Shown here: positions 1 through 64,000 of the stretch, in pieces
Position numbering within the stretch: the first letter of the stretch is position 1
Layout of the letters: the number at the start of each line of letters is the position of its first letter
Assembly (NCBI GenBank): GCA_037137555.1
Contig: JBAXKA010000002.1
Location: forward strand, 3,133-67,132
Length of the DNA: 64,000 nt
DNA from: Candidatus Moraniibacteriota bacterium
GTDB lineage: Bacteria > Patescibacteriota > Minisyncoccia > Moranbacterales > UBA2206
Reading direction: 5' to 3'
The notes under the pieces: model-generated
What the model was told of the DNA's origin: nothing
The model's input: only the letters and a program-made list of their open reading frames with translations
Database searches by the model: none
Made by a program: the position numbers and the translations under genes

Positions 1-1
1 G

Positions 2-553
2 GGAGAAAAAGACAAGCTTTTTTTTAAGCAGATTGTGAAAAAATATAAATTTAAAAAAATCTTAAGCATAATTTCTGGCGGAAAAGAAAGGCAAGATTCT
101 AGTTATGCTGGAATTGATTTTGTGGATAGTTTTGCTGATAAGAATAAACAAAATAAAGCTAACTTGATTTTACTTTTTCACAATGGAGCAAATCCTTTTG
201 TAACTCAGGCGGAGATTTCTGCTTGTATTGCTGAAGCCAAGAAACGCGGAGCTTGTGCCGTGGCGCACAAAACTAAAGATACAATTCGTGAAGTCAATGC
301 TCATGGAATTTCTATGCAAGTGCTGGACCGATCAAAACTTTGGAATATGCAAACTCCTCAAGCGATTAAATTTACCCTCGCCAAAAAAGCTTTTCAAAAA
401 GCTAACACGGAAAATTTCTTGGGCACAGACGATGTTAGTTTGGTGGAAAGATTGGGAGGGAAAGTCAAAATAATTGAAGCTTCAAAAAATAATTTTAAAC
501 TAACAACACCGCTTGATCTGGAATTGGCCAAAATAATTCTGAAAAAGCGTTAA
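2..553 (+). CDS. ispD: 2-C-methyl-D-erythritol 4-phosphate cytidylyltransferase (IspD), 5'-truncated by the window edge
   Basis: The frame is open from nt 2. 'IISGGKERQDSSYAGI' and 'KLTTPLDLELAKIIL' align to E. coli IspD 'VVDGGDERADSVLAGL' and the C-terminal 'VTRPEDLALAEF'. The N-terminal nucleotide-binding motif is missing because the gene starts upstream of the window. Confidence 0.8.
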   Translation, partial: GEKDKLFFKQIVKKYKFKKILSIISGGKERQDSSYAGIDFVDSFADKNKQNKANLILLFHNGANPFVTQAEISACIAEAKKRGACAVAHKTKDTIREVNAHGISMQVLDRSKLWNMQTPQAIKFTLAKKAFQKANTENFLGTDDVSLVERLGGKVKIIEASKNNFKLTTPLDLELAKIILKKR

Positions 554-561
554 AAAAATTT

Positions 562-1050
562 ATGTTTCGTATTGGCTTTGGACAAGACTCTCATCGATTT
601 TCAAAAGATGAGCATAAAAAATTAATTTTAGGTGGCTTGGAAATTGCAGGCGAAAAAGGCTTGGAAGCCAATTCAGATGGCGATTTAATTTTGCACGCAC
701 TTTGTTCGGCTATCGAACAAGCCTTGGGTCGAAGTTTTTTTTCAGTTTATGCTGATGAACTTTGCAAAAATGGCATCACCAACAGTGGCGAATATTTAAA
801 AATCGCACTAGTTCACATCAAAGAAGCTGGCTATGTTATTAATAATTTAGGCGTTTCAATTGAAGCTAAAAAACCCAAGATTCTTCCACTCGAAGAGCAA
901 ATTAAAAACAACTTGGCTAAAATATTAAAACTAGAGAAAAATAAAATTGGCATCAATGCAACGACTGGTGAGGAATTGACTAGTTTTGGAAAAGGCGAGG
1001 GCATGCAAGTATTTGTAATTATTAGCTTAATCAAAGATGAAAAAAATTAA
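562..1050 (+). CDS. ispF: 2-C-methyl-D-erythritol 2,4-cyclodiphosphate synthase (IspF)
   Basis: N-terminal 'RIGFGQDSHRF' and 'NSDGDLILHAL' match the IspF metal-binding motifs. The gene lies between ispD and ispE. Confidence 0.8.
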   Translation: MFRIGFGQDSHRFSKDEHKKLILGGLEIAGEKGLEANSDGDLILHALCSAIEQALGRSFFSVYADELCKNGITNSGEYLKIALVHIKEAGYVINNLGVSIEAKKPKILPLEEQIKNNLAKILKLEKNKIGINATTGEELTSFGKGEGMQVFVIISLIKDEKN

Positions 1051-1882
1051 AGCCCAATCTCCAGCCAAAATAAATTTAACGCTGGAAGTAATAAAAAAAC
1101 TGCCTAATGGTTTTCATGAACTTCGCACTATTATGCTTAAAACAAAGAATCTTTTTGATGAAATTGAAATTATTTTTGCTGAAAATAAAACCGGCATTGA
1201 AATTATTTGTGATAATCCGGCGGTTCCAAAAGACGAAAAAAATATTTGCTGGAAAATCGCCGAACAATTTTTTAAAGCAACAAAACAACGAGTGGGATTG
1301 ATAATAAAAATTAAAAAGAATATTCCACTTGCTTCTGGCATGGGTGGAGGCAGTTCTAATGGTGCCGTGGTAATTTTGGCACTTAATGCTTATTATAAAA
1401 ATATTTTATCCGAAAAAAAACTTGTGGAACTTGCCAGTGCAGTGGGAAAAGATATTCCTTTTTTTATTTCCAAAGCTACTGTGGCTTATATTTCTGGAAT
1501 GGGCGAAAAAATTAAACCACTGAAAAAATTTCCCCAATTAAATATTTTATTAATCAATCCGGCTGGTGAAATTTCCACGCCATGGGCATATTCCCAGTTA
1601 GATCAAGATTTAATTTTCATGAATGATTTTAATAGAAAAAATATCTCTCAAGCATTTATAAAAAATAACTGTTTATATAATGATTTTTCAATTATCGCTA
1701 AGAAAAAATATCCTGAAATTGAAACTCTGGAAAAAGCGTTGTTAACTTTTGGTGCAATAGGCACTTCGATTAGTGGAAAAGGACCGACGGTTTTTGGAAT
1801 TTTTTCCACAAAAAAAACCGCACTTCGAGCAAAAAATATTCTTAAAAAATATTACCCACAATTTTTTATTGAGCTAGCTTGA
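1037..1882 (+). CDS. ispE: 4-diphosphocytidyl-2-C-methyl-D-erythritol kinase (IspE, GHMP kinase)
   Basis: 'AKINLTLEV' N-terminus and the GHMP 'PLASGMGGGSSNGA' ATP-binding motif. Confidence 0.85.
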   Translation: MKKIKAQSPAKINLTLEVIKKLPNGFHELRTIMLKTKNLFDEIEIIFAENKTGIEIICDNPAVPKDEKNICWKIAEQFFKATKQRVGLIIKIKKNIPLASGMGGGSSNGAVVILALNAYYKNILSEKKLVELASAVGKDIPFFISKATVAYISGMGEKIKPLKKFPQLNILLINPAGEISTPWAYSQLDQDLIFMNDFNRKNISQAFIKNNCLYNDFSIIAKKKYPEIETLEKALLTFGAIGTSISGKGPTVFGIFSTKKTALRAKNILKKYYPQFFIELA

Positions 1883-1960
1883 TGATGCGAATATTTGACA
1901 CTACTATTAAACCTTGCTACCTTGGAATACTACCTAGAAAGCTAATTTTCATTTTTCCCT

Positions 1961-3088
1961 ATGAGTCTGCCACCCCAAGAACAATTTCACAAATTTATTA
2001 CGAATGCCAAAAATGTAATTATATTTATGCCTGATAATCCGGGTTTTGACGCTATCGGAAGTGCCTGGGCGTTAAACTTTTTTCTGGAAAATAATAATAT
2101 TCTTGCCACGATTGTTTCAATTAAGCCACTGGCTGAAAATAAATTCAATTTTCTTCCTCACCCAAAAAACATTACTACTGAAATCTCTGGTGCACGAGAA
2201 TTTGTTTTGTCTTTTGATACTAGTCGCAACAAAATTCTTGGCTTGCGTCAAGAAACAATTGGTACGGCTTTCAATGTTTATCTTACTCCAGAAAAAGGCT
2301 CGATTGATCCACGCGACTTTTCTTTTATTTTAGCCAAATTCAAATATGATTTAATTGTTGTTTTTGACAGTCCAGATTTAGAAAGCCTGGGAAATCTTTA
2401 TCTTAATAATTCTGACTTATTTTTTGAAGTGCCGGTAATTAATATTGATCATCATAGTAACAATGAAAATTTTGGTCAGATTAATTTGGTTGATATTACA
2501 GCTTCATCTTGTGCGGAAATTCTAAAATCAAGTTTAGAAAATATTTCTCCTTCCAGTTTTGATAAAAATATTGCCACTTGTCTTATGACGGGAATTATTG
2601 GTGCAACTGGAAATTTTCAAAAGAAAAACACCACACCAAAAGCTCTTTTAGCAGCAGCTGATCTTATGGATAAAGGCGCTGATCAACAAGGCATCGTTCG
2701 TTGGCTCTATAAAACACAGCCACTTGCTATATTAAAATTACTTGGGCGAGTTATGAGTAAGCTAAATTGGGAAGAAAAAACTAAATTAGCTTGGGCCAAT
2801 TTAACCTTAGAAGATTTTGTGCAAAGTCGAAATACACCAGAAAGCTTGCCAATAATTTTGGAAAAATTACAAGAAAATTATAGCGATGGTCAAATTTTTA
2901 TGCTCCTCTATAATGACACACCAGTTACCACATTGGCTTTTATCAGAATTAGTGATATTGAACTTTTACGAAAACTTGCAACACTTTTTAATGTCCCAAC
3001 TCATGCTGAATTTTTGAAAATTAAATTACCCGAGAGCGATTTATCCTTGGTAGCAAAAATCATTCAAGATAAAATTGAAAATATCTAA
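1961..3088 (+). CDS. DHH/DHHA1 family phosphoesterase (NrnA-like nanoRNase / pAp phosphatase)
   Basis: 'NIDHHSNN' DHH motif, N-terminal 'IIFMPDNPGFDAIGSAWAL', 375 aa. Confidence 0.7.
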   Translation: MSLPPQEQFHKFITNAKNVIIFMPDNPGFDAIGSAWALNFFLENNNILATIVSIKPLAENKFNFLPHPKNITTEISGAREFVLSFDTSRNKILGLRQETIGTAFNVYLTPEKGSIDPRDFSFILAKFKYDLIVVFDSPDLESLGNLYLNNSDLFFEVPVINIDHHSNNENFGQINLVDITASSCAEILKSSLENISPSSFDKNIATCLMTGIIGATGNFQKKNTTPKALLAAADLMDKGADQQGIVRWLYKTQPLAILKLLGRVMSKLNWEEKTKLAWANLTLEDFVQSRNTPESLPIILEKLQENYSDGQIFMLLYNDTPVTTLAFIRISDIELLRKLATLFNVPTHAEFLKIKLPESDLSLVAKIIQDKIENI

Positions 3089-3110
3089 ACACGAGAAGAA
3101 TTTTTAAAAA

Positions 3111-3148
3111 ACAAGCTTAAAAAAATTAGCTTGTTTTTTGTTTTTTGT
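3111..3148 (+). terminator. intrinsic terminator downstream of the DHH phosphoesterase gene
   Basis: Hairpin acaagct/agcttgt followed by the run ttttttgttttttgtttt. Confidence 0.6.
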
Positions 3149-3215
3149 TTTCATGCTAAAATAAAAATAAAGTTATTAAAAATAAAATTTGCGTAGTTAA
3201 TGAGTCTAAAAAAAT

Positions 3216-6200
3216 ATGATAAAAATTACAAAGAAGGCCACTGGAACAGAAGAAGAAAAAAAAGCTATTTCCAATAAATTAGTTGCGAATGTGCAACATC
3301 ACTCAGAAGAAGAAGAGACATCTAAATTTGCTGACACGCTTGAATTGCCTTATATTGACACCAATATCGTGCCTATTTCTGTTGATAGCTTGAAATTATT
3401 AACCGAACAAGATGCACGAAAATTTAGCATAGCCACTATTCAAAGAAAGGGCAAACTCGTGACAGTTGTTGCGACTGATCCAACAAAAGAAGCTACAAAA
3501 GAATTTCTCAAAAATTTTTCTGAAAAGTTAGGAGTAAAAATAAAACTCTTTGTTATTTCTCACTACAACTTTGAAAAAGTTTTAGAAAAATATAAAAAGA
3601 TTATTTTTTCTGAAGTTCTTGATCAATTAAATTTAACTATTTCTGACAAAGATTTAAGTGCGTTTGAAGTGGCTCTTAAAAATTTAGTCACGCTCAAAGA
3701 AAGAGTCAAAGAAATGCCTATAACCGAGGTAATGAATATTATGATGGCCGGAGCATACACACTCGGAGCATCTGATGTGCATATTGAGCCGGGAGAAAAC
3801 GAATTCCGCTTGCGTTATCGTATTGACGGTGTTTTGCAAGATGTGGCTTTTTTTCCATTAAATATCCATAAAAGAATTGCCACCAGAATTAAAATGATGT
3901 CTGGCATGAAACTTAATCTAGCCGATATGGCCCAAGACGGAACATTTGAAGTTAATTTGGCGGACAAAAAAATTGCCATTCGTGCATCTTCTATTCCTGG
4001 CAGTTTTGGCGAATCAATTGTAATGCGACTTCTTGATCCTGATTCAATTAAAGTTAATATTGAACAGTTGGGCTTGCAAGGCCTTGCTTATGAAATAATT
4101 CAAAGACAAATTGAAGCCCCTAATGGCATGATTCTCACAACAGGACCAACTGGCAGTGGAAAAACAACAACACTTTACGCCATCATCAATAAATTAAATA
4201 CGCCGGACAAAAAAATTATTACGATTGAAGATCCGATTGAGTATCAACTAAAAGGCGTTTCTCAAACTCAAATCGAAAGATCGCGTGGTTATACTTTTGC
4301 TACTGGTCTGCGGGCAATTGTGCGACAAGATCCAGATATTATTTTGGTTGGTGAAATTCGTGATGATGAAACTGCTGACATTGCTATTAATTCTGCCCTC
4401 ACTGGTCATCTCGTGCTTTCCACCTTTCACACAAATAGTGCGATCGCTTCCATTCCTCGTCTCGTTGAAATGGGTGTTAAACCATCTTTTATTGCACCAG
4501 CCGTTAATGCCATTATTGGACAACGCTTAGTGCGAAAACTCTGTGACTGCAAAGAAGAATATATACCAGCCAAAGAAACCACCGACTCATTAAAAAAAGT
4601 ATTATCCATTATTTCTCCCCGAGCTAAAGTAGATATTCCTAAAAATATTGAAAAACTTTATCGACCAAAAGGCTGTCTCAAATGTGGCAATACCGGCTAT
4701 AAAGGTCGTATGGGAATTTTTGAAGTATTAACGCTCAGTCCCGAAACAGAAAAATTAATTCTTGATTTAGCTGGAGAAACAGAAATCACAATGGCCGTTC
4801 TGGAAGAAGGTATGGTGACAATGCTTCAAGATGGAATCCTAAAAGCTGTTACGGGCATCACTTCAATCGACGAAGTAAAAAAAGTGACCGGTCAAGGAGA
4901 ATTTTTAGAAAATATCTATGAAAAATTAATGTCTCAATTGTTGGGAAGTAGCTTGCCCATTAAAAAAGAATTTTATACTAAAACAGAAGCTTGCGTAAAT
5001 GATTTTTCCAAAATGCAAACACTTTTAACGGGAACAAAAATCACCGATACCATAAAAATTATTTTTTCCGCCGCTCAAATTCTTGGTGTTGGAGATATTC
5101 ATATTGAACCGGAAAAGGAAAGTGTTAAGATTCGTTTTCGTATTGATGGAATTTTGCAAACAGTCGCTTCACTTCCACTCACGGAATATACAACTTTTCT
5201 AGGACAAATTAAATTGCTCAGTGGTGTAAAAACAGAGGCGAGACAAGGCGTCATTGATAGTCGTTTTAGTATTAGTTTTGATGAAGAGTTAGTTGAATTA
5301 AAAGAAAAATCAGTTGACATTCGTGTTTCAATTATTCTTGGTGGTTTTGGTGAAACAGTTGTAATGCGACTACTCAGTAAATCTTCTGTGGAATTAAACT
5401 TGGACAAGCTGGGCATCAGAAAACAAAATCTGGAAAAAATTAAACGAGAAGTTTCAAAACCCAATGGTGTGGTTTTAAATACCGGACCAACTGGTAGTGG
5501 AAAAACGACAACGCTCTATGCTATTTTAAATTTAATTAAAAATCCAGAAATAAAAATCATCACCGTGGAAGATCCAATTGAATATCAAATGGAAGGAATT
5601 TTGCAAACTCCTGTTAGTGAAAAAGATGGTTATACTTTTTCCACAGCTCTTCGGGCTCTGCTTCGTCAAAATCCAGATATTATGATGATTGGTGAAATCC
5701 GCGATAATGAAACGGCGCTAATTGCTGTTCAAGCAGCGCTAACTGGTCATCTTGTGCTTTCTACTTTGCATACCAATAATGCTTCTGGCGCAGTTGCCAG
5801 AATGCTCAATATGGGCGTGAAACCGGAAGATATTGTCTCTGGTGTTAATGCTTTTATCGCACAACGACTTGTGCGCACTCTTTGTGATTGCAAAACAAAA
5901 ATTGCTCCCACTGAAGAAGAAAAACAAAAAATCGAAACAGTCCTAAAAACTATTAGTCCAAAAACACAAGTTGAAATTCCGCAATTAACCGAAATATATA
6001 AACCCAATGGCTGTGATAAATGCAATCACATTGGCTATAAGGGTCGCACAACAATTAGTGAAATATTTTTGCTCTCGCGTGAAATTCAAGAAGCAATTAT
6101 GCGTGGAGCTATTACTTCAGAACTTAATCAAAAAGCCATGGAAGAAGGCATGATCACAATGCCACAAGATGGAATTTTGAAAGTGTTGGAAGGTGAAACA

Positions 6201-6236
6201 ACATTAGAAGAGGTGGAGCGAGTAACCGAAATTTAG
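3216..6236 (+). CDS. tandem-duplicated GspE/PilB-family secretion ATPase (N1 domain + two complete N2-ATPase-Zn modules)
   Basis: Two full copies of Walker A 'TGPTGSGKTTTLYAI', Asp box 'EDPIEYQ', Walker B '(L/M)(V/I)GEIRD', His box 'TGHLVLST(F/L)HTN', and a tetracysteine motif (CDCK...C(L/D)KC..GYKGR). An N-terminal T2SSE_N-like region appears only once. Confidence 0.85.
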   Translation: MIKITKKATGTEEEKKAISNKLVANVQHHSEEEETSKFADTLELPYIDTNIVPISVDSLKLLTEQDARKFSIATIQRKGKLVTVVATDPTKEATKEFLKNFSEKLGVKIKLFVISHYNFEKVLEKYKKIIFSEVLDQLNLTISDKDLSAFEVALKNLVTLKERVKEMPITEVMNIMMAGAYTLGASDVHIEPGENEFRLRYRIDGVLQDVAFFPLNIHKRIATRIKMMSGMKLNLADMAQDGTFEVNLADKKIAIRASSIPGSFGESIVMRLLDPDSIKVNIEQLGLQGLAYEIIQRQIEAPNGMILTTGPTGSGKTTTLYAIINKLNTPDKKIITIEDPIEYQLKGVSQTQIERSRGYTFATGLRAIVRQDPDIILVGEIRDDETADIAINSALTGHLVLSTFHTNSAIASIPRLVEMGVKPSFIAPAVNAIIGQRLVRKLCDCKEEYIPAKETTDSLKKVLSIISPRAKVDIPKNIEKLYRPKGCLKCGNTGYKGRMGIFEVLTLSPETEKLILDLAGETEITMAVLEEGMVTMLQDGILKAVTGITSIDEVKKVTGQGEFLENIYEKLMSQLLGSSLPIKKEFYTKTEACVNDFSKMQTLLTGTKITDTIKIIFSAAQILGVGDIHIEPEKESVKIRFRIDGILQTVASLPLTEYTTFLGQIKLLSGVKTEARQGVIDSRFSISFDEELVELKEKSVDIRVSIILGGFGETVVMRLLSKSSVELNLDKLGIRKQNLEKIKREVSKPNGVVLNTGPTGSGKTTTLYAILNLIKNPEIKIITVEDPIEYQMEGILQTPVSEKDGYTFSTALRALLRQNPDIMMIGEIRDNETALIAVQAALTGHLVLSTLHTNNASGAVARMLNMGVKPEDIVSGVNAFIAQRLVRTLCDCKTKIAPTEEEKQKIETVLKTISPKTQVEIPQLTEIYKPNGCDKCNHIGYKGRTTISEIFLLSREIQEAIMRGAITSELNQKAMEEGMITMPQDGILKVLEGETTLEEVERVTEI

Positions 6237-6501
6237 TAATAATCTGCAGGCAAAACTCTCGAACTAGGAGCCCAAGAAAAGGAACTGTATCGAGGAATAA
6301 CTCAGCCAATTTGCTAAGAGCAAACTAACCATTTTACCCATGTCTTGAAAAAAGTTCCCCATATTGATGACAAAAGATAGAAGTCACCAATTGCCTGCAA
6401 TTTACTGCTAGCCACTGTTTTTTAATAAAAATAATAAAACACTGACTTGTCAATCTAGCATGTCCTTGGAGTTTTGTCAAATCAGGTATATACTGTTTTT
6501 A

Positions 6502-7500
6502 ATGATTACAAACTCCCACGAACAAATTGAAGACTTGAATCTAGACAATACTTTGCGTCCGCAAAGCTTTTTGGAATATGTTGGACAAGAGAAAGTTAAA
6601 AAAAATCTGGATATTCTTATTCAAGCTGCCAAAAAAAGACAAGAACAAATTGAACATGTTCTATTATATGGTCCGGCCGGATTAGGCAAAACAACGCTGG
6701 CTAATATTATCGCCAAAGAATTGGGCGTAAGCATTAAAACGACTTCTGGTCCAGCGATTGAAAGAGTTGGTGATTTTGGATCCATTCTCACAAATTTGCA
6801 AGACGGCGATATTCTTTTTATTGATGAAATTCATCGCTTAAATAAATCCATCGAGGAAGTGCTTTATCCGGCCATGGAAGATTTTAAATTAGATATTGTT
6901 ATTGGCAAAGGTCCATCAGCACGCACCATTCAATTGGATTTGCCAAAATTTACCCTGATTGGAGCAACCACAAAACTGGGATCACTTTCCAATCCACTGC
7001 GAAATCGTTTTGGTGCCATTCATCGTTTGGAATTTTATGAAACTGGTGAAATAGAAAGAATTTTGCGTCGTTCCGGAAAAATTTTAGCCGTGCCCGTTGA
7101 AGACACAGGACTTTCTGAAATTGCTAAATGTGCCAGATGCACACCTCGCGTTGCTAATCGTCTTTTGAAACGAGTGCGGGATTTTTCTCAAATAAAAAAT
7201 TACACCACAATTGATAGCGTCCGTGCCAGAGAAGCTTTGGAAATGATTGATGTTGATGAGTTGGGACTTGAACCGGCCGATAAACATATATTGCGCACGA
7301 TTATTGAAAAATTCGGTGGCGGTCCAGTGGGACTTTCCACTGTTGCCGCTGCTACTTCGGAAGAAATAAAAACCATCGAAGATGTTTATGAGCCTTATCT
7401 TTTGCAAATCGGTTTTCTCACTCGCACTCCACGCGGAAGAGTTGCCACTGAATCGGCTTATAAACATTTGGGCATTAAATTTCCAGACAAGGTGGTTTGA
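6502..7500 (+). CDS. ruvB: Holliday junction branch migration helicase RuvB
   Basis: Near full-length colinear match to E. coli RuvB ('[22 protein letters not shown]', 'LFIDEIHRL', 'RTPRGR'). The ORF is open from 6460, but the ATG at 6502 fits the RuvB N-terminus. Confidence 0.93.
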
Positions 7501-7781
7501 ATTTTATTTATTTTAATTTAATTTTTTTATATTATCTATTTATGCTTGTCATTGTCATTGGTCTTTATGCTTTATTTGTTTTTAGCTTCATTTTAGTTTC
7601 TTTTTTTGTCGCCTATCATCTTGTCAAATTTTCAATCAATCAAAAATTTAGTCGCACTTTTGTTTTGCTTTTCCTAGTTGTTTCATTTTTCCTATTACTT
7701 TCCAATTTAGTTTTATTTTTTGCAGTTGATTGGAATGCAACTATCGCCAATTTTATTCCTAATAATTTCACTACTTTTTAA
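7497..7781 (+). CDS. hypothetical small hydrophobic protein (possibly not coding)
   Basis: Phe/Leu/Ile-rich translation of a very AT-rich stretch. There is no recognisable motif. Confidence 0.25.
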
Positions 7782-7783
7782 TT

Positions 7784-8371
7784 ATGCAAACTTTCAATCA
7801 ATTTCATTTTAAAGGACAAAAGGACGGCGAAGAAATATTATTAGTCGTGCACAGGCATTGGTTTGATATTTTAAGCCAATTTTTTATTATCCTGATGATG
7901 CTTATTTTGCTTTTTAGTAGCCTAATTTTTGCCTCACCAATTTTAGATTTTTTCAATGGCAATGTCAGTATAAATTTTTTACTTTTTGCAGAAAATATTT
8001 TTTTTATTTTTATCTGGCTCTTTTTTTTCATCATTTGGATTGATTATTATTTTGATGTATGGATTGTGACAAATGAACGAATTGTTAATATTGAACAGTT
8101 TGGTCTTTTTTCTCGCGATGTCAGCGAATTAGAATTAGAAAATGTGCAAGATATAACTGTGGAAGTTTTGGGAATTATTCCAACTTTTCTTAACTATGGC
8201 CATCTCTATGTGCAAACGGCTGCTGAAAAAGAACGCTTTGTTTTTAAACATGTGCCAAATCCTTATACGATTAAAGATCTTGTGATGAACTTGCAAAAAA
8301 GCTATGAAAAAAAAGAAGCTAGCGATCTTGGTGCAGTCATTCGCAAAGAAATTCATGATGAATTGAATTAG
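7784..8371 (+). CDS. membrane protein with bacterial PH (bPH_2/DUF304-like) domain
   Basis: 'GEEILLVVHRHWFDIL' followed by two TM helices, then a 'WIVTNERIV' PH-like region. Confidence 0.55.
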   Translation: MQTFNQFHFKGQKDGEEILLVVHRHWFDILSQFFIILMMLILLFSSLIFASPILDFFNGNVSINFLLFAENIFFIFIWLFFFIIWIDYYFDVWIVTNERIVNIEQFGLFSRDVSELELENVQDITVEVLGIIPTFLNYGHLYVQTAAEKERFVFKHVPNPYTIKDLVMNLQKSYEKKEASDLGAVIRKEIHDELN

Positions 8372-8438
8372 TTAGTTTTAAAACTAATTATAATATGCTA
8401 TGCTTTAAAATAGTGGTTTAATTTTTACGAAACTAATA

Positions 8439-9038
8439 ATGAAAAATGAGATAAAAAACATTGAAAATGACTTAGAATTTGTAAGAAATATCTATTTTAA
8501 ACTTTTAGCTATTTTGCCAAGTTTTAACATTACTGATAGCAAGATATTGCCATATGGATTAAAGGCACACACAAGATCCGTGAGCTGGTTAGTTGAGCAA
8601 GTTATTACACAGCAAACAAAATATAATGCAAAAAAACTTGGCATTGATGATGTCAATTTTGATTTTCCTGACACTTCCTTGCATGATTGTGAAATAATTG
8701 TAGGTGGGAAAAGTTATTTTGTTAATATAAAAACCCACAATATAGTGGGGAAAGAAAATAAAAATGATATTTCTGCAGTAGAAAAACTTTATTTTCAATA
8801 TAGTGTCAATATGAATTACACGATAATTTACGCCTGCTTTGGTATTAAATTTGAAAATATAAATATAAGCTTCGTTAAGGATTATTTGGAAATTTTTTCA
8901 CCACAATTTTTGCCAATCTATATAAATCCAAGAAATGATAAAATTCAAGCAACTTACAGGCATGATCAAATCCATAGAACACGAGAAGAATTTTTAAGAA
9001 TGCTCCGAGAAAAATCAAAAAGTATTATTTTAAAATAA
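8439..9038 (+). CDS. hypothetical protein, candidate Type II restriction endonuclease
   Basis: 199-aa ORF co-oriented with the methyltransferase and ending 4 nt before it. It is even more AT-rich than the surrounding sequence. There is only a weak PD...(D/E)xK-like stretch ('FPDTSLHDCEIIVGGKSYFVNIK'). Confidence 0.4.
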   Translation: MKNEIKNIENDLEFVRNIYFKLLAILPSFNITDSKILPYGLKAHTRSVSWLVEQVITQQTKYNAKKLGIDDVNFDFPDTSLHDCEIIVGGKSYFVNIKTHNIVGKENKNDISAVEKLYFQYSVNMNYTIIYACFGIKFENINISFVKDYLEIFSPQFLPIYINPRNDKIQATYRHDQIHRTREEFLRMLREKSKSIILK

Positions 9039-9042
9039 AATT

Positions 9043-9876
9043 ATGAATAAAATTTTTAATGAAGATGTTTTGCTGGGAATAGATAAAATTAGTGATAATT
9101 CCATTGATTTGATATTGACCGATCCGCCATATTGTCTAGGAAAGGATTATGGCAATGACTCGGATCAGAAATCGTCAGAGGATTATTTAAATTGGACGTA
9201 TCAATGGATTGATGCGGTTTTGCCAAAGTTAAAAAAAACTGGCAGTTTTTACATTTTTTTAAGCTGGCAATATTCTCCAGAAATTTTTGTTTACCTAAAA
9301 AAGAAAATTAGAATGGCTAATGAAATCATCTGGGATAGGCGAGTTCCGAGCATGGGAGGCTCTACTAGAAAGTTTTCTTCCGTGCATGATAATATAGGAT
9401 TTTTTGTAAAAAGCAATGATTATTATTTTGACATTGATAGTATAAGAATTCCATATGATGCTGAAACTAAGAAAGCAAGAACGAGATCGATTTTTGTTGG
9501 CAAAAAATGGTTAGAGATTGGTTACAATCCAAAAGATTTATGGAGCACTTCTAGGATACATGCACAAGCACCAGAAAGAGAAAAACACCCAACACAAAAA
9601 CCACTAGAAATAATCGAACGCATGGTAAAAGCAAGTTGTCCTAAGAATGGCATCGTGCTAGATCCATTTATGGGGACAGGGACAACGGCTATTGCTTGCT
9701 TGGCAAATGACAGACAATATGTTGGATTTGAAATAAATAAGGATTATCATAAATTAATATTAAATAGAATTAAAAAGTATAATAGTTGTCCTACATTATT
9801 CAACCAACAAACTCAAGAGCTAATTAGTTTAGTTAAAAATGTTCAATGTCAACCACATCACTTATCACTAAACTAA
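9043..9876 (+). CDS. DNA methyltransferase, beta-class amino-MTase (N6-adenine or N4-cytosine)
   Basis: Motif IV 'LILTDPPYCLG' precedes motif I 'LDPFMGTGTTAIAC'. 'HPTQKPLEIIERMV' is a typical ParB-MTase/N6_N4_Mtase signature. Confidence 0.85.
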   Translation: MNKIFNEDVLLGIDKISDNSIDLILTDPPYCLGKDYGNDSDQKSSEDYLNWTYQWIDAVLPKLKKTGSFYIFLSWQYSPEIFVYLKKKIRMANEIIWDRRVPSMGGSTRKFSSVHDNIGFFVKSNDYYFDIDSIRIPYDAETKKARTRSIFVGKKWLEIGYNPKDLWSTSRIHAQAPEREKHPTQKPLEIIERMVKASCPKNGIVLDPFMGTGTTAIACLANDRQYVGFEINKDYHKLILNRIKKYNSCPTLFNQQTQELISLVKNVQCQPHHLSLN

Positions 9877-9918
9877 AAAAGATATTTCTTTTTTTAAGTT
9901 TCTCATAAAAAACAAAAA

Positions 9919-11910
9919 GTGAAAAATAAAAATATAAAAACGCAATTATACCTATTTTTGCTTTTTTTAATAGTAGCTTTGTTTTGTTTTGGGGAAAAAA
10001 TATTCGCGCAAACTATTCCTGATGTTATTTTTAGTGCCGTTCAAACGAGTGGCTTATCATCAAACGATGATTTTATAGAACTTTACAACACTACCTGCGT
10101 AGCCATTGATTTATCCGACTGGAAAATAATAAAAAAAACAAAAACGGGAATAACAGAAACTCCAATTGGAACATTAAAAAAATCTATCCCTGCAAAAGGC
10201 TACTTTCTCTGGGAAAACATAAAAGATGGCTTGACTGGAGTTCCTGACTATACTACAAAAACATATTATTTATCTGATGATTATAGCATCGCTCTTTTTA
10301 ATAAAGATGAAAAACAAATAGACTCAATTACTTGGGGAATAAATCAAAATCCTTTTGCAAATACATTGACATATTCAAACAATCCCAAAAAATTAGAAAC
10401 ATTAAAAAGATCGTTGGATAATATTTTTTCAATTACAGAAAATTATTCACCAAAAGATTCTTCACTTACTGAAATAGGCGAAATTGCTTTATGTCAAAAA
10501 ACAGAACCCCCAAAAGAAGATTTGCTTGTTGAAAAAAATTATTCTGACAAAATAATAATCAACGAATTATTTCCGGCACCAACTGCTGATTCTGGAAATG
10601 AAGAATTTATTGAATTATATAATTTAAGCGAAAAAGATGAAAATCTTTCTGGTTGGATTTTGCGAGACTCATCAAAAACGGGAAAATATACTTTTCCTGA
10701 AAGCATAACAATAAAAACAAAAAGTTTTTTAGTTGTTGCTAAAAAAGATTTTGAATTTGCTCTGAATAATTCCGGTGGAGAAAAAGTTTTGCTTTTTAAT
10801 CCAGCTGAAAAAGAAATTTCTCGTGTAGAATATACTTCTTCTGCCAAAACTAATTATTCTTATGCTTTCAATGGAACAGCTTGGCAATGGACAAGCAAGG
10901 CTACTAAGGGAGCGGAAAATAAATTTGATGAAGTGCTTTCTGGGGAAATTAAAAAAGATAAAATAATTTATGTTAATATGTATGCTAATTTCGAAGCAAC
11001 GACTGATGATAAGGCCAAGCATTTTACTTGGAATTTTGGTGATGGGCATAAAAGTTATCTTAAAAAAACACGCCATAAATACGAAAAAACGGGAAGATAT
11101 TTAGCCTCGCTAAAAGTTACTGGCGAAGGTGCTGATAATTTAATTAATTTTGAAGTGGTAGTGGAAAAATTTGGCAAAGCCAAAGTGCAGATTATTTCGC
11201 TTTCACCAAATCCCAAAGGACTTGATTCTAAGAATGAATGGCTAGAAATTTTAAATGCGACTAAGAAAAAAATTGATCTTAAAGGCTGGAGCGTTGCCAC
11301 TGGCTGGAAAAATTTAGCCAATCATCCTATCACTAAAAAATTTATTTTAAAATCCGGTGAGGCAAGAAAATTGACACGCGATTTTTGCGCTTTTTCTTTG
11401 GGAAATAAACAAGCGAAAATTGAATTGCGTTATCCTGATGGAAAAGTAGCCGATAAAATTAAATATGATCGCAAAGATGATTCGATTGCGGAAGATGAAA
11501 TTTATCAAAAAGAAAACGCTGATTGGCAATGGCTGGAAACACAAAAAGTAATTGTTGAAGAAAAAGCTCCGGCATTGTCAGAAGAAATAATAGAAAAAAT
11601 AGAACCAAAAAAAGAAACTGTGCCAGAAGAAGAAAATAAAAATAATTTTCCAGAAATAAACCAAGAAAATGCTGATTTTGATTTGGCCGATTTGGGAAAA
11701 TATAGCGAAGATCCTATTTGGCGACAAAAACAAGCAAGACAAAATGCGCTACTTTTTGCGGGATCAAACATTTCACCAGAAAAAATATTATTTCAAAACC
11801 AAAGTCGAGTATTGGGAGCTTCTTCGATAATTATTCCTGCCACAAAAAATTCGGATCAATTCTGGAAAAGAATCAATGCTAAGTTGAATGAGTTTATTTG
11901 GTTTTTTTGA
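9919..11910 (+). CDS. secreted protein with three lamin-tail domains (LTD) and one PKD domain
   Basis: Signal peptide. LTD signatures 'NDDFIELYNTT...LSDWKI', 'GNEEFIELYNLS...LSGWILRD' and 'KNEWLEILNAT..IDLKGWSVA'. PKD-like 'HFTWNFGDGHKSYLKKTRHKYEKTGRYLASLKVTGEG'. Confidence 0.75.
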   Translation: MKNKNIKTQLYLFLLFLIVALFCFGEKIFAQTIPDVIFSAVQTSGLSSNDDFIELYNTTCVAIDLSDWKIIKKTKTGITETPIGTLKKSIPAKGYFLWENIKDGLTGVPDYTTKTYYLSDDYSIALFNKDEKQIDSITWGINQNPFANTLTYSNNPKKLETLKRSLDNIFSITENYSPKDSSLTEIGEIALCQKTEPPKEDLLVEKNYSDKIIINELFPAPTADSGNEEFIELYNLSEKDENLSGWILRDSSKTGKYTFPESITIKTKSFLVVAKKDFEFALNNSGGEKVLLFNPAEKEISRVEYTSSAKTNYSYAFNGTAWQWTSKATKGAENKFDEVLSGEIKKDKIIYVNMYANFEATTDDKAKHFTWNFGDGHKSYLKKTRHKYEKTGRYLASLKVTGEGADNLINFEVVVEKFGKAKVQIISLSPNPKGLDSKNEWLEILNATKKKIDLKGWSVATGWKNLANHPITKKFILKSGEARKLTRDFCAFSLGNKQAKIELRYPDGKVADKIKYDRKDDSIAEDEIYQKENADWQWLETQKVIVEEKAPALSEEIIEKIEPKKETVPEEENKNNFPEINQENADFDLADLGKYSEDPIWRQKQARQNALLFAGSNISPEKILFQNQSRVLGASSIIIPATKNSDQFWKRINAKLNEFIWFF

Positions 11911-11974
11911 TATTTATAAAATTCATGCTATATTTATTATAAGTTTAATAAAAAAATAATTTAATAAAAAAAAT

Positions 11975-12178
11975 ATGTCGCATCCAAAACATTTATACAT
12001 CACGGGTTTTGTTACTGGCACAATCTCGGGACTACTTTCATCACTAACAGCTTTTAGTATGATCGTATTTATTTCTGACGGAAACAGTGTGGCAAGTCTT
12101 TCTATTATAACAACAGTAGTTGGGGCATTAGTCGGACTTTTTGTAGCCTTCGTAATCCACAAAACATCAAAGGCCTAG
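11975..12178 (+). CDS. small membrane protein (2 TM), hypothetical
   Basis: 67 aa with two hydrophobic helices. Its composition is not typical of AT-rich junk ORFs. Confidence 0.4.
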   Translation: MSHPKHLYITGFVTGTISGLLSSLTAFSMIVFISDGNSVASLSIITTVVGALVGLFVAFVIHKTSKA

Positions 12179-12291
12179 AAAGCGCCAAAAAATTAACTTT
12201 CTTTTAAAAAAGAAATGTCCCTGGCAAGATTGCTAGTGGCATGTTTTTCATGAGATTTTTTGTAATCAACATAAGCACATTTTTAATAATA

Positions 12292-12703
12292 ATGGACCCA
12301 CGAAAATTCAAAAATAAATACACAGCAAGCTCCGTCAGATTAAAAAATTATAATTACGCTCAAGACGGATTATATTTCGTGACGATTTGCACTAAATAAT
12401 CAATCATTTACTGGTGTTCTGACGCTGGGTAGAGACACATTGCAATGTGTCTCTACGGGTACTACACAACATAAAAATAAATTTGGCCCGCAAATAAATA
12501 ATTTATCATCAATTATTAGAGGATTTAAAGGTGCCGTAACAAAGCATACGAATATGTATTACCCACATTCCTTATGGCAACCAAAATTCTATGACCACAT
12601 AATCCGCAACGATGAAACATTGAATAAAATCCGTGAATATATAATCAAAAATCCGGAAATGTGGGAACGAAATAAAAATAATATAGAAAATATATTTATC
12701 TGA
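12292..12703 (+). pseudogene. degenerate IS200/IS605-family Y1 (RAYT/TnpA_REP-like) transposase: N- and C-terminal fragments, catalytic HUH core deleted
   Basis: N-fragment 'MDPRKFKNKYTASSVRLKNYNYAQDGLYFVTICTK*' (12292..12399). C-fragment 'IRGFKGAVTKHTNMYYPHSLWQPKFYDHIIRNDETLNKIREYIIKNPEMW' (within the 12440..12703 ORF). The HxH-containing middle is absent. Confidence 0.7.
12429..12456. repeat. 28-nt perfect palindrome GTAGAGACACATTGCAATGTGTCTCTAC (REP-like hairpin) at the deletion junction of the transposase pseudogene
   Basis: The palindrome was read directly in the sequence. Its outer arms GTAGAGAC/GTCTCTAC are shared with the element at 50662..50690. Confidence 0.8.
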
Positions 12704-12770
12704 AAAAATGTCTTGAAATTATTTTCATAAGATGCTAAGCTGGAAATAGAAAAATAATTACAACTTTTTT

Positions 12771-13487
12771 ATGTCTGGACACTCACATTGGGCGGGAATA
12801 AAACAACGAAAAGGAATTAACGATGCCAAGCGCGGTAAAATTTTTACTAAATTTGGAAAGTTAGTCACGATTGCGGCACGAGATGGTGGCGGAAAATTAG
12901 ATGCTAATTTTCAGTTGCGTATGGCGGTTGATCGTGCGCGCGAAATGAATATGCCCAAAGAAAATATTGAAAGAGCGATCAAGCGAGGAACGGGTGAAAT
13001 TAAAGGTGCAATGATTGAAGAAATATTATATGAAGCAGTTGGACCAGGTGAATTAATGTTGCTTATTTCTTGCACAACAGATAATAAAAATCGCACAGTG
13101 TCTGAAGTAAAAACTATTTTAACAAAAAATAACTCCAAGCTCGGCGAAAAAGGCAGTGCTATGTGGAATTTTGAACAAGTTGGCAATATCAGCCTTGCTC
13201 TTGAAAATAAAGATGTGACGGAATTGGAAATGCTCGCGATTGAAGCTGGTGCTAAAGATACAATGCGAGAAGATGATTTGCTAAATATAATCACAGAAGT
13301 AAAAGATTTTGCTCGTGTGCGGGAAAGTCTTGAAAAAGAAAAATTAAAAATAATTGATTCTGGTTTAATTTATTTGCCAAAAAATACTATTACGGTCGAT
13401 GAAAAAGCTCGTGAAAGCTTTGAAAATCTCATGGAACTTTTGGATGATCATGATGATGTCAGTGAAATTTATAATAATTTAGCATAA
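12771..13487 (+). CDS. yebC: YebC/PmpR family DNA-binding transcriptional regulator
   Basis: 'MSGHSHWAGIKQRKG' N-terminus and overall YebC architecture. Confidence 0.9.
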   Translation: MSGHSHWAGIKQRKGINDAKRGKIFTKFGKLVTIAARDGGGKLDANFQLRMAVDRAREMNMPKENIERAIKRGTGEIKGAMIEEILYEAVGPGELMLLISCTTDNKNRTVSEVKTILTKNNSKLGEKGSAMWNFEQVGNISLALENKDVTELEMLAIEAGAKDTMREDDLLNIITEVKDFARVRESLEKEKLKIIDSGLIYLPKNTITVDEKARESFENLMELLDDHDDVSEIYNNLA

Positions 13488-13489
13488 CC

Positions 13490-13984
13490 ATGAAAATTTT
13501 AGGCATAGATCCTGGCACAGCCACAACTGGCTGGGGAATTATTGAAATACAGGGAGGCAAGCTTTTGCCTTTGGCTTATGGTCATATCAGCACTTCAAAA
13601 GATAACAGCGACGATGAAAGAATTCTAGAAGTTTCGCTAGATTTAGAAAAAATAATTAAAGAACATAAACCGGAAGAAGCTGCCATTGAAAGTTTGTTTT
13701 TTTTTAAAAACCAAAAAACCGTTATTCAAGTTGCTCAATCGCGTGGAGCAATTCTCTTGACTTTAAAGCAAAATGATGTTAAGGTTTTTAGTTACACTCC
13801 ACTCCAAGTTAAGCAAGCACTCACGGGTTACGGCCGAGCAGAAAAAAAGCAGATGCAACAAATGATTAAAAATATTCTGCATCTGGGCTCTGTGCCAAAA
13901 CCAGATGATGTCGCTGATGCACTGGCTATTGCTGTGTGTCATGCCAATAGTCGTGCCATAATTAGTTTAAGAAAAAACGCATGA
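13490..13984 (+). CDS. ruvC: crossover junction endodeoxyribonuclease RuvC
   Basis: 'MKILGIDPGTATTGWGIIE' and C-terminal 'DDVADALAIAVCHA'. Confidence 0.92.
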   Translation: MKILGIDPGTATTGWGIIEIQGGKLLPLAYGHISTSKDNSDDERILEVSLDLEKIIKEHKPEEAAIESLFFFKNQKTVIQVAQSRGAILLTLKQNDVKVFSYTPLQVKQALTGYGRAEKKQMQQMIKNILHLGSVPKPDDVADALAIAVCHANSRAIISLRKNA

Positions 13985-14646
13985 ATGAATTTAATTTTAG
14001 CATTAGCCCAATTTTAACTTTCTTTTTAAATACTGGCGTGCCATTTGAAACAATCAAATTAATTTTAATGCTTCCAATTATTGCCACTTTTATTGCTTTT
14101 TTGCGTCAGGTTGTGGGAATAAAAGCCTTTGGAATTTATACTCCCCTACTTATAACTTTTGCTTTTCTAGCGACTAATGGCATCAAATATGGCATCGCAA
14201 TTTTTATAATTATTATTCTTATTGGCATGCTGATGAGAATTGCACTTAAATCTTTTCGTTTGCTTTATCTTCCCCGCGTTGCCATCATGCTCACTATTGT
14301 TGCTTTGTCTATTTTAATTATGCTCGCTATTGGCGGAAGCTTAAAAAGAACTGGTCTGGCGTCTGTGTCAATTTTTCCAATCCTAATTATGATTACGCTA
14401 GTGGAAAAATTTATTGCTGTTCAAATTGAAAAAGGCGACCGAGCAGCGATCTTTCTAGCAACCGAGACTTTAGTTATTTCTATTTTAGGTTTTTATCTCG
14501 CTAGCTGGGAAACACTGATTCATTTTGTAACTTTTTATCCTTGGGTTATTCTGCTCACTATTCCGCTCAATGTTATACTTGGCAAATGGACCGGATTGCG
14601 TTTGAGTGAATATTTGCGTTTCGGAGAAATTATAAAAAGAAGTTAG
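13981..14646 (+). CDS. 7-TM integral membrane protein (7TM_transglut-like, without a transglutaminase domain)
   Basis: Seven predicted TM helices. The start overlaps the ruvC stop (ATGA). It is immediately followed by ATP-grasp genes, as in the RimK-like/7TM neighbourhoods described by Iyer et al. Confidence 0.6.
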   Translation: MNEFNFSISPILTFFLNTGVPFETIKLILMLPIIATFIAFLRQVVGIKAFGIYTPLLITFAFLATNGIKYGIAIFIIIILIGMLMRIALKSFRLLYLPRVAIMLTIVALSILIMLAIGGSLKRTGLASVSIFPILIMITLVEKFIAVQIEKGDRAAIFLATETLVISILGFYLASWETLIHFVTFYPWVILLTIPLNVILGKWTGLRLSEYLRFGEIIKRS

Positions 14647-14650
14647 GCCT

Positions 14651-16045
14651 ATGTTTGAATTTATTAAAAAAAGTCGGGGCATCTTAGGAATGAATTCTAG
14701 AAATTTGGAATATATCCGTCCCTATAATCGTGCTTGTGCCAAAAAATTGGCCGACAATAAATTGCTGAGCAAGAAAATTCTCAAAAAAAATGACATTGCT
14801 GTTCCAGCACTTATTGCTCAAATTAAAACACTGGAGGATTTGGATATTTTTGATTGGCACGCTTTGCCTGATAGTTTTGTCCTAAAACCTAATCGGGGAT
14901 TTGGTGGTGAGGGAATTATTGTGATTTATGGTCGCAAAAAAAATCGCACAGATGTTTGGGTGAAAGCTGATGGATCGAGTATTTCCATTGATGACCTTAA
15001 AAATCACACCAGAAATATTCTTGATGGATCATATTCATTGTCTGGTATTCCTGATATTGCTTTTTTTGAGGAACGCTTAAAACTTTTAAAACTTTTCAAG
15101 CCTTATGCTTTTAAAGGAATTCCGGATATTCGTATTATTGTTTTTAATAAAATGCCGATCATGGCAATGCTTCGCCTTCCTACTAAAGGCTCACACGGAA
15201 AAGCTAATTTAGCACAAGGTGCCATTGGTGTTGGTATCGACTTGGCTTCTGGCGTAACCACAACAGCAGTACTGGGCAAACAAAAAATTATTGAATATTT
15301 ACCAAACACAAAACTCTTGCTTTCTGGAATTAAAATTCCCTACTGGCTAGATATTTTAACTTTAGCTGTGCGATCGCAAGAAATTTCTGGATTAGGTTTT
15401 CTTGGTGTGGATATAGCGATTGATAAAGATCGCGGACCAGTAATTTTGGAACTTAATGCTCGGCCAGGATTAGCTATTCAAGTGGCTAATCTTGATGGAC
15501 TAAAAAGACGCTTAAAAAAAGCCGCTGGCATTAAAATCAAAACGACTAAAAAAGGCATTCGTGTTGGTATGGATCTTTTTGGAGGAGAAATTGAAGAAGA
15601 GTTGGAAGAAATTTCTGGAAAAAAAGTCATTGGCACTGTGGAAAAAATAAAACTAATCGGCAAGGACGGAAAAGAAATTGAAGTGGAAGCAAAAATCGAT
15701 ACTGGTGCTGACTGGTCATCAATTGATAATGAACTGGCCAAAAAATTAGGCTTCACGGAAACAATTGAAGAATTTGAAAAATTAAAAATGCCCTATGAAA
15801 ACTTAAAAAATTTAGACAAAGAAAAACGCTGGGAAATTTATAAAAATATTCCTCATATTGCCTCGACCATTCCAGTTAAGTCTTCCAACGGTTACACTTA
15901 TCGGCCAATGATTAATATCGAATTCGTTATGGACAGCATAGCCGTATCCACGAAAATAACTGTAATTGATCGTTCTCATATGCAATATCCTATGATTATC
16001 GGAAAAGTTAATTTGAAAAAGTTTTTAATTGATACAAGCAAATAA
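14651..16045 (+). CDS. RimK-family ATP-grasp ligase fused to a C-terminal retropepsin-like (PF05618 'Zn_protease'-type) domain
   Basis: ATP-grasp motifs 'LKPNRGFGGEGIIV', 'DIRIIVFN', 'GKANLAQGAIGVGIDL', 'ELNARPGL'. C-terminal 'AKIDTGADWSSI' and 'DRSHMQYPMIIGKVNLKKFLIDTS' match the retropepsin-like domain signature. Confidence 0.75.
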   Translation: MFEFIKKSRGILGMNSRNLEYIRPYNRACAKKLADNKLLSKKILKKNDIAVPALIAQIKTLEDLDIFDWHALPDSFVLKPNRGFGGEGIIVIYGRKKNRTDVWVKADGSSISIDDLKNHTRNILDGSYSLSGIPDIAFFEERLKLLKLFKPYAFKGIPDIRIIVFNKMPIMAMLRLPTKGSHGKANLAQGAIGVGIDLASGVTTTAVLGKQKIIEYLPNTKLLLSGIKIPYWLDILTLAVRSQEISGLGFLGVDIAIDKDRGPVILELNARPGLAIQVANLDGLKRRLKKAAGIKIKTTKKGIRVGMDLFGGEIEEELEEISGKKVIGTVEKIKLIGKDGKEIEVEAKIDTGADWSSIDNELAKKLGFTETIEEFEKLKMPYENLKNLDKEKRWEIYKNIPHIASTIPVKSSNGYTYRPMINIEFVMDSIAVSTKITVIDRSHMQYPMIIGKVNLKKFLIDTSK

Positions 16046-16049
16046 GCCT

Positions 16050-16949
16050 ATGCTCCTTATTCTCAGAAGTAAAAAAAGAATTTTAAAAAAAGTTAAAAAA
16101 TTCAACGAACTAATCTCTCATCATCTAAAAAACGCAGGGGTTGATTTTTCTTTTGCCAGTTTTGAAGACATTGAAATTTTTATGGAAACTGGCAAGATAA
16201 ATCTTCTTATTGATGACAAGCCACTGCAAAACTGGAAAACTATTTATCCACGAAAGGTTGGAGAATATCGAATATTAGCCTTTATTTTGGCAAACTTAAG
16301 CAAGAAAAATAAACTAATTTTTATTGATCGCTTTTTGGAAAATTCTTCCTCCACAACTAAAATTGTTCAGATGTTTCAATTTGCTCAAAATAAAATACCC
16401 ATTCCAAAAACATACTACACGACAACATATTCACGAAAGCAATTAAGCTCTGCCGTTAAGTTCTTAGGACTTCCTGTTGTAATAAAAAAATGCAACACAT
16501 CGCAAGGATCAGGAGTGTTTCTAGCTAAAACCGTTTCAGAATTAAACAAATCAATAAAAGCTCTTTTGAAAAGCAAAAATAATGGGTCTATTTTTCTCCA
16601 AGAATTTATTCCAAATGATTTTGAATATAGAATATTTGTGACCGGAAATAAAATTGGGGCCGCCGAAAAAAAGATCAGAACGAAGGCTGGCGAATTTAGA
16701 AATAATGTTCACCTGGGAGCCAGAGAAGAGTTTGTGAAAATATCTGATGTTAAAAAAAATATTCTCAAAATAGCTCTAAAAGCTTCGCACATTTCCAATA
16801 TTCAGGTCTCGGGTGTAGATATTGTTGAAGCAAATGGACGAATAGTTGTGTTTGAAGCAAATAGTTGCCCCGGATTAACTTTTGATGAAAAAATATCGCC
16901 AGAATTAAAAAGCCTAGCTAACTACCTCGAAGAATGCGAAAAAAAATAA
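16050..16949 (+). CDS. RimK-like alpha-L-glutamate ligase (ATP-grasp)
   Basis: Colinear with E. coli RimK: 'LPVVIKKCNTSQGSGVFLAKT', 'DFEYRIFVTGNKIGAAEKKIRTKAGEFRNNVHLGA', 'VSGVDIVEANGRIVVFEANSCPGL'. The ORF is open from 16029. Confidence 0.85.
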   Translation: MLLILRSKKRILKKVKKFNELISHHLKNAGVDFSFASFEDIEIFMETGKINLLIDDKPLQNWKTIYPRKVGEYRILAFILANLSKKNKLIFIDRFLENSSSTTKIVQMFQFAQNKIPIPKTYYTTTYSRKQLSSAVKFLGLPVVIKKCNTSQGSGVFLAKTVSELNKSIKALLKSKNNGSIFLQEFIPNDFEYRIFVTGNKIGAAEKKIRTKAGEFRNNVHLGAREEFVKISDVKKNILKIALKASHISNIQVSGVDIVEANGRIVVFEANSCPGLTFDEKISPELKSLANYLEECEKK

Positions 16950-17872
16950 TTATGTATTATGGACAAGAAAAAACCGGACCAGATCCGTTTTTTAATTTTG
17001 GCCACAAAAAAAGTGTCTATTATTATTTTTTCGAATATGGCAAAAAAATGGGCTTCGATATGTTTTTAGCGAGTGGTAAAAAAAATTATTTAGGCGAGTT
17101 GAATTTTAAAAATCCTCTTTTTTTTGATGGATTAAAATTCAAGCCTACGCAAGAGGCTATTCAAGTTGACGCCGTTTATGACAGAAGTGGCGGATTGAAT
17201 TTTCCCTCACCAGAAATTAAAAAAATACTTAATAACTTAAAATTTAAAACGCTCTGTAATAATAAAAATAGTATGTATGTTTTATTGGGAAAGTTTATGC
17301 CCAAAAGTATTGAAATAAAAAATCAGACTGAATTAAAAACAGCCTTACTAAACTTTCCTGCAAAAAAAATTGCTGTCTTGAAACCCGCAGCTGGACTTGG
17401 TGGAAAAGGCATTGTAATTGACCTTCCTCAAAATTTAGCCAAAGTAATCTTAGAAGAAAAAAAGGAATATGTTTTGCAACAATTCGTGGACACTTCGCAT
17501 GGCATAAAAAATATTACCAAAGAAAAACATGATTTAAGAATTATTATTATTGATGGAGAAATAATTATGGCTAGCGTTAGAACGCCAAAAGAAGGTAGTT
17601 ACTTGGCAAATGTTGCTCAGGGCGGAAAAATACAAGAAATTGATATTAAAAAAATTCCAGCAAAAGCACTTGTGCTAACAAAAAAAATTCAGAAAATTCT
17701 CGACAAAAAATATAATTACCCGTTATATTCTATCGATCTTGGATTTGAAAATGAACAGCCTTATGTTTTTGAATTAAATGATCAAATTGGCTTTCCTTCA
17801 GAAAAAATGCCTGGACATAAAATTTTTATGCATAAATTAATAAAATCATTAGAAAAAATAGCTAACTCTTAA
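16934..17872 (+). CDS. ATP-grasp ligase, RimK/GshB-like paralog
   Basis: 'VLKPAAGLGGKGIVIDL' and 'DLRIIIIDGEIIMASVRTPKEGSYLANVAQGGKIQEI', similar to the RimK core. Confidence 0.7.
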   Translation: MRKKIIMYYGQEKTGPDPFFNFGHKKSVYYYFFEYGKKMGFDMFLASGKKNYLGELNFKNPLFFDGLKFKPTQEAIQVDAVYDRSGGLNFPSPEIKKILNNLKFKTLCNNKNSMYVLLGKFMPKSIEIKNQTELKTALLNFPAKKIAVLKPAAGLGGKGIVIDLPQNLAKVILEEKKEYVLQQFVDTSHGIKNITKEKHDLRIIIIDGEIIMASVRTPKEGSYLANVAQGGKIQEIDIKKIPAKALVLTKKIQKILDKKYNYPLYSIDLGFENEQPYVFELNDQIGFPSEKMPGHKIFMHKLIKSLEKIANS

Positions 17873-17884
17873 TAAATAAATATT

Positions 17885-18856
17885 ATGCAAAAAAATTCAG
17901 CTATCATTAAAAAAATTGTTCGTGAGATGGGTGGAACAATTGAAAAAATAGTGCCAGAGAGAAGTTGTTTTTTAATTAAAATTGCTGGTGAAAAAATATT
18001 ATTTTCCAGAAAATTTCAAATTGCTAGCGACTTTTTTTCCGGCAGAGCTTTGACTGCCCATAAAGATTTAACTTATGTTGCTTTAAAAGAAAACGATCTT
18101 CCAACTCCAGGCTCTGTTTGTTTTTATAAAAAATCTATTAGCACAAAAAACATAGCAACCGAACTTGCTTTGTTGAATTATCCAATCGTAATAAAAGATG
18201 CTAACGGCTCAAATAGCAAAGGCGTTTTTGTTAATATTAAAAATTTAGTTGAAGCAAAAGAAATAATCTTTCAAGAAATAAATAATTTTCCCTACTTAAT
18301 TGCTCAGGAAATGGTTTTTGGCAAAGAATTTCGCGTGCTAGTTTTGGGAAATAAAGTTATCGGCGTTTTAGAGATGATTCCTTCAAGAGTTTTTGGAAAT
18401 GCCAAAAATACTATCCGCGAGTTAATCGAAATAAAGCAACTGAAAATGAGCCGGAAAACTGCTTGCGATATTACATTAAATAAAATATTAGAACTTCAGG
18501 GGTTTAATCTTGAAAGTATTTTAAAAAAAGATCAGACCGTTTTTATAAAAAATAATGCTTGCTTGGCTGAAGGAGGTGAAACAAAAGATGCAACCAGTTT
18601 AATAAATCTAAATATAGAAATTCTTTGTGTCAAAGCCGCAAAAGCAACTGGAAAAAATCTGGCTGGAATTGATATTATTTGTGATGATATTAGTAAGAAT
18701 CCTAGCGAGCAAGCGTTTAGTATTTTAGAAATAAATGGCAAGCCTGATCTCTATATTCACTACAACCCCACTCACGGAAAAACTCAAAATGTGATAAAAC
18801 CAATTATTGATTTCATTTTAAGCTTAAAAAAGACCGGAATTTCTTCGGGTTATTGA
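17885..18856 (+). CDS. ATP-grasp ligase, cyanophycin-synthetase-N-domain/RimK-related paralog
   Basis: 'YPIVIKDANGSNSKGVFV' and 'GKEFRVLVLGNKVIGVLEMIPSRVFGNAKNTIRELIE', similar to the CphA ATP-grasp region. Confidence 0.65.
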   Translation: MQKNSAIIKKIVREMGGTIEKIVPERSCFLIKIAGEKILFSRKFQIASDFFSGRALTAHKDLTYVALKENDLPTPGSVCFYKKSISTKNIATELALLNYPIVIKDANGSNSKGVFVNIKNLVEAKEIIFQEINNFPYLIAQEMVFGKEFRVLVLGNKVIGVLEMIPSRVFGNAKNTIRELIEIKQLKMSRKTACDITLNKILELQGFNLESILKKDQTVFIKNNACLAEGGETKDATSLINLNIEILCVKAAKATGKNLAGIDIICDDISKNPSEQAFSILEINGKPDLYIHYNPTHGKTQNVIKPIIDFILSLKKTGISSGY

Positions 18857-18942
18857 TTGTGGGATTTTTATTTCTCCTTGATATTCCTCCAAAAAAATGC
18901 TAGTCTGCAAACTAGATAAGCCTGTATAAAAAATTCATCTTT

Positions 18943-21513
18943 ATGCAAAATATTTTTTCACCTAAAAATTCTAGCTATCCTAAAAAAGCTAGATTTAGCA
19001 TGCCCTGGAAAAAACTTTTTATTTTTTTTGGTATTTTAGTTGGCACTGGAATTGTGACTGCTGTTGGTGTTTTTATTTATTTTTCCAAAGACTTGCCTGA
19101 CCCAGGAAAAATAAACACGCGTTTTTTGGCGGAATCAACAAAAATCTATGATCGCACTGGCGAGCATTTGCTTTATGAAGTTCATGGTGAAGAAAAAAGA
19201 ACAAAAATTGCTTTTGCGGAAATGCCTGAAGTTTTAAAATTTGCCACAATCAGCCTAGAAGATCAAGATTTTTACAATCATTACGGAATCAAGTTAAGTT
19301 CTATTTTGCGTTCCATTTTCAAAGATCTTATCAATCTTGGCAAAGCTCAAGGCGGATCAACCATCACCCAACAATTTGTCAAAAATTCCCTACTCACCAA
19401 TGAAAAAACGCTAATCAGAAAAGTTAAAGAAGTTATTCTTTCGCTCGAACTAGAAACAAAATTTTCTAAAGATGAAATTTTAGCCATGTATCTCAATGAA
19501 ATTCCCTATGGCTCAAACGCCTATGGCATTGAAGCGGCCGCTCAAACTTTTTTTGGCAAACCGGCCAGAGAATTAACACTTGATGAAGCGGCTTTAATTT
19601 CTGCTTTGCCTCAGGCAACTGCCTATTATTCTCCGTATGGTTCACATCTTGATGCGTTAATTGGACGAAAAAACTTCGCCCTAAAAACGATGGCTCGTTT
19701 GGGTTATATTACTCAAGAACAATCCGATGAAGCAATAAACACGATGACACTTAATAAAATAAAACCACAAAAAAATATTTTTGCCGCACCGCATTTCGTA
19801 ATGTATATTAAAGATTATTTACAACAAAAATATGGCGATAAGGCCGTGGAGCAAGGTGGACTAAAAGTTTATACCACGCTCGATTGGGACAAACAACAAC
19901 TCGCTGAAAAAGTTGTCAAAGAAGGTGCCGAAAAAAATGCAAAAACATATGGAGCGGGCAATGCTGGTCTCGTAGCAATGGATCCAAAAACGGGACAAAT
20001 TCTTGCGATGGTTGGGAGTAAGGATTATTTTGCGGAAAGTGAACCGAAAGGTTGTACGCAAGGAAAAAATTGTGTCTTTGAACCAAATGTAAATATTGCC
20101 ACTTCGCTTTTGCAACCAGGATCTTCTTTTAAGCCCTATGTTTATCTCACTGCTTTTGAAAAAGGTTTCACACCGGAAACAAATATTTGGGATGCAGATA
20201 CCAATTTCAGCACCGAGGATGGAAAAATCTATAATCCAAAAAATTACGATGGCAAAAATAGCGGTCTCTTGCAAATGAAAGATGCGCTGGCAAGATCCTT
20301 GAATGTTCCTGCCGTTAAAACACTTTATTTAGCTGGTGTAAAAAATTCTGTTGCTACTGCAAAAAAAATGGGAATTACAACGCTCAATGAACCAGCTCGT
20401 TATGGACTTTCTTTAGTGCTTGGTGGCGGTGAAGTAAAATTATTGGATCATGTTAATGCTTTTTCTACTTTTGCCACTGGCGGAATTCGTCATAATAAAA
20501 CAGCGATTTTGCGTATTGAAGATAGTAAAAATAATATACTTGAAAAATATATTGCTAATCAGGGAGAAAAAGTTATTGAAGAAAAATATATTGCCATGAT
20601 TGATTATATTCTTTCTACAAATAGTCTTCGTGCTCCAGTTTTTGGCGACAAAAATGCTCTTAGTTTTGAGAATCGTCCAGTGGCTGCAAAAACAGGAACA
20701 ACAAATGAGTGGCGTGATGGTTGGACGATGGGTTATACGCCATCATTAACTGTGGGCGTTTGGGCTGGCAATAACGATCATTCCACTATGAAACAAGGTG
20801 CTGATGGAATTTTTGTGGCGTCTCCAATTTGGCGTAGCTTTATGGATGAAGCTCTAAAAAACACAGCCACTGAAAATTTTCCTAAATATGAACCAGAAGA
20901 AACTGGCAAGGATATTCTTGATGGCAAACTAGAAATAAAAAAAGAACTTAAGGTTTGTGAGATTCCCGACGAAAATGATAAATATTGCCTCGTTAATGAT
21001 TTTTGCCCGGAAAATAAAATTAAGAAAAAAAAGTTTTCTGACGCGCATAGTGTTTTATATTACATCAATAAAGATGATGTCAGAGGAGATGCGCCAAAAG
21101 ATCCCAAGAGCGATCCTCAATTTGAAAGCTGGGAAAAAGGTATAAAAAGTTGGCTGAAGGATCAAGATTATTCCACAGACAGCGCACCAAAAGATGAATG
21201 TAAAGAAAAAGATTTTTCTGATTATAAGCCAAGTGTAGAAATAAAATCACCATCAAATGGCGAAACGATAATCGCCACTTCTTTCACGATTTCTGTTAAA
21301 ATTTCCGCTCCCTATGGAGTTAAAAATTCTACAATCAGTGTTAATGGCAATAATATCTCATCTAGTAATAATGATTCTTTTAGTAATAACTACATAATTC
21401 CAGATGACAAAAAAAATTCCAGCTTAAATATAAAAGTTGAAACTACTGATAATAATGGCAACACAGATTCAAAAAGTATTACAGTTAATACTAATGTTCC
21501 GGCGATACCTTAA
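18943..21513 (+). CDS. class A penicillin-binding protein (PBP1A; glycosyltransferase + transpeptidase) with C-terminal extension
   Basis: N-terminal TM. GT51 motifs 'EDQDFYNHYGI' and 'GGSTITQQFVKN'. Transpeptidase 'SSFKP' and 'KTGTTNE'. Confidence 0.9.
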   Translation: MQNIFSPKNSSYPKKARFSMPWKKLFIFFGILVGTGIVTAVGVFIYFSKDLPDPGKINTRFLAESTKIYDRTGEHLLYEVHGEEKRTKIAFAEMPEVLKFATISLEDQDFYNHYGIKLSSILRSIFKDLINLGKAQGGSTITQQFVKNSLLTNEKTLIRKVKEVILSLELETKFSKDEILAMYLNEIPYGSNAYGIEAAAQTFFGKPARELTLDEAALISALPQATAYYSPYGSHLDALIGRKNFALKTMARLGYITQEQSDEAINTMTLNKIKPQKNIFAAPHFVMYIKDYLQQKYGDKAVEQGGLKVYTTLDWDKQQLAEKVVKEGAEKNAKTYGAGNAGLVAMDPKTGQILAMVGSKDYFAESEPKGCTQGKNCVFEPNVNIATSLLQPGSSFKPYVYLTAFEKGFTPETNIWDADTNFSTEDGKIYNPKNYDGKNSGLLQMKDALARSLNVPAVKTLYLAGVKNSVATAKKMGITTLNEPARYGLSLVLGGGEVKLLDHVNAFSTFATGGIRHNKTAILRIEDSKNNILEKYIANQGEKVIEEKYIAMIDYILSTNSLRAPVFGDKNALSFENRPVAAKTGTTNEWRDGWTMGYTPSLTVGVWAGNNDHSTMKQGADGIFVASPIWRSFMDEALKNTATENFPKYEPEETGKDILDGKLEIKKELKVCEIPDENDKYCLVNDFCPENKIKKKKFSDAHSVLYYINKDDVRGDAPKDPKSDPQFESWEKGIKSWLKDQDYSTDSAPKDECKEKDFSDYKPSVEIKSPSNGETIIATSFTISVKISAPYGVKNSTISVNGNNISSSNNDSFSNNYIIPDDKKNSSLNIKVETTDNNGNTDSKSITVNTNVPAIP

Positions 21514-21519
21514 TATAAA

Positions 21520-21801
21520 TTACTTTAATTTAATATCCTCCACCACATCATCACCAACCTCTTGATTGATTTTTTTAATGATGCGTGTTTTGTTTGTCCA
21601 AAGCTCGGCTGACCAGATGGAATTTTCCGCTTTAATAAATAAAGTTTTGTGTGCAAAATACTCTGGATTAAATTTTTGCTTTCCAATTAAGCCAAATTCA
21701 TCACTAATTACTTTTTTAAAAACAAAAAAGACAGTTTTATCATCCAACTGTTGTATTTTTTTAATTTTTCGTTGCCCTAAGATATCACCAAGCGCTTTCA
21801 T
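21520..21801 (-). CDS. DUF721/DciA-like protein
   Basis: 93 aa immediately downstream of dnaN. 'HKTLFIKAENSIWSAELWTNKTRIIKKIN' resembles the DUF721 core. Confidence 0.5.
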   Translation of the reverse strand: MKALGDILGQRKIKKIQQLDDKTVFFVFKKVISDEFGLIGKQKFNPEYFAHKTLFIKAENSIWSAELWTNKTRIIKKINQEVGDDVVEDIKLK

Positions 21802-21810
21802 TTTTTTATT

Positions 21811-22971
21811 CTAGTTTTTTATAGGCATGATAATATAAGTAAAATCAATTAAGACAGCGCTAGTGCTTTCAGAAAATTCTCGAATCGCCACTGGCGATGA
21901 ATCACTATTGGCCAATAGGGCGATCTTATCTGTTGTCACAACATTAATTCCTTCTGTTAGATATTTCAAATTAAAAACAATCTCTTGTGACTCACCAAGA
22001 ACTTCAAATTTGATTTCTGTTGAGTTTTCCCCCACCTCAACGCTCCTAGTATCAATTAATATATTTTTCTTCTCTGCGTCAATTTTTAAAACTATTTCCT
22101 TGGATTTTTCACTCACAAAAACTCCTGCCATTTTTAAGGCGTTTTGAAGAACTCGCTTATCACCAATTATTGTTGTTTTATATGTTTGTGGCATTATGTG
22201 TTTATATTCTGGATATTTTCCATTAATCAAGCGAGAAACTATCTTCATTCCACCGAGCTCAAAGAAAATCTGACCATCCTCGATAAATATTTCAATAATA
22301 GTGTCGGAAATATTATTAGAAATAATTCGATTTAATTCTGTTAATGTGTTTATTGGTATAATAATATTTTTAGTTTTCTCTTTTAGTTCGTTATATTTTT
22401 CTCGATTAACCTCTTTTTCACTTATTTTTAAAATATATTCCGATAAACGAAAGCCATCTGTGGCCGCAAAAAATAATTCACTCTCACCAAAAACAATATT
22501 CATACCAGTCAATTCTTGCCGTGCCTCATTGTGCGCAATAGCAATAAGTAGTTTAGAAAAAATATCTTTTAATTTATTGATTTCAATTTTAAATATAAAT
22601 TCTGTGCTTTTTTGTGGAATTAAAGGAAAATCCTCAGCAGAAAAACTTTTTATCTTAGCTTTAGTTTGCCCGTTTGTTATTTTTAAGTTTTGATCTACTG
22701 TCTCTATGTCCATATTTTCTTCTTCAGAGAGATTTGTAGAAAAATTACTTAGTAATTTCGCAGGAACCGTGATCACGCCTTCTTGTTCAACTTTTGCTCC
22801 GATTTTAATTTCAATTCCAATTTCTAAATTAGTCGCTGCTATTTTCAAATAACCTGCATGCGCTTCTAGTAGAATATTATTTAAAATCGGTAATGTATTT
22901 TGTTTAGATACAATTCGTTCAGAATTGATAATAGCTTTTTTAAAATTCTCTTGTGTGCAGATTAGTTTCAT
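21811..22971 (-). CDS. dnaN: DNA polymerase III beta sliding clamp
   Basis: 'MKLICTQENFKKAI...LPILNNILLEA', three-domain length, downstream of dnaA. Confidence 0.9.
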   Translation of the reverse strand: MKLICTQENFKKAIINSERIVSKQNTLPILNNILLEAHAGYLKIAATNLEIGIEIKIGAKVEQEGVITVPAKLLSNFSTNLSEEENMDIETVDQNLKITNGQTKAKIKSFSAEDFPLIPQKSTEFIFKIEINKLKDIFSKLLIAIAHNEARQELTGMNIVFGESELFFAATDGFRLSEYILKISEKEVNREKYNELKEKTKNIIIPINTLTELNRIISNNISDTIIEIFIEDGQIFFELGGMKIVSRLINGKYPEYKHIMPQTYKTTIIGDKRVLQNALKMAGVFVSEKSKEIVLKIDAEKKNILIDTRSVEVGENSTEIKFEVLGESQEIVFNLKYLTEGINVVTTDKIALLANSDSSPVAIREFSESTSAVLIDFTYIIMPIKN

Positions 22972-23234
22972 AGGAGTTATATTATATTTTATTAATTAAA
23001 TTAACTTATTATTGTTATTATAAATGGGATTAATGTGGATAACTAGTTTTTAAGGCTTTAATGTTGAGAAATAATGCAATATAAACTGTGGATAATTATT
23101 ATTTTTTAACTAAGATAAGTTGGGTGATTTTTTAGCTAAATAATTAAGTGTAATTATTATACTAAAATAACAAACAGTCTGTGATAGTTAATTGAGGGTG
23201 TTTTTAGTGGGTATATAAACAAGTTATTAACAGT
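22972..23234. promoter_or_regulatory. probable chromosomal replication origin (oriC) in the dnaA-dnaN intergenic region
   Basis: Two perfect DnaA boxes TGTGGATAA (= TTATCCACA on the minus strand) at 23034..23042 and 23087..23095. The flanking sequence is an AT-rich unwinding-like tract, next to dnaA/dnaN and rpmH-rnpA-yidC-jag. Confidence 0.7.
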
Positions 23235-24614
23235 TTATTCTATTTTATACAGATCTTCACAGATTTGATTGATTTCTTCTGAGAGCGTTTCGTCGGATAA
23301 ACGATTTTTGGAAATTTTATCAAAAGCGTGAATAGCGGTTGAATGATCTCTTCCGCCTAATTTTTCTCCAATGCCGGGAAAAGAGAATTGTAATTCACTA
23401 CGCATAAGATACATAGCAATTTGCCTGGGCTTAACAACCTCTTTTTTTCGATTTTTTAAAATTAAATCATCGGGATTTATATCATAAAAAGAAGAAACCG
23501 CTTTTAGGACATGTTTATATGTAACACCCTTTTTTTTGCCACTGGAAATTAATTCGGATAGTTGGCCTATAGTAAACTCAAGTGTAATTTCTTTTTTAGC
23601 TAATTGAGCGGAAACAATAATCCGATTTAATGCCCCTTCTAGCTCCCGAATATTATTTTTAATATTAGTGGCAATAAAAACTAACGCTTCTTGGCTAATT
23701 TCTATACTTTCATCGATAACTTTTTTTTGCAAAATGGCTAGTCTTGTTTCGAGATCGGGCTTAGAAACATCAGCTATCATACCACCCTCAAAACGAGAAC
23801 GCAATCTTTCTTCCAGGATGCGAATGGCTTTTGGTGGGCGATCACTACTAAGAACAATTTGTTTATTTAATTGATAGAGATGGTTGAAAATATGAAAAAA
23901 TTCCTCTTGTGTTTTTTCTTTATCGGAAATAAATTGAATATCGTCAATAATTAAGATATCAATTTTTTGATAATATTCTTTAAATTCGTTTATTTTATGG
24001 TTTTGTAGGGCGTCAATTAGGTTGGCGGTAAATCTTTCTGAAGTGATATATTTTACTCTAAAGTTTGGATCTTTTCGTAATATTTCATTGCCAATAGATT
24101 GAATTAAATGCGTTTTTCCCAAACCTACGCCACCATAAATAAATAAAGGGTTATAAATTTTCCCCAGATTTTGAGAAACAGCGATACAAGCGGCATTAGC
24201 TAGTTCATTATTTCCACCAACGATTAAATTTTCAAAAGTATATTTAGGATTAAGATTGTTTTCAAGGTTTATTGCAAATACTTTTTTTTCAATTTTTTTT
24301 TGCGTATAATTTTGAGGAGCAATAATAGCATCGAGCATGTTTTCTTTTCTGATTATTGAGCCCTCTTTTGGAGCGGCAATTACACATGAAACAGTTTTTA
24401 TGTCCGGTTGAATATTGCGAAGGGCTTTTAGAATATAGGAATTGTATTTATTCTCTAGCCATTCTTTGGCAAAACCAGTAGGAACACTAAGAATAATAAT
24501 TCCATCGGTATTGGAAATAATCTTTGTGCTTCGAAACCAGGTTGCAAAATTTGCTCTGGAAATATAAAGCTCTATTTCATTGAGGGCTGTTTGCCAGAGT
24601 TCTTCATTGAGCAT
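23235..24614 (-). CDS. dnaA: chromosomal replication initiator DnaA
   Basis: AAA+ 'LFIYGGVGLGKTHL' and 'IDDIQF', C-terminal domain IV, classic synteny. Confidence 0.95.
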   Translation of the reverse strand: MLNEELWQTALNEIELYISRANFATWFRSTKIISNTDGIIILSVPTGFAKEWLENKYNSYILKALRNIQPDIKTVSCVIAAPKEGSIIRKENMLDAIIAPQNYTQKKIEKKVFAINLENNLNPKYTFENLIVGGNNELANAACIAVSQNLGKIYNPLFIYGGVGLGKTHLIQSIGNEILRKDPNFRVKYITSERFTANLIDALQNHKINEFKEYYQKIDILIIDDIQFISDKEKTQEEFFHIFNHLYQLNKQIVLSSDRPPKAIRILEERLRSRFEGGMIADVSKPDLETRLAILQKKVIDESIEISQEALVFIATNIKNNIRELEGALNRIIVSAQLAKKEITLEFTIGQLSELISSGKKKGVTYKHVLKAVSSFYDINPDDLILKNRKKEVVKPRQIAMYLMRSELQFSFPGIGEKLGGRDHSTAIHAFDKISKNRLSDETLSEEINQICEDLYKIE

Positions 24615-24859
24615 TTTTTTGGATAAAAAGTTTAATAAAAGCTATTTTAAAGATTAAAATAAATATAGCACGGAAGAAAAATAATTGATAGCGGTAAAAG
24701 GTGAATAAACTGTTAGTAAGTCTAAGTGGTAAGTTAAAGTTAGTATAAGAAAGTTAAAAAAGCAAATATTTTCTTGTGATTGGCTTTTTGATTGACTTAT
24801 TAAAGAATAATTGGTAAGCTTTCAATTAGTTAGTTTTAAATATTTAACTCAAGAAATAA

Positions 24860-24997
24860 ATGAGCGTAACATATAAACCCAAAAGTATAAAGAGAAAAAG
24901 GAGTCATGGCTTTATTGAAAGAAATAGTACTGCTTCTGGCCGAAATGTTTTAAAAGCAAGAAGAAGAAAAGGTCGTGCTAAACTGACAACAGTTTAA
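24860..24997 (+). CDS. rpmH: 50S ribosomal protein L34
   Basis: 45 aa '[45 protein letters not shown]', close to the L34 consensus. It was not in the ORF track because it is under 60 aa. Confidence 0.9.
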
Positions 24998-25021
24998 TTT
25001 TTTAATTTTTAAAATCAGGCA

Positions 25022-25369
25022 ATGCTACCAAAAAAGCATCGAATTAGAAAAAACGCTGATTTTGAATTGATTTGTCGCTATGGAAAGACTATTTCTTGCG
25101 ACAAGCTGATTTTAAAAATTAAAAAGAATAATCTAGCCGTAACTCGACTAGGAATATCAGTTGGATTAAAATTTTCCTCAAAAGCGGTTGCTAGAAATAG
25201 GATTAGACGGCAGGTGCGGGCGTTTTTTGAAAAAAATTTTAAAAAAATACAAATTTCCTGGGATATTATAGTAATCGTGCAAAAAGGGGCTGATAATGAT
25301 GTGAAAATGCTGGCTGAGCTGGAAAATAGTTTAATCAAAAATGGCCTAATTAATAACGCATTAAAATAA
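25022..25369 (+). CDS. rnpA: ribonuclease P protein component
   Basis: Basic 115-aa protein immediately after rpmH, with an 'RLGISVGLKFSSKAVARNRIRRQVR' RnpA-like motif. Confidence 0.85.
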   Translation: MLPKKHRIRKNADFELICRYGKTISCDKLILKIKKNNLAVTRLGISVGLKFSSKAVARNRIRRQVRAFFEKNFKKIQISWDIIVIVQKGADNDVKMLAELENSLIKNGLINNALK

Positions 25370-25370
25370 A

Positions 25371-26159
25371 ATGTTTTTATTTAACGAATTTGTTTATCGC
25401 CCCATCTATAACTTATTGATTTTTATTTATAATTTTATGCCATTGCATGATTTTGGCATTGCAATTATATTGGTGACTATAATAATCAAGCTTTTACTTA
25501 TTCCCCTCAGTCGCAAACAAATTGAATCACAAAAGAAAATGCAGGAATTACAGCCAAGAATAAAGGAAATTCAAGAGAAGCATAAAAATGACAAAGAGAA
25601 ACAAAGCCGGGCTTTAATGGAATTTTATAAAGAAAATAAGGCTAATCCATTTTCCGGTTGTCTTCCAATGATTTTTCAATTAGTGTTTTTGATTGCTATT
25701 TATCGCGTTTTATTTAATATTTCTCAAAATGGATTGCGAGTGAACGAGGCAGATTTATACACTTTTATAAGCAACCCGGGGCAAATTAAGCATCTTTTCT
25801 TGGGGTTGATTGATCTTTCCAGTATCGTGGACTTTAAAAATTATAGTGCAACAAATATTGCACATATCATTTTGGTGATTATGGCGGCCGGAGCACAATA
25901 TGTTCAAACGAAAATGCTCATGGCAAAAACAAAAAAACTTAAAAATGAGAAAGTTGATGATAAAAAAGATAATAAAGAACAAGACTTTGCTCAAATTATG
26001 TCCAAACAAATGCTTTATCTAGCCCCTGTGATGACTTTATTTATTGGTGTTAAATTTCCAGCTGGATTGGCATTGTATTGGTTAGTTTCCACTTTATTTA
26101 TGATTGCGCAACAAGAATATTTGGAAAAAAAGAGTATGCAAGTATTGATTAGTAAATAA
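25371..26159 (+). CDS. yidC: membrane protein insertase YidC/Oxa1 (short form)
   Basis: 'IAIILVTIIIKLLLIPL' and 'ANPFSGCLPMIFQLVFLIAIYRVL' YidC core. Synteny after rnpA. Confidence 0.9.
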   Translation: MFLFNEFVYRPIYNLLIFIYNFMPLHDFGIAIILVTIIIKLLLIPLSRKQIESQKKMQELQPRIKEIQEKHKNDKEKQSRALMEFYKENKANPFSGCLPMIFQLVFLIAIYRVLFNISQNGLRVNEADLYTFISNPGQIKHLFLGLIDLSSIVDFKNYSATNIAHIILVIMAAGAQYVQTKMLMAKTKKLKNEKVDDKKDNKEQDFAQIMSKQMLYLAPVMTLFIGVKFPAGLALYWLVSTLFMIAQQEYLEKKSMQVLISK

Positions 26160-26197
26160 TATTTAGATAATTAACAGTTTAAATATAGTTAAACCAT

Positions 26198-26677
26198 ATG
26201 GAACAGAAACAGGAAAATGTTGAAGGTGTGATCGTGGCAATAGTGGAAAGTTTGCTTTCTAGAATGGGTTTTTCCGCTAGCGTTGAGGCTAAGAAGGCAG
26301 AGGGTGTGGACGGTGCGATTGTTTGTGATATAAAAACAGAAGACTCTAGTTTTTTAATTGGTCAATATGGTTTAAATTTGCAATCATTGCAACATATTGC
26401 CAGAGTAATGATTCGAAAAAAGATTGTTCAACCAATTAATTTTATCCTTGATGTTAACTCTTATCGGCAAGAAAAAAATGATTCTGTTATTCGCTTAGCA
26501 AAAAACCTAGCTCAAGAAGCAATAATTGAAAAGCGTGAAATAACTATGCGGCCAATGACGGCCTATGAAAGACGCATTGTGCATATGGAATTATCGAAAA
26601 ACGATCAAATTAAATCAGAAAGCATTGGCGAGGGTGAATCTCGGCGCATCGTGATTAAGCCATTAGAAATAGTTTAG
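26198..26677 (+). CDS. jag: Jag/KhpB-like RNA-binding protein (KH + R3H)
   Basis: C-terminal R3H 'AYERRIVHMELSK' and position after yidC. Confidence 0.8.
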   Translation: MEQKQENVEGVIVAIVESLLSRMGFSASVEAKKAEGVDGAIVCDIKTEDSSFLIGQYGLNLQSLQHIARVMIRKKIVQPINFILDVNSYRQEKNDSVIRLAKNLAQEAIIEKREITMRPMTAYERRIVHMELSKNDQIKSESIGEGESRRIVIKPLEIV

Positions 26678-26705
26678 TAAAGTTTATTTTTTTAGATATT
26701 TTATT

Positions 26706-28124
26706 ATGGTTATTGCCAGAAAAATAGCCTATAATGTGCTTGTAAGTAGCATCTCAAAAGTGCTTTCTACGGCGCTTGCTTTGGTTTCAATTGGTTTTAT
26801 TACACGCTATTTAGGCAAGGAAGGTTTTGGTGATTATGCAACAGTTTTAGCTTTCTTGGCTTTTTTTTCAGCCATTTCCGATTTAGGCTTATATCAATTT
26901 TCAACAAGAGAAATTTCTCGTCCTGGTGCGAATATTGAGAAAATTATGGGCAATGCTTTCGCTATGCGGGTGGTTTCTTCACTAGTTATTTTTTTGTTTT
27001 CATTTGTTTTAATTATATTTTTACCTTATTCGCAAGAAGTGAAATATGGCGTCGTGATTATTGCGGCGTCTTTTATTTTTTCTTCTGGCTATCAAATCCT
27101 CAATGGCGTGTTTCAAAAAAATTTAGCTATGGATAAAGTTGCTATCTCAGAACTTCTGGGAAAAATTGTGCAATTAGCCGTGGTGATTTTAGCCGTTAAA
27201 CTTAAGCTTGATTTCTCATGGATTATTGCCTCGTTGCTGTTTAATATGCTAGTTAGTTTTGTGTTGGTTTATTTTTGGTCAAAGAAATATCTCAAATTAA
27301 GCTTTCATTTTGATATCGCTTATTGGAAAAAATTTCTTTCTGAATCATACCCAATTGGCATAATGGCTATTGTGGTTTTTGTGTATTTTAAAGTTGATAC
27401 AATACTTTTGTCCTTTATTAAAAGCAATACCGAGGTGGGAATTTATAATGTGGCATATAAGGTTTTGGAAAATATCTCTTTTTTTCCCGCGATGATCATG
27501 GGGCTTATTTTCCCGATTATATCCCAGCATATTTTCAGCGATAAAAAAAGCTTTCTTGCTATTTCGAATAAAACCTTCAAGGTTTTTATGTTGCTGGTTG
27601 TGCCGTTGCTGGTGGGGACGCTTTTTCTTGCTAGTGATTTAATTTATTTAATTGGTGGAGCGGGCTTTTCTGAATCAATAGTTGTTTTGCAAATTCTTGT
27701 TTTTGCCTTAGTGGCAATATTTTTTGGTAGTTTCTTTAATGCTATTTTGATTGCTGGAAATTTACAAAAAAAATTAGTGTTTATTTTGTCAGCCGCGGCG
27801 ATTTTTAATGTTCTGGCTAATTTAATTTTTATCCCGTCTTTTTCTTATTTAGCGTCTGCTACGATTTCGGTTATTACAGAAATTTTTGTGGCGGTAGCAG
27901 CGGGATATTTAGTGTTTAAAAAACTTAATTACTTGCCGAGAGCAGAAAAAATTGGCAAAATATTTCTTTCTGGCTTAGTAATGGCAATTTTTTTGTTTAT
28001 TTTTAGAACAAGCAATTTTTTTATTATAGGCTTTAGCAGTGTTTGCATATACTTGTTCGCATTAGGCATATTTCGAGCAGTGGAAATTTCTGAGATAACT
28101 AGTATAATTAATAAACATGAATAA
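26706..28124 (+). CDS. polysaccharide/O-unit flippase (Wzx, MOP superfamily)
   Basis: About 12-14 TM helices and N-terminal 'YATVLAFLAFFSAISDLGLYQFSTREISR', typical of polysaccharide biosynthesis proteins. Confidence 0.75.
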   Translation: MVIARKIAYNVLVSSISKVLSTALALVSIGFITRYLGKEGFGDYATVLAFLAFFSAISDLGLYQFSTREISRPGANIEKIMGNAFAMRVVSSLVIFLFSFVLIIFLPYSQEVKYGVVIIAASFIFSSGYQILNGVFQKNLAMDKVAISELLGKIVQLAVVILAVKLKLDFSWIIASLLFNMLVSFVLVYFWSKKYLKLSFHFDIAYWKKFLSESYPIGIMAIVVFVYFKVDTILLSFIKSNTEVGIYNVAYKVLENISFFPAMIMGLIFPIISQHIFSDKKSFLAISNKTFKVFMLLVVPLLVGTLFLASDLIYLIGGAGFSESIVVLQILVFALVAIFFGSFFNAILIAGNLQKKLVFILSAAAIFNVLANLIFIPSFSYLASATISVITEIFVAVAAGYLVFKKLNYLPRAEKIGKIFLSGLVMAIFLFIFRTSNFFIIGFSSVCIYLFALGIFRAVEISEITSIINKHE

Positions 28125-28986
28125 TCCATATCCTAAAGTTAATATTGTTGTTTTGAATTACAATGGCAAGCAGTGCTTGCCTGGTTGTTTAAAGAGTCTT
28201 TTTCAAGTAGATTATCCTAATTTTGAAATAGTTGTGGTGGATAATAATTCAGATGATGGATCGCTTGAACTGGCGAGGCAAAGTTTTTCCCGAGCGACAT
28301 TTATTAAAAATGAACAAAATCTAGGTTTTTCAGCTGGCAATAATGTGGGAATAAAATATTCCTTAGAAAAAATGGCTGACTTTGTGCTTTTGTTAAATAA
28401 TGATACGGAAGTGAAGAAGGATTTTTTAAAACAATTAATTCTCGCTACAAAAACAAATGACGCTGGTATTCTTGGTGCTTTGATTTTTTCTGGTAATAAT
28501 AAAGACATCTGGTTTTCTGGTGGAAAGATTGATTGGTTGCGTATGAAAGCGTTGAATGAGCAAGTATTAATAAAAAATAATAATAATTTTCCTGATTTTA
28601 TTTCTGGTTGTGCGATGTTAGTGCGAGCGGAAGTTTTTGCAAAAATTGGATTATTTGATGAGGACTTTTTTCTCTATTGGGAGGATGTGGATTTTAGTGT
28701 AAGAGCAAAAAAGGCTGGATTTGCACTTTCGGTTGTGGCAAACTCACATGTTCGCCACTTAGAATTAAGTGAAAACAAAAAAGCTAAAAAAATTTATTGG
28801 CTAGTGCTTTCTGGTTTGATTTTTTTTAGAAAAAATTCTGAAAAAATGCTTGGCTTTTGGGTTTTTGTTTATACGGTTTTGCGGAGAATAAAAAACTGGA
28901 ATGATGTACGAAAAAATAAAACAGCAATAAATTTGGCTGTGCAAAAGGCTTATGGGGATTTTGGAAAAGTGAAATGCGAAAAATAA
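28117..28986 (+). CDS. family 2 glycosyltransferase
   Basis: 'IVVLNYNG', 'EIVVVDNNSDDGS', 'NLGFSAGNNVGI' and a DxD-like 'NNDTEV'. Confidence 0.85.
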   Translation: MNNPYPKVNIVVLNYNGKQCLPGCLKSLFQVDYPNFEIVVVDNNSDDGSLELARQSFSRATFIKNEQNLGFSAGNNVGIKYSLEKMADFVLLLNNDTEVKKDFLKQLILATKTNDAGILGALIFSGNNKDIWFSGGKIDWLRMKALNEQVLIKNNNNFPDFISGCAMLVRAEVFAKIGLFDEDFFLYWEDVDFSVRAKKAGFALSVVANSHVRHLELSENKKAKKIYWLVLSGLIFFRKNSEKMLGFWVFVYTVLRRIKNWNDVRKNKTAINLAVQKAYGDFGKVKCEK

Positions 28987-29762
28987 AGCTTTCAATTATT
29001 ATTGTGAATTATCAGAGCCGAGCTTATTTGGAAAAATGCTTGGCTTCTATTTTTGCGAAAATTAATCTTACTTCGTCCTATGAAATTATTGTGGTCAATA
29101 ACGACATAAAAAGCGAACTTGATGGTTTGAATATTTTATTTCCCACTATAAAAATTATTCAGAACTCTAAAAATAATGGTTTTGGTAGTGCCAATAATCT
29201 TGGAGCAAAAGAGGCGCGAGGCGAAGTTTTATTATTTCTTAATCCCGACACGGAAATTATTACGCAAAATATTTCAAGTGTGTTGGCGGAATTTGAAAAT
29301 AATCAAGCACTGGGAATCTTAGGTTCTCGTATTATAACGACTGATGGAATGGTGCAAAGCTGGATTGCAGGAGCAAAAATAGATCTCTTGAGTGTTTTGG
29401 GTAATAATTTTAAAAAAACAAAAAACAAGCAATGCTGGCAAAACACAAAACAAACAGAAGTGTTTTGGGTGGCAGGAACAGCGATGTTTATCACTGAGAA
29501 ACTTTTTGGGCAACTTGGTGGCTTTGATGAAAAATTTTTTATGTATTTTGAAGATGTTGATCTTTGTAATCGAGCGCAGGCATTGAATAAAAAAGTGATT
29601 TATTTTCCAGATTTTTCTGTGTTGCATCACAGCGGAAAAAGTTTTTTGGCTAAAAAAAAGCAAAAAAAATGCTATTATCTTTCGCAGGATTATTATTTCA
29701 GAAAACATTTGGGTTTTTTTCAAGCAACGCTTTTAAAGCTATTGAGATTTTTTAGTTTTTGA
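28974..29762 (+). CDS. family 2 glycosyltransferase
   Basis: 'SIIIVNYQS', 'NGFGSANNLGA', 'LFLNPDTEI'. Confidence 0.85.
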   Translation: MRKIKLSIIIVNYQSRAYLEKCLASIFAKINLTSSYEIIVVNNDIKSELDGLNILFPTIKIIQNSKNNGFGSANNLGAKEARGEVLLFLNPDTEIITQNISSVLAEFENNQALGILGSRIITTDGMVQSWIAGAKIDLLSVLGNNFKKTKNKQCWQNTKQTEVFWVAGTAMFITEKLFGQLGGFDEKFFMYFEDVDLCNRAQALNKKVIYFPDFSVLHHSGKSFLAKKKQKKCYYLSQDYYFRKHLGFFQATLLKLLRFFSF

Positions 29763-31036
29763 TTTTTAATAAAATGTTGATTAAATTATTTTTTATTTTT
29801 TGTGCCTATTTACCATTTCAATTAGCACTAAATCCTAGTGCTGGTGTGGATATGGCAAGTGCTCGCGTTTTTATTCTCGTGTTATTTTTTGCGTGGTTGG
29901 CGGAAAAATTAAAGCAAAAAAAACTAGTGGTGCAAAACAATAAAACAAATTTTTTTCTAATAAGCTTTCTTTTTTTGAATCTTTTTTCTATAGTTGTTTC
30001 GCAAAACAGTGATTGGTCAGTGCGAAAGTTATTATTTTTATTTTCTGTTTTTCCGCTTTATTTTGTGGCATCAAACATAATCAAGACAAAAGCGCAGATG
30101 ACAAAAGCGCTTAAAATTTTAGTTTGGAGTGGTTTTTTTGTGGCAATATTGGGAATAATTCAATTTATTTCGCAGTTTATTTTTGGATTAAATGCGACAT
30201 ATCAATTTTGGGCAAATTATATTTCGCCAGTATTTTTAGGTGCGAATGTGACTGAAGCAGTCTTAAAAAATCCCAGTTGGCTGGTGAATATTTCCGGAGC
30301 GACTTATTTGCGATCAATCGCAACTTTTCCCGATCCACATATGTTGTCGTTTTTCTTGGGCATGCTTTTGCCTTTTGCTTTGGGACTTTTTTGGAAATTT
30401 AAAACTAAAATTTATTTAATTATTTTCTGCACGATGCTGGTGGCGGATTTACTGACTTTTTCTCGCGGGGGTTATCTTGGCTTGTTTGCCGGAATTTTAG
30501 TCACTATTTTTTTAGTATTAAATAAATTAAAAAAAGAAAATAAATTAAAAATTTTCTTGGCCAGTCTTGCGCTAGCTAGTTTTTTAATAATTCCGGGACC
30601 AATTTCTGAAAGATTTTTTTCTAGTTTTAATTTTAGCGAAGGTTCTAATCAAGGAAGAATTGAAACTTGGAAAAAAGCGATTGAAATTATTATTAACCAT
30701 CCGGCTTTCGGTGTGGGCATTGGTAATTACGCGCTGGAAATTAGTGCTACTGCCAATTATCGCGATCCAATTTATGCCCATAGCAATTATTTGGATATTG
30801 CGGCAGAAACTGGATTGTTGAATCTTTTTTTGTGGCTAGGCTTTCTTGGCTCTGTATTTTTTATGTTTTTGAAAAAAGCAAAAGATAGTTTATTTTTCTG
30901 TGCTAGTATTAGCATAATAATCTTTATGGCACATTCAGTCGTGGAAACCTCAATTTATTCACCAGTAGTTTTGCCATTATTTTTAATTATTGCCAGTTTT
31001 AATCATTTAACACAGCTTGATGAAAAAAATATTTAA
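29759..31036 (+). CDS. O-antigen ligase/polymerase-like (Wzy_C) membrane protein
   Basis: Polytopic protein. 'SRGGYLGLFAGILV' and 'AHSNYLDIAAETGLL' match the Wzy_C signature. Confidence 0.7.
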   Translation: MIFNKMLIKLFFIFCAYLPFQLALNPSAGVDMASARVFILVLFFAWLAEKLKQKKLVVQNNKTNFFLISFLFLNLFSIVVSQNSDWSVRKLLFLFSVFPLYFVASNIIKTKAQMTKALKILVWSGFFVAILGIIQFISQFIFGLNATYQFWANYISPVFLGANVTEAVLKNPSWLVNISGATYLRSIATFPDPHMLSFFLGMLLPFALGLFWKFKTKIYLIIFCTMLVADLLTFSRGGYLGLFAGILVTIFLVLNKLKKENKLKIFLASLALASFLIIPGPISERFFSSFNFSEGSNQGRIETWKKAIEIIINHPAFGVGIGNYALEISATANYRDPIYAHSNYLDIAAETGLLNLFLWLGFLGSVFFMFLKKAKDSLFFCASISIIIFMAHSVVETSIYSPVVLPLFLIIASFNHLTQLDEKNI

Positions 31037-32183
31037 GCTAGAGAATTTAATTTATTTAACTATTTTTGCTTTGCCGACTTATCTTTTGCGGTTTAATTTA
31101 GGTGGTTTGCCTGTGAATATGTTAGATTGTTTGCTTTTTATGTCTGTTCTTCTCGGGCTAGTTATTTATCGCAAAAAAATACAAGCTAAGTTGTTTTTTG
31201 AAAAAAATAAATTAATCTTTTTTTCTGTCAGCTTAATTTTTCTGGGCTTAATACTTTCGGTTTTAATTAATAAGAATTATGCTTTAAGTCTGGGAATAAT
31301 CAAGAGCTGGTTTGTTTTGCCAGTTTTGTTTGCTTTAATTGTGCGTTGTTTGCCGGGAGAAGCTAAATTTAAAAATATTTTTTGGGCATATTATTTAAGT
31401 GCTTTTTTTGTGGCATCAATTTCGCTTGTCTATTATTTTTCAGGCTTTATAACTTATGATCTGCGACTGCAAGGGTTTTATAATTCTCCAAATTATTTGG
31501 CGATGTATTTGGCACCAGCAATTTTTGTGGGTTATTATTTATTCTCAGAAGTCAAAATAAAAACAAAAGCTAAGTTATTAAGCTTGTTTTTTAATTTAAT
31601 TATTCTTTTTGCTTTATATTTAACTTATTCCTATGCTAGTTGGCTAGCAATTTTAATTGCGTTTGGTTTTGTTTTGTTGCTGGAAAAAAAACTAAACTGG
31701 AAAAAAAGCTTGTTTGTCGCCTTCTTTGCGCTGATGTTGTTTTTTTCTCAGCTAGAAAATAATAAATTTTTTAATCTCATGAATTTCAATGGTCGCTCAT
31801 CTTTTTCTTCGCGAATAATGATTTGGCAGTCGGCCGAAAAAATAGGGAAAGATAATTGGTTTTTAGGCATTGGCATTGGCAATTTTCAAGAAAAATATCT
31901 AGCTTATCAAAAATATTTTCCAACTTATTTGGAATGGGACGTGCCTCATCCACATAATTTATATTTGGCATTTTGGCTTTATGGTGGAGTTTTCGGCTTG
32001 GCTGGTTTTCTAGGTTTAATTTATATTTGGTTTTCTGGTATTGTAAAAGCCAAAATAAATCCCAGCCTAAGATTTATGGTGCTGGGAATTATGTTCTATA
32101 TTTTATTGCATGGCCTAGTGGACACAACTTATTTTAAAAATGATTTGGCTGTGATTTTTTGGCTTTTATTCTCCTTGCTTTAA
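31017..32183 (+). CDS. O-antigen ligase/polymerase-like (Wzy_C) membrane protein, paralog
   Basis: Polytopic protein. 'HPHNLYLAFWLYGGVFGL' matches the Wzy_C-type motif. Confidence 0.65.
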   Translation: MMKKIFKLENLIYLTIFALPTYLLRFNLGGLPVNMLDCLLFMSVLLGLVIYRKKIQAKLFFEKNKLIFFSVSLIFLGLILSVLINKNYALSLGIIKSWFVLPVLFALIVRCLPGEAKFKNIFWAYYLSAFFVASISLVYYFSGFITYDLRLQGFYNSPNYLAMYLAPAIFVGYYLFSEVKIKTKAKLLSLFFNLIILFALYLTYSYASWLAILIAFGFVLLLEKKLNWKKSLFVAFFALMLFFSQLENNKFFNLMNFNGRSSFSSRIMIWQSAEKIGKDNWFLGIGIGNFQEKYLAYQKYFPTYLEWDVPHPHNLYLAFWLYGGVFGLAGFLGLIYIWFSGIVKAKINPSLRFMVLGIMFYILLHGLVDTTYFKNDLAVIFWLLFSLL

Positions 32184-32189
32184 GCTTTT

Positions 32190-33341
32190 TTAAAGCGTTA
32201 TTTTGTATAGCTTGCCGTCTGTGCGATTAGTAAAAAATAAAAGACTTTCATTGGCGTTAAGAAAAAGTTTTGTGGCATCATATTTGCTGGTGATTTTATT
32301 TAGATCTACAATGCGACTTTTTTCTCCTGTGGTGGTATCTATTTTCCAAAAAGTATCGGCTGTATGAAATTTTTCTTGATCATAATCATTAGGCATGATC
32401 GCAGAAGCAGGAATTTCTCCTGGCAGAGCACAATAAAGCGCTTTATTATTTGCCAACCAAACACATTTTGAAACAAGTGTCGGCAAATCAAGATTGTGAA
32501 ATTCCCCACCATTGGAATTAACAACGGAAAGTTGAATTTTTGTGCCACCTTTGACATCGCTATGACTAACCAGCGCTAGACTTCCATCATTGTTCCAGAG
32601 ATAATTAGCCCCAAAGACGCCTTTTAAAATAATTTTTTCTTCCCCGCCAATTATCGGAGCAGACTTGAAAGCGGTTTCAGAAAAAGCATCTGGTTTATTC
32701 CAAAAAGAAACGAGACTGCTTTTTGGAATTTGAGCGATGGAAATATCCCGAAAAGTAATATCGGCCAGCTTTATCCAATTAGTTCCATCTGGATCAGAAA
32801 TATTAAGTGTTGTTTTTTTGCTAGCCGAGTCAGAATATTTATAGAAAATACGATTATTGCTATCTTGCCAGGCAACTTCATCAACATTATTTTTTAGTGA
32901 AAAATTAGTTAGATCAGTGTAATTGTAATAATAAAGACTAGCTAATCCGGCACGGACGAATTTCGTGATCACTTTGTTTTTATCCGGCGACCACGAAACA
33001 AAAGTAAGTCCAAGCAATTCTTTGTCAGAAAAAGTTCTTTTATTATTGCCATTAAAATCAATTTGATAAACTCGCCCACTATTTTTAGCATAATATTTTA
33101 TGGCTTCTGTTCCATTGGCAAGCGTTGGTGCAAGCACAGCCTCATCTGAAAGCGCCACAATCGCTTCAGTGCTAATTTTTGGCTGAACAGTTGGTAGGAT
33201 AACTACCGGTGCTTCTTTTTTTGGTGTTAGCGGAATTTCTTCGGCTGGAGATTTAAAGGCTAAATTATAAATACCAAAAAATAAAAGAGCAACGCAAAAA
33301 AGCGTGAGAGAAATAAAAAAGATTTTTTTATTTAGTGACAT
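32190..33341 (-). CDS. membrane-anchored exported hypothetical protein
   Basis: N-terminal TM/signal followed by a 340-aa hydrophilic domain. It is the last gene of the minus-strand secretion island. Confidence 0.5.
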   Translation of the reverse strand: MSLNKKIFFISLTLFCVALLFFGIYNLAFKSPAEEIPLTPKKEAPVVILPTVQPKISTEAIVALSDEAVLAPTLANGTEAIKYYAKNSGRVYQIDFNGNNKRTFSDKELLGLTFVSWSPDKNKVITKFVRAGLASLYYYNYTDLTNFSLKNNVDEVAWQDSNNRIFYKYSDSASKKTTLNISDPDGTNWIKLADITFRDISIAQIPKSSLVSFWNKPDAFSETAFKSAPIIGGEEKIILKGVFGANYLWNNDGSLALVSHSDVKGGTKIQLSVVNSNGGEFHNLDLPTLVSKCVWLANNKALYCALPGEIPASAIMPNDYDQEKFHTADTFWKIDTTTGEKSRIVDLNKITSKYDATKLFLNANESLLFFTNRTDGKLYKITL

Positions 33342-33350
33342 AAAACAAAA

Positions 33351-34298
33351 TTAATTATTTTGGCATTTTGTGGTGCTGACATGAATATGATTATATGATA
33401 CTGCTTCATCTTTCCAATATCCAGCCCCAGAATTTTTAGCGGCGGTAATGATGTTGTCAGCGGTCAGTCCTGTTGCAGTAGAAACATCAATTGCTTCAGA
33501 TTTTCCACCAACAGTCCCACCATAATGGCAAGAACTTTTTTTATGATGACAACACTCCGTGCTTGAATCATTAGTGCATTGTTTCCAAGTTGGGTTGTTT
33601 CTGTAACAGTCTACCCCACCACCATTATTATCAGAAACTGAATTGATCATCATTTTATCTCCAAGTAGATTCTTCATTTTTAACATTAATTCTTGCAATT
33701 CAGGAGAGGCATCGTTGCATTGAGCCTTAATGCTAGTTGTTTGAAATTTGAAATCTTCACACTTGAAAGTTGTTGTTGTTGGCGTTGTTGTGGTTGGTAA
33801 TACTCCAGTGGAAGAGCTTGTTGTGGTGCAAGAGAAAGTATGCCAATCTGTTTTTTCAATGCCAAGATCTGTTTTTGCTGAAAATAATGTGATAATAATT
33901 GTGTTAACAATAAGCCAAGCACCCAACATTAAAGCGAAGCCAATCAAAACAGCCCCAACAATGTCTTTGGCTTGTTTGGTGAGTGTTGGGTTACCGGAAG
34001 AAACAATATAAATTATACCTGCAATGGAGATTGCAGTAATAGAAAGAGGAATTAATAAAGTATTCATTGCCCAATCGAGGATGCTCTGAATACCAACAAT
34101 TAAATGACAAAGTGTGCAGGGATCGGTAGTAGTAATTCCACAAGAAACAATACCAGCACTTGCAATTCTTGGCAGAGCAAAGAGAAAAATAAAAATACTA
34201 AAAAATAAAAAGACAAATTTATTGAGGCTAATTTTTTTAAACATAATATTTTTTTTAGGTTTTTTAACTATTTTGGAAAAGTTTTTCCGTTGGGACAA
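33351..34298 (-). CDS. pilin-like (TrbC/VirB2-type helical hairpin) protein fused to a Thr-rich linker and a Cys-rich LAS/M15-like peptidase-like domain
   Basis: Signal/TM, then 'AISIAGIIYIVSSGNPTLTKQAKDIVGAVLIGFALMLGAWLIV', paralogous to the hairpin in 34732..35622. The C-terminus has 'SCHYGG...SEAIDV' and 'NHIHVS' (H...D, HxH). Confidence 0.5.
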   Translation of the reverse strand: MSQRKNFSKIVKKPKKNIMFKKISLNKFVFLFFSIFIFLFALPRIASAGIVSCGITTTDPCTLCHLIVGIQSILDWAMNTLLIPLSITAISIAGIIYIVSSGNPTLTKQAKDIVGAVLIGFALMLGAWLIVNTIIITLFSAKTDLGIEKTDWHTFSCTTTSSSTGVLPTTTTPTTTTFKCEDFKFQTTSIKAQCNDASPELQELMLKMKNLLGDKMMINSVSDNNGGGVDCYRNNPTWKQCTNDSSTECCHHKKSSCHYGGTVGGKSEAIDVSTATGLTADNIITAAKNSGAGYWKDEAVSYNHIHVSTTKCQNN

Positions 34299-34708
34299 AA
34301 ACTGAGACGATAATTTATTCCGGAGGCATTTTCATTCACATCAAATGGCACACCCAGAGAAACTTTTAATTTACAGGCATCTGCTTGGCTTATATTTAAG
34401 GTGGTTAATAAATCTTTTTCTGCCATGTCTCTGGCTAATTGAATATCAGTATTAAGTATAGCAATAATAAATCCCTGATCTTGCGGATAGTAATCAATGG
34501 AGTAATTAGCATTTTCTTTAAAATTGACACCACTCAATGAAAGCGGTTTTTTATTTGGAAGCGTGGCGGGATTGATAATAGAAACTTTTCCTGTTGGTGT
34601 TTTGATGGTTAGCTGGTTGCTATTTTTTGAAAAAATAAAATAAAAAATTAAAATTAATAATAATCCGCCAAACGAGATAAACAAAATTTTAGCTGTTTTT
34701 GTGTGCAT
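34268..34708 (-). CDS. small exported hypothetical protein
   Basis: N-terminal TM/signal, 146 aa, inside the island. Confidence 0.45.
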   Translation of the reverse strand: MHTKTAKILFISFGGLLLILIFYFIFSKNSNQLTIKTPTGKVSIINPATLPNKKPLSLSGVNFKENANYSIDYYPQDQGFIIAILNTDIQLARDMAEKDLLTTLNISQADACKLKVSLGVPFDVNENASGINYRLSFCPNGKTFPK

Positions 34709-34731
34709 ATTGTTTTTTTAAAAAAAAATGA

Positions 34732-35622
34732 TTATTTGGGAAATCCGCACTTACTATTTGCTCCCCATGGCCCCCATTTTGCTCCATTATTAGAAAGCTT
34801 ACAGGCTGTTTGAATATTGCAAGCAGCGGTTGTGGCAGCGGTTACGCAACTTGCATAATTTGATTTTTGAGTACAATTATGATTAGCATTCTTACCGCCA
34901 GTATACATTGGTGCTGCGGCAGAAGTGGCACAGGTTGTTGTTGGACAGGAACTGCCACTAAGATTATGAGCAGAAAGATTTATTTGAAATAAACCAAGAG
35001 AAACAGGAAAATTATCAGGTTGACATTTGTCTCCACTTTGCTTGCTTTCTTTTCCAGAGCTTTCTCCCATACAAATCGCCGAAGCCATTGCAGCATTGTC
35101 ACCAAAGCAAGTTTTTCTAAGATTTTCAATAGAGCATGGTCCGGAAGCGGCTGGTTCGCATTTTCCTGTTCCGCTAGTGCTGCCACTGCCACTCCCGCTC
35201 CCACTACTTCCACCGGTGCTTCCACCACTACTGCTTTGTGGCAACGAAATACCTACAATATTAACCAATTCAGGATTGATAGTATAAAGAAGCACATACG
35301 AAGTGAGTGCAAGGATTAAGCCAGCAATAGCATCAAAAATAATTCCTTTAGCTTTTCCTGTGGCACTGGTATTTCCGGCACTGGTAATATACATAAAAGC
35401 ACCAACAGAAATCATCAACATCGCCGAGATGCCAACTGTCCACAAACCAAATTTATAAATTGTTAAAATATATAACTCATAGGAATCCGGCCGACCAAAT
35501 CCAGGAATTTCTTCCATTGGGGAATACTTATAAGCATCCACTGCTAATACTAAAAGAGGACTAAAAAGCAACACAAAGAAAAGTGCGATGGTTGCGATTT
35601 TTTGTTTTAGTTTAAAATTCAT
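34732..35622 (-). CDS. pilin-like (TrbC/VirB2-type helical hairpin) protein fused to a Gly/Ser linker and a Cys-rich lysozyme-like/lytic-transglycosylase-like domain
   Basis: 'MISVGAFMYITSAGNTSATGKAKGIIFDAIAGLILALTSYVLLY' hairpin. The C-terminus has 'MGESSG....VSLGLFQIN', resembling the SLT ES...GLMQI motifs. Confidence 0.5.
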   Translation of the reverse strand: MNFKLKQKIATIALFFVLLFSPLLVLAVDAYKYSPMEEIPGFGRPDSYELYILTIYKFGLWTVGISAMLMISVGAFMYITSAGNTSATGKAKGIIFDAIAGLILALTSYVLLYTINPELVNIVGISLPQSSSGGSTGGSSGSGSGSGSTSGTGKCEPAASGPCSIENLRKTCFGDNAAMASAICMGESSGKESKQSGDKCQPDNFPVSLGLFQINLSAHNLSGSSCPTTTCATSAAAPMYTGGKNANHNCTQKSNYASCVTAATTAACNIQTACKLSNNGAKWGPWGANSKCGFPK

Positions 35623-38581
35623 TGGTGTTTGTTTTGGGTAAAATAAAAAAAATAATTTTTATGGCAAGAATAATGGCGAAGCCGGAAAGAACAATGCGGA
35701 AAAGAAAAGCGATATAGTTGGGAATGCCGGAAGAAACAGTGGCAAAAATTTTCTTGGAAGAAGTTTCTTTTTGAGCTAGTGGAGCAATATCCGTCATTTC
35801 AATTTCAATATTGTGTGTCAGCTTCTTCTCATAGAATTCATTATAACTGATATTCCAATATTTGTTAAGTTGTTTTCTTATGGGATTTTCTGCTTTATAG
35901 ATAGTGGCAAAAGAAATAAGATATTTTTCGCCACTTTCTTTGGGCGGAAGGGTTAATTTTCCATAATTTTGTGTGTCGATTTTATAGCCATAAGTTGTGG
36001 CATTGTCGGCATTAATGATTACGCCGTCAATATTCCATTGATAGGGACAAGTAGATAGCCCATCTTCCTTGTCGGCATCACCATCATTATTATCACCATT
36101 AGTAAATTCTTTTTTTGCCGCTGTTCCTGAAAAATCTGGAGTTAGAACGATATCATAGCCCACTAAGGCTTGAAATTTTATTTCACTGCGATCTTCATAG
36201 TATTTGTTATCAAAATCCTGGTAGTCGCCTAGTTTAATGCCCCTGCAAGTTTGATTGCCGGAAGCATCTTTATTGTCAGTGTCCGTGGCTTTTGTGCTAT
36301 CATATTTTGGCACAATTTTTACTTCAGGAACGGTAATCTGAAAAACTTTTGTTAATTCAATTCTTTTGCCGGTTTCTTTATTGAGTGCGGACAACCCGAT
36401 CGTATATTTGTCGCCGATACCTTTGAGAATTGGAAAATAAGTGCGGTTTGTGGATTTTCCAATGTTGTCAGTAGTAGTAGTGCCATCATCAATGCATTTT
36501 TCGAATTGTTGATCTGGGCAAACTTGAGTAGCGCCATCGAGCGTCCAAAGAAACTCAGTGTATTTTTCTGTGCCAGTATTATCAAAAACTACTCCAATCA
36601 TTTCATCTTTTGCGACTTCGCAAACAGCTGCTTGTGGAAATGTTAAAGTAATTTTTCCGTCAGCGTCTTTCGTTGGAAGTGTAGTGAGGCATCTTTCTCC
36701 CGCTAGTTCGCCATCGTAGGTGCTTTCGGCTGATGGTTTTGGTGCTAGGTAAATAATTTCTGGTTCATTCGGATCTTTCGTTTTATATACTGCTGTGGCT
36801 GTATAAACCCTGAGTGTTTCCGTGGAAGAAGATATTGACAGTGTTACATCGGCATGTCCTTCTCGTTCACCACCTTCCGAAAGTGTTTCCTTGGCGGTTA
36901 CTTTTATTTTAAGATATTTTGGCAGTTTGTCTGTAGTTGTGATATCTTCAAAATCATCATCCTTAAAATTAAGATTAAATTTAAGCGTAGTTACGCCTAG
37001 TCCGGACATTTGCGTGGCGCTAATATCTTTTGGTATTTCTTTAAGTGCTATCCAATTGTCTGGATCAGCTGGATCTTCGCCAGCAAAAATTTCCCAAGTA
37101 TAATTAAGGGCATTTTCATTGGTGGGATTAGTTGTCGACGAGGTGAAAGTTACTTCATCACCGTTTTTGCTGTCGCTTGTATCATTGATGGGATTTTCTG
37201 GCAAATATTTCAGTGAGACATCTAGTTTTTCAGTTGTGCCACCACCTTCGGAAGGAGAAACAAGATTGCTTTCAAGGCAAGCATTTAAATCATTATCATC
37301 CATGCCTGTTGATCTGATTGTTATATTAGTATCGGAGCCTGTGCAGGTATATGTGGCACCGTCTTCATTTATTGTTCCGCCCTGAGTATATGTGCTTGTT
37401 GGGCAGGTTGAAGTATAATTGAATAAATCTGGTGGAATGATGGTGGTTATGAGCGTGGCCGGGTTAGTGTAGGACACAACGGTTTTAGTGATGGTCATTG
37501 TTCGGAGCATAATATTGTCATTGATTTTTGTGTCAGGAAGGGTTTTTTGCGTGGTAGTAGTTGTAACAGTGGAAGTATAGTTTGTTTCTGAGTGTTGGGT
37601 TGGTGGTGTTCCGTCTGTGTGCGTGTTTAGAAAAACTTGTGTTGTTGGACCAATTATTTTTGGATAACCAGTAGAAGGATCCATGTCCTTTGGTTCGCAA
37701 GTATTTTTGCTAAATGCCCACATTGTTCTGTATGATGAATCTGGCTCTTGGGTTGGTTGAATGGCGGCACCTTCCACAACAACACCAACTTGATCTCCAG
37801 CCGTAAAAGGAAAAGTGATTGTGTTTGCACCGAGTCCGGCAACATTAGCTTCGTCAGTATTTCCAGTGCTGGCAGTATCTTTGTTATTGGGATTAGTATG
37901 CCAAAACTGTTCTTCACTAAGACTAAATTTACCATTCGATCCGCCAGTTGTATCTCCGGGTGCATTAGGAAAAAGATGCTTGCACTCTTTTAGTTCATAG
38001 TCATCACCAGTTTTAACATTGTGCACAAAACAGTGCTCTGGTTTTCCTCGTTGATCATCACCACCAAAAACTGCTTTATAACCATCATCATCAGTATCTG
38101 CTTTATACACATCTGCTGGCGGTTGCCAAACAAAATCATCATTAGCGAGAATGCGGGCGGCTCTAACTTTATAATCTTCGATATCAACTTTGCCATTACC
38201 ATCTGAATCACATTTCGCTTTGTCCTCAGGGCAAGCGGCACCTTTAATATACCAAGTAAAATAAAGATTTTCAGTGGTGTTGATGAAATAGGTTGGCATG
38301 GCAGTGACGGTGACTTTTTCTCCCGGGACGGGATCAGCAGGATCGAAGGTGAGTGAAACCATTGGAGGATTTATTTTTCTCCTCGCAACATTAATGGTTT
38401 TCATGGTGTTTTTTAACTCATTTTTATCAACACCCAGATCGCTCATAACTGAATCTGTTACTTCGGTAGGATTTGCTAGTGAAAAAAGAGCAGCATAGGC
38501 AGGTAAGGCTGTAAGTGAGAAAATATTTAAAATAACCAAGCAGGTGATGATTATTTTTTTTAATTTTTTTTTAATTTTCAT
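35612..38581 (-). CDS. large (989 aa) Thr-rich surface protein with signal peptide and C-terminal TM anchor
   Basis: N-terminal 'LTALPAYA' signal, a Ca-binding-like 'DSDGNGKVDIEDYK', long Thr/Asn-rich segments and a C-terminal hydrophobic anchor. Confidence 0.6.
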   Translation of the reverse strand: MKIKKKLKKIIITCLVILNIFSLTALPAYAALFSLANPTEVTDSVMSDLGVDKNELKNTMKTINVARRKINPPMVSLTFDPADPVPGEKVTVTAMPTYFINTTENLYFTWYIKGAACPEDKAKCDSDGNGKVDIEDYKVRAARILANDDFVWQPPADVYKADTDDDGYKAVFGGDDQRGKPEHCFVHNVKTGDDYELKECKHLFPNAPGDTTGGSNGKFSLSEEQFWHTNPNNKDTASTGNTDEANVAGLGANTITFPFTAGDQVGVVVEGAAIQPTQEPDSSYRTMWAFSKNTCEPKDMDPSTGYPKIIGPTTQVFLNTHTDGTPPTQHSETNYTSTVTTTTTQKTLPDTKINDNIMLRTMTITKTVVSYTNPATLITTIIPPDLFNYTSTCPTSTYTQGGTINEDGATYTCTGSDTNITIRSTGMDDNDLNACLESNLVSPSEGGGTTEKLDVSLKYLPENPINDTSDSKNGDEVTFTSSTTNPTNENALNYTWEIFAGEDPADPDNWIALKEIPKDISATQMSGLGVTTLKFNLNFKDDDFEDITTTDKLPKYLKIKVTAKETLSEGGEREGHADVTLSISSSTETLRVYTATAVYKTKDPNEPEIIYLAPKPSAESTYDGELAGERCLTTLPTKDADGKITLTFPQAAVCEVAKDEMIGVVFDNTGTEKYTEFLWTLDGATQVCPDQQFEKCIDDGTTTTDNIGKSTNRTYFPILKGIGDKYTIGLSALNKETGKRIELTKVFQITVPEVKIVPKYDSTKATDTDNKDASGNQTCRGIKLGDYQDFDNKYYEDRSEIKFQALVGYDIVLTPDFSGTAAKKEFTNGDNNDGDADKEDGLSTCPYQWNIDGVIINADNATTYGYKIDTQNYGKLTLPPKESGEKYLISFATIYKAENPIRKQLNKYWNISYNEFYEKKLTHNIEIEMTDIAPLAQKETSSKKIFATVSSGIPNYIAFLFRIVLSGFAIILAIKIIFFILPKTNTNEF

Positions 38582-39249
38582 CGCGTAAGATAAATAATAT
38601 AACTATCCAAAATTATTATAGCAAAAATACTCATAAAATACGAATAGAAAAATGATTTTGTTTTGTAGGCGAGAAATCCGGCTGTGACGGAAAGCAAAAT
38701 GAAGGGAGCGGATTGCCAAGAAAAAGCATTTGTGAGAAAAAGTGTAGCAAGAAATAAGCTTGTTTGAGCGGAAATTGCCAAAGAAGCTATTTTTTTTTGA
38801 AAAAGTGAAAGAATAAAACCTTGAAAAAAATAACTAAAAATAAAAATACTTAAATTGACAATAAATAATTCATAAACTAAAAATAACCAGAAATTGTTTT
38901 TGATATAATTTGGCAAAACATAAACAGTATTGAAATCTGTATAATTAAGCATTAAATAAAAAAGCAAAAGAGTGAAGAAAAAAGTGCCTATTCCCCAGAT
39001 CAAGCCAATTGATTTATTTTTTAGATTCCAGCCAAAATCAGCCAGCTTTTTTTGGAGAATGATTTTTGTGTAAGCCACTGGCAGAAGAATAAGAAAAAAT
39101 AAATTAGCCGTTATTTTTTGGGCGGAATTTTGGGTGGGAAAAACAAGACTAAAAAAAAGGCAAAGGGCAATCACGCCAAGACTAACCAAAAATTCTCGGT
39201 CAAGCCAAGAAAGTTTTTGTTTTTTTTGTGGGTAGATTGGTTGATACAT
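38578..39249 (-). CDS. polytopic membrane protein, hypothetical
   Basis: About 6 TM helices, inside the island. Confidence 0.45.
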   Translation of the reverse strand: MYQPIYPQKKQKLSWLDREFLVSLGVIALCLFFSLVFPTQNSAQKITANLFFLILLPVAYTKIILQKKLADFGWNLKNKSIGLIWGIGTFFFTLLLFYLMLNYTDFNTVYVLPNYIKNNFWLFLVYELFIVNLSIFIFSYFFQGFILSLFQKKIASLAISAQTSLFLATLFLTNAFSWQSAPFILLSVTAGFLAYKTKSFFYSYFMSIFAIIILDSYIIYLTR

Positions 39250-39258
39250 GTGGTTTTT

Positions 39259-39795
39259 TTAATTTTCTTCTTCTTGCTCCTCGGCTTGTTCTGATTGGGT
39301 TTCTTTTCTTTCTTGTAAAATAAAAACATAAATCAAAAAAGTTGTAACGGTTTCCAGTGGCAAGAAATTCAAAATAGGAATCATCTCAAGCAGGTTGCCA
39401 AGAAAAAGGGTGATGAGTTTTTTTTTCCCAAAAAATTTTTTCACTCCCGAAACGAGCATTGCCATAATGGTCATAATGAATAGAAAAGGCGTCAAGAGTG
39501 TTCCAATAAAACCAGCATCAAAAATATCTTTAAGTCCGGACAATATAATAGTCAACAGAAAAAATATATCGATAACTTGAATAAAGCTGATCAGAGAGAC
39601 TGCTGACGAAACATCTTTAGCTATTTTTTTGGCATTTTTGGCCATTGACTTCAAACTTTTTTTGGGTTTATTGTCTTCATCAGCGGTTTTGTTCTGATCT
39701 TGTTTCTCTGCGTCTTTTTGTTCTGGTTGTTCGGCTTGTGGCGTAGATCGTTCTTGTTCTAGATTTTTTTTATGGTCGTCTTCTTCTTGAGACAT
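39259..39795 (-). CDS. membrane protein with acidic/lysine-rich N-terminal tail, hypothetical
   Basis: An N-terminal charged low-complexity region followed by 3 TM helices. Confidence 0.45.
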   Translation of the reverse strand: MSQEEDDHKKNLEQERSTPQAEQPEQKDAEKQDQNKTADEDNKPKKSLKSMAKNAKKIAKDVSSAVSLISFIQVIDIFFLLTIILSGLKDIFDAGFIGTLLTPFLFIMTIMAMLVSGVKKFFGKKKLITLFLGNLLEMIPILNFLPLETVTTFLIYVFILQERKETQSEQAEEQEEEN

Positions 39796-39806
39796 AAGGT
39801 TTAATT

Positions 39807-41657
39807 TTAAGCTTGCTCTTCTTCGCTAAATTCTTTTTTGGCTTTTTCAATATCCAAAAGTTGTGATGGATCGGTGGTGATGATTTGATCTTCAGAATAG
39901 GACGCCACAACTTTAATCGCAACATGATTTGTGCCAGCGAAAAAAATACCTTCGCCAACATTACTTTCTAGGAGCAAAAATTTCTCTTGATCAGTCAAAT
40001 AGAAAGTATCGGAAATAACATCAATACCGGCTGGAGATTGTTTTAATAATAATTGCAAAGAAGAATTGGTCACAATTGCTTTGCCATAACGAGAAGACAA
40101 AAAGTCATTAACATCTTGCGTAATAGTTGTGAGGCCAGTGAAATATTTGCGACAACGCTTAGCAAGACCAAACAAAAATGAAGCGGCGTCTTCATATTTC
40201 ATCATAACCCAAGCTTCATCAACCAGAACAATGCGTTTTTTTACATTAGTGCGCATTTCATTCCAAACAAATTGTAGGATAATATACATCGCCACTGGAC
40301 GCAATTCTTCTTCCATATCGCGGATATTAAAAACAACGAGCTGGTTATCAACTTTAATGTTTGTGGCGTGATTGAGAAAGCCAGCAAAAATTCCTTCCGT
40401 ATATTTTTCCAAACGAACTGCTAAAACTTCTCCGCCGTCCAGACTACGCAAAACTTGATAGAGATCAGACATTGTGGGAAAAGCATCTTTTCCCAGTGTG
40501 TTGAAATCGGCTTCGGCTGTTATGTCTTTGATGCTGTATGTTTCATGAATAGCCCGATCCAAAACAGAATCTTCTTCTGGTGTAATTGATCCGAGCATAA
40601 TATGCAAAAGTCCCAAAAGATTGGCAATATTATTACGCAATATATCTTCCGGATCGTCATCTTCACCAACGCGAGGAAGATCAAAAGGATTGAGATGGCT
40701 GTTGGAATTGAGTGAAATTTTAATAAAAGTGCCTTCGATCGTCTCGCAAAGATGTTTATATTCATTTTCCGGATCAATAATAATCACATCAGTGCCGATC
40801 ATAATTGAACGCAAAACTTCCAGCTTGACAGTATAACTTTTTCCAGCACCAGATTTAGCAAAAACAACCATGTTGGCATTTTCCATTTGAAAACGATCAA
40901 AAATAATCAAACTATTATTGTGGCGATTGACGCCATATAAAATTCCCGTGTTAGATGAAAGCGTCGATGAAACAAACGGAAAGGTTGTGGAAAGTGGAGA
41001 ACTATTCATATTCATTCCCACATCTAATTCGTCATTAGCGAGAGGCAAACAAGAATTAAAACCTTGTTCGGATTTAAAAACGGCTGGTTTGACATAGATC
41101 AATTGAGCTTCAAGAATGGCTTCGATGCTTTTGATGCTTTTCGTTACGGCCTGTTCACTGTCGCCATAAGCGGTGATATAAAGTGAAAAACGAAAGAATT
41201 TTTCTGTGCCTTGTTGCAACTTATCTCGCAGTTCATCAATATCTTGTTGGGCAGTTTCCAAAGAAGGATCACGAATTAAACCTTTGCTTTGTTCGATTTG
41301 GATTTGCGATTCAACTTGCGTAGCACTTTTTTTGAGCGTTTTCAAGATATCATAAGTATCCACTGGATGGATAAACATAGAAATATCAATTGGCATATCA
41401 ATATTGATGATTGGAGAAAACCAATTGCTGTGCAAATATCTCGGATAAGCAATAATAAAAATTGTTTGGGCGATTGTTTCCCCGATGCGAATGGATTTTG
41501 GCATAATTTGAATGGCAGCGGGAGCAATAATATCATTGAGTCTGGCAAGGCCTTCTTGATAATATTTTTCTGATTCCAAAACGCTATCTTGCGGAGGAGC
41601 AATTTTTTTTTCCGAAGCGATATCAGTCGCATCTTTTTTGGCGAAAGGGTTGAGCAT
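39807..41657 (-). CDS. virB4: VirB4/TrbE/CagE-like type IV secretion ATPase, ATPase portion
   Basis: Walker A 'FAKSGAGKSYTV', Walker B-like 'RIVLVDEAW' and overall VirB4 C-terminal domain architecture. Confidence 0.8.
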   Translation of the reverse strand: MLNPFAKKDATDIASEKKIAPPQDSVLESEKYYQEGLARLNDIIAPAAIQIMPKSIRIGETIAQTIFIIAYPRYLHSNWFSPIINIDMPIDISMFIHPVDTYDILKTLKKSATQVESQIQIEQSKGLIRDPSLETAQQDIDELRDKLQQGTEKFFRFSLYITAYGDSEQAVTKSIKSIEAILEAQLIYVKPAVFKSEQGFNSCLPLANDELDVGMNMNSSPLSTTFPFVSSTLSSNTGILYGVNRHNNSLIIFDRFQMENANMVVFAKSGAGKSYTVKLEVLRSIMIGTDVIIIDPENEYKHLCETIEGTFIKISLNSNSHLNPFDLPRVGEDDDPEDILRNNIANLLGLLHIMLGSITPEEDSVLDRAIHETYSIKDITAEADFNTLGKDAFPTMSDLYQVLRSLDGGEVLAVRLEKYTEGIFAGFLNHATNIKVDNQLVVFNIRDMEEELRPVAMYIILQFVWNEMRTNVKKRIVLVDEAWVMMKYEDAASFLFGLAKRCRKYFTGLTTITQDVNDFLSSRYGKAIVTNSSLQLLLKQSPAGIDVISDTFYLTDQEKFLLLESNVGEGIFFAGTNHVAIKVVASYSEDQIITTDPSQLLDIEKAKKEFSEEEQA

Positions 41658-41682
41658 ATTTTTAAGCTTATTTTTTTTAAAT

Positions 41683-42369
41683 TTATTTTAGTTCCATTTT
41701 TTCTGTGTCGATATAGCCCTTAGTATCAAAGACTGTTGGGTTATAGGCATTGAATAATAATTCAATCAATTCTGGTGTTTTGAGTGGGGCGATGCGAACT
41801 CCAATGCCAGAAAGTCCGGCCGTGAGATGATCAACTCTTTGAAAAATTTGGCTCTTGTAGGTTTCAAAATTTTCTCTTTTTTCTAGAATATTTCTCTTGG
41901 GATTGAGCATGCTGGAAAAATTACTGAAAAAACTTTTTTCTTGATTTTCAATTGGAGCAAATGGCACAACTAAATAAAAAGTTTTGTCCATAATGTCAGA
42001 CATAGAAACCAATTGAGTGATAAAATTTTTATATTCAGAAATTTGCAAACGCATCAATTCGGTTTTTTGTTGTTTTTCTTTTTCGGTTAAAAACTCCACA
42101 TAAGAATCAATATTTAATTTTCGTGAGCTGATGAGGATTTGCAGGGGAAAATCAACCGAGTTGAGAAAATTTTGATATTGACTAATGATGGCTTCTTGTT
42201 CGTCAGTCGCTTTCAATTCAAAATTGATAGCAGAAACTTCCAGCACCGCCCGTAGCGATCCATTTTTGAGAACAATTACATCTTCTTTGACTTCCGCGAC
42301 ATCCAAATATTGTTGTGTTGGTGAAGCGGCTGCTTGTTTGGCGAGTTTTTGTGAATAAAGTTTTTCCAT
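41683..42369 (-). CDS. VirB4-like N-terminal domain encoded as a separate ORF
   Basis: 'VIVLKNGSLRAVLEVSAINFELKATDEQEAI' resembles the VirB4/TraC N-terminal region. It ends 25 nt upstream of the ATPase ORF, in a different frame. Confidence 0.55.
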   Translation of the reverse strand: MEKLYSQKLAKQAAASPTQQYLDVAEVKEDVIVLKNGSLRAVLEVSAINFELKATDEQEAIISQYQNFLNSVDFPLQILISSRKLNIDSYVEFLTEKEKQQKTELMRLQISEYKNFITQLVSMSDIMDKTFYLVVPFAPIENQEKSFFSNFSSMLNPKRNILEKRENFETYKSQIFQRVDHLTAGLSGIGVRIAPLKTPELIELLFNAYNPTVFDTKGYIDTEKMELK

Positions 42370-42373
42370 AGTT

Positions 42374-42769
42374 TTATTTTAGTCTTGTGTCTAATAATTT
42401 GGAAACATCAGCGACTCGTTGTGAATCAAATCGCTTTTTTTCAATTACAGGTATTGAAACTTGTTTGACGGCATCTCGTTGAATTTTTTCTGGTGTGCGA
42501 TGCCAAAGATATCTTTTTGGTCGAGTGGCAAACATAACAGATGAAATAATAAATTTAATCAGTGGTTGATTGTATGGTCGATAAAAAGCCAGTGAGCCAA
42601 AAATTAAACCAACAATGATAGCGGAAATAACAAAAGCGGATTGATCAAAAAGTCCATAGCAGAATAATAAAATAACGGCTCCGGCTGCGAGCCAGCCGAG
42701 TTGTTTGGCGGTGAGTGGTCCGACAATTTTATCTTCAATATCAATAAATTGGGGAACGCTGAAGATCAT
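42374..42769 (-). CDS. PrgI/VirB3-like small membrane protein
   Basis: 'IVGPLTAKQLGWLAAGAV' followed by two TM helices, positioned immediately upstream of VirB4 as in Gram-positive T4SS. Confidence 0.6.
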   Translation of the reverse strand: MIFSVPQFIDIEDKIVGPLTAKQLGWLAAGAVILLFCYGLFDQSAFVISAIIVGLIFGSLAFYRPYNQPLIKFIISSVMFATRPKRYLWHRTPEKIQRDAVKQVSIPVIEKKRFDSQRVADVSKLLDTRLK

Positions 42770-42793
42770 AAGCTTTATTTAAAAAATATTTTT

Positions 42794-44008
42794 TTATTCC
42801 TCTCTTAAGTCTAACACATTTTTGGGAACTTGTCTCGGAGCAGAATAATTTATGCGAGCAACTGGCAAGCGGGAGGGATAATTTTTTTGAATTGGTTGGA
42901 TTGTTTGCGGAATTTCCGGTGGTTTTTCAGTGGATAATGTTTGCGGTGAAGAAAAATGAATGTTGCTGGTGGTGTTTTCAATTTTGTTTTCAGCTATATT
43001 TTTATTTTCCAGTATTTCTTTTTGGGGCAAGTCTCTTCTCCAGGCACTGATGCGATCTTCATCAGATTGAAATTTTTGTTGTGGTTGAGAAACTTTTTGG
43101 GTGGGATAATAATTTTCTTGACCGCGTCGGATTTCGGCTGGTTCCAGTTCATTATTGCGAAAATTAGGTCTAAATGGCGGTCTTTTTAGTGCTTGTGGTT
43201 GAGCAATAACTTTTTTTTCTGGCAAACTAAAAAGGACTTGTTTGGTGACAGTATTCACTGTGAGCGGAATATTATTTTCAAGAGAATCAATAATAATAGT
43301 TAATTTTTCACGATCAGTTTCTGAAAGTGTGCGAGTGTTTTCATTTTTGAAAAGATAATTTCCTCGCACGATTGGATCGTGGTTGCTGATGCCAACAGTA
43401 AAAGTGTAATCAGAAAGCCAATTTTTAATCGATGGTCGCACTGGTTCAGGAAAAATTTTCAATTTAATGTGTGCCGAAGTGATCAACTGTTCACCAAGCG
43501 CCGCATATTTTTCGATAGCGATTGAGATGGGGAGTTTTTCGAGTTGAGCTTGTTGTTTTTTTAATGTTTCTTCTTCTTTTCTTCGTTCTTGTGCTTTTTC
43601 TTTTTCTTCTTCCATGATCCATGGTTCTAATTCTAGAACTTTTTTCCACGCTTCATCTTCAGAAAGTAACGGAGCTGATTTTTTCTTTGACCATTCTTCG
43701 AGCAAGCCTTGTGCATCTTTGAAAAAATCGGGAAAACGAGCATAAATTCGATTGTTTATTTCATACGAAATACCAAAAATAATTTGCTCGGCTTGTTTCA
43801 AGTCTTTGGCGATTATTGCTGGATAATCTTTTAGTTTTATTTCGTCGATGAAAATAAGGGCGATTGGACTAGACAAAAAAGCAACAAAATTTTCTTCTAG
43901 CCCATACATAAAACAAACTTTTTCAACTTCAAAATACGGGATATCTGATGAAAGAAAATCTTGTAATATTTTCGGCAGTTTACTTTTTTTCTCTAAATAA
44001 TTATTCAT
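42794..44008 (-). CDS. hypothetical protein (coiled-coil, Gln/Pro-rich C-terminus)
   Basis: 404 aa, no TM helix, Lys/Glu-rich central region. Confidence 0.45.
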   Translation of the reverse strand: MNNYLEKKSKLPKILQDFLSSDIPYFEVEKVCFMYGLEENFVAFLSSPIALIFIDEIKLKDYPAIIAKDLKQAEQIIFGISYEINNRIYARFPDFFKDAQGLLEEWSKKKSAPLLSEDEAWKKVLELEPWIMEEEKEKAQERRKEEETLKKQQAQLEKLPISIAIEKYAALGEQLITSAHIKLKIFPEPVRPSIKNWLSDYTFTVGISNHDPIVRGNYLFKNENTRTLSETDREKLTIIIDSLENNIPLTVNTVTKQVLFSLPEKKVIAQPQALKRPPFRPNFRNNELEPAEIRRGQENYYPTQKVSQPQQKFQSDEDRISAWRRDLPQKEILENKNIAENKIENTTSNIHFSSPQTLSTEKPPEIPQTIQPIQKNYPSRLPVARINYSAPRQVPKNVLDLREE

Positions 44009-44028
44009 TGTAGATGTGAAAAAAATAA

Positions 44029-46299
44029 TTAGGTCCTATGGCGTAGGTCTGGATCCCCGTTCGCTCTTGCAAGATTTTTTGCCCCTCTTGTTCCAGCATT
44101 AGGATTAGCTAATGCAGTGGCGTTAGTTCTTATGGCAGTAAATAATGCAGATTGAGCTACTCCATCGTTGGCATTAATAATATCTTTTATTTTACTAGGA
44201 TCTAGATTGTTGGCGAACTCAGCCATTAGACCTGCATTGTTGGTTGTGGTTGTATCCATTCTTTTTGCTGTATCACCATTAAATCTTTGCATGAGATAAG
44301 CCCTCGTGGCAACATCATTTGCGCTATTAGAGGAAATACCAGCATGAAATGTTCCGGTTTGAGCAAAATGTGCTGTTTGAACTCTTGTGGCTGTTTGAAG
44401 CTGATCATCAAGAGCTAGCCATGCAGCACTTCCTTTTGTTTCTAAATTTCTCAATGCATTGATTCCCGAGATATTTTGTAGGTCAGGAGCGCTGGCTGCG
44501 TTGTCAAGAGAAGCGGCGATCGCTCTTGTATAAGCAGGGCCTTTCTTCCTTGCTTTTTCCAAGTCATCGTTACTAAGAGCTCCAGTTCTAAGTCCAATAT
44601 CCATTACCCTATCGTTTCTAAGTGCATCAGCACCTAATTTATCAGGATTAAAATTGTCGCTTTGCATGTAGCGCGTTAATCCTGCTTCATCAAGAACGCC
44701 ATTGTGCGTGAAAACAGCTTCAGGGGCAGAGGCCTTCATTTTGCTTTCTAATTGCCTAGTTACTTGACTGTCATTGCCAAATTGTTGACGCACATTATTC
44801 AATTGTGCTCCTGTTGCTAAGCCTCTTGCTGCGAGTTCTATTGTAGCAGCTGCTCTTTCAAATTTATTTCCTGATGTAGCCAATAGCTCCAAGTCTAAAT
44901 CTTCTGCTGTTGCGACAGCATTTTGCTCTCCTGCCTTTTTCATTTTTGCTGCTTGATCAGATTCATACCGCAATCTCGCATCTGTCCCACCAATAATTTT
45001 TCCTCGCAAGCGATCTTGTTGACTTCCCAAATTTCCGCCAAGTTTATTTGCCCAAGAATCTTCTTTGGCTTTGGCTCTTCTTGAGCTATAAGCTTTGTGA
45101 GTGTCTTTGATAAATTGTCCACCACTCACTTTCATACCAACATTCTTCATCAACTTCGTCCCCGCACCCACCACCGCTTTCGCCCCATGAATTCCCGACT
45201 CTTGTGCTTTGATGATGCCGAGCCAAAGAATGATGATTGGGATTGCGAAAAAAGAAGCGGAGGCAATAAATTTTCCAAGCGTATCTCCGAAACCACCTTG
45301 ACCAGCAACGGTTTGTAGTCCAGCTATTTTTTTCATACTTCCGCCGGAATCAGAAATGGCTATAATCATTTGCGTGGCAACATAAAGCATAAAAACCATA
45401 ATCGGCCCGGCGAAACATTGTTGCATAAAATCTTTCCACCATTTGCTTCCAGCTTCAGCTAATGCTGTGCCGGGTAGAATTGATCCTACAAAAGCAATTG
45501 GGGAAAAAATAACATAAACAGCAAGCGTGATTGTTCGGATAACCAAGAGAACAGCAATGATGAGTAGTGTGATAGCGAAAATAAAAGTAAAAATAACTAC
45601 AGACAAAAGAAAAAGAGTATCCGTATTTTCGGTGGTAGGTGCAAAAATTTGATCAAGACCGCTCGCATCAATAATTGTCATAAAAGAATTTGATCCGCCG
45701 ATTTTTCCGAGGAAGCCATACATCATCATATTTGATGCATCAATAATAAAACGGGCAATGGGATAGCTGAAATTGACAAGCAGTGCCATGATGACAAGAT
45801 TGAGTAAAACTTTTTTGTAATTAAAGTTGGCAGCGGATTGAAAAATTGTAGCAAAGGCGGAAAACAAAAGCACCATAATAAAAGCGACATTAAAAACATC
45901 GCGAACGGTGCGCCATATTTGATAGATAATTTTATTGTCAATCACCGCCTTCATATTAGTTGGATTGACAATCCATTGAAATATTGTTTCAGCTAGTGAA
46001 AGAAGAAAGCCCGTGAATTTTAGTGCCAGCTTGAGAATTGGAATGATAATATATTTTTCTCCCCATGTTACTGACGAATCACCAGCAATCTCCGTATTTG
46101 TTTTTATTTGCTCAGGGGCTGTTGATCCGAGTTCTGCAGATGAATTGTCTCCAGAAAAAACATTAGCAGAAATTATCTTGGTGGAACTTATAAACGGCAA
46201 AATAAACGCAACAAAAAAAATCGCTAACAAAATTGTTTGTTTGTTTTTTTGAAAAAAAGTATTAACCTTTTTTTGTTTTAGCTTTGAGAAAAAAAACAT
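44029..46299 (-). CDS. VirB6/TrbL-like polytopic membrane protein with long C-terminal hydrophilic extension
   Basis: Signal/TM, then at least 6 TM helices, then a ~330-aa Ala/Gln/Asn-rich tail. It lies next to VirB3/VirB4-like genes. Confidence 0.5.
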   Translation of the reverse strand: MFFFSKLKQKKVNTFFQKNKQTILLAIFFVAFILPFISSTKIISANVFSGDNSSAELGSTAPEQIKTNTEIAGDSSVTWGEKYIIIPILKLALKFTGFLLSLAETIFQWIVNPTNMKAVIDNKIIYQIWRTVRDVFNVAFIMVLLFSAFATIFQSAANFNYKKVLLNLVIMALLVNFSYPIARFIIDASNMMMYGFLGKIGGSNSFMTIIDASGLDQIFAPTTENTDTLFLLSVVIFTFIFAITLLIIAVLLVIRTITLAVYVIFSPIAFVGSILPGTALAEAGSKWWKDFMQQCFAGPIMVFMLYVATQMIIAISDSGGSMKKIAGLQTVAGQGGFGDTLGKFIASASFFAIPIIILWLGIIKAQESGIHGAKAVVGAGTKLMKNVGMKVSGGQFIKDTHKAYSSRRAKAKEDSWANKLGGNLGSQQDRLRGKIIGGTDARLRYESDQAAKMKKAGEQNAVATAEDLDLELLATSGNKFERAAATIELAARGLATGAQLNNVRQQFGNDSQVTRQLESKMKASAPEAVFTHNGVLDEAGLTRYMQSDNFNPDKLGADALRNDRVMDIGLRTGALSNDDLEKARKKGPAYTRAIAASLDNAASAPDLQNISGINALRNLETKGSAAWLALDDQLQTATRVQTAHFAQTGTFHAGISSNSANDVATRAYLMQRFNGDTAKRMDTTTTNNAGLMAEFANNLDPSKIKDIINANDGVAQSALFTAIRTNATALANPNAGTRGAKNLARANGDPDLRHRT

Positions 46300-46301
46300 A
46301 A

Positions 46302-47327
46302 TTATTTTTTATATAATGCACCTGGGCCATAAGCGTTGACTTTTTTGTTGACTTGATTAACGGCTTTGTCTGTTACTTTATTAACTTCTTTGTTGATTTT
46401 ATTTTCTACACCAGAAATTGTTTTGTTCACGGCTCCGGCAATGGCCTTGGAAACAGTGGCAGCCACTAATTCGCCAATACTTGTGGCACTGGAAATGGCT
46501 AGGTTTGGTAGATTCTCCATATTTGCTTCCATTTCTTTATATAATATACCAGGCTTTGCGATCATGCCGTCGATTTTTTCACTAAGAAATCCTCCACCAG
46601 CAATACCTTCAGCTGTGGCTGTGGCTTTTTCCTTGGCAAGAGCTGTGTTGTATTCTGCTCTGATAGCTGAATCGGCATCCCAGATTGTATTGCCTCCATT
46701 GCCATCACCCATTAAGTAGAGATTCATATTGGCAAGCGAATCACTTTGAAACATTTCAGCTGGATCTCCGTCGTAACTTAATCGCCATTCTTTTGGTTCA
46801 GTTATATTTTCTCCCAATGTTTGAATATTTTCAGAGAGACTGCTACTGGTAATGTCAGCTGCATCATCGCCCAAGACAGCGCCTCTGCCAAAACCTTCAC
46901 CGGCAATGGTGCTGGCGCCGAGGACAGAATTAGAGGCTTTTTTATAATTAACACTACCTCTGCCAGAAGTAAGGCGACTAATATAGTCGTTGGCATAGTT
47001 TGTGGCATTTCTTTTAGGATTATTGACCAAATAATCTTCCCAGTTGGTAATAAATCTGGCGCCATTGCCACCGACACCGGAAATAAAACGATCCATTTGT
47101 TTGGAAAGCATTTTGATGGCGGCTTGTTTCAATGATCCCATCATCATGCCCTTGATTGAATAGGAAATTTCTGCTACGACTGTTTCATAGACAGAAGCAG
47201 CCATTGCATCCCAGGCTTGAGCTTTTTTAGGACAGGAAAAAGAAAATAAGATTAATAAAAAAATAAAAAAACCAGAAATAATTTTTTGGGAAAAATAAAC
47301 TTTTTGTTTTAGTGGGTTTTTTTGCAT
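46302..47327 (-). CDS. exported hypothetical protein
   Basis: Signal peptide. The C-terminus has a repetitive 'VNK..' region. Confidence 0.45.
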   Translation of the reverse strand: MQKNPLKQKVYFSQKIISGFFIFLLILFSFSCPKKAQAWDAMAASVYETVVAEISYSIKGMMMGSLKQAAIKMLSKQMDRFISGVGGNGARFITNWEDYLVNNPKRNATNYANDYISRLTSGRGSVNYKKASNSVLGASTIAGEGFGRGAVLGDDAADITSSSLSENIQTLGENITEPKEWRLSYDGDPAEMFQSDSLANMNLYLMGDGNGGNTIWDADSAIRAEYNTALAKEKATATAEGIAGGGFLSEKIDGMIAKPGILYKEMEANMENLPNLAISSATSIGELVAATVSKAIAGAVNKTISGVENKINKEVNKVTDKAVNQVNKKVNAYGPGALYKK

Positions 47328-47343
47328 GAAATTTTGTGTTTTG

Positions 47344-48456
47344 CTATGGGGTTGTTGTTTCTGTTGTCGTTGTTGCTGTTGTGTTGGTTGTTTGCAGTGC
47401 TTCTAGTTCGCTTAAATCTTTTGGTGCGTTGATGCCATAACTTTTTAATTTATTTTGGACTGTTTCGTCATAAGTTAAACCATATTCGGCTATTTTACTT
47501 TGGGCTTCGGTGGCAAAATCACTAAAAATAGTAATGAAGCCTTGCAATTTGGAAAGATTAGCAATGTCGCCCATCGGATCATCACCTTTAGATTGAAAAA
47601 GTGTGCCAATATTTGCAGTATAGAGTGCAAAGCGCAAGGCCTTTTTGTGAATTGCTAGAAAATCTTCTGGCACTTCCACCGCCATTAATTGTTCAACGAT
47701 CTTTTTTTGACTAGCGACAAGATCTTTTAATCCAGAAGCACTTTGTGTTGTGATGGCCGTTGTGATTATGGAAGTGATGTTGGAAAGCATGCCAGATGCA
47801 TCTGTGATTGAGGTGATTGGTTTTGGCGAATTGCTGGTGAAAATATAAGTTACGGCGGCAATATAATCCAAGAAATCTTCTTTCTTTTTGGCTTTGGCTT
47901 TTTCTTCGCTGAGCTTGCTATAATTTTGTTTTTTTATTTTTATGGCTGATTCGTCAATCTCAGGCAGATCACTTTCAGAAATTATACTGGGAGACATAGC
48001 TTGATCGATGGTTGCTTGCAAATCGTCTAGTGAAATTGGTTTTCCGTCAGCATTGGATTTGTCGGTCAGTTCGGCTAATTTTTGAGCAACATCTTCAGTG
48101 AGATTTTTTTCTGAAGAATCGCCAAGCACATCACTAATATTTTCTGCATTTACTGGTGCGGAAATTGCGTTTGATGCTGGCGTCTGAATAAGTTTGTCGC
48201 CTGGTGCTTTTTTTAGGGGGTCGTAACCACTACGAACTTCCGTTCCATCAGAATAGCCATCGCCATCAGTATCGGGATTGGCCGGATTGGTGCCATAAAT
48301 TTTTTCTTCTTCATCAGACAAACCATCTTGATCACTATCAAGAAAAATACTTTTTGTTGTTGTATTTTCAGCGCCAACATAAAAAGCAAAACTGGAAAGA
48401 ATCAAGCTCGAAAGAATGAAAAAAGCAAAGTTGATATTTTTTATTTTCATATACAA
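47344..48456 (-). CDS. exported protein with thrombospondin type-3-like Ca-binding repeats
   Basis: Signal peptide followed by 'DSDQDGLSDEEEKIYGTNPANPDTDGDGYSDGTE'. Confidence 0.55.
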   Translation of the reverse strand: MYMKIKNINFAFFILSSLILSSFAFYVGAENTTTKSIFLDSDQDGLSDEEEKIYGTNPANPDTDGDGYSDGTEVRSGYDPLKKAPGDKLIQTPASNAISAPVNAENISDVLGDSSEKNLTEDVAQKLAELTDKSNADGKPISLDDLQATIDQAMSPSIISESDLPEIDESAIKIKKQNYSKLSEEKAKAKKKEDFLDYIAAVTYIFTSNSPKPITSITDASGMLSNITSIITTAITTQSASGLKDLVASQKKIVEQLMAVEVPEDFLAIHKKALRFALYTANIGTLFQSKGDDPMGDIANLSKLQGFITIFSDFATEAQSKIAEYGLTYDETVQNKLKSYGINAPKDLSELEALQTTNTTATTTTETTTP

Positions 48457-48533
48457 AAATTATAGCACACTAAGTGTTAAGTTGTGAAGAGCTGAGTGCT
48501 TTATTTTTTTGGGCATTTGGGTATAATTAAGTT

Positions 48534-50144
48534 ATGCAAAAATTACGCCAATTTAGCGAGGAGATTATGGGGAAAAAAATCGAGCCAATTTTTTGGTTTG
48601 TGAATTTTTTTGGCATTATTGTGTTGCGATTATATTTGGATAAATTTATTGCCAAATCCAGCACGCCTTTGTTTGATTTGATTATGGATGTGCATAATTT
48701 ACTGTTTTTTTTCTTGGCTTTTTCTCTGGTTTGGCTTGTGGCAAGTAAAATACTCAGAAAAACGCCTTTTGATTTAGCTTATTTAATGCTCCTTGCATCG
48801 TTGGCAATTATCTTTCCACCAATTTTTGATTTAATTAAAACGGGCAAAGAAGTTTTTTGGAGTTTTTATTTAATCAGTTCGCCGAGTGATTTACTTTGGC
48901 AATACGGCACTATTTTTGGTCATCTTCCTCCCGGAATTATTTATTTTGGCACAAAAATTACTTTTATTCTGGGAATCTTGGCGATAGCGAGTGTGGTATT
49001 TTTGAAAACTAAAAAAATTTCTAAGACAATTTTGACAGCCATTGGAACATATTCAGCTTTATTTTTGATGGCTGCCTTTCCGTCATTGTTTTATTATGTT
49101 GCACGATTATTTTCAGAAAAAAATGGTTCTGCGCTATATTCATTTGAAATTATCCAATTTTTTGCACAAGCAAGATTTTTTGCTATCGAGTTGGCCGATC
49201 CGATCTATGCCTTGGCGTATAATTTGAATTTGATTTATTTTCCATTAAGTATTGCGGTGTTAAGTTATTTTTTTTGGAAATCAAAACCGAAAATGTTTTG
49301 GGCGGTTGTGTATAATCTGCGTTATCCACAGGTTATCTTTCACAGTGGACTGTTGTTTCTAGGCTTAGGGATTGGTTTTGTGGTCTATCCAGAAAATTTT
49401 AGTTTGAATTTATTTTCTGTGCTGGCGGTTTTGGTTATTTTAATCAGTGTTTTTTTAGCTTGGGAAGCCTCGGTGATTGTGAATGATATTTTCGATTATC
49501 GCGTTGATCTTTTGTCCAATCCGGAAAGGCCATTGCAGAAAGAAATTTTTACTTTTAATCAATATGCTCAATTGGGAGCGTTATTGTTTTTTTTGTCAAT
49601 CATTGGCGGGCTTTTAGTGCAATATAAATTTGGAATTTTACTTTTTGTGTATCAAATTCTCGCTTGGTTTTATTCAGCCGAGCCATTTCGCCTAAAAAGA
49701 TTTACGCCACTCGCCTCTTTGCTCAGCGCCTTGACCTTGCTCACCGTCTTTTTCTCGGGTTTTATTTTTTTCTCGCCTGGTCAAACTATTGAGCGACTTT
49801 CTTGGCGAATTATTTTTCTATTGTTGATTGCTTATACGATTTCTCTGCCAATTAAAGATTTTAAAGATATTGAAGGTGATAAAAATGATGGTGTCAGAAC
49901 GATTCCAGTTATTTTTGGCGAGGAAAAAGGTCGCCTAATTATTGCCGTGGGTTTTTTTGTTTCGTTTATGTTAAGTGTTTTTTTTCTGAACGAATTTCGA
50001 CTTTTTTGGTGGGCGATTTTGTTTGGTAGTAGCTCTTTTTTAATTATGCTTAATAAGAAAATCCACCCGAGAAAAGTTTTTTGGTGGATTTTGCCCGTTG
50101 TTGCAATTTATGGTTTTCTAGCAGTAAAAATTATTTTTTTCTAG
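48534..50144 (+). CDS. UbiA-family prenyltransferase with large N-terminal polytopic extension
   Basis: C-terminal half carries 'NDIFDYRVD' (NDxxDxxxD) and 'KDFKDIEGDKNDG' (second Asp-rich motif). About 15 TM helices overall. Confidence 0.65.
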   Translation: MQKLRQFSEEIMGKKIEPIFWFVNFFGIIVLRLYLDKFIAKSSTPLFDLIMDVHNLLFFFLAFSLVWLVASKILRKTPFDLAYLMLLASLAIIFPPIFDLIKTGKEVFWSFYLISSPSDLLWQYGTIFGHLPPGIIYFGTKITFILGILAIASVVFLKTKKISKTILTAIGTYSALFLMAAFPSLFYYVARLFSEKNGSALYSFEIIQFFAQARFFAIELADPIYALAYNLNLIYFPLSIAVLSYFFWKSKPKMFWAVVYNLRYPQVIFHSGLLFLGLGIGFVVYPENFSLNLFSVLAVLVILISVFLAWEASVIVNDIFDYRVDLLSNPERPLQKEIFTFNQYAQLGALLFFLSIIGGLLVQYKFGILLFVYQILAWFYSAEPFRLKRFTPLASLLSALTLLTVFFSGFIFFSPGQTIERLSWRIIFLLLIAYTISLPIKDFKDIEGDKNDGVRTIPVIFGEEKGRLIIAVGFFVSFMLSVFFLNEFRLFWWAILFGSSSFLIMLNKKIHPRKVFWWILPVVAIYGFLAVKIIFF

Positions 50145-50156
50145 CAGTAAGAATTA

Positions 50157-50975
50157 TTATAATAATTCTGCTATTTTTTTCCAGTCTTCAAGTGTTAATT
50201 CTTGGGCTCTTTGTTTGGCGGAGATATTTATTTGCTTTAATTTTTGTTCAACAATAGTTTTTTCTAGTTTTAAGCTATTAGAAAGATTATTGATAAGCGT
50301 TTTTCTTTTAGCAGAAAATCCGGCCTTAATAAGTTTGAAAAATTTTTTCGTAACTTCTTGTTCTTCGCGGTTTGTATTTAATGTTATGTGAATAATGGCG
50401 CTGTCCACAGCAGGAACAGGTGCAAAAGCGGTGCGAGGAACTAAAAAAAGTAATTCAGCGGTTGCATAATATTGCACGGAAAGTGCAAGGATGCTTAATT
50501 TTCCCGCCTTAGCACAAATTCGCTCAGCCACTTCTTTTTGCACCATCAAAAACATTTCTGTGGGTGGATATTTTGTTTCCAAAAACAAACGAATGATTGG
50601 CGAAGTAATATAATAAGGAATATTGGCAATGACTTTGTATGGGTGGTTAATTTTATTATCTGTAGAGACGAGGCAATGCCTCGTCTCTACCGTTTCTGCA
50701 CTAATCAATTCCGGTAAATTAATTTTTAAAATATCAGCGTTAATGATTTTTATCTTGTTATTCCCGCGTAGACGGGAAGCTAATTTCACTGCTAACTCTT
50801 GATCAATTTCAATTGCAATAACTTTTTTAGCGTGTTTTATTAGTTGTTCTGTTAACACTCCTTCGCCGGGACCAACTTCGATCACAAAATCAGTCGAGCT
50901 TAAATTGGTAGCTTGAATAAGCTTATCTAAAATAAGCGGATCTTTCAAAAAATTTTGACCTAATTTCGTGGGCAT
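50157..50975 (-). CDS. ksgA: 16S rRNA (adenine1518/1519-N6)-dimethyltransferase RsmA/KsgA
   Basis: 'LGQNFLKD', 'VIEVGPGEGVLTEQL', 'VIANIPYYITSPII'. It contains an extra 'VETRHCLVST' loop encoded by a palindrome. Confidence 0.92.
   Translation of the reverse strand: MPTKLGQNFLKDPLILDKLIQATNLSSTDFVIEVGPGEGVLTEQLIKHAKKVIAIEIDQELAVKLASRLRGNNKIKIINADILKINLPELISAETVETRHCLVSTDNKINHPYKVIANIPYYITSPIIRLFLETKYPPTEMFLMVQKEVAERICAKAGKLSILALSVQYYATAELLFLVPRTAFAPVPAVDSAIIHITLNTNREEQEVTKKFFKLIKAGFSAKRKTLINNLSNSLKLEKTIVEQKLKQINISAKQRAQELTLEDWKKIAELL
50662..50690. repeat. 29-nt hairpin palindrome GTAGAGACGAGGC-AAT-GCCTCGTCTCTAC embedded in-frame in ksgA
   Basis: 13-bp perfect stem with a 3-nt loop. It shares the 8-bp outer arms and the central CAATG with the palindrome at 12429..12456. 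Confidence 0.8.
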
Positions 50976-50994
50976 AGATTTGATTTTATGTATT

Positions 50995-51942
50995 TTAATT
51001 TAGCACTTCTTCAACTTTAACGCCAATTACTCCCGCACCAAGTGAAGCAATTTTAGCAAAAGCAATTTTGTCGAGATCGATAATGCGACCTTTGCCTTGT
51101 GGACCATAATCATTAATTTGAACTATAACTGATTTTCCATTAGCAGTATTTGTTACTCTGGCATAATTTCCTCGGGCGATTGTAGTACTGGCAGCAAATA
51201 AGCCACCCTTGAAAGCATACCAAGTGCCTTGACCTTTTTTGGCAGTGCCAGTCTTGACATAAGTTCCTTGCATAATAATTTCAGTCGAAGGTTCTTTGGT
51301 AACTTTTTTTTCCAACACAACACGAGAAATTTCTTTTCCATCTTTATATGTAATCTTATATTTTATTTCGCGAATGCCTTTTTCTCCTGCCACTTCCGTT
51401 TTTTTCTCACGCCAGCCGAGCTTGTTGTCAGTTTTTGTGATAGTTTTAAATTCAATTTCTGCTGGAATGCTTTTTTCTTCCACATTAATACGAGTAACTG
51501 TGATTTCCAGATTATTTTCCACGAGACCATTTAAGCTTGGAGTGATCTTGTCTAATCGGCCAAGTGTGACTGAATTTTCTTGCAGAACTGTGGATAACTT
51601 GTTGGCTAATGTGTAATTTTCAATCTTTTTTCCATCCACCAGTATTTTTATTTTGACAGCTCGGCGAATTTTAATATTTATCCCTGAAAAAAGCAAACTT
51701 GATTTGTCCGGAATGATTTCATCTTGCTGGGAAAGATTGATTTTTTGCTCTTTCAATAAGTTGTCCACAGTTTTTGCAGTAGTTTCTAGCTTTAATTCAA
51801 GATTATTATCCAGCAGTGCAATTGTTTTTGCTTGATTTTCAAAAGAAAGTTCTCTTTTTGGGGAATTAAAAAAAACTTTACTTAAAATTAAAAATAGCAA
51901 GACTAAAAAAAGAAACTTTAAAAAAAATTTAATAAAACGCAT
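50995..51942 (-). CDS. YabE/RpfB-like protein (DUF348/G5 + C-terminal 3D/RlpA-like double-psi beta-barrel domain)
   Basis: N-terminal TM. C-terminal 'INDYGPQGKGRIIDLDKIAFAKIA' matches the 3D-domain Asp pattern. Adjacent to ksgA as in Firmicutes. Confidence 0.65.
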   Translation of the reverse strand: MRFIKFFLKFLFLVLLFLILSKVFFNSPKRELSFENQAKTIALLDNNLELKLETTAKTVDNLLKEQKINLSQQDEIIPDKSSLLFSGINIKIRRAVKIKILVDGKKIENYTLANKLSTVLQENSVTLGRLDKITPSLNGLVENNLEITVTRINVEEKSIPAEIEFKTITKTDNKLGWREKKTEVAGEKGIREIKYKITYKDGKEISRVVLEKKVTKEPSTEIIMQGTYVKTGTAKKGQGTWYAFKGGLFAASTTIARGNYARVTNTANGKSVIVQINDYGPQGKGRIIDLDKIAFAKIASLGAGVIGVKVEEVLN

Positions 51943-51965
51943 AGAGCTTTTTATTTTCTAGAAAA

Positions 51966-53492
51966 TTATTCACTTTTAAAACGATATTGAATCGCTTCGG
52001 CGATATGAATGGGCAATATATTTTCGGCTTCTTCAAGATCAGCGATAGTTCTGGCAACTTTAATGATGCGGAAATAGGCTCGGGCGCTGAGAAAAAAACG
52101 AGAAAGTGCCGTCTTCATTAATTCTGTTCCAGCAGAATCTAGTTGACAATATTTTTTGATTTGCTCGCTCTCCATTTCCGAGTTAGCAATTATTTTTGAT
52201 TCCGAAAAGCGTGCCTTTTGAATTTTACGGGCTTTTTCCACTCGCAATCTAATACTATCAGAACTTTCTTGCTGGCTGTCTTCGGAAAGTTTTTCAAATT
52301 TCAAACGAGGAACTTCAATGTGCAAATCGATGCGATCAAGAATTGGTCCAGAAATTTTAGCTTGATAGCGAATAATATTTGCGGGACTACAGGAACAAGT
52401 TTTTTCCGGATCGGTGGCATTACCGCAAGGACAAGGATTCATCGCTGCGACTAATGTGAAGCGGGCGGGAAATTCTAGTGTGCCTTGAGCACGAGAAATA
52501 GTGATGATGCCATTTTCCAATGGTTGTCGCAAATTTTCAAGAACAGCACGAGAAAATTCGGAAAACTCATCTAGAAATAAGATGCCCCGATGCGCCAAAC
52601 TGATTTCGCCTGGTCGGGGAAATGTTCCGCCACCAACCAAGGAAGCAGCACTAGCACTGTGATGAGGAGAACGGAACTGTCTTTTTGTAATTAAACTATT
52701 TTCTTTGGGCAAATAACCGGCGACAGAAAAAATCTTTGTTACATCAAGGGCTTCTTGCACTGTAAGTCTGGGCAAAATGGAAGTCATTGTTTTGGCGAGG
52801 AGTGTTTTGCCTGATCCAGGTGGACCATTCAGCAAAATATTATGTGCTCCAGCAGAAGCAATTTCGAGTGCTCGCTTGGCATGCTCTTGTCCTTTGATAT
52901 TTTTCATATCAAAAAGATGATCGTCTTCTTGAAAAAGTTTTTCTAAATCAGTTTTAGGAAAAGAAGTAACTAAAGCTATATTTTCCAGATGATTTAATAA
53001 TTCTTTGAGTGTGGAAACAGCGATGATATCAATGTCTTCGATGATGGAAGCTTCTTTGGCATTTTCTAGCGGAACAAAAAGCGTTTTAATATTTTTTTCT
53101 TTAGCAAGTAATGCAACAAGCAAAACGCCTTTGACTGGTCGAATTCTGCCGTCCAGTGAAAGTTCTCCAATGAAAAGTTTATCTGTGTGATCAAAAATAG
53201 TTTGCTTAGTAGCTAATAAAAATCCCAGTGCGATTGGCAGGTCATAAAGTGGTCCAACTTTTGGCAAATCGGCTGGTGCGAGGTTGACGGTGATTCTACC
53301 ACAGCGATGCGGAGCAATGAGACCACTATTTTTTATGGCCGAGCTAACACGATCTTGTGATTCCTTGATGGCAGTGTCAGGCAATCCGACAATATTAAAA
53401 TGATGCATTCCGGCGGAAAGCGTATCGACTTCTACTTCAACAATAGCACTTTTTAATCCGATAACGGCGGCAGAAAAAACTTTTGATGACAT
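51966..53492 (-). CDS. comM: YifB/ComM family Mg-chelatase-like AAA+ ATPase
   Basis: N-terminal Lon-like 'GLPDTAIKESQDRV', Walker A 'LLNGPPGSGKT', C-terminal 'Mg chelatase' region. Confidence 0.9.
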   Translation of the reverse strand: MSSKVFSAAVIGLKSAIVEVEVDTLSAGMHHFNIVGLPDTAIKESQDRVSSAIKNSGLIAPHRCGRITVNLAPADLPKVGPLYDLPIALGFLLATKQTIFDHTDKLFIGELSLDGRIRPVKGVLLVALLAKEKNIKTLFVPLENAKEASIIEDIDIIAVSTLKELLNHLENIALVTSFPKTDLEKLFQEDDHLFDMKNIKGQEHAKRALEIASAGAHNILLNGPPGSGKTLLAKTMTSILPRLTVQEALDVTKIFSVAGYLPKENSLITKRQFRSPHHSASAASLVGGGTFPRPGEISLAHRGILFLDEFSEFSRAVLENLRQPLENGIITISRAQGTLEFPARFTLVAAMNPCPCGNATDPEKTCSCSPANIIRYQAKISGPILDRIDLHIEVPRLKFEKLSEDSQQESSDSIRLRVEKARKIQKARFSESKIIANSEMESEQIKKYCQLDSAGTELMKTALSRFFLSARAYFRIIKVARTIADLEEAENILPIHIAEAIQYRFKSE

Positions 53493-53511
53493 AGTTTTAT
53501 TTTATTAAAAT

Positions 53512-53925
53512 TTATTTTGACAAATGTTTGTATTTTATAATCAGAAAAAATGCACCAAGGCAAATAGAAATATCTGCTAGATTAAAAACTGGCCAGATCT
53601 TGAGATTAATAAAATCAATAACACAACCAAAGTATAGCCTATCCAGTAAATTAGAAAAAGCGCCGGCTAAAATAAGGATAATGGCATATTTTTGAAAAAT
53701 ATTTTTTATTGCAATTAGTTTAAATAATAATAAAAAAATAATACTAGCCCAGAGAAAATAAAAAAATAACAATGGCACTGTTAATCCAAAAGCCATTCCT
53801 TTATTACAAATATAAAATCCGCCAGAAGAGCGGATAAAATATTTAGTTACTTGATCAGCAATGATTATAAAAAAAGCAGTAAAAAGCAAAACAAGATTTC
53901 TTCTGATTTTTTGGATAAACAGCAT
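53512..53925 (-). CDS. lspA: lipoprotein signal peptidase II
   Basis: 'NKGMAFGL' and 'FNLADISI' LspA signatures. The ORF is open to 54024, but the start at 53925 avoids overlap with the upstream gene. Confidence 0.85.
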   Translation of the reverse strand: MLFIQKIRRNLVLLFTAFFIIIADQVTKYFIRSSGGFYICNKGMAFGLTVPLLFFYFLWASIIFLLLFKLIAIKNIFQKYAIILILAGAFSNLLDRLYFGCVIDFINLKIWPVFNLADISICLGAFFLIIKYKHLSK

Positions 53926-53938
53926 TTGGTTTTTATTT

Positions 53939-54286
53939 TTAGCATTTAATGCAAGTTTTAGCGCTGGGATTGACACGCAATCTTTCAATGTCAATTTCTT
54001 TTTGGCAGTTTTCGCAAAAACCATAAGTGCCTTGGGCTATTTTATCCAAAGCAAGAATGACTGCTTGTAATTTTTTTTCTAGCGTTAGTTCTATTGGCAA
54101 ATTTTCAGTGTATTGATCGACTTCTGTCGTGTTGTCTTCACGATCAGTGCCAATATTTTCAAAAACTGTTTCATAGTCGCCCTTTTCTTTATCGATTGGT
54201 CGTGCAATACGAGTTAGGTTTTCTTCAAGATCGTTTTTTTCTTTTGCTAAGAGAGCTTCGAGTTCGACGAGAATTTTTTTGTCCAT
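53939..54286 (-). CDS. DksA/TraR-family C4 zinc-finger protein
   Basis: C-terminal 'CENCQKEIDIERLRVNPSAKTCIKC' four-Cys finger with an N-terminal coiled-coil. Confidence 0.75.
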   Translation of the reverse strand: MDKKILVELEALLAKEKNDLEENLTRIARPIDKEKGDYETVFENIGTDREDNTTEVDQYTENLPIELTLEKKLQAVILALDKIAQGTYGFCENCQKEIDIERLRVNPSAKTCIKC

Positions 54287-54360
54287 AGTTGTTATTTTAA
54301 TTGATTATTCTCTTATGCTTTAAGTTTAGCAAAAAAGCAGATTGTTGTCTATGTTTAAAA

Positions 54361-54747
54361 TTAAAGTGCTTCAATATGTTTAATCTTAGCTCGTCTCGTT
54401 TCAAGATTAATCCAAAGTGCGATGATATCAAAGCGATAAGCTTGATCAGTGAGATCGTTTTGTTTTAAATAGAAATAGGCGATCTTATTTAATTTTTGCA
54501 ACTTGCGGTAGTCAACATTTTCTTCAGGATTTGTGTCTTTAAATTTTTGCATCGTTCTGGCTTTGACTTCCACGAAAACTAATTCAGATTTTTTCAAATC
54601 GCGAGCGATGATATCAATTTCTCCCAGTCGTTGACCGCTTGTGTTGGCATAATTAAGGGCAATTATTTTGTAGCCTTTTTGTTTGAGGTAATTAGCGGAA
54701 ATAGTTTCGCCTAAATTGCCCAATGTTTTTTTTGTGGTTAGTGTCAT
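54361..54747 (-). CDS. yraN: YraN/UPF0102 family endonuclease
   Basis: 'LGETISANYLKQKGYKIIALNY...GEIDIIA....LVFVEVKAR' pattern. The ORF extends to 54867, but only by reading through an upstream terminator, so the start is placed at the internal ATG (54747). Confidence 0.75.
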   Translation of the reverse strand: MTLTTKKTLGNLGETISANYLKQKGYKIIALNYANTSGQRLGEIDIIARDLKKSELVFVEVKARTMQKFKDTNPEENVDYRKLQKLNKIAYFYLKQNDLTDQAYRFDIIALWINLETRRAKIKHIEAL

Positions 54748-54772
54748 TTGCGAAGTATAGCAAACTTTTTTT

Positions 54773-54805
54773 AAAAAACAAAAAAACACCCTTTCTTTGG
54801 TGTTT
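54773..54805 (-). terminator. intrinsic terminator (minus strand)
   Basis: Minus-strand transcript: stem AAACACC / GGTGTTT, an 8-nt loop, then a U-run of at least 7, ending 26 nt before the yraN start. Confidence 0.6.
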
Positions 54806-55285
54806 ATGTATACTAATTCTCTCCCTGATTCCTTTGAGGTATGGAAACCAGGGCGTTCGACGCCCAATAAAAAAATAAATTTGGCTGAACGCCCCAGTGT
54901 TTGTCATATACTAACAGGTTATGCGGAAACGATTTAGTCGGGTGAGAGACATCGTCGTTATAACAAGCCTGTATTTTATGCGTATGACTCAAGTTTATCT
55001 CCAGTCTGATTGTTGAAGATGTTGTTTTACCATTCTCTGGTGAATTTTCACCTTTGAATGTGAAGGTACAATGCTAGACGATGCTAGCGTTTTTTATTTT
55101 TTGTTTTTATATTTTTACAAAAAATTTTGTTTTTATTTTGGGGTCTCTGATATCAGAAATCAGAGCGGCTATCGCTCGTTGGCGATAACACTTGAACAGT
55201 AAAACAATTTTCAATCACAGATGAATGACTAACTGTGATTGAAAATTGTTTTACCGTTCTGATTTGCAAGTTTTTAATGTTCAAT
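54773..55285 (-). ncRNA. candidate ~500-nt non-coding RNA of unknown class
   Basis: Consensus sigma70 promoter TTGACT-17nt-TATAAT upstream. Contains a 21-bp perfect hairpin (55200..55253) and a stable GGGCG-UCGAA-CGCCC hairpin, ends at an intrinsic terminator, and has no ORF longer than 13 aa that does not read through the terminator. RNase P (GGAAAGUCCGGG) and tmRNA (5' GGGG / 3' CCA) signatures are absent. Confidence 0.35.
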
Positions 55286-55291
55286 ATATTT

Positions 55292-55320
55292 ATTATAGCA
55301 GTAAAAAAGTTTCGAGTCAA
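55292..55320 (-). promoter_or_regulatory. near-consensus sigma70 promoter (TTGACT -35, 17-nt spacer, TATAAT -10)
   Basis: Plus-strand agtcaa at 55315..55320 and attata at 55292..55297, reverse-complemented. Confidence 0.55.
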
Positions 55321-55454
55321 CAAGAATATTTTTTTGGCTTGAATAGCGATTTATTTGATAGCTTTTTTTGTAATTTTTTTTAGCTATTTTCTATTTTTTT
55401 TATAACTTTTTTAAAGTAATTCTCTTTTTTTTCTTTCTGACAAGCCGTTATTAT

Positions 55455-56762
55455 TTATTCGAGTGGATTATTAGCAGGATCCATGGTTATGATTGGCGCT
55501 GTTTCTGTTTGTGTGTTTTTTGTTGTCATATTTAGTCGATCAATCATTGACCACATAGTTAATTTTGTTGTCCCGATGATTAACTTGTTTTGATAGATAG
55601 CATAATCAACCGAGAGCATGTCAGGAGAGATTATATTTTGAAAGCGAATTTTTGCATCGCCGTATTTATTATCGGAAAATAGCATGTCGGCTTTGTAGGT
55701 AGAAGTGAAAAAAAGTGATTCGATTTGCTTGGCTAATGTTTTTTCTTCTCGCAGAAGAGTTTTATTAGTAGTTAAGTTATTTTTCAATTCAATTGCTAAG
55801 CCAGTTTTTGGACCAGTGGAGTCATTATAAATATAAAAGCTAAAATTATCTCCCAATGAATTTGCGATTCCAGTGGAAAAGTTTAATTTAAATAGCCCTG
55901 AAAAAGCCTTGAAAGTAAGCGGTTTGTTTTGAATATCAGTTATAATAAATTCGACTGGTTTTGTGTAGCCTTCTTTGGTAACTTTTTCCATAGCAACTTT
56001 TATGTCAGTGGCAATTAAATTTCCATCTTCTATGCGAAGATAGTTGGGAGTGGTTTCGGAATAAGTTAAAATTGGCTTTGGTGCTGGCTCGATGATAACG
56101 GGTATTTCTACTGGTGGTGTTGGTTCGGCTATTACGATAGGTTCTTGAATAGCAATGGGTCTATTTTTTATAAAATAAAAACCAGTGGCTGATATAGCGA
56201 GCAATAAAACAAAAGAAAGGCTGGAAAATAAAATAAATTGTCTGTTGGATTTTGTTGGGAGAATATTTTTTGGTAAAGGTTGTTCGACATTTTTTGGCAG
56301 AGGTGGGTTGACATTTTTTGGTAATGGCGGAGCTATATTTCTAGCAGGAATGATTATCGGCATAACTTTTTCTGGTTTTTCTACAGTTTTTGTTTCAATT
56401 TTAGCAGAAATAAGATTGCTTTTTTCTTTTTGAGGTACTATATTTGCGTTGAAAGTATTCAATGGCCTTGGAGCTTCTGGTTTTTTTATTTCTTTTTCTT
56501 CAAGTAGTGTTCTTTTATGCCAAGAATCCTCATCACTAATCATAACGGGATTTATTTTCTGCTGTTGGTTTAAATCTGATTGGGTATTTTTTTGTTTTTC
56601 TATGCTTTGTTGAGCATTGGGATTTTTTAATTTTTCTAAGTCATCTTGCATCGTATGAATGGGAGTGTCTTCTAATACGAAATTTTTTGGTTGAACTTGA
56701 CCAGGAATATTATTTTTGTTTTCTTCTTGTTTTTGAATAGGTTTTTTTGTGAGACCAAACAT
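55455..56762 (-). CDS. hypothetical membrane-anchored protein with tandem proline-rich 'PPLPKN' repeats
   Basis: 'NIAPPLPKNVNPPLPKNVEQPLPKNILP' followed by a TM helix and a 230-aa C-terminal domain. Confidence 0.5.
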   Translation of the reverse strand: MFGLTKKPIQKQEENKNNIPGQVQPKNFVLEDTPIHTMQDDLEKLKNPNAQQSIEKQKNTQSDLNQQQKINPVMISDEDSWHKRTLLEEKEIKKPEAPRPLNTFNANIVPQKEKSNLISAKIETKTVEKPEKVMPIIIPARNIAPPLPKNVNPPLPKNVEQPLPKNILPTKSNRQFILFSSLSFVLLLAISATGFYFIKNRPIAIQEPIVIAEPTPPVEIPVIIEPAPKPILTYSETTPNYLRIEDGNLIATDIKVAMEKVTKEGYTKPVEFIITDIQNKPLTFKAFSGLFKLNFSTGIANSLGDNFSFYIYNDSTGPKTGLAIELKNNLTTNKTLLREEKTLAKQIESLFFTSTYKADMLFSDNKYGDAKIRFQNIISPDMLSVDYAIYQNKLIIGTTKLTMWSMIDRLNMTTKNTQTETAPIITMDPANNPLE

Positions 56763-56846
56763 GTTTTTATTTTTATTTAATTAAAAAAATAGAAGTGGAA
56801 AATATCCACTTCTATTATATAGTATAATTTGAAATTTGACTAATTT

Positions 56847-58955
56847 TTATTCCGGTTGTTTCACAAGTCTTGCGGAAAGGTTTATTCTGCCTTGCGAATC
56901 AACCTCTTTGACTTTAACTGGAACGACATCTCCAACACTTAAAACATCTTCTACTTTTTCAATTCTGCGATCAGCGATTTCAGAAATATGAATTAATCCT
57001 TCTTGTCCTGGAAGAATTTCAGCAAATGCTCCGAAAGCCATGATGCGAGTTATTTTCGCATCAAAAAGTTCTCCGGCTGCAACTTCATGGGTTAAATTAT
57101 CAATCCATTGCTTTGCTTTTTCACCAGATTCTCCATCAGGAGAAGTGATAAAAATCATACCGCTATCTTCAATATCAATTTGCACACCAGTTTTGTCAAT
57201 AATTTCATTGATAATTTTGCCACCTGTTCCAATGACATTGCGAATTTTTTCTGGATTAATTTGCATCGTGATAATTCTTGGTGCATATTTGGACATTTCG
57301 GTTCGTGGAGCTGGCAATGTGTCAGTTATTTTTTTCAAAATTTCTAGGCGATTGCCGTGAGATTGTGTGAGAACAGCTGAAAGCATTTCCAATGTAACTC
57401 CATCAACTTTCACATCCATCTGCATTGCTGTAATGCCTTTTTCTGTTCCAGCTACTTTAAAATCCATGTCGCCATAATGATCTTCAAGACCTTGAATATC
57501 GGTGAGAATTTTAAATTTATTATTTTCTCCGACAATAATTCCCATGGCAATTCCGCTAACTGGTCGTTTGATTGGCACGCCAGCATCCATCAGTGATAAT
57601 GTTGATCCACAAGTGGAAGCCATAGAAGATGAACCATTAGAAGAAAGAATTTCAGAAACTAATAAAATAGTGTAGGGAAAATCTTCTTTTGATGGTAAGA
57701 CTGGTACAAGAGCTTTTTCGGCCAGAGCGCCATGACCAACTTCGCGTCGGCCTGGTCCACGCATTGGACGAACTTCACCAACAGAATATGGTGGAAAATT
57801 ATAATGATGAATATAGCGTTTTTTCATATCAACTTCCATTGTGTCAATAATTTGTTGATCTCCAGGAGAACCAAGTGTTGTGACCGTGAGCGCTTGAGTT
57901 TCTCCACGAGTGAAAAGTCCCGTGCCATGAGTGCGTGGCAAAATTCCTGTGCGACATTCAATATGACGAATTTCATCTAGTCTTCGCGAATCTGGTCGCA
58001 ATTCTTTTTCGAGAATATTTTTATGCACGATTTCATCAGACACTTCTTCAAAAACAATCTCAGCAACTTCTTTTAATTTATCAGCCTCTTCTGGAAAAGT
58101 TGCTTTAATATATTTTTTAACTTTATCTTGAATCGCACTTAATTTTTCTTCAATTACTTTTTTATCTTTATCATAAAGTGCTTCGGCAAGATTTTCAGCC
58201 AGCAAAATTTCTTTTACTTTAGTTTCAAATTCAGCCGATCCTGCCACAAGTGCTGGAATGCTTTTGGTTTTACCAACTTCTTTTTGGATTTCTAAAATAA
58301 AACTAACAATTTGTTTGATAGCTTCTTGTCCAAACGAAAAAGCACGGAGCATTTCTTCTTCTGAAATTTCCATCGCACCACTTTCGATCATATTTATTTT
58401 ATCAATACTGCCAGAAATCAAAAGATCCAACTCGCCTTCAGCCAATTCCTCATTCGTAATAGGATTTAAAACAAATTCATTATTAGTTTTTCCCACACGA
58501 ACAGCAGCGACTGGTCCGTTCCAAGGAATATTGGAAATAGCCAATGCGGTTGATGCAGCGACGATAGCTAGTGTATCAGGATCATTTACGCCATCATAAG
58601 AAAGCACGGTTACAATTACTTGCACATCGTTTCGCATGCGGTGATTAAAGAGTGGTCGCACTGTGCGATCAACTGCTCTTCCTGAAAGCACAGCGTCGTC
58701 AGATGGACGACCTTCTCGTTTAATAAAACGAGAGCCTTTAATTTTGCCTGCAGCGTAGTAGCGTTCTTCAAAATCTACCATCAAGGGAAAATAACCACTG
58801 ATGCGAGACGCCTTTTTGCTCATAACGGCAGTAGCGAGAACGATTGTTTCGCCATAACGCACTGTTACGGCACCATTGGCCTGACCAGCCAAAAGACCGG
58901 TTTCAATTTCCAAAATCCGTCCTCCAATTGGGAGTGACCATTTTTTTTGTTCCAT
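56847..58955 (-). CDS. pnp: polyribonucleotide nucleotidyltransferase (PNPase)
   Basis: Two RNase PH-like domains plus KH and S1. 'GGRILEIETGLLAGQANGAV' N-terminus. Confidence 0.95.
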   Translation of the reverse strand: MEQKKWSLPIGGRILEIETGLLAGQANGAVTVRYGETIVLATAVMSKKASRISGYFPLMVDFEERYYAAGKIKGSRFIKREGRPSDDAVLSGRAVDRTVRPLFNHRMRNDVQVIVTVLSYDGVNDPDTLAIVAASTALAISNIPWNGPVAAVRVGKTNNEFVLNPITNEELAEGELDLLISGSIDKINMIESGAMEISEEEMLRAFSFGQEAIKQIVSFILEIQKEVGKTKSIPALVAGSAEFETKVKEILLAENLAEALYDKDKKVIEEKLSAIQDKVKKYIKATFPEEADKLKEVAEIVFEEVSDEIVHKNILEKELRPDSRRLDEIRHIECRTGILPRTHGTGLFTRGETQALTVTTLGSPGDQQIIDTMEVDMKKRYIHHYNFPPYSVGEVRPMRGPGRREVGHGALAEKALVPVLPSKEDFPYTILLVSEILSSNGSSSMASTCGSTLSLMDAGVPIKRPVSGIAMGIIVGENNKFKILTDIQGLEDHYGDMDFKVAGTEKGITAMQMDVKVDGVTLEMLSAVLTQSHGNRLEILKKITDTLPAPRTEMSKYAPRIITMQINPEKIRNVIGTGGKIINEIIDKTGVQIDIEDSGMIFITSPDGESGEKAKQWIDNLTHEVAAGELFDAKITRIMAFGAFAEILPGQEGLIHISEIADRRIEKVEDVLSVGDVVPVKVKEVDSQGRINLSARLVKQPE

Positions 58956-59133
58956 GCTTTTTTTGAAGTCTTATTTGAAGCGTTCACGCCAAAAAAATAA
59001 TAAAGCGTATGACGATGATTTACGAATTAGGAATCACAATTTTTTGCAAACCTTAATTCATAAATCTTCATACTTCGGCGTTTATCACACTTCAAGAAAG
59101 ACTTTTATAAATAATTAACTATTCAAGTCTAGC

Positions 59134-59592
59134 TTAGATTTGGGTTTTTGGCAAGTTTTTTGAAAAAGCCAAATAACCAGGAATAACAAGATTAAGCGGG
59201 GAAATAATCATAAGAATTCCTAGCCATTCTTGCTTGCCAAGCGTTTTTGAAATTCCCATCCAAACTAAAATATAAGCCACGACATTAGCGAGAGGAATGA
59301 AAAACCAAACGATCCACCATGTTGGTTTTTGGGCAATTTGAAGAGCTAAAAGCATATCGAGAATAGGAATCCAAGCAAACCAAGCATTTTCCGTATTGGT
59401 TTTTTTAGCAATCTTCGAAAGACAGATTGACATATAGATATAATAAACCAAAAGAAAAAGCAAAATACAAGCAATCACGATTCCTGCGACTGACAGCATG
59501 GCAAGCGCATCATGATTAGAGATATTTCCGCCATCAGGAAGTATTGTCGGTGGCTGTAGTTGTATGTCAGGAAGAGTTTTTGTTGGTTGCAT
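59134..59592 (-). CDS. membrane protein, hypothetical
   Basis: Four predicted TM helices, 152 aa. Confidence 0.45.
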   Translation of the reverse strand: MQPTKTLPDIQLQPPTILPDGGNISNHDALAMLSVAGIVIACILLFLLVYYIYMSICLSKIAKKTNTENAWFAWIPILDMLLALQIAQKPTWWIVWFFIPLANVVAYILVWMGISKTLGKQEWLGILMIISPLNLVIPGYLAFSKNLPKTQI

Positions 59593-59615
59593 ATTTTTAT
59601 TTTTTAAAAATTAAA

Positions 59616-59888
59616 TTAAAATTCATCAGAACTAGAGCCACAAAGCATTGAGTTTGAGGCGAGGTTAAGCGCGTAAATAATAAAAGCGACAAAAATAATA
59701 ATAAATATAATCAAGGCTTTTGCTTGCCAGCTTTTAGTTGACTTTTTTAAAGTTAGACCTATAAGCAAAAGAGAAATTGTTAAAATAGTCCAATTAAAAT
59801 ATGGAGATTTAATTCCGTATCCACCTCCCCCACAAGCTGAAGTTAAGTTGGGAAACAATAATAACATTGAAATGAATATTTTTTTCAT
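59616..59888 (-). CDS. small membrane protein, hypothetical
   Basis: 90 aa with signal/TM plus one further TM. Confidence 0.35.
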   Translation of the reverse strand: MKKIFISMLLLFPNLTSACGGGGYGIKSPYFNWTILTISLLLIGLTLKKSTKSWQAKALIIFIIIFVAFIIYALNLASNSMLCGSSSDEF

Positions 59889-59891
59889 AAA

Positions 59892-60389
59892 TTAAATTAA
59901 AAACTTTTTCTTATTTTCACTTAAATTTATAAAGCTATCTAATTCTTCAACTAGTTTATTGCTGGTTGATTCCATAAAAGCTGCGCCTTCTACGCGACAA
60001 CCAGTGGTTGATTGAATGTATTTAACAAGTGGAATATAGTCGCCGTCTCCAGAAACCAAAACGATTGCATCAAGTGTTTTGGACATTTTAATTGCATCAA
60101 CGGCAATTCCCACATCCCAATCGCCTTTTTTGGCTCCACCGGGAAAAATTTGCAAATCTTTTGTTTTAACTTCATAGCCAACTTTTTCCAGAGCTTCAAA
60201 AAATTTTTCTTCTTGACCTTCGAGAGTTTTGATGCCATAAGCAATAGCCCGAATCAATTTGCGATCGCCTACTGCAGATTTTAAAACTTGATCAAAATTA
60301 ACTTTTTTCTGATAAAGCACTTTGGCACTATAATAAAGATTTTGAATATCAACTAAAACGCCAATCCGTTGTTCTTTGTATATGCTCAT
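59892..60389 (-). CDS. NYN/LabA-like (PIN-fold) domain protein
   Basis: 'IGVLVDIQNLYYS' and 'IVLVSGDGDYIPLV' LabA/NYN signatures. The start is set at the internal ATG. Confidence 0.7.
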   Translation of the reverse strand: MSIYKEQRIGVLVDIQNLYYSAKVLYQKKVNFDQVLKSAVGDRKLIRAIAYGIKTLEGQEEKFFEALEKVGYEVKTKDLQIFPGGAKKGDWDVGIAVDAIKMSKTLDAIVLVSGDGDYIPLVKYIQSTTGCRVEGAAFMESTSNKLVEELDSFINLSENKKKFLI

Positions 60390-60465
60390 AGTTTTTTGTT
60401 TATTTGTTAGATACTTTTTACAGTGAAAAAAAGCAAAATGCGGAAACATTTTGCTTTTGGCTTAA

Positions 60466-60735
60466 CTAGCCTTTTAATTCCAGTTTTTTAATTAAGACTT
60501 TGTAATCTTTTTCGTTAGTTTTTTTCAAATAATCCAGTAGGCGCTTTCTCTTTGATACCATTTTTAAAAGTCCACGACGAGAATGAAAATCTTTTGGATT
60601 CTTTTTGAGATGCGTGGTTAGTTTTTTAATTTGTTCTGTGAAAAGTGCCACTTGATATTCTGGAGAACCAGTATCTTTGTCGTGTCTTTTGACTTCGCTA
60701 GTTACTTTGTCTTTTTGCTTTCCTGTGAGAGCCAT
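60466..60735 (-). CDS. rpsO: 30S ribosomal protein S15
   Basis: 89 aa. 'GSPEYQVALFTEQIKKLTTHLKKNPKDFHSRRGLLKMVSKRKRLLDYL'. Confidence 0.93.
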   Translation of the reverse strand: MALTGKQKDKVTSEVKRHDKDTGSPEYQVALFTEQIKKLTTHLKKNPKDFHSRRGLLKMVSKRKRLLDYLKKTNEKDYKVLIKKLELKG

Positions 60736-60857
60736 ATAGTTTTTTTCGGCAAAACAGAAGTTGCGTTATTTCGCGTCAACTGATGTTTGCTAATGCTAAA
60801 TTATTATAAATAAAGTATAAACCAGAACTTTGGTTTTGGCAAATTTTTGAAATTTAG

Positions 60858-61769
60858 TTAGTTTTTCGGAAATTGCTTACTTAAGTCTGGAAATTTTTTA
60901 AAGGCGAGTGCTTTTAATGCTAATGGTTTTTCATGTCCGCCGTTGCGTATATTTTTTACGGCTATTAGCATCTGTTCTTCTGATGTTGCACCTGCAACTT
61001 CTCCATCAGAGAGTTCGTCCCATTTTTTTTCTGCAATAGTTTTGCCTTCGTTAGTTAGATAAAAATGAGCTTCTGTTATATCTGCAATATTGTTTAAGTT
61101 AGTTGCAATTTCATTTGAGCAATCGCTCCAAGCTTTCTCAGCCTCTGCATCAAAGTTGCCACGGTTGCGAGCATTAAAAAGTTTTGTTAATTTTTCTAAT
61201 GACAACGAGTCTATTCGTTCGGCACTTTCTTGTTTCACTGGCTCTGCATTTTCAGTTGATTTTATTTCTGATGTTAAATTGCCACTTTGGATTTTTTCTA
61301 GCAATAGTGCTGCTTTTTTTGCATCTGCTTCGGCTGACAGTCTCACCTCTTCGGCAAATTTTGCTTGTTCTTGAGCTTTCGCTTCGGCAGCTTTTGCTTC
61401 GTCAATTTCTTTATTTATTCCCAATGCTTCTTCGTGATCTTTGTCTTTCTTAAATTCCGCGTTCATTTCCAAAGCTTCTCCGTGCGCCTTATCTTTATCA
61501 AAAGCGGTATTCATTTCAATCGCTTCGTCTTGATCTTCGCTTAATTCTTCTTGTTTTACGCCAGCCTCTTCTGCTTTTAATATTTCACCTTGTTCTTGCA
61601 ATTTTTTTCCAAGTGCAATCATGTCCTCTGGCGATTTAGCGCCCATAATTTTATCCGCTAGTTCTTTTTTGGCATTTTCAAACTTCTCTGAAAACTTCTT
61701 GCGCATTTCCTTGGCGCCTTGTGTAATTTTTTCCGCCACATTTTTCACTCCCTCGAACATTTTTCCCAT
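60858..61769 (-). CDS. hypothetical coiled-coil protein (Lys/Glu/Ala-rich)
   Basis: 303 aa with an internal repeat 'AHGEALEMNAEFKKDKDHEEALGINKE'. Confidence 0.45.
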   Translation of the reverse strand: MGKMFEGVKNVAEKITQGAKEMRKKFSEKFENAKKELADKIMGAKSPEDMIALGKKLQEQGEILKAEEAGVKQEELSEDQDEAIEMNTAFDKDKAHGEALEMNAEFKKDKDHEEALGINKEIDEAKAAEAKAQEQAKFAEEVRLSAEADAKKAALLLEKIQSGNLTSEIKSTENAEPVKQESAERIDSLSLEKLTKLFNARNRGNFDAEAEKAWSDCSNEIATNLNNIADITEAHFYLTNEGKTIAEKKWDELSDGEVAGATSEEQMLIAVKNIRNGGHEKPLALKALAFKKFPDLSKQFPKN

Positions 61770-61895
61770 ATAATTATTTTTAAAAAATTAAAATAAATCT
61801 AACTAATGCAAGCATAGCAGAGATTATATTTCAGGGCAAAGAAAAAGATGACAATATTTTTTTCTAAAAATTTCCTCTTGTGCTACAATACTTTT

Positions 61896-64000
61896 ATGAC
61901 TAATATCTTAGAAAAATTAAATCTTTCGCAAAGAGAGGCTGTTGAGACGACTGAAGGTGCGGTGCTTGTGATTGCTGGGGCAGGATCAGGCAAAACACGA
62001 GCGTTGACTTTTCGCACGGCCTATTTGATTTGCGATAAAGGTGTGCGACCAGGGCAAATTTTGGCGGTTACTTTCACAAATAAAGCCGCCAAAGAAATGC
62101 AAGAGCGAATCGCTCAGCTATTGGCAGAATATAATTTTAAGGGACAGCTTCCATTAGTAGGAACTTTTCATTCTATTTGTGCTAAAATTCTTCGTGCGGA
62201 AATAGGCAAATTGGGATATGCGAGCAATTTTAATATTTTTGATTCGCAAGATCAGTTGAGTCTCGTTAAAAAAACCATGAAAGAGTTGGATATTGATTTA
62301 ACGCAATTTCGTCCACAAAGTATTTTGGGTGCAATTTCAAAGGCGAAAAATGAATTGATAAACACGCAAATGTTTCAACAGGCAACGGCTGGTTATTGGG
62401 AAGATATTGTAGCAAAAATTTATGTAGCGTATCAAGAAAGACTTAAAAAAAATAATGCGTTGGATTTTGATGATATTTTAATGCTGTTGGTTCAGATTCT
62501 GCGAACATATCCAGAAGTGCTGGAAAAATATCAAAATATTTTTCGCTATATTATGGTAGATGAATATCAAGATACGAATCATGCTCAATATGTGTTGATT
62601 AAAATGCTAGCCGATAAACATAAAAATATTTGTGTTGTGGGAGACGACTGGCAAGGTATCTATTCTTGGCGTGGAGCAAATATTCAAAATATTTTGGACT
62701 TTGAAAAAGATTATCCAACAGCAAAAGTTGTAAAACTGGAACAGAATTATCGCTCAACTCAGCAAATTTTGGATGCAGCCTATGGGGTGATTTCTAAAAA
62801 TATCAACCGCAAAGATAAAAAAATTTGGACGGACAATAAGGCTGGTCATCTTTTGGTGTCCTATGAAGCTCAAGATGAAAGTGATGAAGCACAATTTATT
62901 ATTTCTGAAGTAATTTCTTTGCGTAATAAGGGAATTAAATTAAATAATATTGTTGTGTTATATCGCACAAATGCCCAGTCGCGAATTATTGAAGAGGCTT
63001 TATTGGGCGACTCAATTCCCTATCGCATTATTGGCGGATTGAAATTTTATCAAAGAAAAGAAATTAAGGATATTATTGCTTATTTGCGTTTAATCGAAAA
63101 TTTTAAGGATGAAATATCGCTTGAGCGAATTATTAATGAACCAAAAAGAGGTATTGGCGATAAAACCGTTTCCAAGTGGGTGGAATTTGCAAAAATAAAT
63201 AATTTGGATCTGATAACGGCCGGTGGAGAAATTTTAAATGACAAAATTAGCAAAACGCGAATTGAAAGTATTGTAAGTTTTTGTGAATTTATTAAAAAAA
63301 TGCAGGAAGTGAAAAATAATTTAACGCTGGCGGAGTTTATTCAAAAAGTTTTTTTTGAAAGTGGTTATGAAAAACAATTGCTGGATGGCACAGATGAAGG
63401 ACAAATGCGTCAAGAAAATGTGCGTGAATTATTAACAGTCGCTAAAAAATATGATAAATTTTCCGAAGGAGATGGTTTGCGAATGTTTTTGGAAGAAGTG
63501 GCGCTTGTGGCTGATACTGATAATATTGATCAATCCAGTGAAGCTGTACATCTGATGACACTACATAGTGCCAAAGGCTTGGAATTTCAATTTGTTTTTA
63601 TTGTGGGCTTGGAGGAAGGCATCTTGCCTCATTCAAGAAGTATGCTCAGTGAAGCTGAAATGGAAGAAGAAAGACGGTTGATGTATGTGGGAATTACACG
63701 AGCAAAAGAAAAAGTTTATTTATTGTTCACTAAAATGCGAACGATTTATGGCTCAACGCAAATCAATGCGCCTTCGAGATTTTTGGATGATATTCCGGCT
63801 GAGTTAGTGGAAGATGCTGAAATATCTGCAATAAATACGCAGGCAGAAAAATTTATGTCCGGACATAAAAAAACTATTTTAACTACAATGAAAGTTTGCT
63901 ATAAGGGCGGTGAAAGAATTGCACATGAAAATTTTGGCGAAGGCTTAGTGATTTCTTCTCAAGGCGATATTATTACCGTTGCTTTTAAATCAGTCGGATT
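61896..64000 (+). CDS. pcrA: ATP-dependent DNA helicase PcrA/UvrD, 3'-truncated by the window edge
   Basis: 'VIAGAGSGKTRALTFR', 'ILAVTFTNKAAKEM', 'IMVDEYQDTN', 'VVGDDWQGIYSWRGA', 'QNYRST'. It was not in the ORF track because there is no stop codon in the window. Confidence 0.9.
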   Translation, partial: MTNILEKLNLSQREAVETTEGAVLVIAGAGSGKTRALTFRTAYLICDKGVRPGQILAVTFTNKAAKEMQERIAQLLAEYNFKGQLPLVGTFHSICAKILRAEIGKLGYASNFNIFDSQDQLSLVKKTMKELDIDLTQFRPQSILGAISKAKNELINTQMFQQATAGYWEDIVAKIYVAYQERLKKNNALDFDDILMLLVQILRTYPEVLEKYQNIFRYIMVDEYQDTNHAQYVLIKMLADKHKNICVVGDDWQGIYSWRGANIQNILDFEKDYPTAKVVKLEQNYRSTQQILDAAYGVISKNINRKDKKIWTDNKAGHLLVSYEAQDESDEAQFIISEVISLRNKGIKLNNIVVLYRTNAQSRIIEEALLGDSIPYRIIGGLKFYQRKEIKDIIAYLRLIENFKDEISLERIINEPKRGIGDKTVSKWVEFAKINNLDLITAGGEILNDKISKTRIESIVSFCEFIKKMQEVKNNLTLAEFIQKVFFESGYEKQLLDGTDEGQMRQENVRELLTVAKKYDKFSEGDGLRMFLEEVALVADTDNIDQSSEAVHLMTLHSAKGLEFQFVFIVGLEEGILPHSRSMLSEAEMEEERRLMYVGITRAKEKVYLLFTKMRTIYGSTQINAPSRFLDDIPAELVEDAEISAINTQAEKFMSGHKKTILTTMKVCYKGGERIAHENFGEGLVISSQGDIITVAFKSVG

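Follow-up and report, generated by a model that had tools for sequence, protein, structure and literature searches.

The window analysed here, a 64-kb stretch (64,000 nucleotides) of a 68.7-kb contig from the genome of Candidatus Moraniibacteriota bacterium, one of the ultra-small Patescibacteria, contains two genes on the minus strand of a T4SS operon that each join a pilin-like hairpin to a different enzyme-like domain. Gene A (33351..34244, 297 aa) carries a LAS-type zinc peptidase-like domain and gene B (34732..35622, 296 aa) a lysozyme-like SLT_3 domain. The two proteins share one layout, in which a signal peptide is followed by a membrane hairpin of two helices and a low-complexity linker leads on to a Cys-rich domain on the outside, and Kyte-Doolittle analysis gives three hydrophobic segments in each, corresponding to the signal peptide and the two transmembrane helices. 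An earlier sequence-only reading had reported both open reading frames, and both exist on the minus strand, but its start for gene A probably does not hold. The listed frame (33351..34298) begins with TTG and encodes 315 aa, whereas the public record (P0001) has 297 aa and, in an alignment with 50 homologues, their N-termini coincide with the Met encoded by the ATG at 34244, which is therefore most likely the true start.

In protein A, the predicted signal peptide (aa 1–30, 34155..34244) overlaps a hydrophobic segment at residues 4–37 and ends in ...PRIASA|G, a cleavage site proposed from the sequence. It is followed by a PCG...CTLCH motif of which C35, C43, C46 and H47 are kept in 47–50 of 50 homologues. 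The hairpin (aa 45–122, 33879..34112), delimited by the AlphaFold2 model, the T4SS_pilin match, reciprocal profiles and the alignment, has helices at 45–81 and 86–122 joined by the loop SSGNPTLTKQAKD, and leads through a short beta-hairpin with invariant W134 and C139 into a Thr-rich linker (together aa 123–160, 33765..33878) and the Cys-rich domain of Hedgehog/DD-peptidase (LAS) fold (aa 161–297, 33354..33764). In protein B, an invariant Y-x-P-M-E-x-I-P-G motif precedes the hairpin (aa 48–116, 35275..35481), whose helices at 48–80 and 85–115 flank the loop SAGNTSATGKAKG. A disordered Gly/Ser-rich linker, with pLDDT below 50 over aa 124–152 (35167..35253), then connects to the Cys-rich SLT_3 domain (aa 155–296, 34735..35160). 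Mean pLDDT is 83.6 for the AlphaFold2 model of A and 82.4 for that of B. The two linker types and the motifs noted before are all present, the motifs as YIVSSGNPTLTKQAKDI and CHYGG...AIDV...NHIHVS in A and as YITSAGNTSATGKAKGI and GESSG...SLGLFQIN in B.

Both genes belong to a conserved operon near dnaA, in which virB4 lies approximately 4 kb upstream of them. The operon is tightly packed, with one 9-nt gap and one 11-nt overlap, the latter between the start of gene B and the gene upstream. Using orthologous loci with precomputed Pfam labels, we identified in its upstream part (35612..48456, minus strand) VirB4 (39807..41657), a TrsD/TraC-like protein (41683..42369), a PrgI/VirB3-like protein (42374..42769) and a polytopic VirB6/TrbL_3-like protein (44029..46299). 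The same part encodes a secreted, C-terminally anchored protein of 989 aa, an Rce1-like membrane protein (38578..39249, assigned through its L001 orthologue), a membrane protein of 178 aa, a protein of 404 aa and two secreted proteins. A small membrane-anchored protein of 146 aa (34268..34708, minus strand), to which family searches gave no match, is encoded between B and A. Its homologues co-occur with SLT_3-type fusions only, at 17 of 26 such loci compared with 0 of 25 SLT-type loci (Fisher p = 2.8e-7). Downstream of A follows a conserved partner of 383 aa with an N-terminal transmembrane segment (32190..33341, minus strand), which has no Pfam match and just a weak WD40-type match; in 68 of 79 related loci, the last hairpin gene is followed downstream by a homologue no more than 1.5 kb away. 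Elsewhere in the window, a G5-DPBB protein (50995..51942) is another candidate wall enzyme.

Pairwise BLASTP does not connect A and B significantly (best hairpin segment E = 37), so profiles were needed. Against the 242 ORFs of the window, the A-family hairpin profile matches ORF B at E = 1.5e-10 and the B-family profile matches ORF A at E = 4.9e-9, and no third ORF scored. Hardly any gaps are needed to align the two hairpin families, which share an invariant G in S-x-G, the K of A-K and a second G. Together, the reciprocal matches and the alignment indicate that the likeness is real homology, restricted to the N-terminal module and joined to mutually unrelated C-terminal domains, much as the sequence-only reading had proposed. 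A chance resemblance between hydrophobic helices was rejected because the alignment has almost no gaps and shows invariant residues in the loop, and because of the profile scores obtained at the family level.

Membership of this module in the Pfam family T4SS_pilin (PF18895), the VirB2-like pilins of Patescibacteria, is supported by profile comparison at the family level. The individual scores of A (19.3 bits, aa 52–116) and B (16.5 bits) fall below the curated cut-off of 26.6 bits, but several orthologues attain it, 47 of 50 A-homologues match the family (best E 2e-11), and so do 128 of the 129 top matches of a combined A and B hairpin profile (best E 2.9e-71). Both proteins show the layout of PF18895, with a signal peptide, two long hydrophobic helices and a short, polar, basic loop, and both are encoded in a T4SS cluster near virB4. 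The link to classical VirB2 is another matter: neither A nor B matches TrbC/VirB2 (PF04956), which is reached by 34 of the 129 top matches (best E 5.4e-17), and no sequence link to the solved VirB2 or TraA pilins was found. Searched against PDB sequences, the hairpin profile returned only spurious designed ‘Pizza’ repeat proteins and no solved pilin, and an hhalign comparison with Agrobacterium VirB2 was negative. Hence, the earlier suggestion of a VirB2-type pilin stands for the PF18895 family but not as direct homology to classical VirB2. Structural matches of the helical hairpin are non-specific.

The C-terminal domain of A had been likened to LAS peptidases, and both its residues and its fold bear this out. 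The putative zinc ligands are H240, D253 and H288, the last with a second His in the pair H286-x-H288, and these positions are kept in 49 of 50 homologues; conservation extends to H234 and a nearby Glu, and all zinc ligands, the HxH pair and the nearby Glu are kept in 48–49 of 50. Structural comparison places the domain in the Hedgehog/DD-peptidase group (LAS, MEROPS M15), which includes the Shh N-domain, the Streptomyces albus Zn DD-peptidase (1lbu) and the L-Ala-D-Glu peptidase of Listeria phage Ply500 (2vo9). Hedgehog ligands are the closest structural relatives, and the Ply500 endolysin is also among the matches. Against PDB sequences, the A-domain profile aligned with Shh at the zinc motifs, at an E-value of only 0.06. 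In this alignment, H240, D253 and H286-x-H288 correspond to Shh H141, D148 and H183, and HH-x4-S-x-H-Y-x-G ... A-x-D and H-x-H-x-S in A correspond to HHSEESLHYEGRAVDI ... HIHCS in Shh. The domain differs from LAS members in being Cys-rich and in the spacing of its first two ligands, where H-x6-D is replaced by 12 residues (window protein) or 13 residues (family consensus), the extra 6–7 residues forming an inserted loop. Pfam M15 and Hedgehog models gave no matches to A or to any of the 50 homologues at E-values up to 0.1, Foldseek with the whole model of A found nothing, and a homologue search with the C-terminal domain alone as query gave no matches. We interpret the domain as a LAS/Hedgehog-like module with H-x12-13-D spacing that is not modelled in Pfam and would probably act as a peptidase.

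For B, the SLT_3 profile (PF18896) matches aa 174–287 at 36.3 bits (E 7.7e-9), above the cut-off of 27 bits, and structural comparison gives a lysozyme/lytic transglycosylase fold, in agreement with the lysozyme-like domain recognized in the sequence-only reading. The putative catalytic Glu of the E-S motif and the G-L-(M/F)-Q motif are both present: E187, S188, D198 and G210, Q213 and N215 of G-L-F-Q-I-N are invariant in all 62 B-family sequences. Against PDB sequences, the B-family profile returned nothing but Cys-rich RNase A noise. The domain, which contains many disulfide-forming Cys, is related to SLT_3, family-1 lytic transglycosylases, the T3SS enzyme EtgA and C-type lysozyme. B may be a hydrolytic muramidase, in which the invariant D198 could supply the second carboxylate known from lysozyme and EtgA, or a lytic transglycosylase.

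Across 79 species-level loci, hairpins of this family either stand alone or are fused to SLT_3, SLT, LAS or other domains. The heads comprise SLT_3, SLT, two LAS types, NlpC/P60-like and unknown domains; the third family, LAS-like and with the canonical motif, is assigned at motif level only, given that its profile has no PDB sequence match. The synteny of virB4, prgI and virB6 is kept across species, and in 38 of the 61 loci with enough flank virB4 lies 2.5–4.7 kb upstream of the first hairpin gene. In the remaining 23 it is absent within 10 kb, so that the linkage to a T4SS, though frequent, does not extend to all loci. At least 12 loci have stand-alone hairpin orthologues in the same position, which stop exactly inside the S/T-rich tail seen in A. 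They were rejected as decayed fusions, since they end in the linker, in most loci only 4–51 nt separate them from the following gene, and no remnant coding for a LAS domain was found. Mean pairwise identity is higher in the hairpin than in the enzyme domain, both in the B family (0.61 versus 0.45) and in the A family (0.52 versus 0.45). This conservation and the stand-alone orthologues suggest that the hairpin is more than an anchor. The pilin + SLT_3 and pilin + SLT architectures are common among public proteins with precomputed Pfam labels. The fusion is hence implicit in Pfam and common in the group, which qualifies the earlier impression that it had not been described. What does hold is that no discussion of a pilin–hydrolase fusion was found in the literature, and it is absent from the main survey of Patescibacteria T4SS (PMC12102498).

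The described Patescibacteria pilins, such as the VirB2-like arrays SEML1_0014–0019 of Southlakia epibionticum (Wang 2023, PMC10633639; Quinonero-Coronel 2025, PMC12102498), belong to the same hairpin family and likewise occur as adjacent, divergent paralogues with a virB4/prgI/virB6 cluster near dnaA. However, they are small stand-alone proteins of about 125–140 aa, whereas A and B add an enzyme domain of 135–140 aa on a linker, and no mention of enzyme-bearing fusions was found in this literature (PMC10633639, PMC12102498). A recognisable VirB1 is reported to be missing from most Patescibacteria T4SS loci, and homologues of peptidases and lysozymes encoded directly after virB4 are reported as essential (Quinonero-Coronel 2025, PMC12102498). 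Southlakia has SEML1_0006, with two lysozyme-like parts and a cysteine protease, and SEML1_0007, M15B-like by structure, both next to virB4 and both reported essential (PMC12102498). The pair resembles B and A in combining lysozyme-like and M15-like proteins right beside virB4 in a Patescibacteria T4SS; no pilin domain is given for it in the annotation table on which this comparison is based. The VirB1-type hydrolases of monoderms (PrgK of pCF10, TraG of pIP501 and CD419/TrsG) are, like A and B, membrane-tethered products of a T4SS operon that combine glycan- and peptide-cutting activity, presumably opening the wall locally for the channel (PMC12102498). In these enzymes a single polypeptide contains both a lytic transglycosylase and a cysteine peptidase of CHAP type (cysteine-, histidine-dependent amidohydrolase/peptidase; PMC12102498), whereas A and B would divide the corresponding activities between two proteins, with a LAS zinc peptidase and a VirB2-like hairpin as anchor. 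The anchors of PrgK and TraG(pIP501) are plain. Machine parts covalently joined to a wall-cutting domain, which cut where a structure grows or strikes, are known from flagellar FlgJ, phage tail lysins and T6SS VgrG3; these are unrelated proteins and machines, and the analogy to A and B is purely functional.

We consider it probable that A and B are cell-wall-cutting enzymes of the T4SS, of VirB1 type, carried on a VirB2-like pilin module and not on a plain anchor. After Sec export and cleavage of the signal peptide, each hairpin would sit in the cytoplasmic membrane with the conserved S-x-G-N...A-K loop toward the cytoplasm and both ends outside, and the flexible Thr- or Gly/Ser-rich linker would keep the catalytic domain, rich in disulfides, close to the outer face of the membrane. 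There, B would use Glu187 as its acid and cut glycan strands in the manner of a lysozyme or a lytic transglycosylase, while A, with zinc bound by H240, D253 and H288, would work as a LAS peptidase on the peptide stem or the cross-link. Jointly they would open the cell's own peptidoglycan at the VirB4/VirB6/PrgI assembly site, a job performed elsewhere by VirB1, PrgK or TraG(pIP501), and the pilin module may recruit them to the machine through the contacts used by stand-alone pilins. In favour of this reading are the hairpin family matches, the conserved catalytic residues, the operon linkage and the hydrolase pair beside virB4 in Southlakia; against it count the T4SS_pilin scores of A and B below the cut-off, the negative searches for a sequence link to solved pilins, the non-specific hairpin structures, the unusual H-to-D spacing in A and the 23 of 61 loci with no virB4 within 10 kb.

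A possible, if unlikely, alternative is that the fusions serve as genuine subunits of a pilus, whether major or minor, which are extracted by VirB4 and polymerised so that enzymes on the outside or at the tip digest the host wall. The complete family signature is present in the hairpin, which is conserved above the enzymes, stand-alone pilins with the same hairpins take the same position, the fused genes A and B are the only VirB2-like genes in the window, and 34 of the 79 loci have no hairpin gene within 10 kb other than a single fused one. The geometry would also suit, with a long flexible linker and both hairpin ends predicted outside the membrane; in the F- and T-pilus structures, the outer face of VirB2-type pili is the side of the hairpin ends. 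In Southlakia, moreover, the pilin genes are essential (PMC10633639). However, no T4SS pilus is known from the lineage, packing may suffer from a 14-kDa domain on every subunit, stand-alone pilins could sit elsewhere in the genome, and the close parallel with own-wall enzymes of the VirB1/PrgK type is simpler. The wider proposal, that a T4SS pilus built from or studded with such subunits drills the host wall and that head swapping reflects adaptation to host walls, is speculative and we judge it unlikely.

That A and B are housekeeping autolysins, remodelling the cell's own wall for growth and division on a mere anchor that resembles pilins, would fit the 23 of 61 loci lacking a nearby virB4 and the non-specific structural matches of the hairpin. 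It is improbable in view of the conserved virB4/prgI/virB6 synteny, the match to the pilin family profile, a hairpin conserved above the catalytic domains and the separate candidate wall enzyme (the G5-DPBB protein) in the window, and stand-alone hairpins make no sense as anchors, having nothing to anchor. The kinship of the A domain with Hedgehog ligands and its atypical H-to-D spacing could instead point to dead modules that bind peptidoglycan or a glycan or peptide ligand and serve as T4SS adhesins, but retention of the zinc ligands, the HxH pair and the nearby Glu in nearly all homologues, together with the invariant Glu-Ser of B, makes this quite improbable. Prophage-type lysis proteins, with holin-like hairpins and endolysin domains, are suggested by a weak Phage_holin_8 match in one family member (E 0.046) and by Ply500 among the structural matches of A; the absence of phage genes nearby, the Sec signal peptides on A and B and the strong family-level pilin match leave this extremely improbable. 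A phage lysis cassette was rejected, given that the locus is a chromosomal T4SS locus, syntenic across species and adjoining dnaA.

The architecture itself is already contained in database labels. The locus defines a LAS/Hedgehog-like peptidase domain with H-x12-13-D spacing, and the same hairpin carries several further C-terminal domains that are uncharacterised. In the one species where this was tested, a Patescibacteria T4SS is essential for epibiotic growth. In the window locus and its 79 relatives, VirB2-like ‘pilin’ genes often conceal a lytic domain at their C-terminal end, which would explain why a recognisable VirB1 is missing from most loci and would fill that gap. It also raises the question of whether such pilins just dock enzymes at the channel or carry them on a filament against the host wall.

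The sequence-only reading proposed that two proteins of the window join a pilin-like hairpin to different wall-hydrolase-like domains, and both ORFs and all the motifs it quoted are present. Protein A (33351..34244, minus strand, 297 aa) begins at the ATG at 34244, according to the public record and homologue N-termini, and carries a putative LAS-type (Hedgehog/DD-peptidase zinc-peptidase fold) C-domain, and protein B (34732..35622, minus strand, 296 aa) an SLT_3 lysozyme-like one. They match records WCK16_00575 and WCK16_00585 at 100% identity; the 68.7-kb contig of these records comes from a Candidatus Moraniibacteriota (Patescibacteria/CPR) metagenome-assembled genome (GC ~0.35). Both belong to a tightly packed minus-strand operon, ~48456 down to 32190, which encodes in transcription order two secreted proteins, a polytopic VirB6-like protein (with TrbL_3 in its orthologue), a 404-aa protein, a PrgI/VirB3-like protein (42374..42769), a TrsD/TraC-like protein (41683..42369), the VirB4 ATPase (39807..41657), a 178-aa membrane protein, a 223-aa polytopic protein (38578..39249), a 989-aa secreted protein (35612..38581), B, a 146-aa anchored protein (34268..34708), A and a 383-aa anchored protein (32190..33341).

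Past this type IV secretion system (T4SS) operon lie exopolysaccharide genes, jag, yidC, rnpA, dnaA (23235..24614) and dnaN. The operon is ~9 kb from dnaA/dnaN (region 21811..32183); the exopolysaccharide genes are Polysacc_synt, two Wzy_C and two glycosyltransferase genes predicted by synteny with the related locus L001. A near-origin position has been reported for Patescibacteria T4SS clusters (PMC12102498), with which the operon's place agrees. Outside the operon, a separate wall-active protein with G5, DUF348 and DPBB (RlpA/Rpf-like) domains (50995..51942, minus strand) means that the genome has other candidate housekeeping wall enzymes.

Pairwise BLASTP finds no similarity between A and B. 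The N-terminal hairpin they were said to share is borne out by family profiles, each of which matches the other protein (E=1.5e-10 and 4.9e-9) and no further ORF among 242 window ORFs. The two hairpin families align nearly gapless over ~77 residues, with the Gly of the S-x-G-N turn, the Lys of A-K and one further Gly invariant in both. AlphaFold2 models (mean pLDDT 83.6 for A, 82.4 for B) have a common layout of signal-peptide helix, long helical hairpin (helices 45-81/86-122 in A, 48-80/85-115 in B), poorly ordered linker and confident globular C-domain (block-mean pLDDT ~77-98 and ~88-96), and three hydrophobic segments stand out in the hydropathy scan of either protein. The topology, with the loop inside and both hairpin ends and the Cys-rich domain outside, is predicted from the signal peptide, the basic character of the loop and the abundance of cysteines. 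A-type pilins also have a conserved P-C-G...C-T-L-C-H directly after the signal peptide and an invariant W..F.C directly after the hairpin (in A, the stretch aa 31-139, 33828..34154, minus strand); short strands from these segments are paired in the model of A. A disulfide or metal clamp may connect the two outer hairpin ends, in loose analogy to the head-to-tail cyclised T-pilin and TrbC.

The proposed resemblance to VirB2-type pilins holds at the family level. Pfam T4SS_pilin (PF18895), the family defining 'VirB2-like pilins' in Patescibacteria (PMC12102498), matches A and B weakly, under its curated cut-off, but matches 47/50 A-homologues (best E 2e-11). A combined hairpin profile retrieved 12,815 proteins at E<=1e-10 among 1.84 billion cluster representatives; 128 of the best 129 match T4SS_pilin, and 34 of these 129 also match TrbC/VirB2 PF04956 (best E 5.4e-17). 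Members of T4SS_pilin are essential in Southlakia (PMC10633639). Among the top matches (P0216-P0356) are many polyproteins, for which the local count gives 2 to 8 tandem T4SS_pilin hairpins per chain, some with an added C-terminal extension of 140-300 aa; in P0247 (1775 aa) HMMER reports up to 16 T4SS_pilin stretches.

The C-domain of A is probably a LAS fold. In the A-family profile, 'S-C-H-Y-G-G...A-V-D-I' and 'H-V-H-V-S' align in one weak match (E 0.06) with 'S-L-H-Y-E-G-R-A-V-D-I' and 'H-I-H-C-S' of Shh, where zinc is bound by H141, D148 and H183. H234, H240, D253, H286 and H288 of A are kept in 49/50 homologues, and 48/50 have a Glu 3-6 residues ahead of H286. The domain departs from the textbook motif by an insert of 6-7 residues (H-x12-13-D) and by its abundance of cysteines. 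Our confidence in the suggested LAS-like domain is tempered by the lack of a significant Foldseek match for the whole A model.

Other Moraniibacteriota and Parcubacteria share this synteny, in the order VirB6-like, ~350-375-aa protein, PrgI, TraC-like, VirB4, ~175-181-aa protein, 218-223-aa Rce1-like protein, ~950-aa protein, B, 146-176-aa protein, A and ~381-386-aa protein. Searching a single genome for each GTDB species gave 79 loci; with four earlier loci, of which three are duplicates, this makes 83 fetched loci, and in all of these and the window local HMMs identify 133 hairpin genes. Their C-terminal partner is SLT_3 in 31, SLT (PF01464-like) in 25, the A-type LAS domain in 25 and another extension of at least 90 aa in 32, and 20 stand alone. 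The 32 other extensions, without Pfam match, are of four kinds: a 16-member domain, a 10-member M15-like family, a few divergent SLT-like domains and one NlpC/P60-like domain. The first, ~150-440 aa and uncharacterised, follows a T4SS_pilin hairpin in 16 ORFs (L046, L051, L055, L059, L062, L065, L071-L083), often as the sole hairpin gene of its locus, with the 383-aa partner next. The second, a third fusion family (L014, L017, L026, L032, L047, L064, L067, L068, L070, L080), pairs a B-type hairpin with a Cys-rich domain. Neither Pfam nor PDB sequences gave a match to it, and it appears M15-like at the motif level only, by a canonical motif (E...W-P-P-T-V-x-H...S-x-C-H-x-N-G-T-C-A-D...Y-E...F-H-V).

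Typical pairs are a glycosidase fusion with a LAS fusion (16 loci) or with a stand-alone pilin (11 loci). The A-type pilins that stand alone are clearly orthologous: they carry P-C-G...C-T-L-C-H, hairpin and W..F.C, and end within the S/T-rich linker, in most loci 4-51 nt from the next gene; no LAS remnant was found in these loci. B-type hairpins 60-87% identical bear SLT_3 in some cases and SLT in others; hence hairpin and enzyme head are separate, exchangeable modules. Mean pairwise identity is higher in the hairpin than in the enzyme domain (0.61 vs 0.45 for B, 0.52 vs 0.45 for A). Several third-party-annotated MAGs carrying this Patescibacteria-type locus are titled 'uncultured Bdellovibrionales bacterium' (L013, L014, L016, L031, L032, L048, L056, L063, L065, L066, L077, L081, L083), probably a taxonomic mislabel.

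Among loci with enough flank, virB4 lies 2.5-4.7 kb upstream in 38/61; the others have a hairpin gene and the 383-aa partner without nearby virB4. This N-terminally anchored partner is the hairpin genes' most constant neighbour (L005-L083): 68/79 loci have a homologue no more than 1.5 kb downstream, also where virB4 is not nearby (E 1e-70 to 1e-106 in loci inspected). It has no Pfam match and may be a beta-propeller, given its sole, weak PDB match (WD40-type, E 0.02). The 146-aa protein, without family match, has homologues in L001-L044, in 17/26 loci with an SLT_3 glycosidase head vs 0/25 with SLT (Fisher p=2.8e-7), and may serve the SLT_3 domain as a cognate partner, inhibitor or chaperone. 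Between virB4 and the hairpin genes, the 223-aa protein is conserved. Its orthologue at L001:5118-5789 has a match to Rce1-like/CPBP (E 5e-8); the copy in the window falls below every threshold, and one might speculate that the protein processes or regulates the pilin-hydrolase proteins. The Thr/Asp-rich 989-aa protein, with a C-terminal membrane anchor and a stop overlapping the B start by 11 nt, is in most loci kept upstream of the hairpin genes; it matches no family and may be an adhesin or wall-spanning component.

The simplest reading, which we moderately favour, is that A and B are T4SS-linked hydrolases of the cell's own wall, docked by their pilin module. They would open the wall for the T4SS, one cutting glycan and the other peptide, while the pilin module would tether them at the membrane's outer face and bring them to the machine. 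Two activities are likewise found in the Gram-positive T4SS hydrolases PrgK and TraG of pIP501, and this reading agrees with the lysozyme-like and M15B-like pair beside virB4 in Southlakia and with the report that a recognisable VirB1 is scarce in Patescibacteria (PMC12102498). We argue that the hairpin is more than a passive anchor, since it has stand-alone orthologues and its conservation exceeds that of the enzyme. Both observations are compatible with docking to the machine, and fit equally well an armed pilus, in which the fused proteins would enter the pilus and carry their enzymes outward to a host wall; we consider that unlikely. Smaller weight is given to A and B being housekeeping autolysins or phage-type lysis proteins, or to their C-domains being non-catalytic binding modules.

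VirB2-like pilin arrays, T4SS-associated hydrolases, SLT_3 and the LAS fold are already known. The suggestion that the architecture was undescribed stands only in part: we found no paper on PF18896 or on a pilin-hydrolase fusion, but many public proteins carry precomputed Pfam labels that show pilin+SLT_3 or pilin+SLT, and NCBI names some 'pilin' or 'transglycosylase SLT domain-containing protein'. The LAS-type domain of the pilin+LAS fusion has no curated model. The T4SS survey (PMC12102498) handles VirB1 and VirB2 homologues apart, and fusions go unmentioned. That pilin hairpins are coupled repeatedly, and in modular fashion, to several wall-hydrolase classes is notable to the specialist rather than categorically new, and it opens the way to direct experiments.

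What the first reader, a model, noticed from the sequence alone, without database searches (positions are those of the whole stretch)
50662..50690. REP-like palindrome inserted in-frame in ksgA; same family as the hairpin inside the transposase pseudogene
ksgA contains GTAGAGACGAGGC-AAT-GCCTCGTCTCTAC, a 13-bp perfect stem with a 3-nt loop. It is translated on the minus strand as 'VETRHCLVST', inside the variable loop before the conserved 'VIANIPYY' motif. That loop is about 13 residues longer than in B. subtilis or E. coli KsgA. The outer arms GTAGAGAC/GTCTCTAC and the central CAATG are identical to the 28-nt palindrome at 12429..12456. The inner stem bases differ but remain complementary, so the hairpin structure has been preserved rather than the sequence. 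This looks like a mobile or structured palindromic element family (REP/RPE-like) that tolerates in-frame insertion into an essential gene.
Basis: seen in the sequence. Interest (0 to 1): 0.65.

Follow-up and report, generated by a model that had tools for sequence, protein, structure and literature searches.

The report
Mobile REP hairpin inside ksgA gene
A 29-base perfect DNA palindrome sitting in-frame in a surface loop of the rRNA methyltransferase gene ksgA is a copy of a known kind of small mobile hairpin (a GTAG "double-foot" REP spread by RAYT/TnpA-REP transposases), here found in a Candidatus Moranbacteria genome whose own nearby RAYT gene is dead.

Summary
Positions 50662-50690 hold a perfect 14+1+14 palindrome inside an intact ksgA, and 12429-12456 holds a perfect 28-nt palindrome with the same GTAGAGAC/GTCTCTAC ends. 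None is expected by chance.

The REP-like reading is supported and can be made precise. Both copies are "double-foot" GTAG REPs (5' GTAG ... CTAC 3'). This is the type Quentin et al. [quoted passage not shown] The "transposase pseudogene" is such a RAYT, with its HuH region deleted.

The ksgA 29-mer is identical to the REP inside a second RAYT subfamily in other Moranbacteria, where it reads as RRDEALPRLY rather than VETRHCLVST. The DNA is therefore what is conserved, not the peptide.

The nearest orthologues (94% nt identity, same synteny) lack the insert. The insert lies in the only low-confidence internal loop of the KsgA model.

One extension: 72 of 120 CPR KsgA homologues carry palindrome-derived inserts at three loops, against 0 of 120 for YebC.

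Intragenic REPs and REPs inside RAYT genes are already published, so this is a new member of a known kind.

The parts
50662..50690 (.). 29-nt perfect 'double-foot' GTAG REP (GTAGAGACGAGGCA[A/T]TGCCTCGTCTCTAC) inside ksgA. It is read on the minus strand as VETRHCLVST.
   Evidence: It is identical to the REP inside RAYT subfamily-B genes L157, L158 and L159. It is also identical to an intergenic copy in an Omnitrophota MAG, L052.
50640..50702 (-). KsgA residues 92-112 (SAETVETRHCLVSTDNKINHP). This is the expanded loop between helix 87-99 and the strand that carries the catalytic N-I-P-Y motif. It is 42 nt longer than in the closest empty orthologues.
   Evidence: One search gives the DNA alignment with L001/L002. 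One search gives the protein alignment. In one search the mean pLDDT is 54 for residues 101-110 and 78 for 91-100, against more than 90 in most other blocks.
50157..50975 (-). Intact ksgA/rsmA gene, 16S rRNA (adenine1518/1519-N6)-dimethyltransferase, 272 aa.
   Evidence: PF00398, 5e-60. TIGR00755, 239 bits against a cut-off of 171. PDB KsgA hits; all family-invariant residues are present.
12429..12456 (.). 28-nt perfect double-foot GTAG REP at the canonical internal position of a RAYT gene. It differs from the 28-mer conserved in intact homologues by a complementary pair of changes (G9A + C20T).
12292..12399 (+). N-terminal remnant of a RAYT/TnpA-REP subclass 2.4 gene (MDPRKFKNKY...YFVTICTK, then a stop).
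   Evidence: One search lists the ORF; the homologue-profile hmmsearch hit at 12208-12396 scores 9.8e-14; the alignment shows about 215 nt, including the MPNH.H HuH motif, missing after this point.
12428..12703 (+). C-terminal remnant of the same RAYT gene, in a different frame. It runs from the REP-encoded GRDTLQCVST through NKFGPQ..IIRGFKG, WQPKFYDHIIRN and the Y motif (EYIIKNP) to the stop.
   Evidence: NF047646 REP_Tyr_transpos at 4.5e-9, below the cut-off; 60-73% identity to full-length 'RayT' proteins; 4.4e-40.
50761..50778 (.). Tentative: a small hairpin TTCCCG-CGTAGA-CGGGAA at a second insertion-prone ksgA loop. In L001/L002 a 21-nt palindrome is nested in its loop.
   Evidence: The stem is only 6 bp and could be chance on its own.

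Best explanation
The ksgA palindrome is a copy of a GTAG-type 'double-foot' REP. This is a 28-29-nt perfect palindrome with the form GTAGAGAC(G)-N4-5-centre-N4-5-(C)GTCTCTAC. REPs of this type are the cognate, non-autonomous partners of RAYT/TnpA-REP subclass 2.4 (RAYT Group 4), which are HuH-Y1 single-strand DNA transposase relatives.

Shown here:
- The element is real and far beyond chance.
- Its ends carry the REP hallmark GTAG on both strands.
- Those RAYT genes are also flanked by further GTAGAGAC REPs, which is the REPtron layout.
- The same palindrome superfamily, with many different but complementary inner stems, is dispersed in many phyla.
- The nearest ksgA orthologues lack the insert.
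- The insert lies in a low-confidence loop of an otherwise confident KsgA model.

Inferred:
- A subclass 2.4 RAYT bound the folded hairpin on single-stranded DNA (for example at a replication fork), cut next to the GTAG foot and joined a copy into ksgA.
- The insertion survived because it fell in a permissive surface loop, restored the frame (42 nt in total) and uses one of the two frames that avoid the TAG stop within GTAG.
- KsgA remains functional.
- In this genome the element is probably a fossil. There are only two copies in 64 kb, and the nearby RAYT has lost its HuH region.
- The perfect symmetry is kept at the DNA level, by arm-to-arm copying or template switching in quasi-palindromes, or by RAYT recognition. 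It is not kept by selection on the peptide or on an mRNA hairpin.
For: - Chance is excluded.
- Copy 1 lies in a RAYT remnant.
- Of 120 RAYT homologues, 88 encode VET....SL or RD....VST, which are the two open frames of the same palindrome. Most of the rest encode degenerate forms or RRDEA[L/M]PRLY.
- DNA check: L153-L156 all carry GTAGAGACGCATTGCAATGCGTCTCTAC although the genes are only 70-75% identical. L157-L159 all carry GTAGAGACGAGGCA[T/A]TGCCTCGTCTCTAC, which is the ksgA copy.
- REPtron layout: in L157, REPs lie 22 nt upstream of, inside, and 10 nt downstream of the RAYT gene. L156 has a similar arrangement.
- Other intragenic copies occur in an SMC gene and a PDDEXK gene.
Of 132 hits, 84 are perfect palindromes.
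- Covariation in the six inner pairs: 143 cells changed on both sides against 44 in shuffles, and 0 of 500 shuffles reach this.
- Empty-site orthologues exist at 94% nt identity with the same synteny.
- The AlphaFold model has mean pLDDT 90.6, but 54 over residues 101-110.
- Full-length homologues match E. coli TnpA-REP 4ER8 at 8e-6 and NF047646 at 64-69 bits.
- Literature: double-foot REPs and in-frame REPs inside subclass 2.4 tnpA-REP genes (PMC6006769); intragenic GTAG REPs (PMC3733652); TnpA-REP binds and cleaves folded single-stranded REPs using the GTAG motif (PMC3479197, PMC8266576).
Against: - No transposition was observed, and the mechanism of REP dissemination is unproven even in model systems.
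- Copy number is low here (2 in 64 kb), whereas classical REPs number more than 100 per genome. The rest of the genome could not be scanned.
- No intact RAYT lies in the window, and the cognate subfamily-B RAYT was not found in this organism.
- The filled and empty ksgA loops differ by more than a clean insertion. The difference is 42 nt, including a partial extra left arm (GCAGAAACG), and the flanking loop codons have diverged. The direction of change (gain here, or loss in P0003/P0004) is therefore not proven.
- Flanks of 84 copies show no clear target motif, only T at position -1 in 46%.
- All KsgA inserts of this type use one reading frame, which simple random insertion does not predict.
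Confidence: 0.8

Rival explanations
1. The hairpin is a selected mRNA element within ksgA, for example a translational pause site, an RNase III site or an attenuator. The palindromy would then be kept for RNA structure.
For: The stem is perfect and strongly folding. Palindromes recur in the same loop in many KsgA orthologues.
Against: - Close relatives at 94% nt identity do without it.
- The same 29-mer occurs inside RAYT genes in another frame and in intergenic DNA of another phylum.
- Complementarity extends through the would-be loop. G-U pairs are not enriched among non-Watson-Crick cells: about 12 of 51, against about 17% expected.
- Unrelated palindrome families occupy the same loop.
- There is no Rfam match.
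Confidence: 0.05
2. The insert is a protein-level adaptation. The extra loop peptide would give CPR KsgA a new interaction, for example with the unusual CPR ribosome.
For: - The ORF is intact and the insert is retained in several strains (P0001, P0002, L003, L004).
- All KsgA inserts of this REP type use the same frame, VET...VST.
- KsgA is far more insert-rich than YebC.
Against: - At least six unrelated peptide families fill the same loop, and many orthologues have none.
- The identical DNA encodes RRDEALPRLY in RAYT genes.
- The region has low pLDDT and no predicted fold beyond a helix extension.
- Turnover is high on the tree, with at least 29 state changes among 121 sequences.
Confidence: 0.04
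3. The palindrome is a double-stranded DNA recognition site for a dimeric protein, or a restriction-modification-related motif. It contains GAGACG/CGTCTC, the BsmBI/Esp3I-type site. On this reading it is not a transposase substrate.
For: Dyad symmetry is perfect to the centre. GAGACG/CGTCTC is nearly invariant in the superfamily.
Against: - It is physically and systematically associated with RAYT genes, both inside and flanking them.
- It carries the GTAG foot typical of REPs (PMC3733652, PMC6006769).
- It lies in coding regions in many unrelated genes.
- No R-M or regulator gene is consistently adjacent in the loci examined.
Confidence: 0.03
4. The two window palindromes resemble each other by chance, or arose through local slippage, with no family relationship.
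For: Only two copies are present in the 64 kb, and their inner stems differ.
Against: - Zero copies are expected in shuffles.
- There are exact 28/29-nt matches in RAYT genes of other genomes.
- Hundreds of family members are found across phyla.
Confidence: 0.01

Closest known systems
'Double-foot' REPs of TnpA-REP subclass 2.4 / RAYT Group 4 (Quentin, Siguier, Chandler & Fichant 2018, PMC6006769; groups of Bertels et al. 2017, PMC5581495)
   Same: [quoted passage not shown] - The protein motifs match: NH.H, WQ and YIxxNP, at about 190 aa.
- The distribution is patchy and spans several phyla.
   Different: - The host is a CPR (Candidatus Moranbacteria) genome. No paper in the searchable library links REPs or RAYTs to CPR.
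- The local RAYT is a deletion remnant.
- Copy number is very low.
- The ksgA copy matches the internal REP of a second RAYT subfamily, not the one in the window.
Intragenic GTAG/CGTC-tagged REPs (Di Nocera, De Gregorio & Rocco 2013, PMC3733652)
   Same: Short GTAG REPs lie inside genes for known proteins without breaking the frame, and encode roughly 10-30 extra residues. Closely related strains or species lack the insert.
   Different: That survey found the inserts mainly in replication and repair genes of Opitutus, Rickettsia, Thauera and others, with the GTAG tag unpaired at one end. Here the tag is paired (double foot) and the host gene is ksgA. Three ksgA loops are hit repeatedly by several element families.
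Rickettsia palindromic elements (RPEs; cited in PMC3733652 as refs 13 and 14)
   Same: Palindromic repeats are inserted in-frame into conserved protein genes of a reduced genome, in surface-exposed segments, without evident loss of function.
   Different: From established knowledge, RPE-1 is about 100-150 bp and specific to Rickettsia. No transposase is associated with it, and the sequence is unrelated. The element here is 28-29 nt, carries GTAG feet and is tied to RAYT genes.
REPIN-RAYT systems of Pseudomonas and E. coli (Bertels & Rainey 2011, PMC3116915; Messing et al. 2012, PMC3479197)
   Same: A single-copy HuH-Y1 transposase relative is flanked by its cognate GTAG hairpins. The hairpins are spread in trans and evolve with compensatory stem changes.
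   Different: Those systems have hundreds of extragenic copies, imperfect stems, inverted doublets (REPINs) as the replicating unit, and RAYT groups 2 and 3. Here the elements are single perfect palindromes, few in number and mostly intragenic, with a group 4 RAYT.

Membership tests
GTAG-type REP, 'double-foot' class (cognate of TnpA-REP subclass 2.4) | 5' GT[AG]G tetranucleotide at the foot of the hairpin | tested here: met
   Both copies start with GTAG on both strands.
GTAG-type REP, 'double-foot' class (cognate of TnpA-REP subclass 2.4) | Reverse-complement foot C[TC]AC at the 3' end, with a long perfect stem | tested here: met
   Both copies end in ...GTCTCTAC. The arms are 14 nt and 100% complementary. 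They fold at -14.9 and -11.4 kcal/mol as single-stranded DNA.
GTAG-type REP, 'double-foot' class (cognate of TnpA-REP subclass 2.4) | Physical association with a RAYT/TnpA-REP gene, either flanking it or inserted in it between HuH and Y | tested here: met
   Copy 1 lies in the RAYT remnant at the homologous internal position. The ksgA 29-mer equals the internal REP of L157-L159. Flanking REPs are present in L156 and L157.
GTAG-type REP, 'double-foot' class (cognate of TnpA-REP subclass 2.4) | Repeated and dispersed within the host genome (classically tens to hundreds of copies) | tested here: inconclusive
   Only 2 copies occur in the 64-kb window. The rest of the genome is not available. Other genomes show up to 4 copies within 8 kb, for example L035 and L105.
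GTAG-type REP, 'double-foot' class (cognate of TnpA-REP subclass 2.4) | Extragenic location (the 'E' in REP) | tested here: not met
   Both window copies are inside ORFs. The literature accepts intragenic members as exceptions (PMC3733652, PMC6006769).
GTAG-type REP, 'double-foot' class (cognate of TnpA-REP subclass 2.4) | Cleavage and strand transfer by the cognate TnpA-REP on single-stranded DNA | not testable with these tools
   This needs an in vitro assay of the kind described in PMC8266576.
RAYT / TnpA-REP subclass 2.4 (the gene at 12292-12703) | HuH motif NH[IFV]H | tested here: not met
   The motif is deleted in the window: about 215 nt are missing between FVTICTK and the REP. It is present as MPNH[LVI]H in all full-length homologues. 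The window gene is therefore a pseudogene remnant of the family.
RAYT / TnpA-REP subclass 2.4 (the gene at 12292-12703) | Conserved WQ and the catalytic Y motif YIxxNP | tested here: met
   LWQPKFYDHIIRN and REYIIKNPEMW are present in the C-terminal remnant. They align to E. coli TnpA-REP 4ER8 through the homologue P0122.
RAYT / TnpA-REP subclass 2.4 (the gene at 12292-12703) | Curated model NF047646 (REP-associated tyrosine transposase) above its cut-off | tested here: inconclusive
   The fragment scores 36 bits and full-length homologues score 64-69 bits, against a cut-off of 80. It is the only family hit, but the match is split by the variable REP-bearing linker.
Rickettsia palindromic elements (RPE) | Element of about 100-150 bp belonging to the Rickettsia RPE sequence families | tested here: not met
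   The element is 28-29 nt, lies in a CPR genome and is linked to GTAG and RAYT. It behaves like an RPE (in-frame and tolerated) but is not a member.
KsgA/RsmA (host gene) | TIGR00755 equivalog above its cut-off, with SAM-binding and N-[IL]-P-Y motifs intact | tested here: met
   The score is 239 bits against a cut-off of 171. All invariant columns of 53 homologues are conserved.

The most novel reading that the evidence does not exclude
The ksgA loops of CPR bacteria may be true DNA-level insertion hot-spots for hairpin elements, rather than merely permissive sites. At least six unrelated palindromic repeat families, including double-foot REPs, have landed again and again at the same three positions. 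All 27 or so double-foot REP inserts in the main loop share one reading frame. One palindrome is nested in the loop of another. This would imply a targeting mechanism, such as hairpin-into-hairpin or microhomology-guided insertion by RAYT-like enzymes at a recurrently single-stranded site. It would make ksgA a natural reporter locus for REP mobility in uncultivated bacteria.
Probability: 0.15. Interest if true: 0.6.

Novelty: new member of a known kind. Interest (0 to 1): 0.4.

Why it matters
The finding shows that the RAYT/REP system reaches into the streamlined genomes of the Candidate Phyla Radiation. In those genomes intergenic space is scarce, and the hairpins end up inside conserved genes.

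It also gives a clean example in which one mobile DNA palindrome is read as different peptides in different host genes: VETRHCLVST in KsgA and RRDEALPRLY in RAYT.

For genome annotation, it explains a large class of odd low-complexity peptide inserts and length variation in CPR proteins.

For REP biology, three observations are concrete and testable clues to how these elements are copied and where they land:
- the recurrent filling of three KsgA loops;
- the perfect-to-centre symmetry of the palindromes;
- the compensatory change in a dead RAYT gene.

None of this overturns current understanding.

Tried and rejected
- Rfam gathering scan of the whole window: no family, so no known structured RNA explains either hairpin. 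ARAGORN found no tRNA or tmRNA.
- Literature search for the REP-encoded peptides and for GTAGAGAC/GTCTCTAC: nothing relevant, only primers and Alu-like strings.
- Elhai et al. 2008 on cyanobacterial small dispersed repeats could not be opened. Any resemblance to SDRs rests on memory only and is not used.
- Exact 29-mer scan in IMG/VR viral contigs: no hit, so there is no sign of a phage vector.
- A crude regex for RAYT context in the genome-scan loci undercounted. It was replaced by an hmmsearch with a homologue profile, which still found only about 7 of 120 loci with a RAYT within the 8 kb. Most copies are therefore dispersed and not RAYT-internal.
- Search for an insertion target motif in 12-nt flanks of 84 perfect copies: only a weak T at position -1 (46%), which extends the palindrome by one pair. 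No IS200/IS605-like tetranucleotide appeared.
- I considered whether the insert is ancestral and was lost in P0003/P0004. The post-palindrome residues (DNKINHP) resemble those of more distant insert-bearing orthologues, but also the N/Q-rich ground-state loop (QNNFTN). The polarity could not be settled.
- The NJ tree on 247 columns is weakly resolved, so the counts of independent events are rough lower-to-upper guesses and not firm numbers.
Full report
**1. The observation**

Window 50662-50690 reads GTAGAGACGAGGCAATGCCTCGTCTCTAC, a perfect palindrome with 14-nt arms around one central base. It lies inside the minus-strand ORF 50157..50975 and is translated as VETRHCLVST. Window 12429-12456 reads GTAGAGACACATTGCAATGTGTCTCTAC, a perfect 28-nt palindrome.

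The pattern GTAGAGAC-N(4-30)-GTCTCTAC occurs exactly twice in the window, and no dinucleotide shuffle gave any. These two are the only long perfect GC-containing hairpins in the 64 kb, which is 34.6% G+C. Both fold strongly as single-stranded DNA, at -14.9 and -11.4 kcal/mol with z about -7.6 and -5.9.

The ORF is ksgA/rsmA. TIGR00755 scores 239 bits against a cut-off of 171, PF00398 scores 5e-60, and B. subtilis KsgA 6IFS matches at 2e-51. Names attached to the best homologues place the organism in Candidatus Moranbacteria, in the Patescibacteria/CPR.

**2. The insert is lineage-specific**

In an alignment of 120 homologues, the closest sequences without the palindrome are P0003 (87% aa identity) and P0004 (82%). 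They read ELIKQQDIA(S/N)YKVIANIPYY where the window reads ELISAETVETRHCLVSTDNKINHPYKVIANIPYY.

Their contigs (L001, L002) have the same gene order. Their ksgA is 94.3% identical in nucleotides but 42 nt shorter in this loop. L003 (NCBI GCA_964482625.1) and L004 are 97.7% identical to the window and carry the identical palindrome.

The difference is not a clean 29-nt insertion. It includes a partial extra left arm (GCAGAAACG just before GTAGAGACG), and the remaining loop codons have diverged. I therefore cannot say whether the window lineage gained the element or the P0003/P0004 lineage lost it.

An AlphaFold2 model built on 53 homologues has mean pLDDT 90.6. The only internal low-confidence stretch is the insert, with a mean of 54 for residues 101-110. 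It lies between helix 87-99 and the strand that leads into the catalytic N-I-P-Y motif. This is the behaviour expected of a tolerated surface loop.

**3. The 'transposase pseudogene'**

The ORF fragments at 12292-12399 and 12428-12703 are the two ends of a RAYT (REP-associated tyrosine transposase, TnpA-REP). The C-terminal piece hits NF047646 at 4.5e-9, below the cut-off. It is 60-73% identical to full-length proteins of about 190 aa that JGI names 'REP element-mobilizing transposase RayT'. A profile built from those proteins hits the two pieces at 1e-13 and 4e-40, in different frames.

Alignment with intact genes shows that about 215 nt are missing, including the HuH motif (MPNH.H). The gene is therefore dead. 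Full-length homologues match the solved E. coli TnpA-REP (4ER8) over the HuH and Y-motif regions at 8e-6.

**4. The palindrome is a built-in feature of this RAYT clade**

In the linker after the HuH motif, 88 of 120 homologues encode either VET....SL (46) or RD....VST (41), and one encodes both. Most of the rest encode degenerate versions or RRDEA[L/M]PRLY. These peptides are the two open reading frames of one DNA palindrome. The third frame is closed by the TAG within GTAG, as the sequence shows directly.

The DNA confirms this. Four intact Moranbacteria-type genes (L153-L156), only 70-75% identical to one another, all carry GTAGAGACGCATTGCAATGCGTCTCTAC at the homologous position. The window's dead gene carries the same 28-mer with a complementary pair of substitutions (G9A and C20T).

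A second subfamily, with ISPK..SLSVIIGSFKS in place of NKFGPQ..IIRGFKG, carries GTAGAGACGAGGCA[T/A]TGCCTCGTCTCTAC in L157-L159. This is base for base the ksgA element, read there as RRDEA[L/M]PRLY.

So the ksgA copy is cognate to a RAYT subfamily that is not present in the window. What is conserved is the DNA and not the peptide.

In L157 the RAYT gene also has GTAGAGAC palindromes 22 nt upstream and 10 nt downstream. L156 is similar. L156 also has a copy inside an SMC gene, and L153 has GTAGA-tagged long REPs in and at the end of a PDDEXK gene. This is the REPtron arrangement, with added intragenic copies.

**5. The wider family**

The loci came from Bacteroidota, Cyanobacteria, Chloroflexota, Planctomycetota, Omnitrophota, Zixibacteria, Desulfuromonadota and others.

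Of 132 hits, 84 are perfect palindromes: 60 of 28 nt and 23 of 29 nt. The ninth base is almost always G, and there are more than 30 different inner stems. Only about 7 of the 120 loci have a RAYT gene within the 8 kb fetched, so most copies are dispersed.

On 63 distinct 28-mers, the six inner pairs show 143 cells changed on both sides, against 44 in shuffles, and 0 of 500 shuffles reach that value. Complementarity continues through the two central pairs, where a hairpin loop would not need it. G-T pairs are not enriched among the exceptions.

This argues for DNA-level symmetry, through arm-to-arm copying or dyad recognition, rather than selection on an RNA hairpin.

The exact ksgA 29-mer also occurs in an intergenic spacer of an Omnitrophota MAG (L052). 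It does not occur in IMG/VR viral contigs.

**6. Comparison with the literature**

Di Nocera et al. 2013 (PMC3733652) sorted REPs into GTAG- and CGTC-tagged superfamilies. They reported GTAG REPs inside protein-coding genes in several species, encoding extra residues without disrupting the ORF.

Quentin et al. 2018 (PMC6006769) defined TnpA-REP subclass 2.4, which equals Bertels' RAYT Group 4. Its features are NH[IFV]H, WQ, YIxNNP, a length of about 194 aa, and a distribution in Cyanobacteria, Bacteroidetes and scattered phyla. They described its 'double foot' REPs, with 5' GT[AG]G and 3' C[TC]AC. [quoted passage not shown]

Both window copies fit that description feature by feature. TnpA-REP binds folded single-stranded REPs and cleaves them using the GTAG motif (PMC3479197, PMC8266576). 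That supplies the mechanistic model, which is inferred here and not shown.

Bertels et al. 2017 examined only extragenic flanks. No paper in the searchable library connects REPs or RAYTs with Patescibacteria.

**7. An extension: KsgA is a recurrent sink for palindromic inserts**

In the main loop, 75 of 121 sequences depart from the 9-residue ground state (E/K)QNNF(T/Q)N-Y. They fall into these groups:
- about 27 carry double-foot REP peptides (VETRHCLVST, VETQHCCVST, VETPRRGVST, ETHCNASLQ), some in tandem;
- 11 carry CHSERS..NLL..ILRLR..LRMT;
- 12 carry ..PSP..HPLPKGEE;
- 6 carry LKANEASEAK;
- 4 carry LPAGRQG;
- 3 carry FVDS repeats.

On a rough NJ tree these states need at least 29 changes. 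DNA from metagenomic loci confirms palindromes for several of these families (L005, L007, L009, L010).

Counting all sites, 72 of 120 KsgA homologues have an internal insert of at least 6 aa, clustered at three loops. For YebC from the same taxa and identity range the count is 0 of 120. In about 176 kb of CPR DNA around ksgA, 13 of 41 GC-rich hairpins fall inside ksgA, which makes up 9% of the sequence.

At the first site, L001/L002 carry a 21-nt palindrome nested in the loop of a small hairpin. That small hairpin is also present in the window at 50761-50778.

I cannot decide whether this reflects tolerance or targeting. The uniform VET reading frame of all double-foot inserts in KsgA is unexplained.

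**8. Verdict**

The element belongs to a published class, so it is a new member of a known kind in a new host group. The KsgA hot-spot and the symmetry observations are modest additions.

Confidence in the identification is about 0.8. The mobilisation step and the functional neutrality of the insert are inferred.

Noticed in passing
window 55194-55259: A long inverted repeat with 27-nt arms, 96% complementary, and a 12-nt loop. It lies in the 54868-55454 intergenic gap. It has no Rfam match and is unrelated in sequence to the GTAG palindromes.
   Followed up: no
window 50761-50778; L001 10204-10224: A small hairpin TTCCCG-CGTAGA-CGGGAA sits inside ksgA at a second insertion-prone loop. In the close relatives L001/L002, a 21-nt palindrome CCTGCCTGCCGGACAGGCAGG (peptide LPAGQAG) is nested within its loop.
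   Followed up: partly
KsgA homologues P0001-P0120 (three loops); L005, L009, L010 DNA: At least five further repeat-peptide families fill KsgA loops in CPR bacteria: CHSERS..LRMT, ..HPLPKGEE, LPAGRQG, LKANEASEAK and KPAYAEASAGEA. Several were confirmed as DNA palindromes. In total 72 of 120 homologues carry inserts, against 0 of 120 for YebC.
   Followed up: partly
L153 2635-2672 and 3674-3710: Two copies of a different GTAGA-tagged long REP (GACGAGTCCGCCAGCTGGCGGACTCGTC). One lies inside a PDDEXK_1 nuclease gene next to a RAYT gene, and the other lies at the stop codon of that gene.
   Followed up: no
L156 13674-13699: A GTAGAGACGCCCCATCGGGACGTCTC hairpin lies inside an SMC gene, 3 kb from a RAYT gene. 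It is another intragenic family member in a Moranbacteria-type contig.
   Followed up: no
L157 19379-20579: A bAvd plus reverse transcriptase (RVT_1) pair, the layout of a diversity-generating retroelement, lies 9 kb from the RAYT gene in Moranbacteria MAG GCA_030645735.1.
   Followed up: no
window 39807-47327 (minus) and about 60.8-64 kb (plus): By synteny with the annotated relatives L001 and L003, the window holds a TrbL_3/PrgI/TraC-like type IV secretion cluster. At its right end it probably holds a UvrD/PcrA helicase gene interrupted by an intein.
   Followed up: no
L052 225-253: The exact 29-nt ksgA palindrome occurs in an intergenic spacer of a Candidatus Omnitrophota MAG. Identical REP sequences are therefore shared across phyla.
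   Followed up: partly

Follow-up and report, generated by a model that had tools for sequence, protein, structure and literature searches.

The large, highly structured RNAs known from bacteria fall into about a dozen classes only, and wherever a function has been solved it has almost always been a fundamental biochemical one, as for the ribosome, RNase P, tmRNA, SRP and the group I and II introns. OLE, GOLLD, ROOL and the raiA motif RNA are several hundred nucleotides long and combine many covarying helices with invariant unpaired nucleotides. Each is encoded separately, between a promoter and a terminator of its own, is restricted to certain lineages and was found by comparative genomics. 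CPR bacteria represent a large share of bacterial diversity and possess tiny genomes, unusual ribosomes and unusual RNase P RNAs; to our knowledge, almost nothing is known about their non-coding RNAs.

Here we examined a locus in a Candidatus Moraniibacteriota genome that shares the listed properties of OLE, GOLLD, ROOL and raiA RNA. The stretch analysed comprised 64,000 nucleotides (the window; positions are counted within it, and features lie on the minus strand unless stated otherwise). An earlier note on this DNA had pointed to a structured interval of about 500 nt upstream of yraN and had suggested an unannotated non-coding RNA, a long attenuator or riboregulatory leader for yraN, or a sense/antisense RNA pair. 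The first of these suggestions was strongly supported: the interval is conserved and covaries, its promoter and terminator are conserved as well, and no Rfam family matched it. The ~500-nt interval 5' of yraN is very probably an independent gene for a real structured non-coding RNA of a new family. The best explanation, which we consider likely, is that a stable, highly structured RNA of ~510 nt is encoded from ~55285 to 54773 and belongs to an uncatalogued family found throughout Candidatus Moranbacteria. In literature searches on non-coding RNAs of CPR, Patescibacteria, Parcubacteria or Moranbacteria and on yraN-associated RNA motifs, no account of this RNA came up.

Boundaries and conservation of the probable RNA gene

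About 510 nt without a conserved ORF separate a promoter at 55320..55292 from a terminator at 54805..54773. The promoter consists of a -35 element, TTGACT (55320..55315), a 17-nt spacer and an extended -10 element, TGcTATAAT (55300..55292), and scored 11/12 with the TG of the extended -10 present. Promoter-like sites in the region occurred at chance level (12 found, 13 expected), and we therefore took this promoter as real because it is conserved among relatives, not because the number of sites exceeds chance. Of 80 related genomes, 74 carried TTGAC-N16-19-TAnAAT at a distance of 500-700 nt upstream of yraN, and metagenome homologues showed the same architecture. The near-consensus score and this conservation confirmed the consensus promoter directed toward yraN that the earlier note had described. 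Transcription is predicted to start at ~55285. The alignments of 74 and 84 sequences both contained a consensus 5' leader motif, UGAACAUUAAAAAC (55270..55283), for which no pairing partner was identified; the 3' tail and GUUC motifs, considered as partners of the leader, showed only sporadic compensations and were not supported.

At the other end of the gene, a 3' motif conserved in the alignment consensus, GGUUUCCAUACC (54838..54849), is followed by a variable region (54837..54806) and then by the intrinsic terminator AAACACC-AAAGAAAG-GGUGUUU plus U-run (54773..54805; hairpin 54805..54784, U-run to 54773). The region held seven terminator-like sites, compared to 2.2 expected. The terminator stem covaried in relatives (GCACC/GGUGU, AGCC/GGCU, GCCCCG/CGGGG) and was followed by a U-run in all homologues, which confirmed the canonical terminator proposed at this position.

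Promoter, RNA and terminator were present at the same syntenic position in 74/80 related GTDB species genomes as well as in 48 metagenome contigs. The region is thus conserved, unlike the non-conserved, inert spacer that the earlier note had named as a refuting outcome. All genomes sharing the locus were Moranbacteria or unclassified Patescibacteria. Family members measured 436-656 nt, and identity of the intergenic DNA was 68-80% (blastn) even where YraN identity was only ~50%. Throughout an entire order of genome-reduced CPR bacteria, this ~500-nt RNA and its strong promoter have stayed at a single locus, which makes an important role in the cells very likely.

The surrounding block is shared across the clade: pnp, a hypothetical gene of 435 aa, the RNA, yraN, a dksA/traR-type gene, lspA and comM. 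Since the whole pnp..comM neighbourhood is syntenic, gene context carries little functional information, and adjacency was rejected as evidence of a functional link to yraN.

Covariation and architecture of the RNA

To assess structure, a covariation model of 98 pairs was scored on an alignment of 84 sequences (A2, MAFFT) against slid-partner and 500-shuffle controls. Paired cells amounted to 83.1%, compared to 37-46% when partners were slid, and the covariation score was 0.347 compared to 0.07-0.11 in the controls. Double changes were seen in 83 of the 98 pairs, and none of the 500 shuffles reached any observed measure. The minimum free energy (MFE) of the region was -147.7 kcal/mol (z = -9.6 versus shuffles), in agreement with its description as highly structured. 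The absence of a credible ORF was likewise borne out: the longest ORFs differed in strand and position among the 84 homologues, and a small protein was rejected because no ORF was conserved in strand, frame or position. Compensatory changes beyond controls, together with the lack of a conserved ORF, identify the RNA as a structured non-coding RNA. The covariation check among homologues of the intergenic region thus revealed conserved, covarying helices; support extends to a hairpin of 27 bp at the 5' end (H1), ten or more additional helices, kissing between two loops and a long-range helix (LR). The conserved helices held many G-U pairs, such as 202:259 (G-U in 75/84 sequences). These would be A-C mismatches on the plus strand, indicating that the minus strand is the functional one.

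H1 occupies 55194..55259 and comprises 27 bp, one of them G-U, with a 12-nt loop (55232..55221). A 21-bp perfect stem with a 12-nt loop had been reported here (55200..55253): the hairpin and its loop were found as described, and the stem proved longer. In H1, 92.6% of cells were paired and 21/27 pairs showed double changes. The apical stem and loop were invariant in sequence in nearly all relatives (UCAAUCRCAA-UUUCCCCCUAU-UUGYGAUUGA). The window itself is an exception, its loop reading UUAGUCAUUCAU; this replacement in the window's own genome suggests that the loop is dispensable or that its partner has changed. A phage origin was rejected: 19 IMG/VR matches to a 16-mer of the H1 loop were chance matches without the hairpin.

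The 5' strand of LR, UUGUUUUACUGUUC (55194..55207), coincides nucleotide for nucleotide with the 3' strand of lower H1. Its 3' strand, GAAUGGUAAAACAA (55022..55035), is preceded by the invariant CCAGAG (55040..55035), and its sequence tracks that of the H1 5' strand, GAACGGUAAAACAA. LR was 87% paired, with double changes in 10/14 pairs. The outermost pairs were kept in LR (C-G in 84/84; U-A in 57 and C-G in 25, or 82/84) and not in H1, where 42/84 and 29/84 were unpaired. The GC-richer subfamily has an equivalent helix of different sequence, CUUCCCCAU/GUGGGGAGG, with compensatory variants. Because LR and lower H1 share nucleotides, the two pairings are mutually exclusive, and both are maintained by compensatory changes. 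Nearest-neighbour energies favoured full H1 over the LR state by ~9 kcal/mol on average; for LR to form, tertiary contacts, a protein or H1 cleavage would thus be required. A perfect duplex of 22-27 bp is a typical RNase III substrate. H1 may form first during transcription and may then be displaced, or cut, letting LR close the mature fold. We propose this maturation or switch mechanism only tentatively.

LR closes a 5' domain of H2, H3, H4 and H5, which is tied to the 3' part by kissing between the loops of H3 and H5b. H2 (GUUAUCGC / GCGAUAGC, 55168..55189; conserved loop CAACG) was 93.9% paired with double changes in 8/8 pairs, and ranked among the top APC-corrected G-test pairs. H3 (CUCUGAU / AUCAGAG, 55145..55165) carries the first kissing partner in its loop, UCUGAU (55157..55152); its stem, poorly aligned in A2, was 59% paired and showed compensatory variants by eye. 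A single-stranded tract follows, GACCC-AAAAYAAAAACAAAA (55125..55145), with (ARN)n-like A-rich repeats and invariant A columns. In H4 (55097..55124), a U-rich strand, UUUUUUGU, pairs with the distal part of a second A-rich tract, ACAAAAAA, and encloses an A-rich loop. H4 was predicted in the MFE fold and weak in the MAFFT alignment (71% paired); compensatory variants were CAUUUUC/GAAAAUG, UUUUACU/AGUAAAA, CUUUUUC/GAAAAAG and AACUUUUU/AAAAAGUU.

Adjoining an A-rich run is a lineage-specific insertion hairpin, GCUAGCAUCGUCUAGC (GCUAGC..GCUAGC, 55073..55088), which is missing in the close relatives L006, L012 and L044. The terminator-like hairpin and T-run that had been reported on the plus strand, located here at 55070..55091, is the reverse complement of this non-conserved insertion: the sequence is present, and the role ascribed to it was not upheld.

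H5 is a small hairpin, GGUG-AAAAUU-CACC (55039..55052), preceded by the conserved GUUCUUU...CAAAGG. Many relatives have a GAAA tetraloop instead, and pair 228:234 covaried (C-G/U-A). The loop of H5b (54997..55020), AUCAGA (55010..55005), is the second kissing partner. The kissing pairs were 98% paired and showed G-C to A-U swaps (349:687, G-C in 57 and A-U in 20). Three complementary variants were observed: UCUGAU/AUCAGA, UCUAAC/GUUAGA and UCUGAC/GUCAGA. Both partners were lost together in L046 and L052, with H5b deleted and the H3 loop motif replaced.

Three parts make up the 3' domain: the H6-H7-H8 arm, H9 and a conserved tail. The arm spans 54903..54988: H6 pairs 54988..54983 with 54908..54903, H7a pairs 54972..54968 with 54918..54914, H7c pairs 54959..54955 with 54932..54928, and H8 (54950..54937) presents a near-invariant loop, CUCACCC. 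The arm, which also holds the conserved junction AUAAAAUAC (54979..54971), was 78-95% paired with double changes in every pair, and was recovered in the MFE fold. A further junction, AUGACAAACAC (54897..54907), was conserved in the alignment consensus. H9 (54851..54894) has a lower stem, GGGCGUUC / GAACGCCC, an upper stem, GCCAAAU..AUUGGGC, and an AU-rich loop. Alignment was imperfect there and 72% of cells were paired; H9 was seen in the centroid fold and in the compensatory variants GCGGGCUC/GAGCCCGU, GUGCGUUC/GAGCGCAC and GGGCGCUUC/GAAGCGCCC. The sequence GGGCG-UCGAA-CGCCC (54865..54851), noted earlier as a hairpin, is present, but covariation paired its CGCCC with the upstream GGGCGUUC (54894..54887) to form H9.

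Neither covariation nor complementarity revealed internal partners of the C-rich elements (H1 loop, GACCC, H8 loop). The invariant unpaired elements would be probable binding surfaces: the C-rich loops UUUCCCCCUAU and CUCACCC, GACCC with the A-rich (ARN)n-like tract, CCAGAG, AUAAAAUAC, AUGACAAACAC and GGUUUCCAUACC. With a clear covariation model that includes a kissing loop and two mutually exclusive helices, the RNA is amenable to R-scape, Infernal, chemical probing, cryo-EM and pull-downs.

Alternative explanations

To search for known families, the 4227 families of Rfam 15 were compared with the 64-kb window at the gathering cut-off and with the region at E<=1 and E<=10 (54760..55300 for E<=10). 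Homologues were included as well: 13 divergent ones at E<=1, and a GC-richer one, L201, at E<=10. No family reached the gathering cut-off in the window, and none matched the RNA in the 13 divergent homologues. At E<=10, with matches listed down to ~12 bits, 54760..55300 and L201 gave only microRNA-type matches on the long hairpin and chance-level matches. Large non-coding RNA classes in Rfam (OLE, GOLLD, ROOL, HEARO, raiA and others) gave no covariance-model match, and ARAGORN detected no gene in 64 kb. The RNA was thus not identified as any known family, and Rfam and ARAGORN together bore out the observation that RNase P and tmRNA signatures are not recognisable.

An extremely diverged universal housekeeping RNA, mainly RNase P RNA (rnpB) and with less likelihood tmRNA or 6S RNA, is an unlikely explanation but the one that fares best among the alternatives. 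Its size and its strong, conserved promoter are what a stable housekeeping RNA would show. The window contains rnpA (25022..25369; PF00825, E = 3e-23), so an RNase P RNA must exist, and none was detected in 64 kb. In addition, the invariant CCAGAGAAUGGUAAAAC (CAGAGA..GGUAAA) loosely resembles CR-II (ACAGAGA) fused to CR-III (GGUAAAC) of RNase P RNA. In RNase P, this stretch forms unpaired T-loops, whereas here it is base-paired in the covarying LR helix. A manual fit of CR-I to CR-V, P4 and P1 was rejected, since this likeness inside a covarying helix was the only one. By eye, the P4 motifs CR-I (GGAAAGUCC) and CR-V (ACAGAA..GGCUUA) were absent from the family consensus; covariation scans and the fold gave no helix closing 5' and 3' ends (P1), and the ACAAAC junction was not conserved in the GC-richer subfamily (UAACGCC).

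At E<=10, neither the low-GC nor the GC-richer member gave an RNase P, tmRNA or 6S match among those listed from ~12 bits up. The RNase P models RF00010 and RF00011 themselves matched neither the window at the gathering cut-off nor the region and L201 at E<=10 (~12 bits and up). The RNase P RNAs of CPR bacteria have diverged and in some cases lack P12; Rfam cut-offs are known to miss them, and thresholds down to 5 bits were required for their detection (PMC8172020), which would favour an RNase P RNA here. Against this, each of the 35 circular CPR genomes studied by Lui et al. 2021 yielded a recognisable type-A RNase P RNA (PMC8172020).

The other housekeeping RNAs fitted less well. A tmRNA, considered with its tRNA-like domain, tag frame and permuted form, was rejected: there was no tmRNA-clan match and no ARAGORN prediction, no tRNA-like end, CCA or conserved tag frame was found, and indels in the A-rich tract break any frame. 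The T-arm-like GGGCG-UCGAA-CGCCC is by covariation part of H9, not a tmRNA T-arm. 6S RNA is a rod of ~150-240 nt with paired ends and a large central bubble. The present RNA is 450-650 nt in length versus ~180 nt and forms no end-to-end rod with a central bubble; members of 436-656 nt had unpaired ends, H1 is a perfect duplex without a bubble, and RF00013 gave no match. SRP RNA (4.5S, ffs), which is marked by a domain IV motif with a GNAR loop and by its partner Ffh, was set aside in the same way, with no Rfam match; Parcubacteria have been reported to lack ffh and ffs (PMC4508563).

Very unlikely, in our assessment, is a long cis-acting leader, attenuator or riboswitch controlling read-through from the strong promoter into yraN-dksA-lspA-comM, as the earlier note had suggested for yraN. 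The RNA does lie immediately upstream of yraN on the same strand in nearly all members, its terminator ends 26 nt before the yraN ATG, and it contains mutually exclusive pairings (lower H1 and LR) of the kind found in riboswitch expression platforms. However, ~400 nt separate the H1/LR alternative from the terminator downstream, which takes no part in it. The sole candidate antiterminator, pairing of the H8 loop (CUCACCC, through CACCC) with the terminator 3' strand GGGUG of the low-GC clade, was rejected: in relatives whose terminator reads AGCC..GGCU or GCCCCG..CGGGG, the H8 loop is unchanged. Covariation shows a simple terminator hairpin that no conserved antiterminator opposes, suggesting constitutive termination.

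Nor did the sequence indicate that yraN depends on the upstream promoter. An extended -10 element of its own, TGcTATACT (54762..54754), lies outside the RNA, 6 nt before the yraN ATG (54747..54745). In every subfamily this element is 6-8 nt before the ATG (consensus tg.Tataat..a..tAtg), indicating that the RNA has a gene of its own and does not serve as a leader for yraN. The yraN mRNA is probably leaderless or near-leaderless in this clade, transcribed from its own promoter. Adjacency to yraN reflects the clade-wide synteny of the pnp..comM block, and in L110, L111, L166 and L151 the 1.7-4 kb of sequence that could be inspected downstream contained no yraN, L151 having tRNA genes there instead. 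The size and the number of invariant elements are also far beyond those of known leaders. As judged from these sequence features, the strong, conserved promoter probably drives the RNA as a separate gene.

Finally, we consider it most improbable that the interval combines at least two unrelated elements or a sense/antisense pair, made up of a small hairpin RNA, an independent 3' RNA and an antisense transcript ending at the plus-strand site: the H1 apical hairpin is conserved in sequence and could be released as a small RNA, and the plus strand offers the terminator-like hairpin with its T-run and weak promoter-like sites, but the plus-strand site is a non-conserved insertion, the G-U pairs fix the minus strand as functional, no internal promoter is conserved, and the kissing loop, whose partners are lost together, and LR join the 5' and 3' parts by covariation.

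Comparison with known RNA systems

An independent gene for a structured RNA remains our preferred reading. We favour a stable, trans-acting ribonucleoprotein or scaffold RNA whose 5' hairpin would need displacement or cleavage before the mature fold forms; function is here inferred only. Such an RNA would act in trans as a ribonucleoprotein scaffold, possibly as a catalytic or sequestering RNA. With somewhat better than even confidence, we assign it to a new class of bacterial RNA, large and with tertiary structure, that is specific to Moranbacteria among the CPR: a ribozyme or ribonucleoprotein core gated by a conformational or processing switch between H1 and LR, with a complexity similar to that of OLE, ROOL or RNase P RNA.

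In comparison with OLE, GOLLD, ROOL and raiA RNA, the present RNA matches no Rfam model and resides in CPR Moranbacteria. It also differs from them in its 27-bp perfect 5' hairpin, which competes with a long-range helix, and in its long A-rich (ARN)n-like tracts. Unlike OLE, it has no evident associated protein genes such as oapA/B/C.

Type-A RNase P RNA, including the diverged CPR forms (PMC8172020), is similar in size and stability, in its long-range pairings and invariant junctions, and in the presence of rnpA in the window. The present RNA differs in having no covariance-model match at or above ~12 bits, no CR-I/CR-V P4 pseudoknot and no P1, and in its domain order.

E. coli SRP RNA undergoes cotranscriptional strand displacement from an early 5' hairpin, and the precursors of rRNA and of B. 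subtilis scRNA are processed by RNase III. Similarly, a 5' hairpin in the present RNA that would form early shares a strand with a later long-range helix, and its duplex is long and perfect. Here, in contrast, both alternative pairings covary over a whole bacterial order.

Individual elements resemble those of smaller regulators. The AAAAYAAAAAC repeats fit the (ARN)n pattern of the CrcZ/CrcY protein sponges (Hfq/Crc); a CrcZ match on the equivalent A-rich tract of L201 scored 12.3 bits, a chance-level value compared to the gathering score of 95 bits. As in RsaE/RoxS-type sRNAs, the exposed C-rich loops could pair with G-rich, Shine-Dalgarno-like sequences. Compared to CrcZ/CrcY and the RsaE/RoxS sRNAs, the Moranbacteria RNA is far larger and has a conserved tertiary architecture.

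Promoter, terminator and conservation of the RNA

A scanner detected a strong minus-strand promoter at 55320..55292 (TTGACT-17-TGcTATAAT; 11/12 match, extended -10) and a hairpin plus U-run at 54805..54773 (-), just ahead of yraN, as an earlier note had read from the sequence; the terminator stem covaries among homologues. The source is a Candidatus Moraniibacteriota MAG, within the CPR / Parcubacteria group. The ~510 nt between the two signals have a GC content of 0.37-0.40, higher than that of the adjoining AT-rich genes. Homologue comparison revealed no conserved ORF in this RNA, in agreement with the note, and the 21-bp perfect stem that it described is part of a 27-bp hairpin, H1 (55259..55194, minus strand). 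The minimum free energy was -147.7 kcal/mol compared to -93.5 ± 5.7 for shuffles (z = -9.6), which, together with covarying helices, bears out a hairpin-rich, highly structured region.

Using an alignment of YraN homologues, 80 loci were fetched from GTDB species genomes. The intergenic DNA matched almost all 80 by blastn, with 68-80% identity over two blocks (window 55320-55090 and 54980-54835) that persisted even where YraN identity fell to ~50%. A TTGAC-N16-19-TAnAAT promoter was present 500-700 nt 5' of yraN in 74/80 loci, and promoter-to-terminator length ranged from 436 to 656 nt. Homologues include a divergent, GC-richer subfamily (L183, L191, L201, L182, L157, L147, L151), whose YraN relatives were likewise labelled Moranbacteria. 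When metagenomes were scanned with the invariant 16-mer of the H1 loop, at least 120 stretches matched; among the matches listed, 48 had the full hairpin context and the others were chance 16-mers, as were 19/19 IMG/VR matches.

Upstream of the RNA lie pnp and, directly 5', a gene for a 435-aa protein (55455..56762, -; no Pfam match), found at the same position in 76/82 fetched loci with 27-57% identity. An NYN-domain protein (predicted RNase; 59892..60449, -) is encoded just 5' of the pnp region. Elsewhere, the window holds an N6/N4 DNA methylase (9043..9876, +) and a run of large minus-strand genes (34732..47327) with a PrgI-family protein (42374..42769, -), a lysozyme-like SLT_3 protein (34732..35622, -) and several 600-1000-aa ORFs; of its mid-size ORFs, the two scanned (38578..39249 and 41683..42369, -) had no Pfam match. 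A type IV secretion or conjugation-like cluster is one possibility for this run.

Covarying helices and two pairings of the H1 3' strand

The earlier note had suggested looking for covariation among related intergenic regions, and it was found. An APC-corrected G-test on a 74-sequence alignment ranked highest the known-looking helices with several Watson-Crick pair types. In the MAFFT alignment A2 (n = 84 sequences), a 98-pair model had 83.1% of cells paired, compared to 37-44% for slid-partner controls, and a covariation score of 0.347, compared to 0.07-0.11. Both sides had changed in 83/98 pairs, and 0/500 shuffles attained any observed measure. Support was strongest for helices H1, H2, H7a, H7c and H8 and a kissing loop. 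H3, H5b, H9 and the terminator scored lower in A2 and showed clear compensatory variants on direct reading of the sequences. H4 joins a U-rich strand to the distal portion of the second A-rich tract and shows compensations particular to individual lineages. G-U pairs such as 202:259 (75/84 sequences) identify the minus strand as the functional one.

In the kissing interaction, the H3 loop (UCUGAY) pairs with the H5b loop (RUCAGA); this contact was 98% paired in A2, with three variants, each mutually complementary. L046 and L052 have a deletion of H5b along with a replaced H3 loop motif: the two partners disappeared jointly.

A core segment (GAAUGGUAAAACAA, 55035..55022) that comes after the invariant CCAGAG almost repeats the 5' strand of lower H1 (GAACGGUAAAACAA). 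The H1 3' strand can pair with either, the pairing with the core segment being the long-range helix LR (55194..55207 with 55022..55035, -), and the two are mutually exclusive. Both covary in A2: lower H1 at, for example, 204:257 (U-A 51 / C-G 33), and LR over 14 pairs (87% paired, 10 with double changes). The two outermost LR pairs formed essentially always (C-G 84/84; U-A 57 / C-G 25), and their H1 counterparts fail in 42/84 and 29/84 sequences, so LR is a real constraint and no echo of H1. In the GC-richer subfamily, an equivalent helix is built from the 9 nt immediately 3' of H1 (CUUCCCCAU, pairing with GUGGGGAGG); every member shows compensations, and the helix can continue into the H1 3' strand, to 16 bp in L201. 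LR closes a junction of H2, H3, H4 and H5, which the kissing loop links to the 3' part of the RNA.

Nearest-neighbour energies favoured full H1 over LR by ~9 kcal/mol on average; to form, LR would thus require tertiary contacts, a protein, or removal of its competitor strand. In our preferred reading, H1 would form first and next be displaced or cleaved, and LR could then lock the mature fold. Perfect duplexes of 22-27 bp are typical RNase III substrates, making H1 cleavage conceivable.

Known RNA families and the relation to yraN

A large, previously uncatalogued structured RNA family is real in Moranbacteria, and we consider it very likely that this RNA is an independent ncRNA of a new family. 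The conserved promoter and terminator, covarying helices and lack of an Rfam match uphold the note's reading of an unannotated ncRNA. The Rfam search that it proposed identified no known family: Rfam 15 gave no match at the gathering cut-off over the whole 64 kb, only microRNA-type matches on the hairpin at E<=10 for the window's RNA and a GC-richer member (listed down to ~12 bits), and none on the RNA in thirteen divergent homologues. ARAGORN found neither tRNA nor tmRNA in the window. RNase P RNA and tmRNA were thus unrecognisable here too, and no RNase P RNA was detected within the 64-kb window.

CPR RNase P RNAs are known as diverged (PMC8172020), and SRP is reportedly absent from Parcubacteria (PMC4508563). 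The window encodes rnpA (PF00825) beside yidC (PF02096) and jag/khpB (KH + R3H) at 25022..26677 (+), and hence the protein subunit of an RNA-based RNase P is present in this organism. An aberrant RNase P, tmRNA or 6S RNA is nevertheless unlikely. Judged by eye, neither P4 motifs nor a P1 helix occur in the family; its sole CR-II/III-like stretch is base-paired within LR, and the ACAAAC junction is not retained in the GC-richer subfamily.

That the RNA is a cis-acting leader or attenuator for yraN (54747..54361, -; PF02021), as the note had also offered, is not upheld and is less likely still. Their adjacency says little on function because the whole block (pnp, hyp435, RNA, yraN, dksA/traR, lspA, comM) is syntenic throughout the clade. 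Covariation in the terminator is that of a plain hairpin, with a U-run next in every case, and the only antiterminator candidate found, H8 loop CACCC with GGGUG, is not kept where the terminator sequence differs. Moreover, yraN has its own extended -10 (TGcTATACT, 54762..54754, -) 6 nt ahead of its ATG, and such an element (TGnTATAAT/TATACT) lies 6-8 nt 5' of the ATG in all subfamilies (window 54745..54762 (-), L003-L082, L157, L164, L183, L191, L201). This spacing, with no Shine-Dalgarno sequence in the window or these loci, suggests a leaderless yraN mRNA. In a few divergent members, the 1.7-4 kb of available downstream sequence either lacks yraN (L110, L111, L166) or carries tRNA genes in its place (L151). 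The yraN -35 region and the U-run of the RNA's terminator overlap. For L164, which belongs to the most divergent subfamily, the translation used gives a YraN-like ORF of ~200 aa; by eye, the ~75 extra residues that follow its YraN-like part seem acidic and coiled-coil-like.

A composite of unrelated elements or a sense/antisense pair is highly improbable: the plus-strand terminator-like sequence reported in the note exists, but it corresponds, as reverse complement, to an insertion hairpin that is not conserved, and G-U pairs fix the minus strand.

Candidate interaction surfaces and variable elements

A strong constitutive-looking promoter with a discrete terminator, conservation across the order among reduced genomes, and at least thirteen helices with tertiary contacts argue for a stable and abundant RNA that would act in trans, its function depending on its three-dimensional fold. 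Invariant unpaired elements are candidate interaction surfaces: the H1 loop UUUCCCCCUAU, the H8 loop CUCACCC, GACCC with an (ARN)n-like A-rich tract, and CCAGAG, AUAAAAUAC, AUGACAAACAC and GGUUUCCAUACC. Covariation scans and homologue alignments gave no internal partners for the C-rich elements, and trans partners, either G-rich RNA or protein, are therefore likely.

The H1 loop (55221..55232, -) reads UUUCCCCCUAU in nearly every member and UUAGUCAUUCAU in the window's own genome (L001/L002); L068 and L081 deviate as well, and the remainder of the RNA is intact. The loop could thus be expendable; alternatively, its partner may have changed. In the clade of L049, L053, L055 and L056, the H8 loop CUCACCC (now AUAAAAUUC) and the GACCC motif are both lost, which looks like a co-ordinated change, and the terminator differs (GCCCCG..CGGGG).

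The H8 loop presumably has UCACC in common with the 16S rRNA 3' end. Lineage-specific insertion hairpins of ~60-70 nt occur at two fixed points, 3' of the first A-rich tract (A2 columns ~395-455; L005, L008, L010, L011, L021, L025, L032, L047, L067, L093) and between GUUCUUU and CAAAGG (columns ~557-622; L013-L020 and related loci), and behave like expansion segments.
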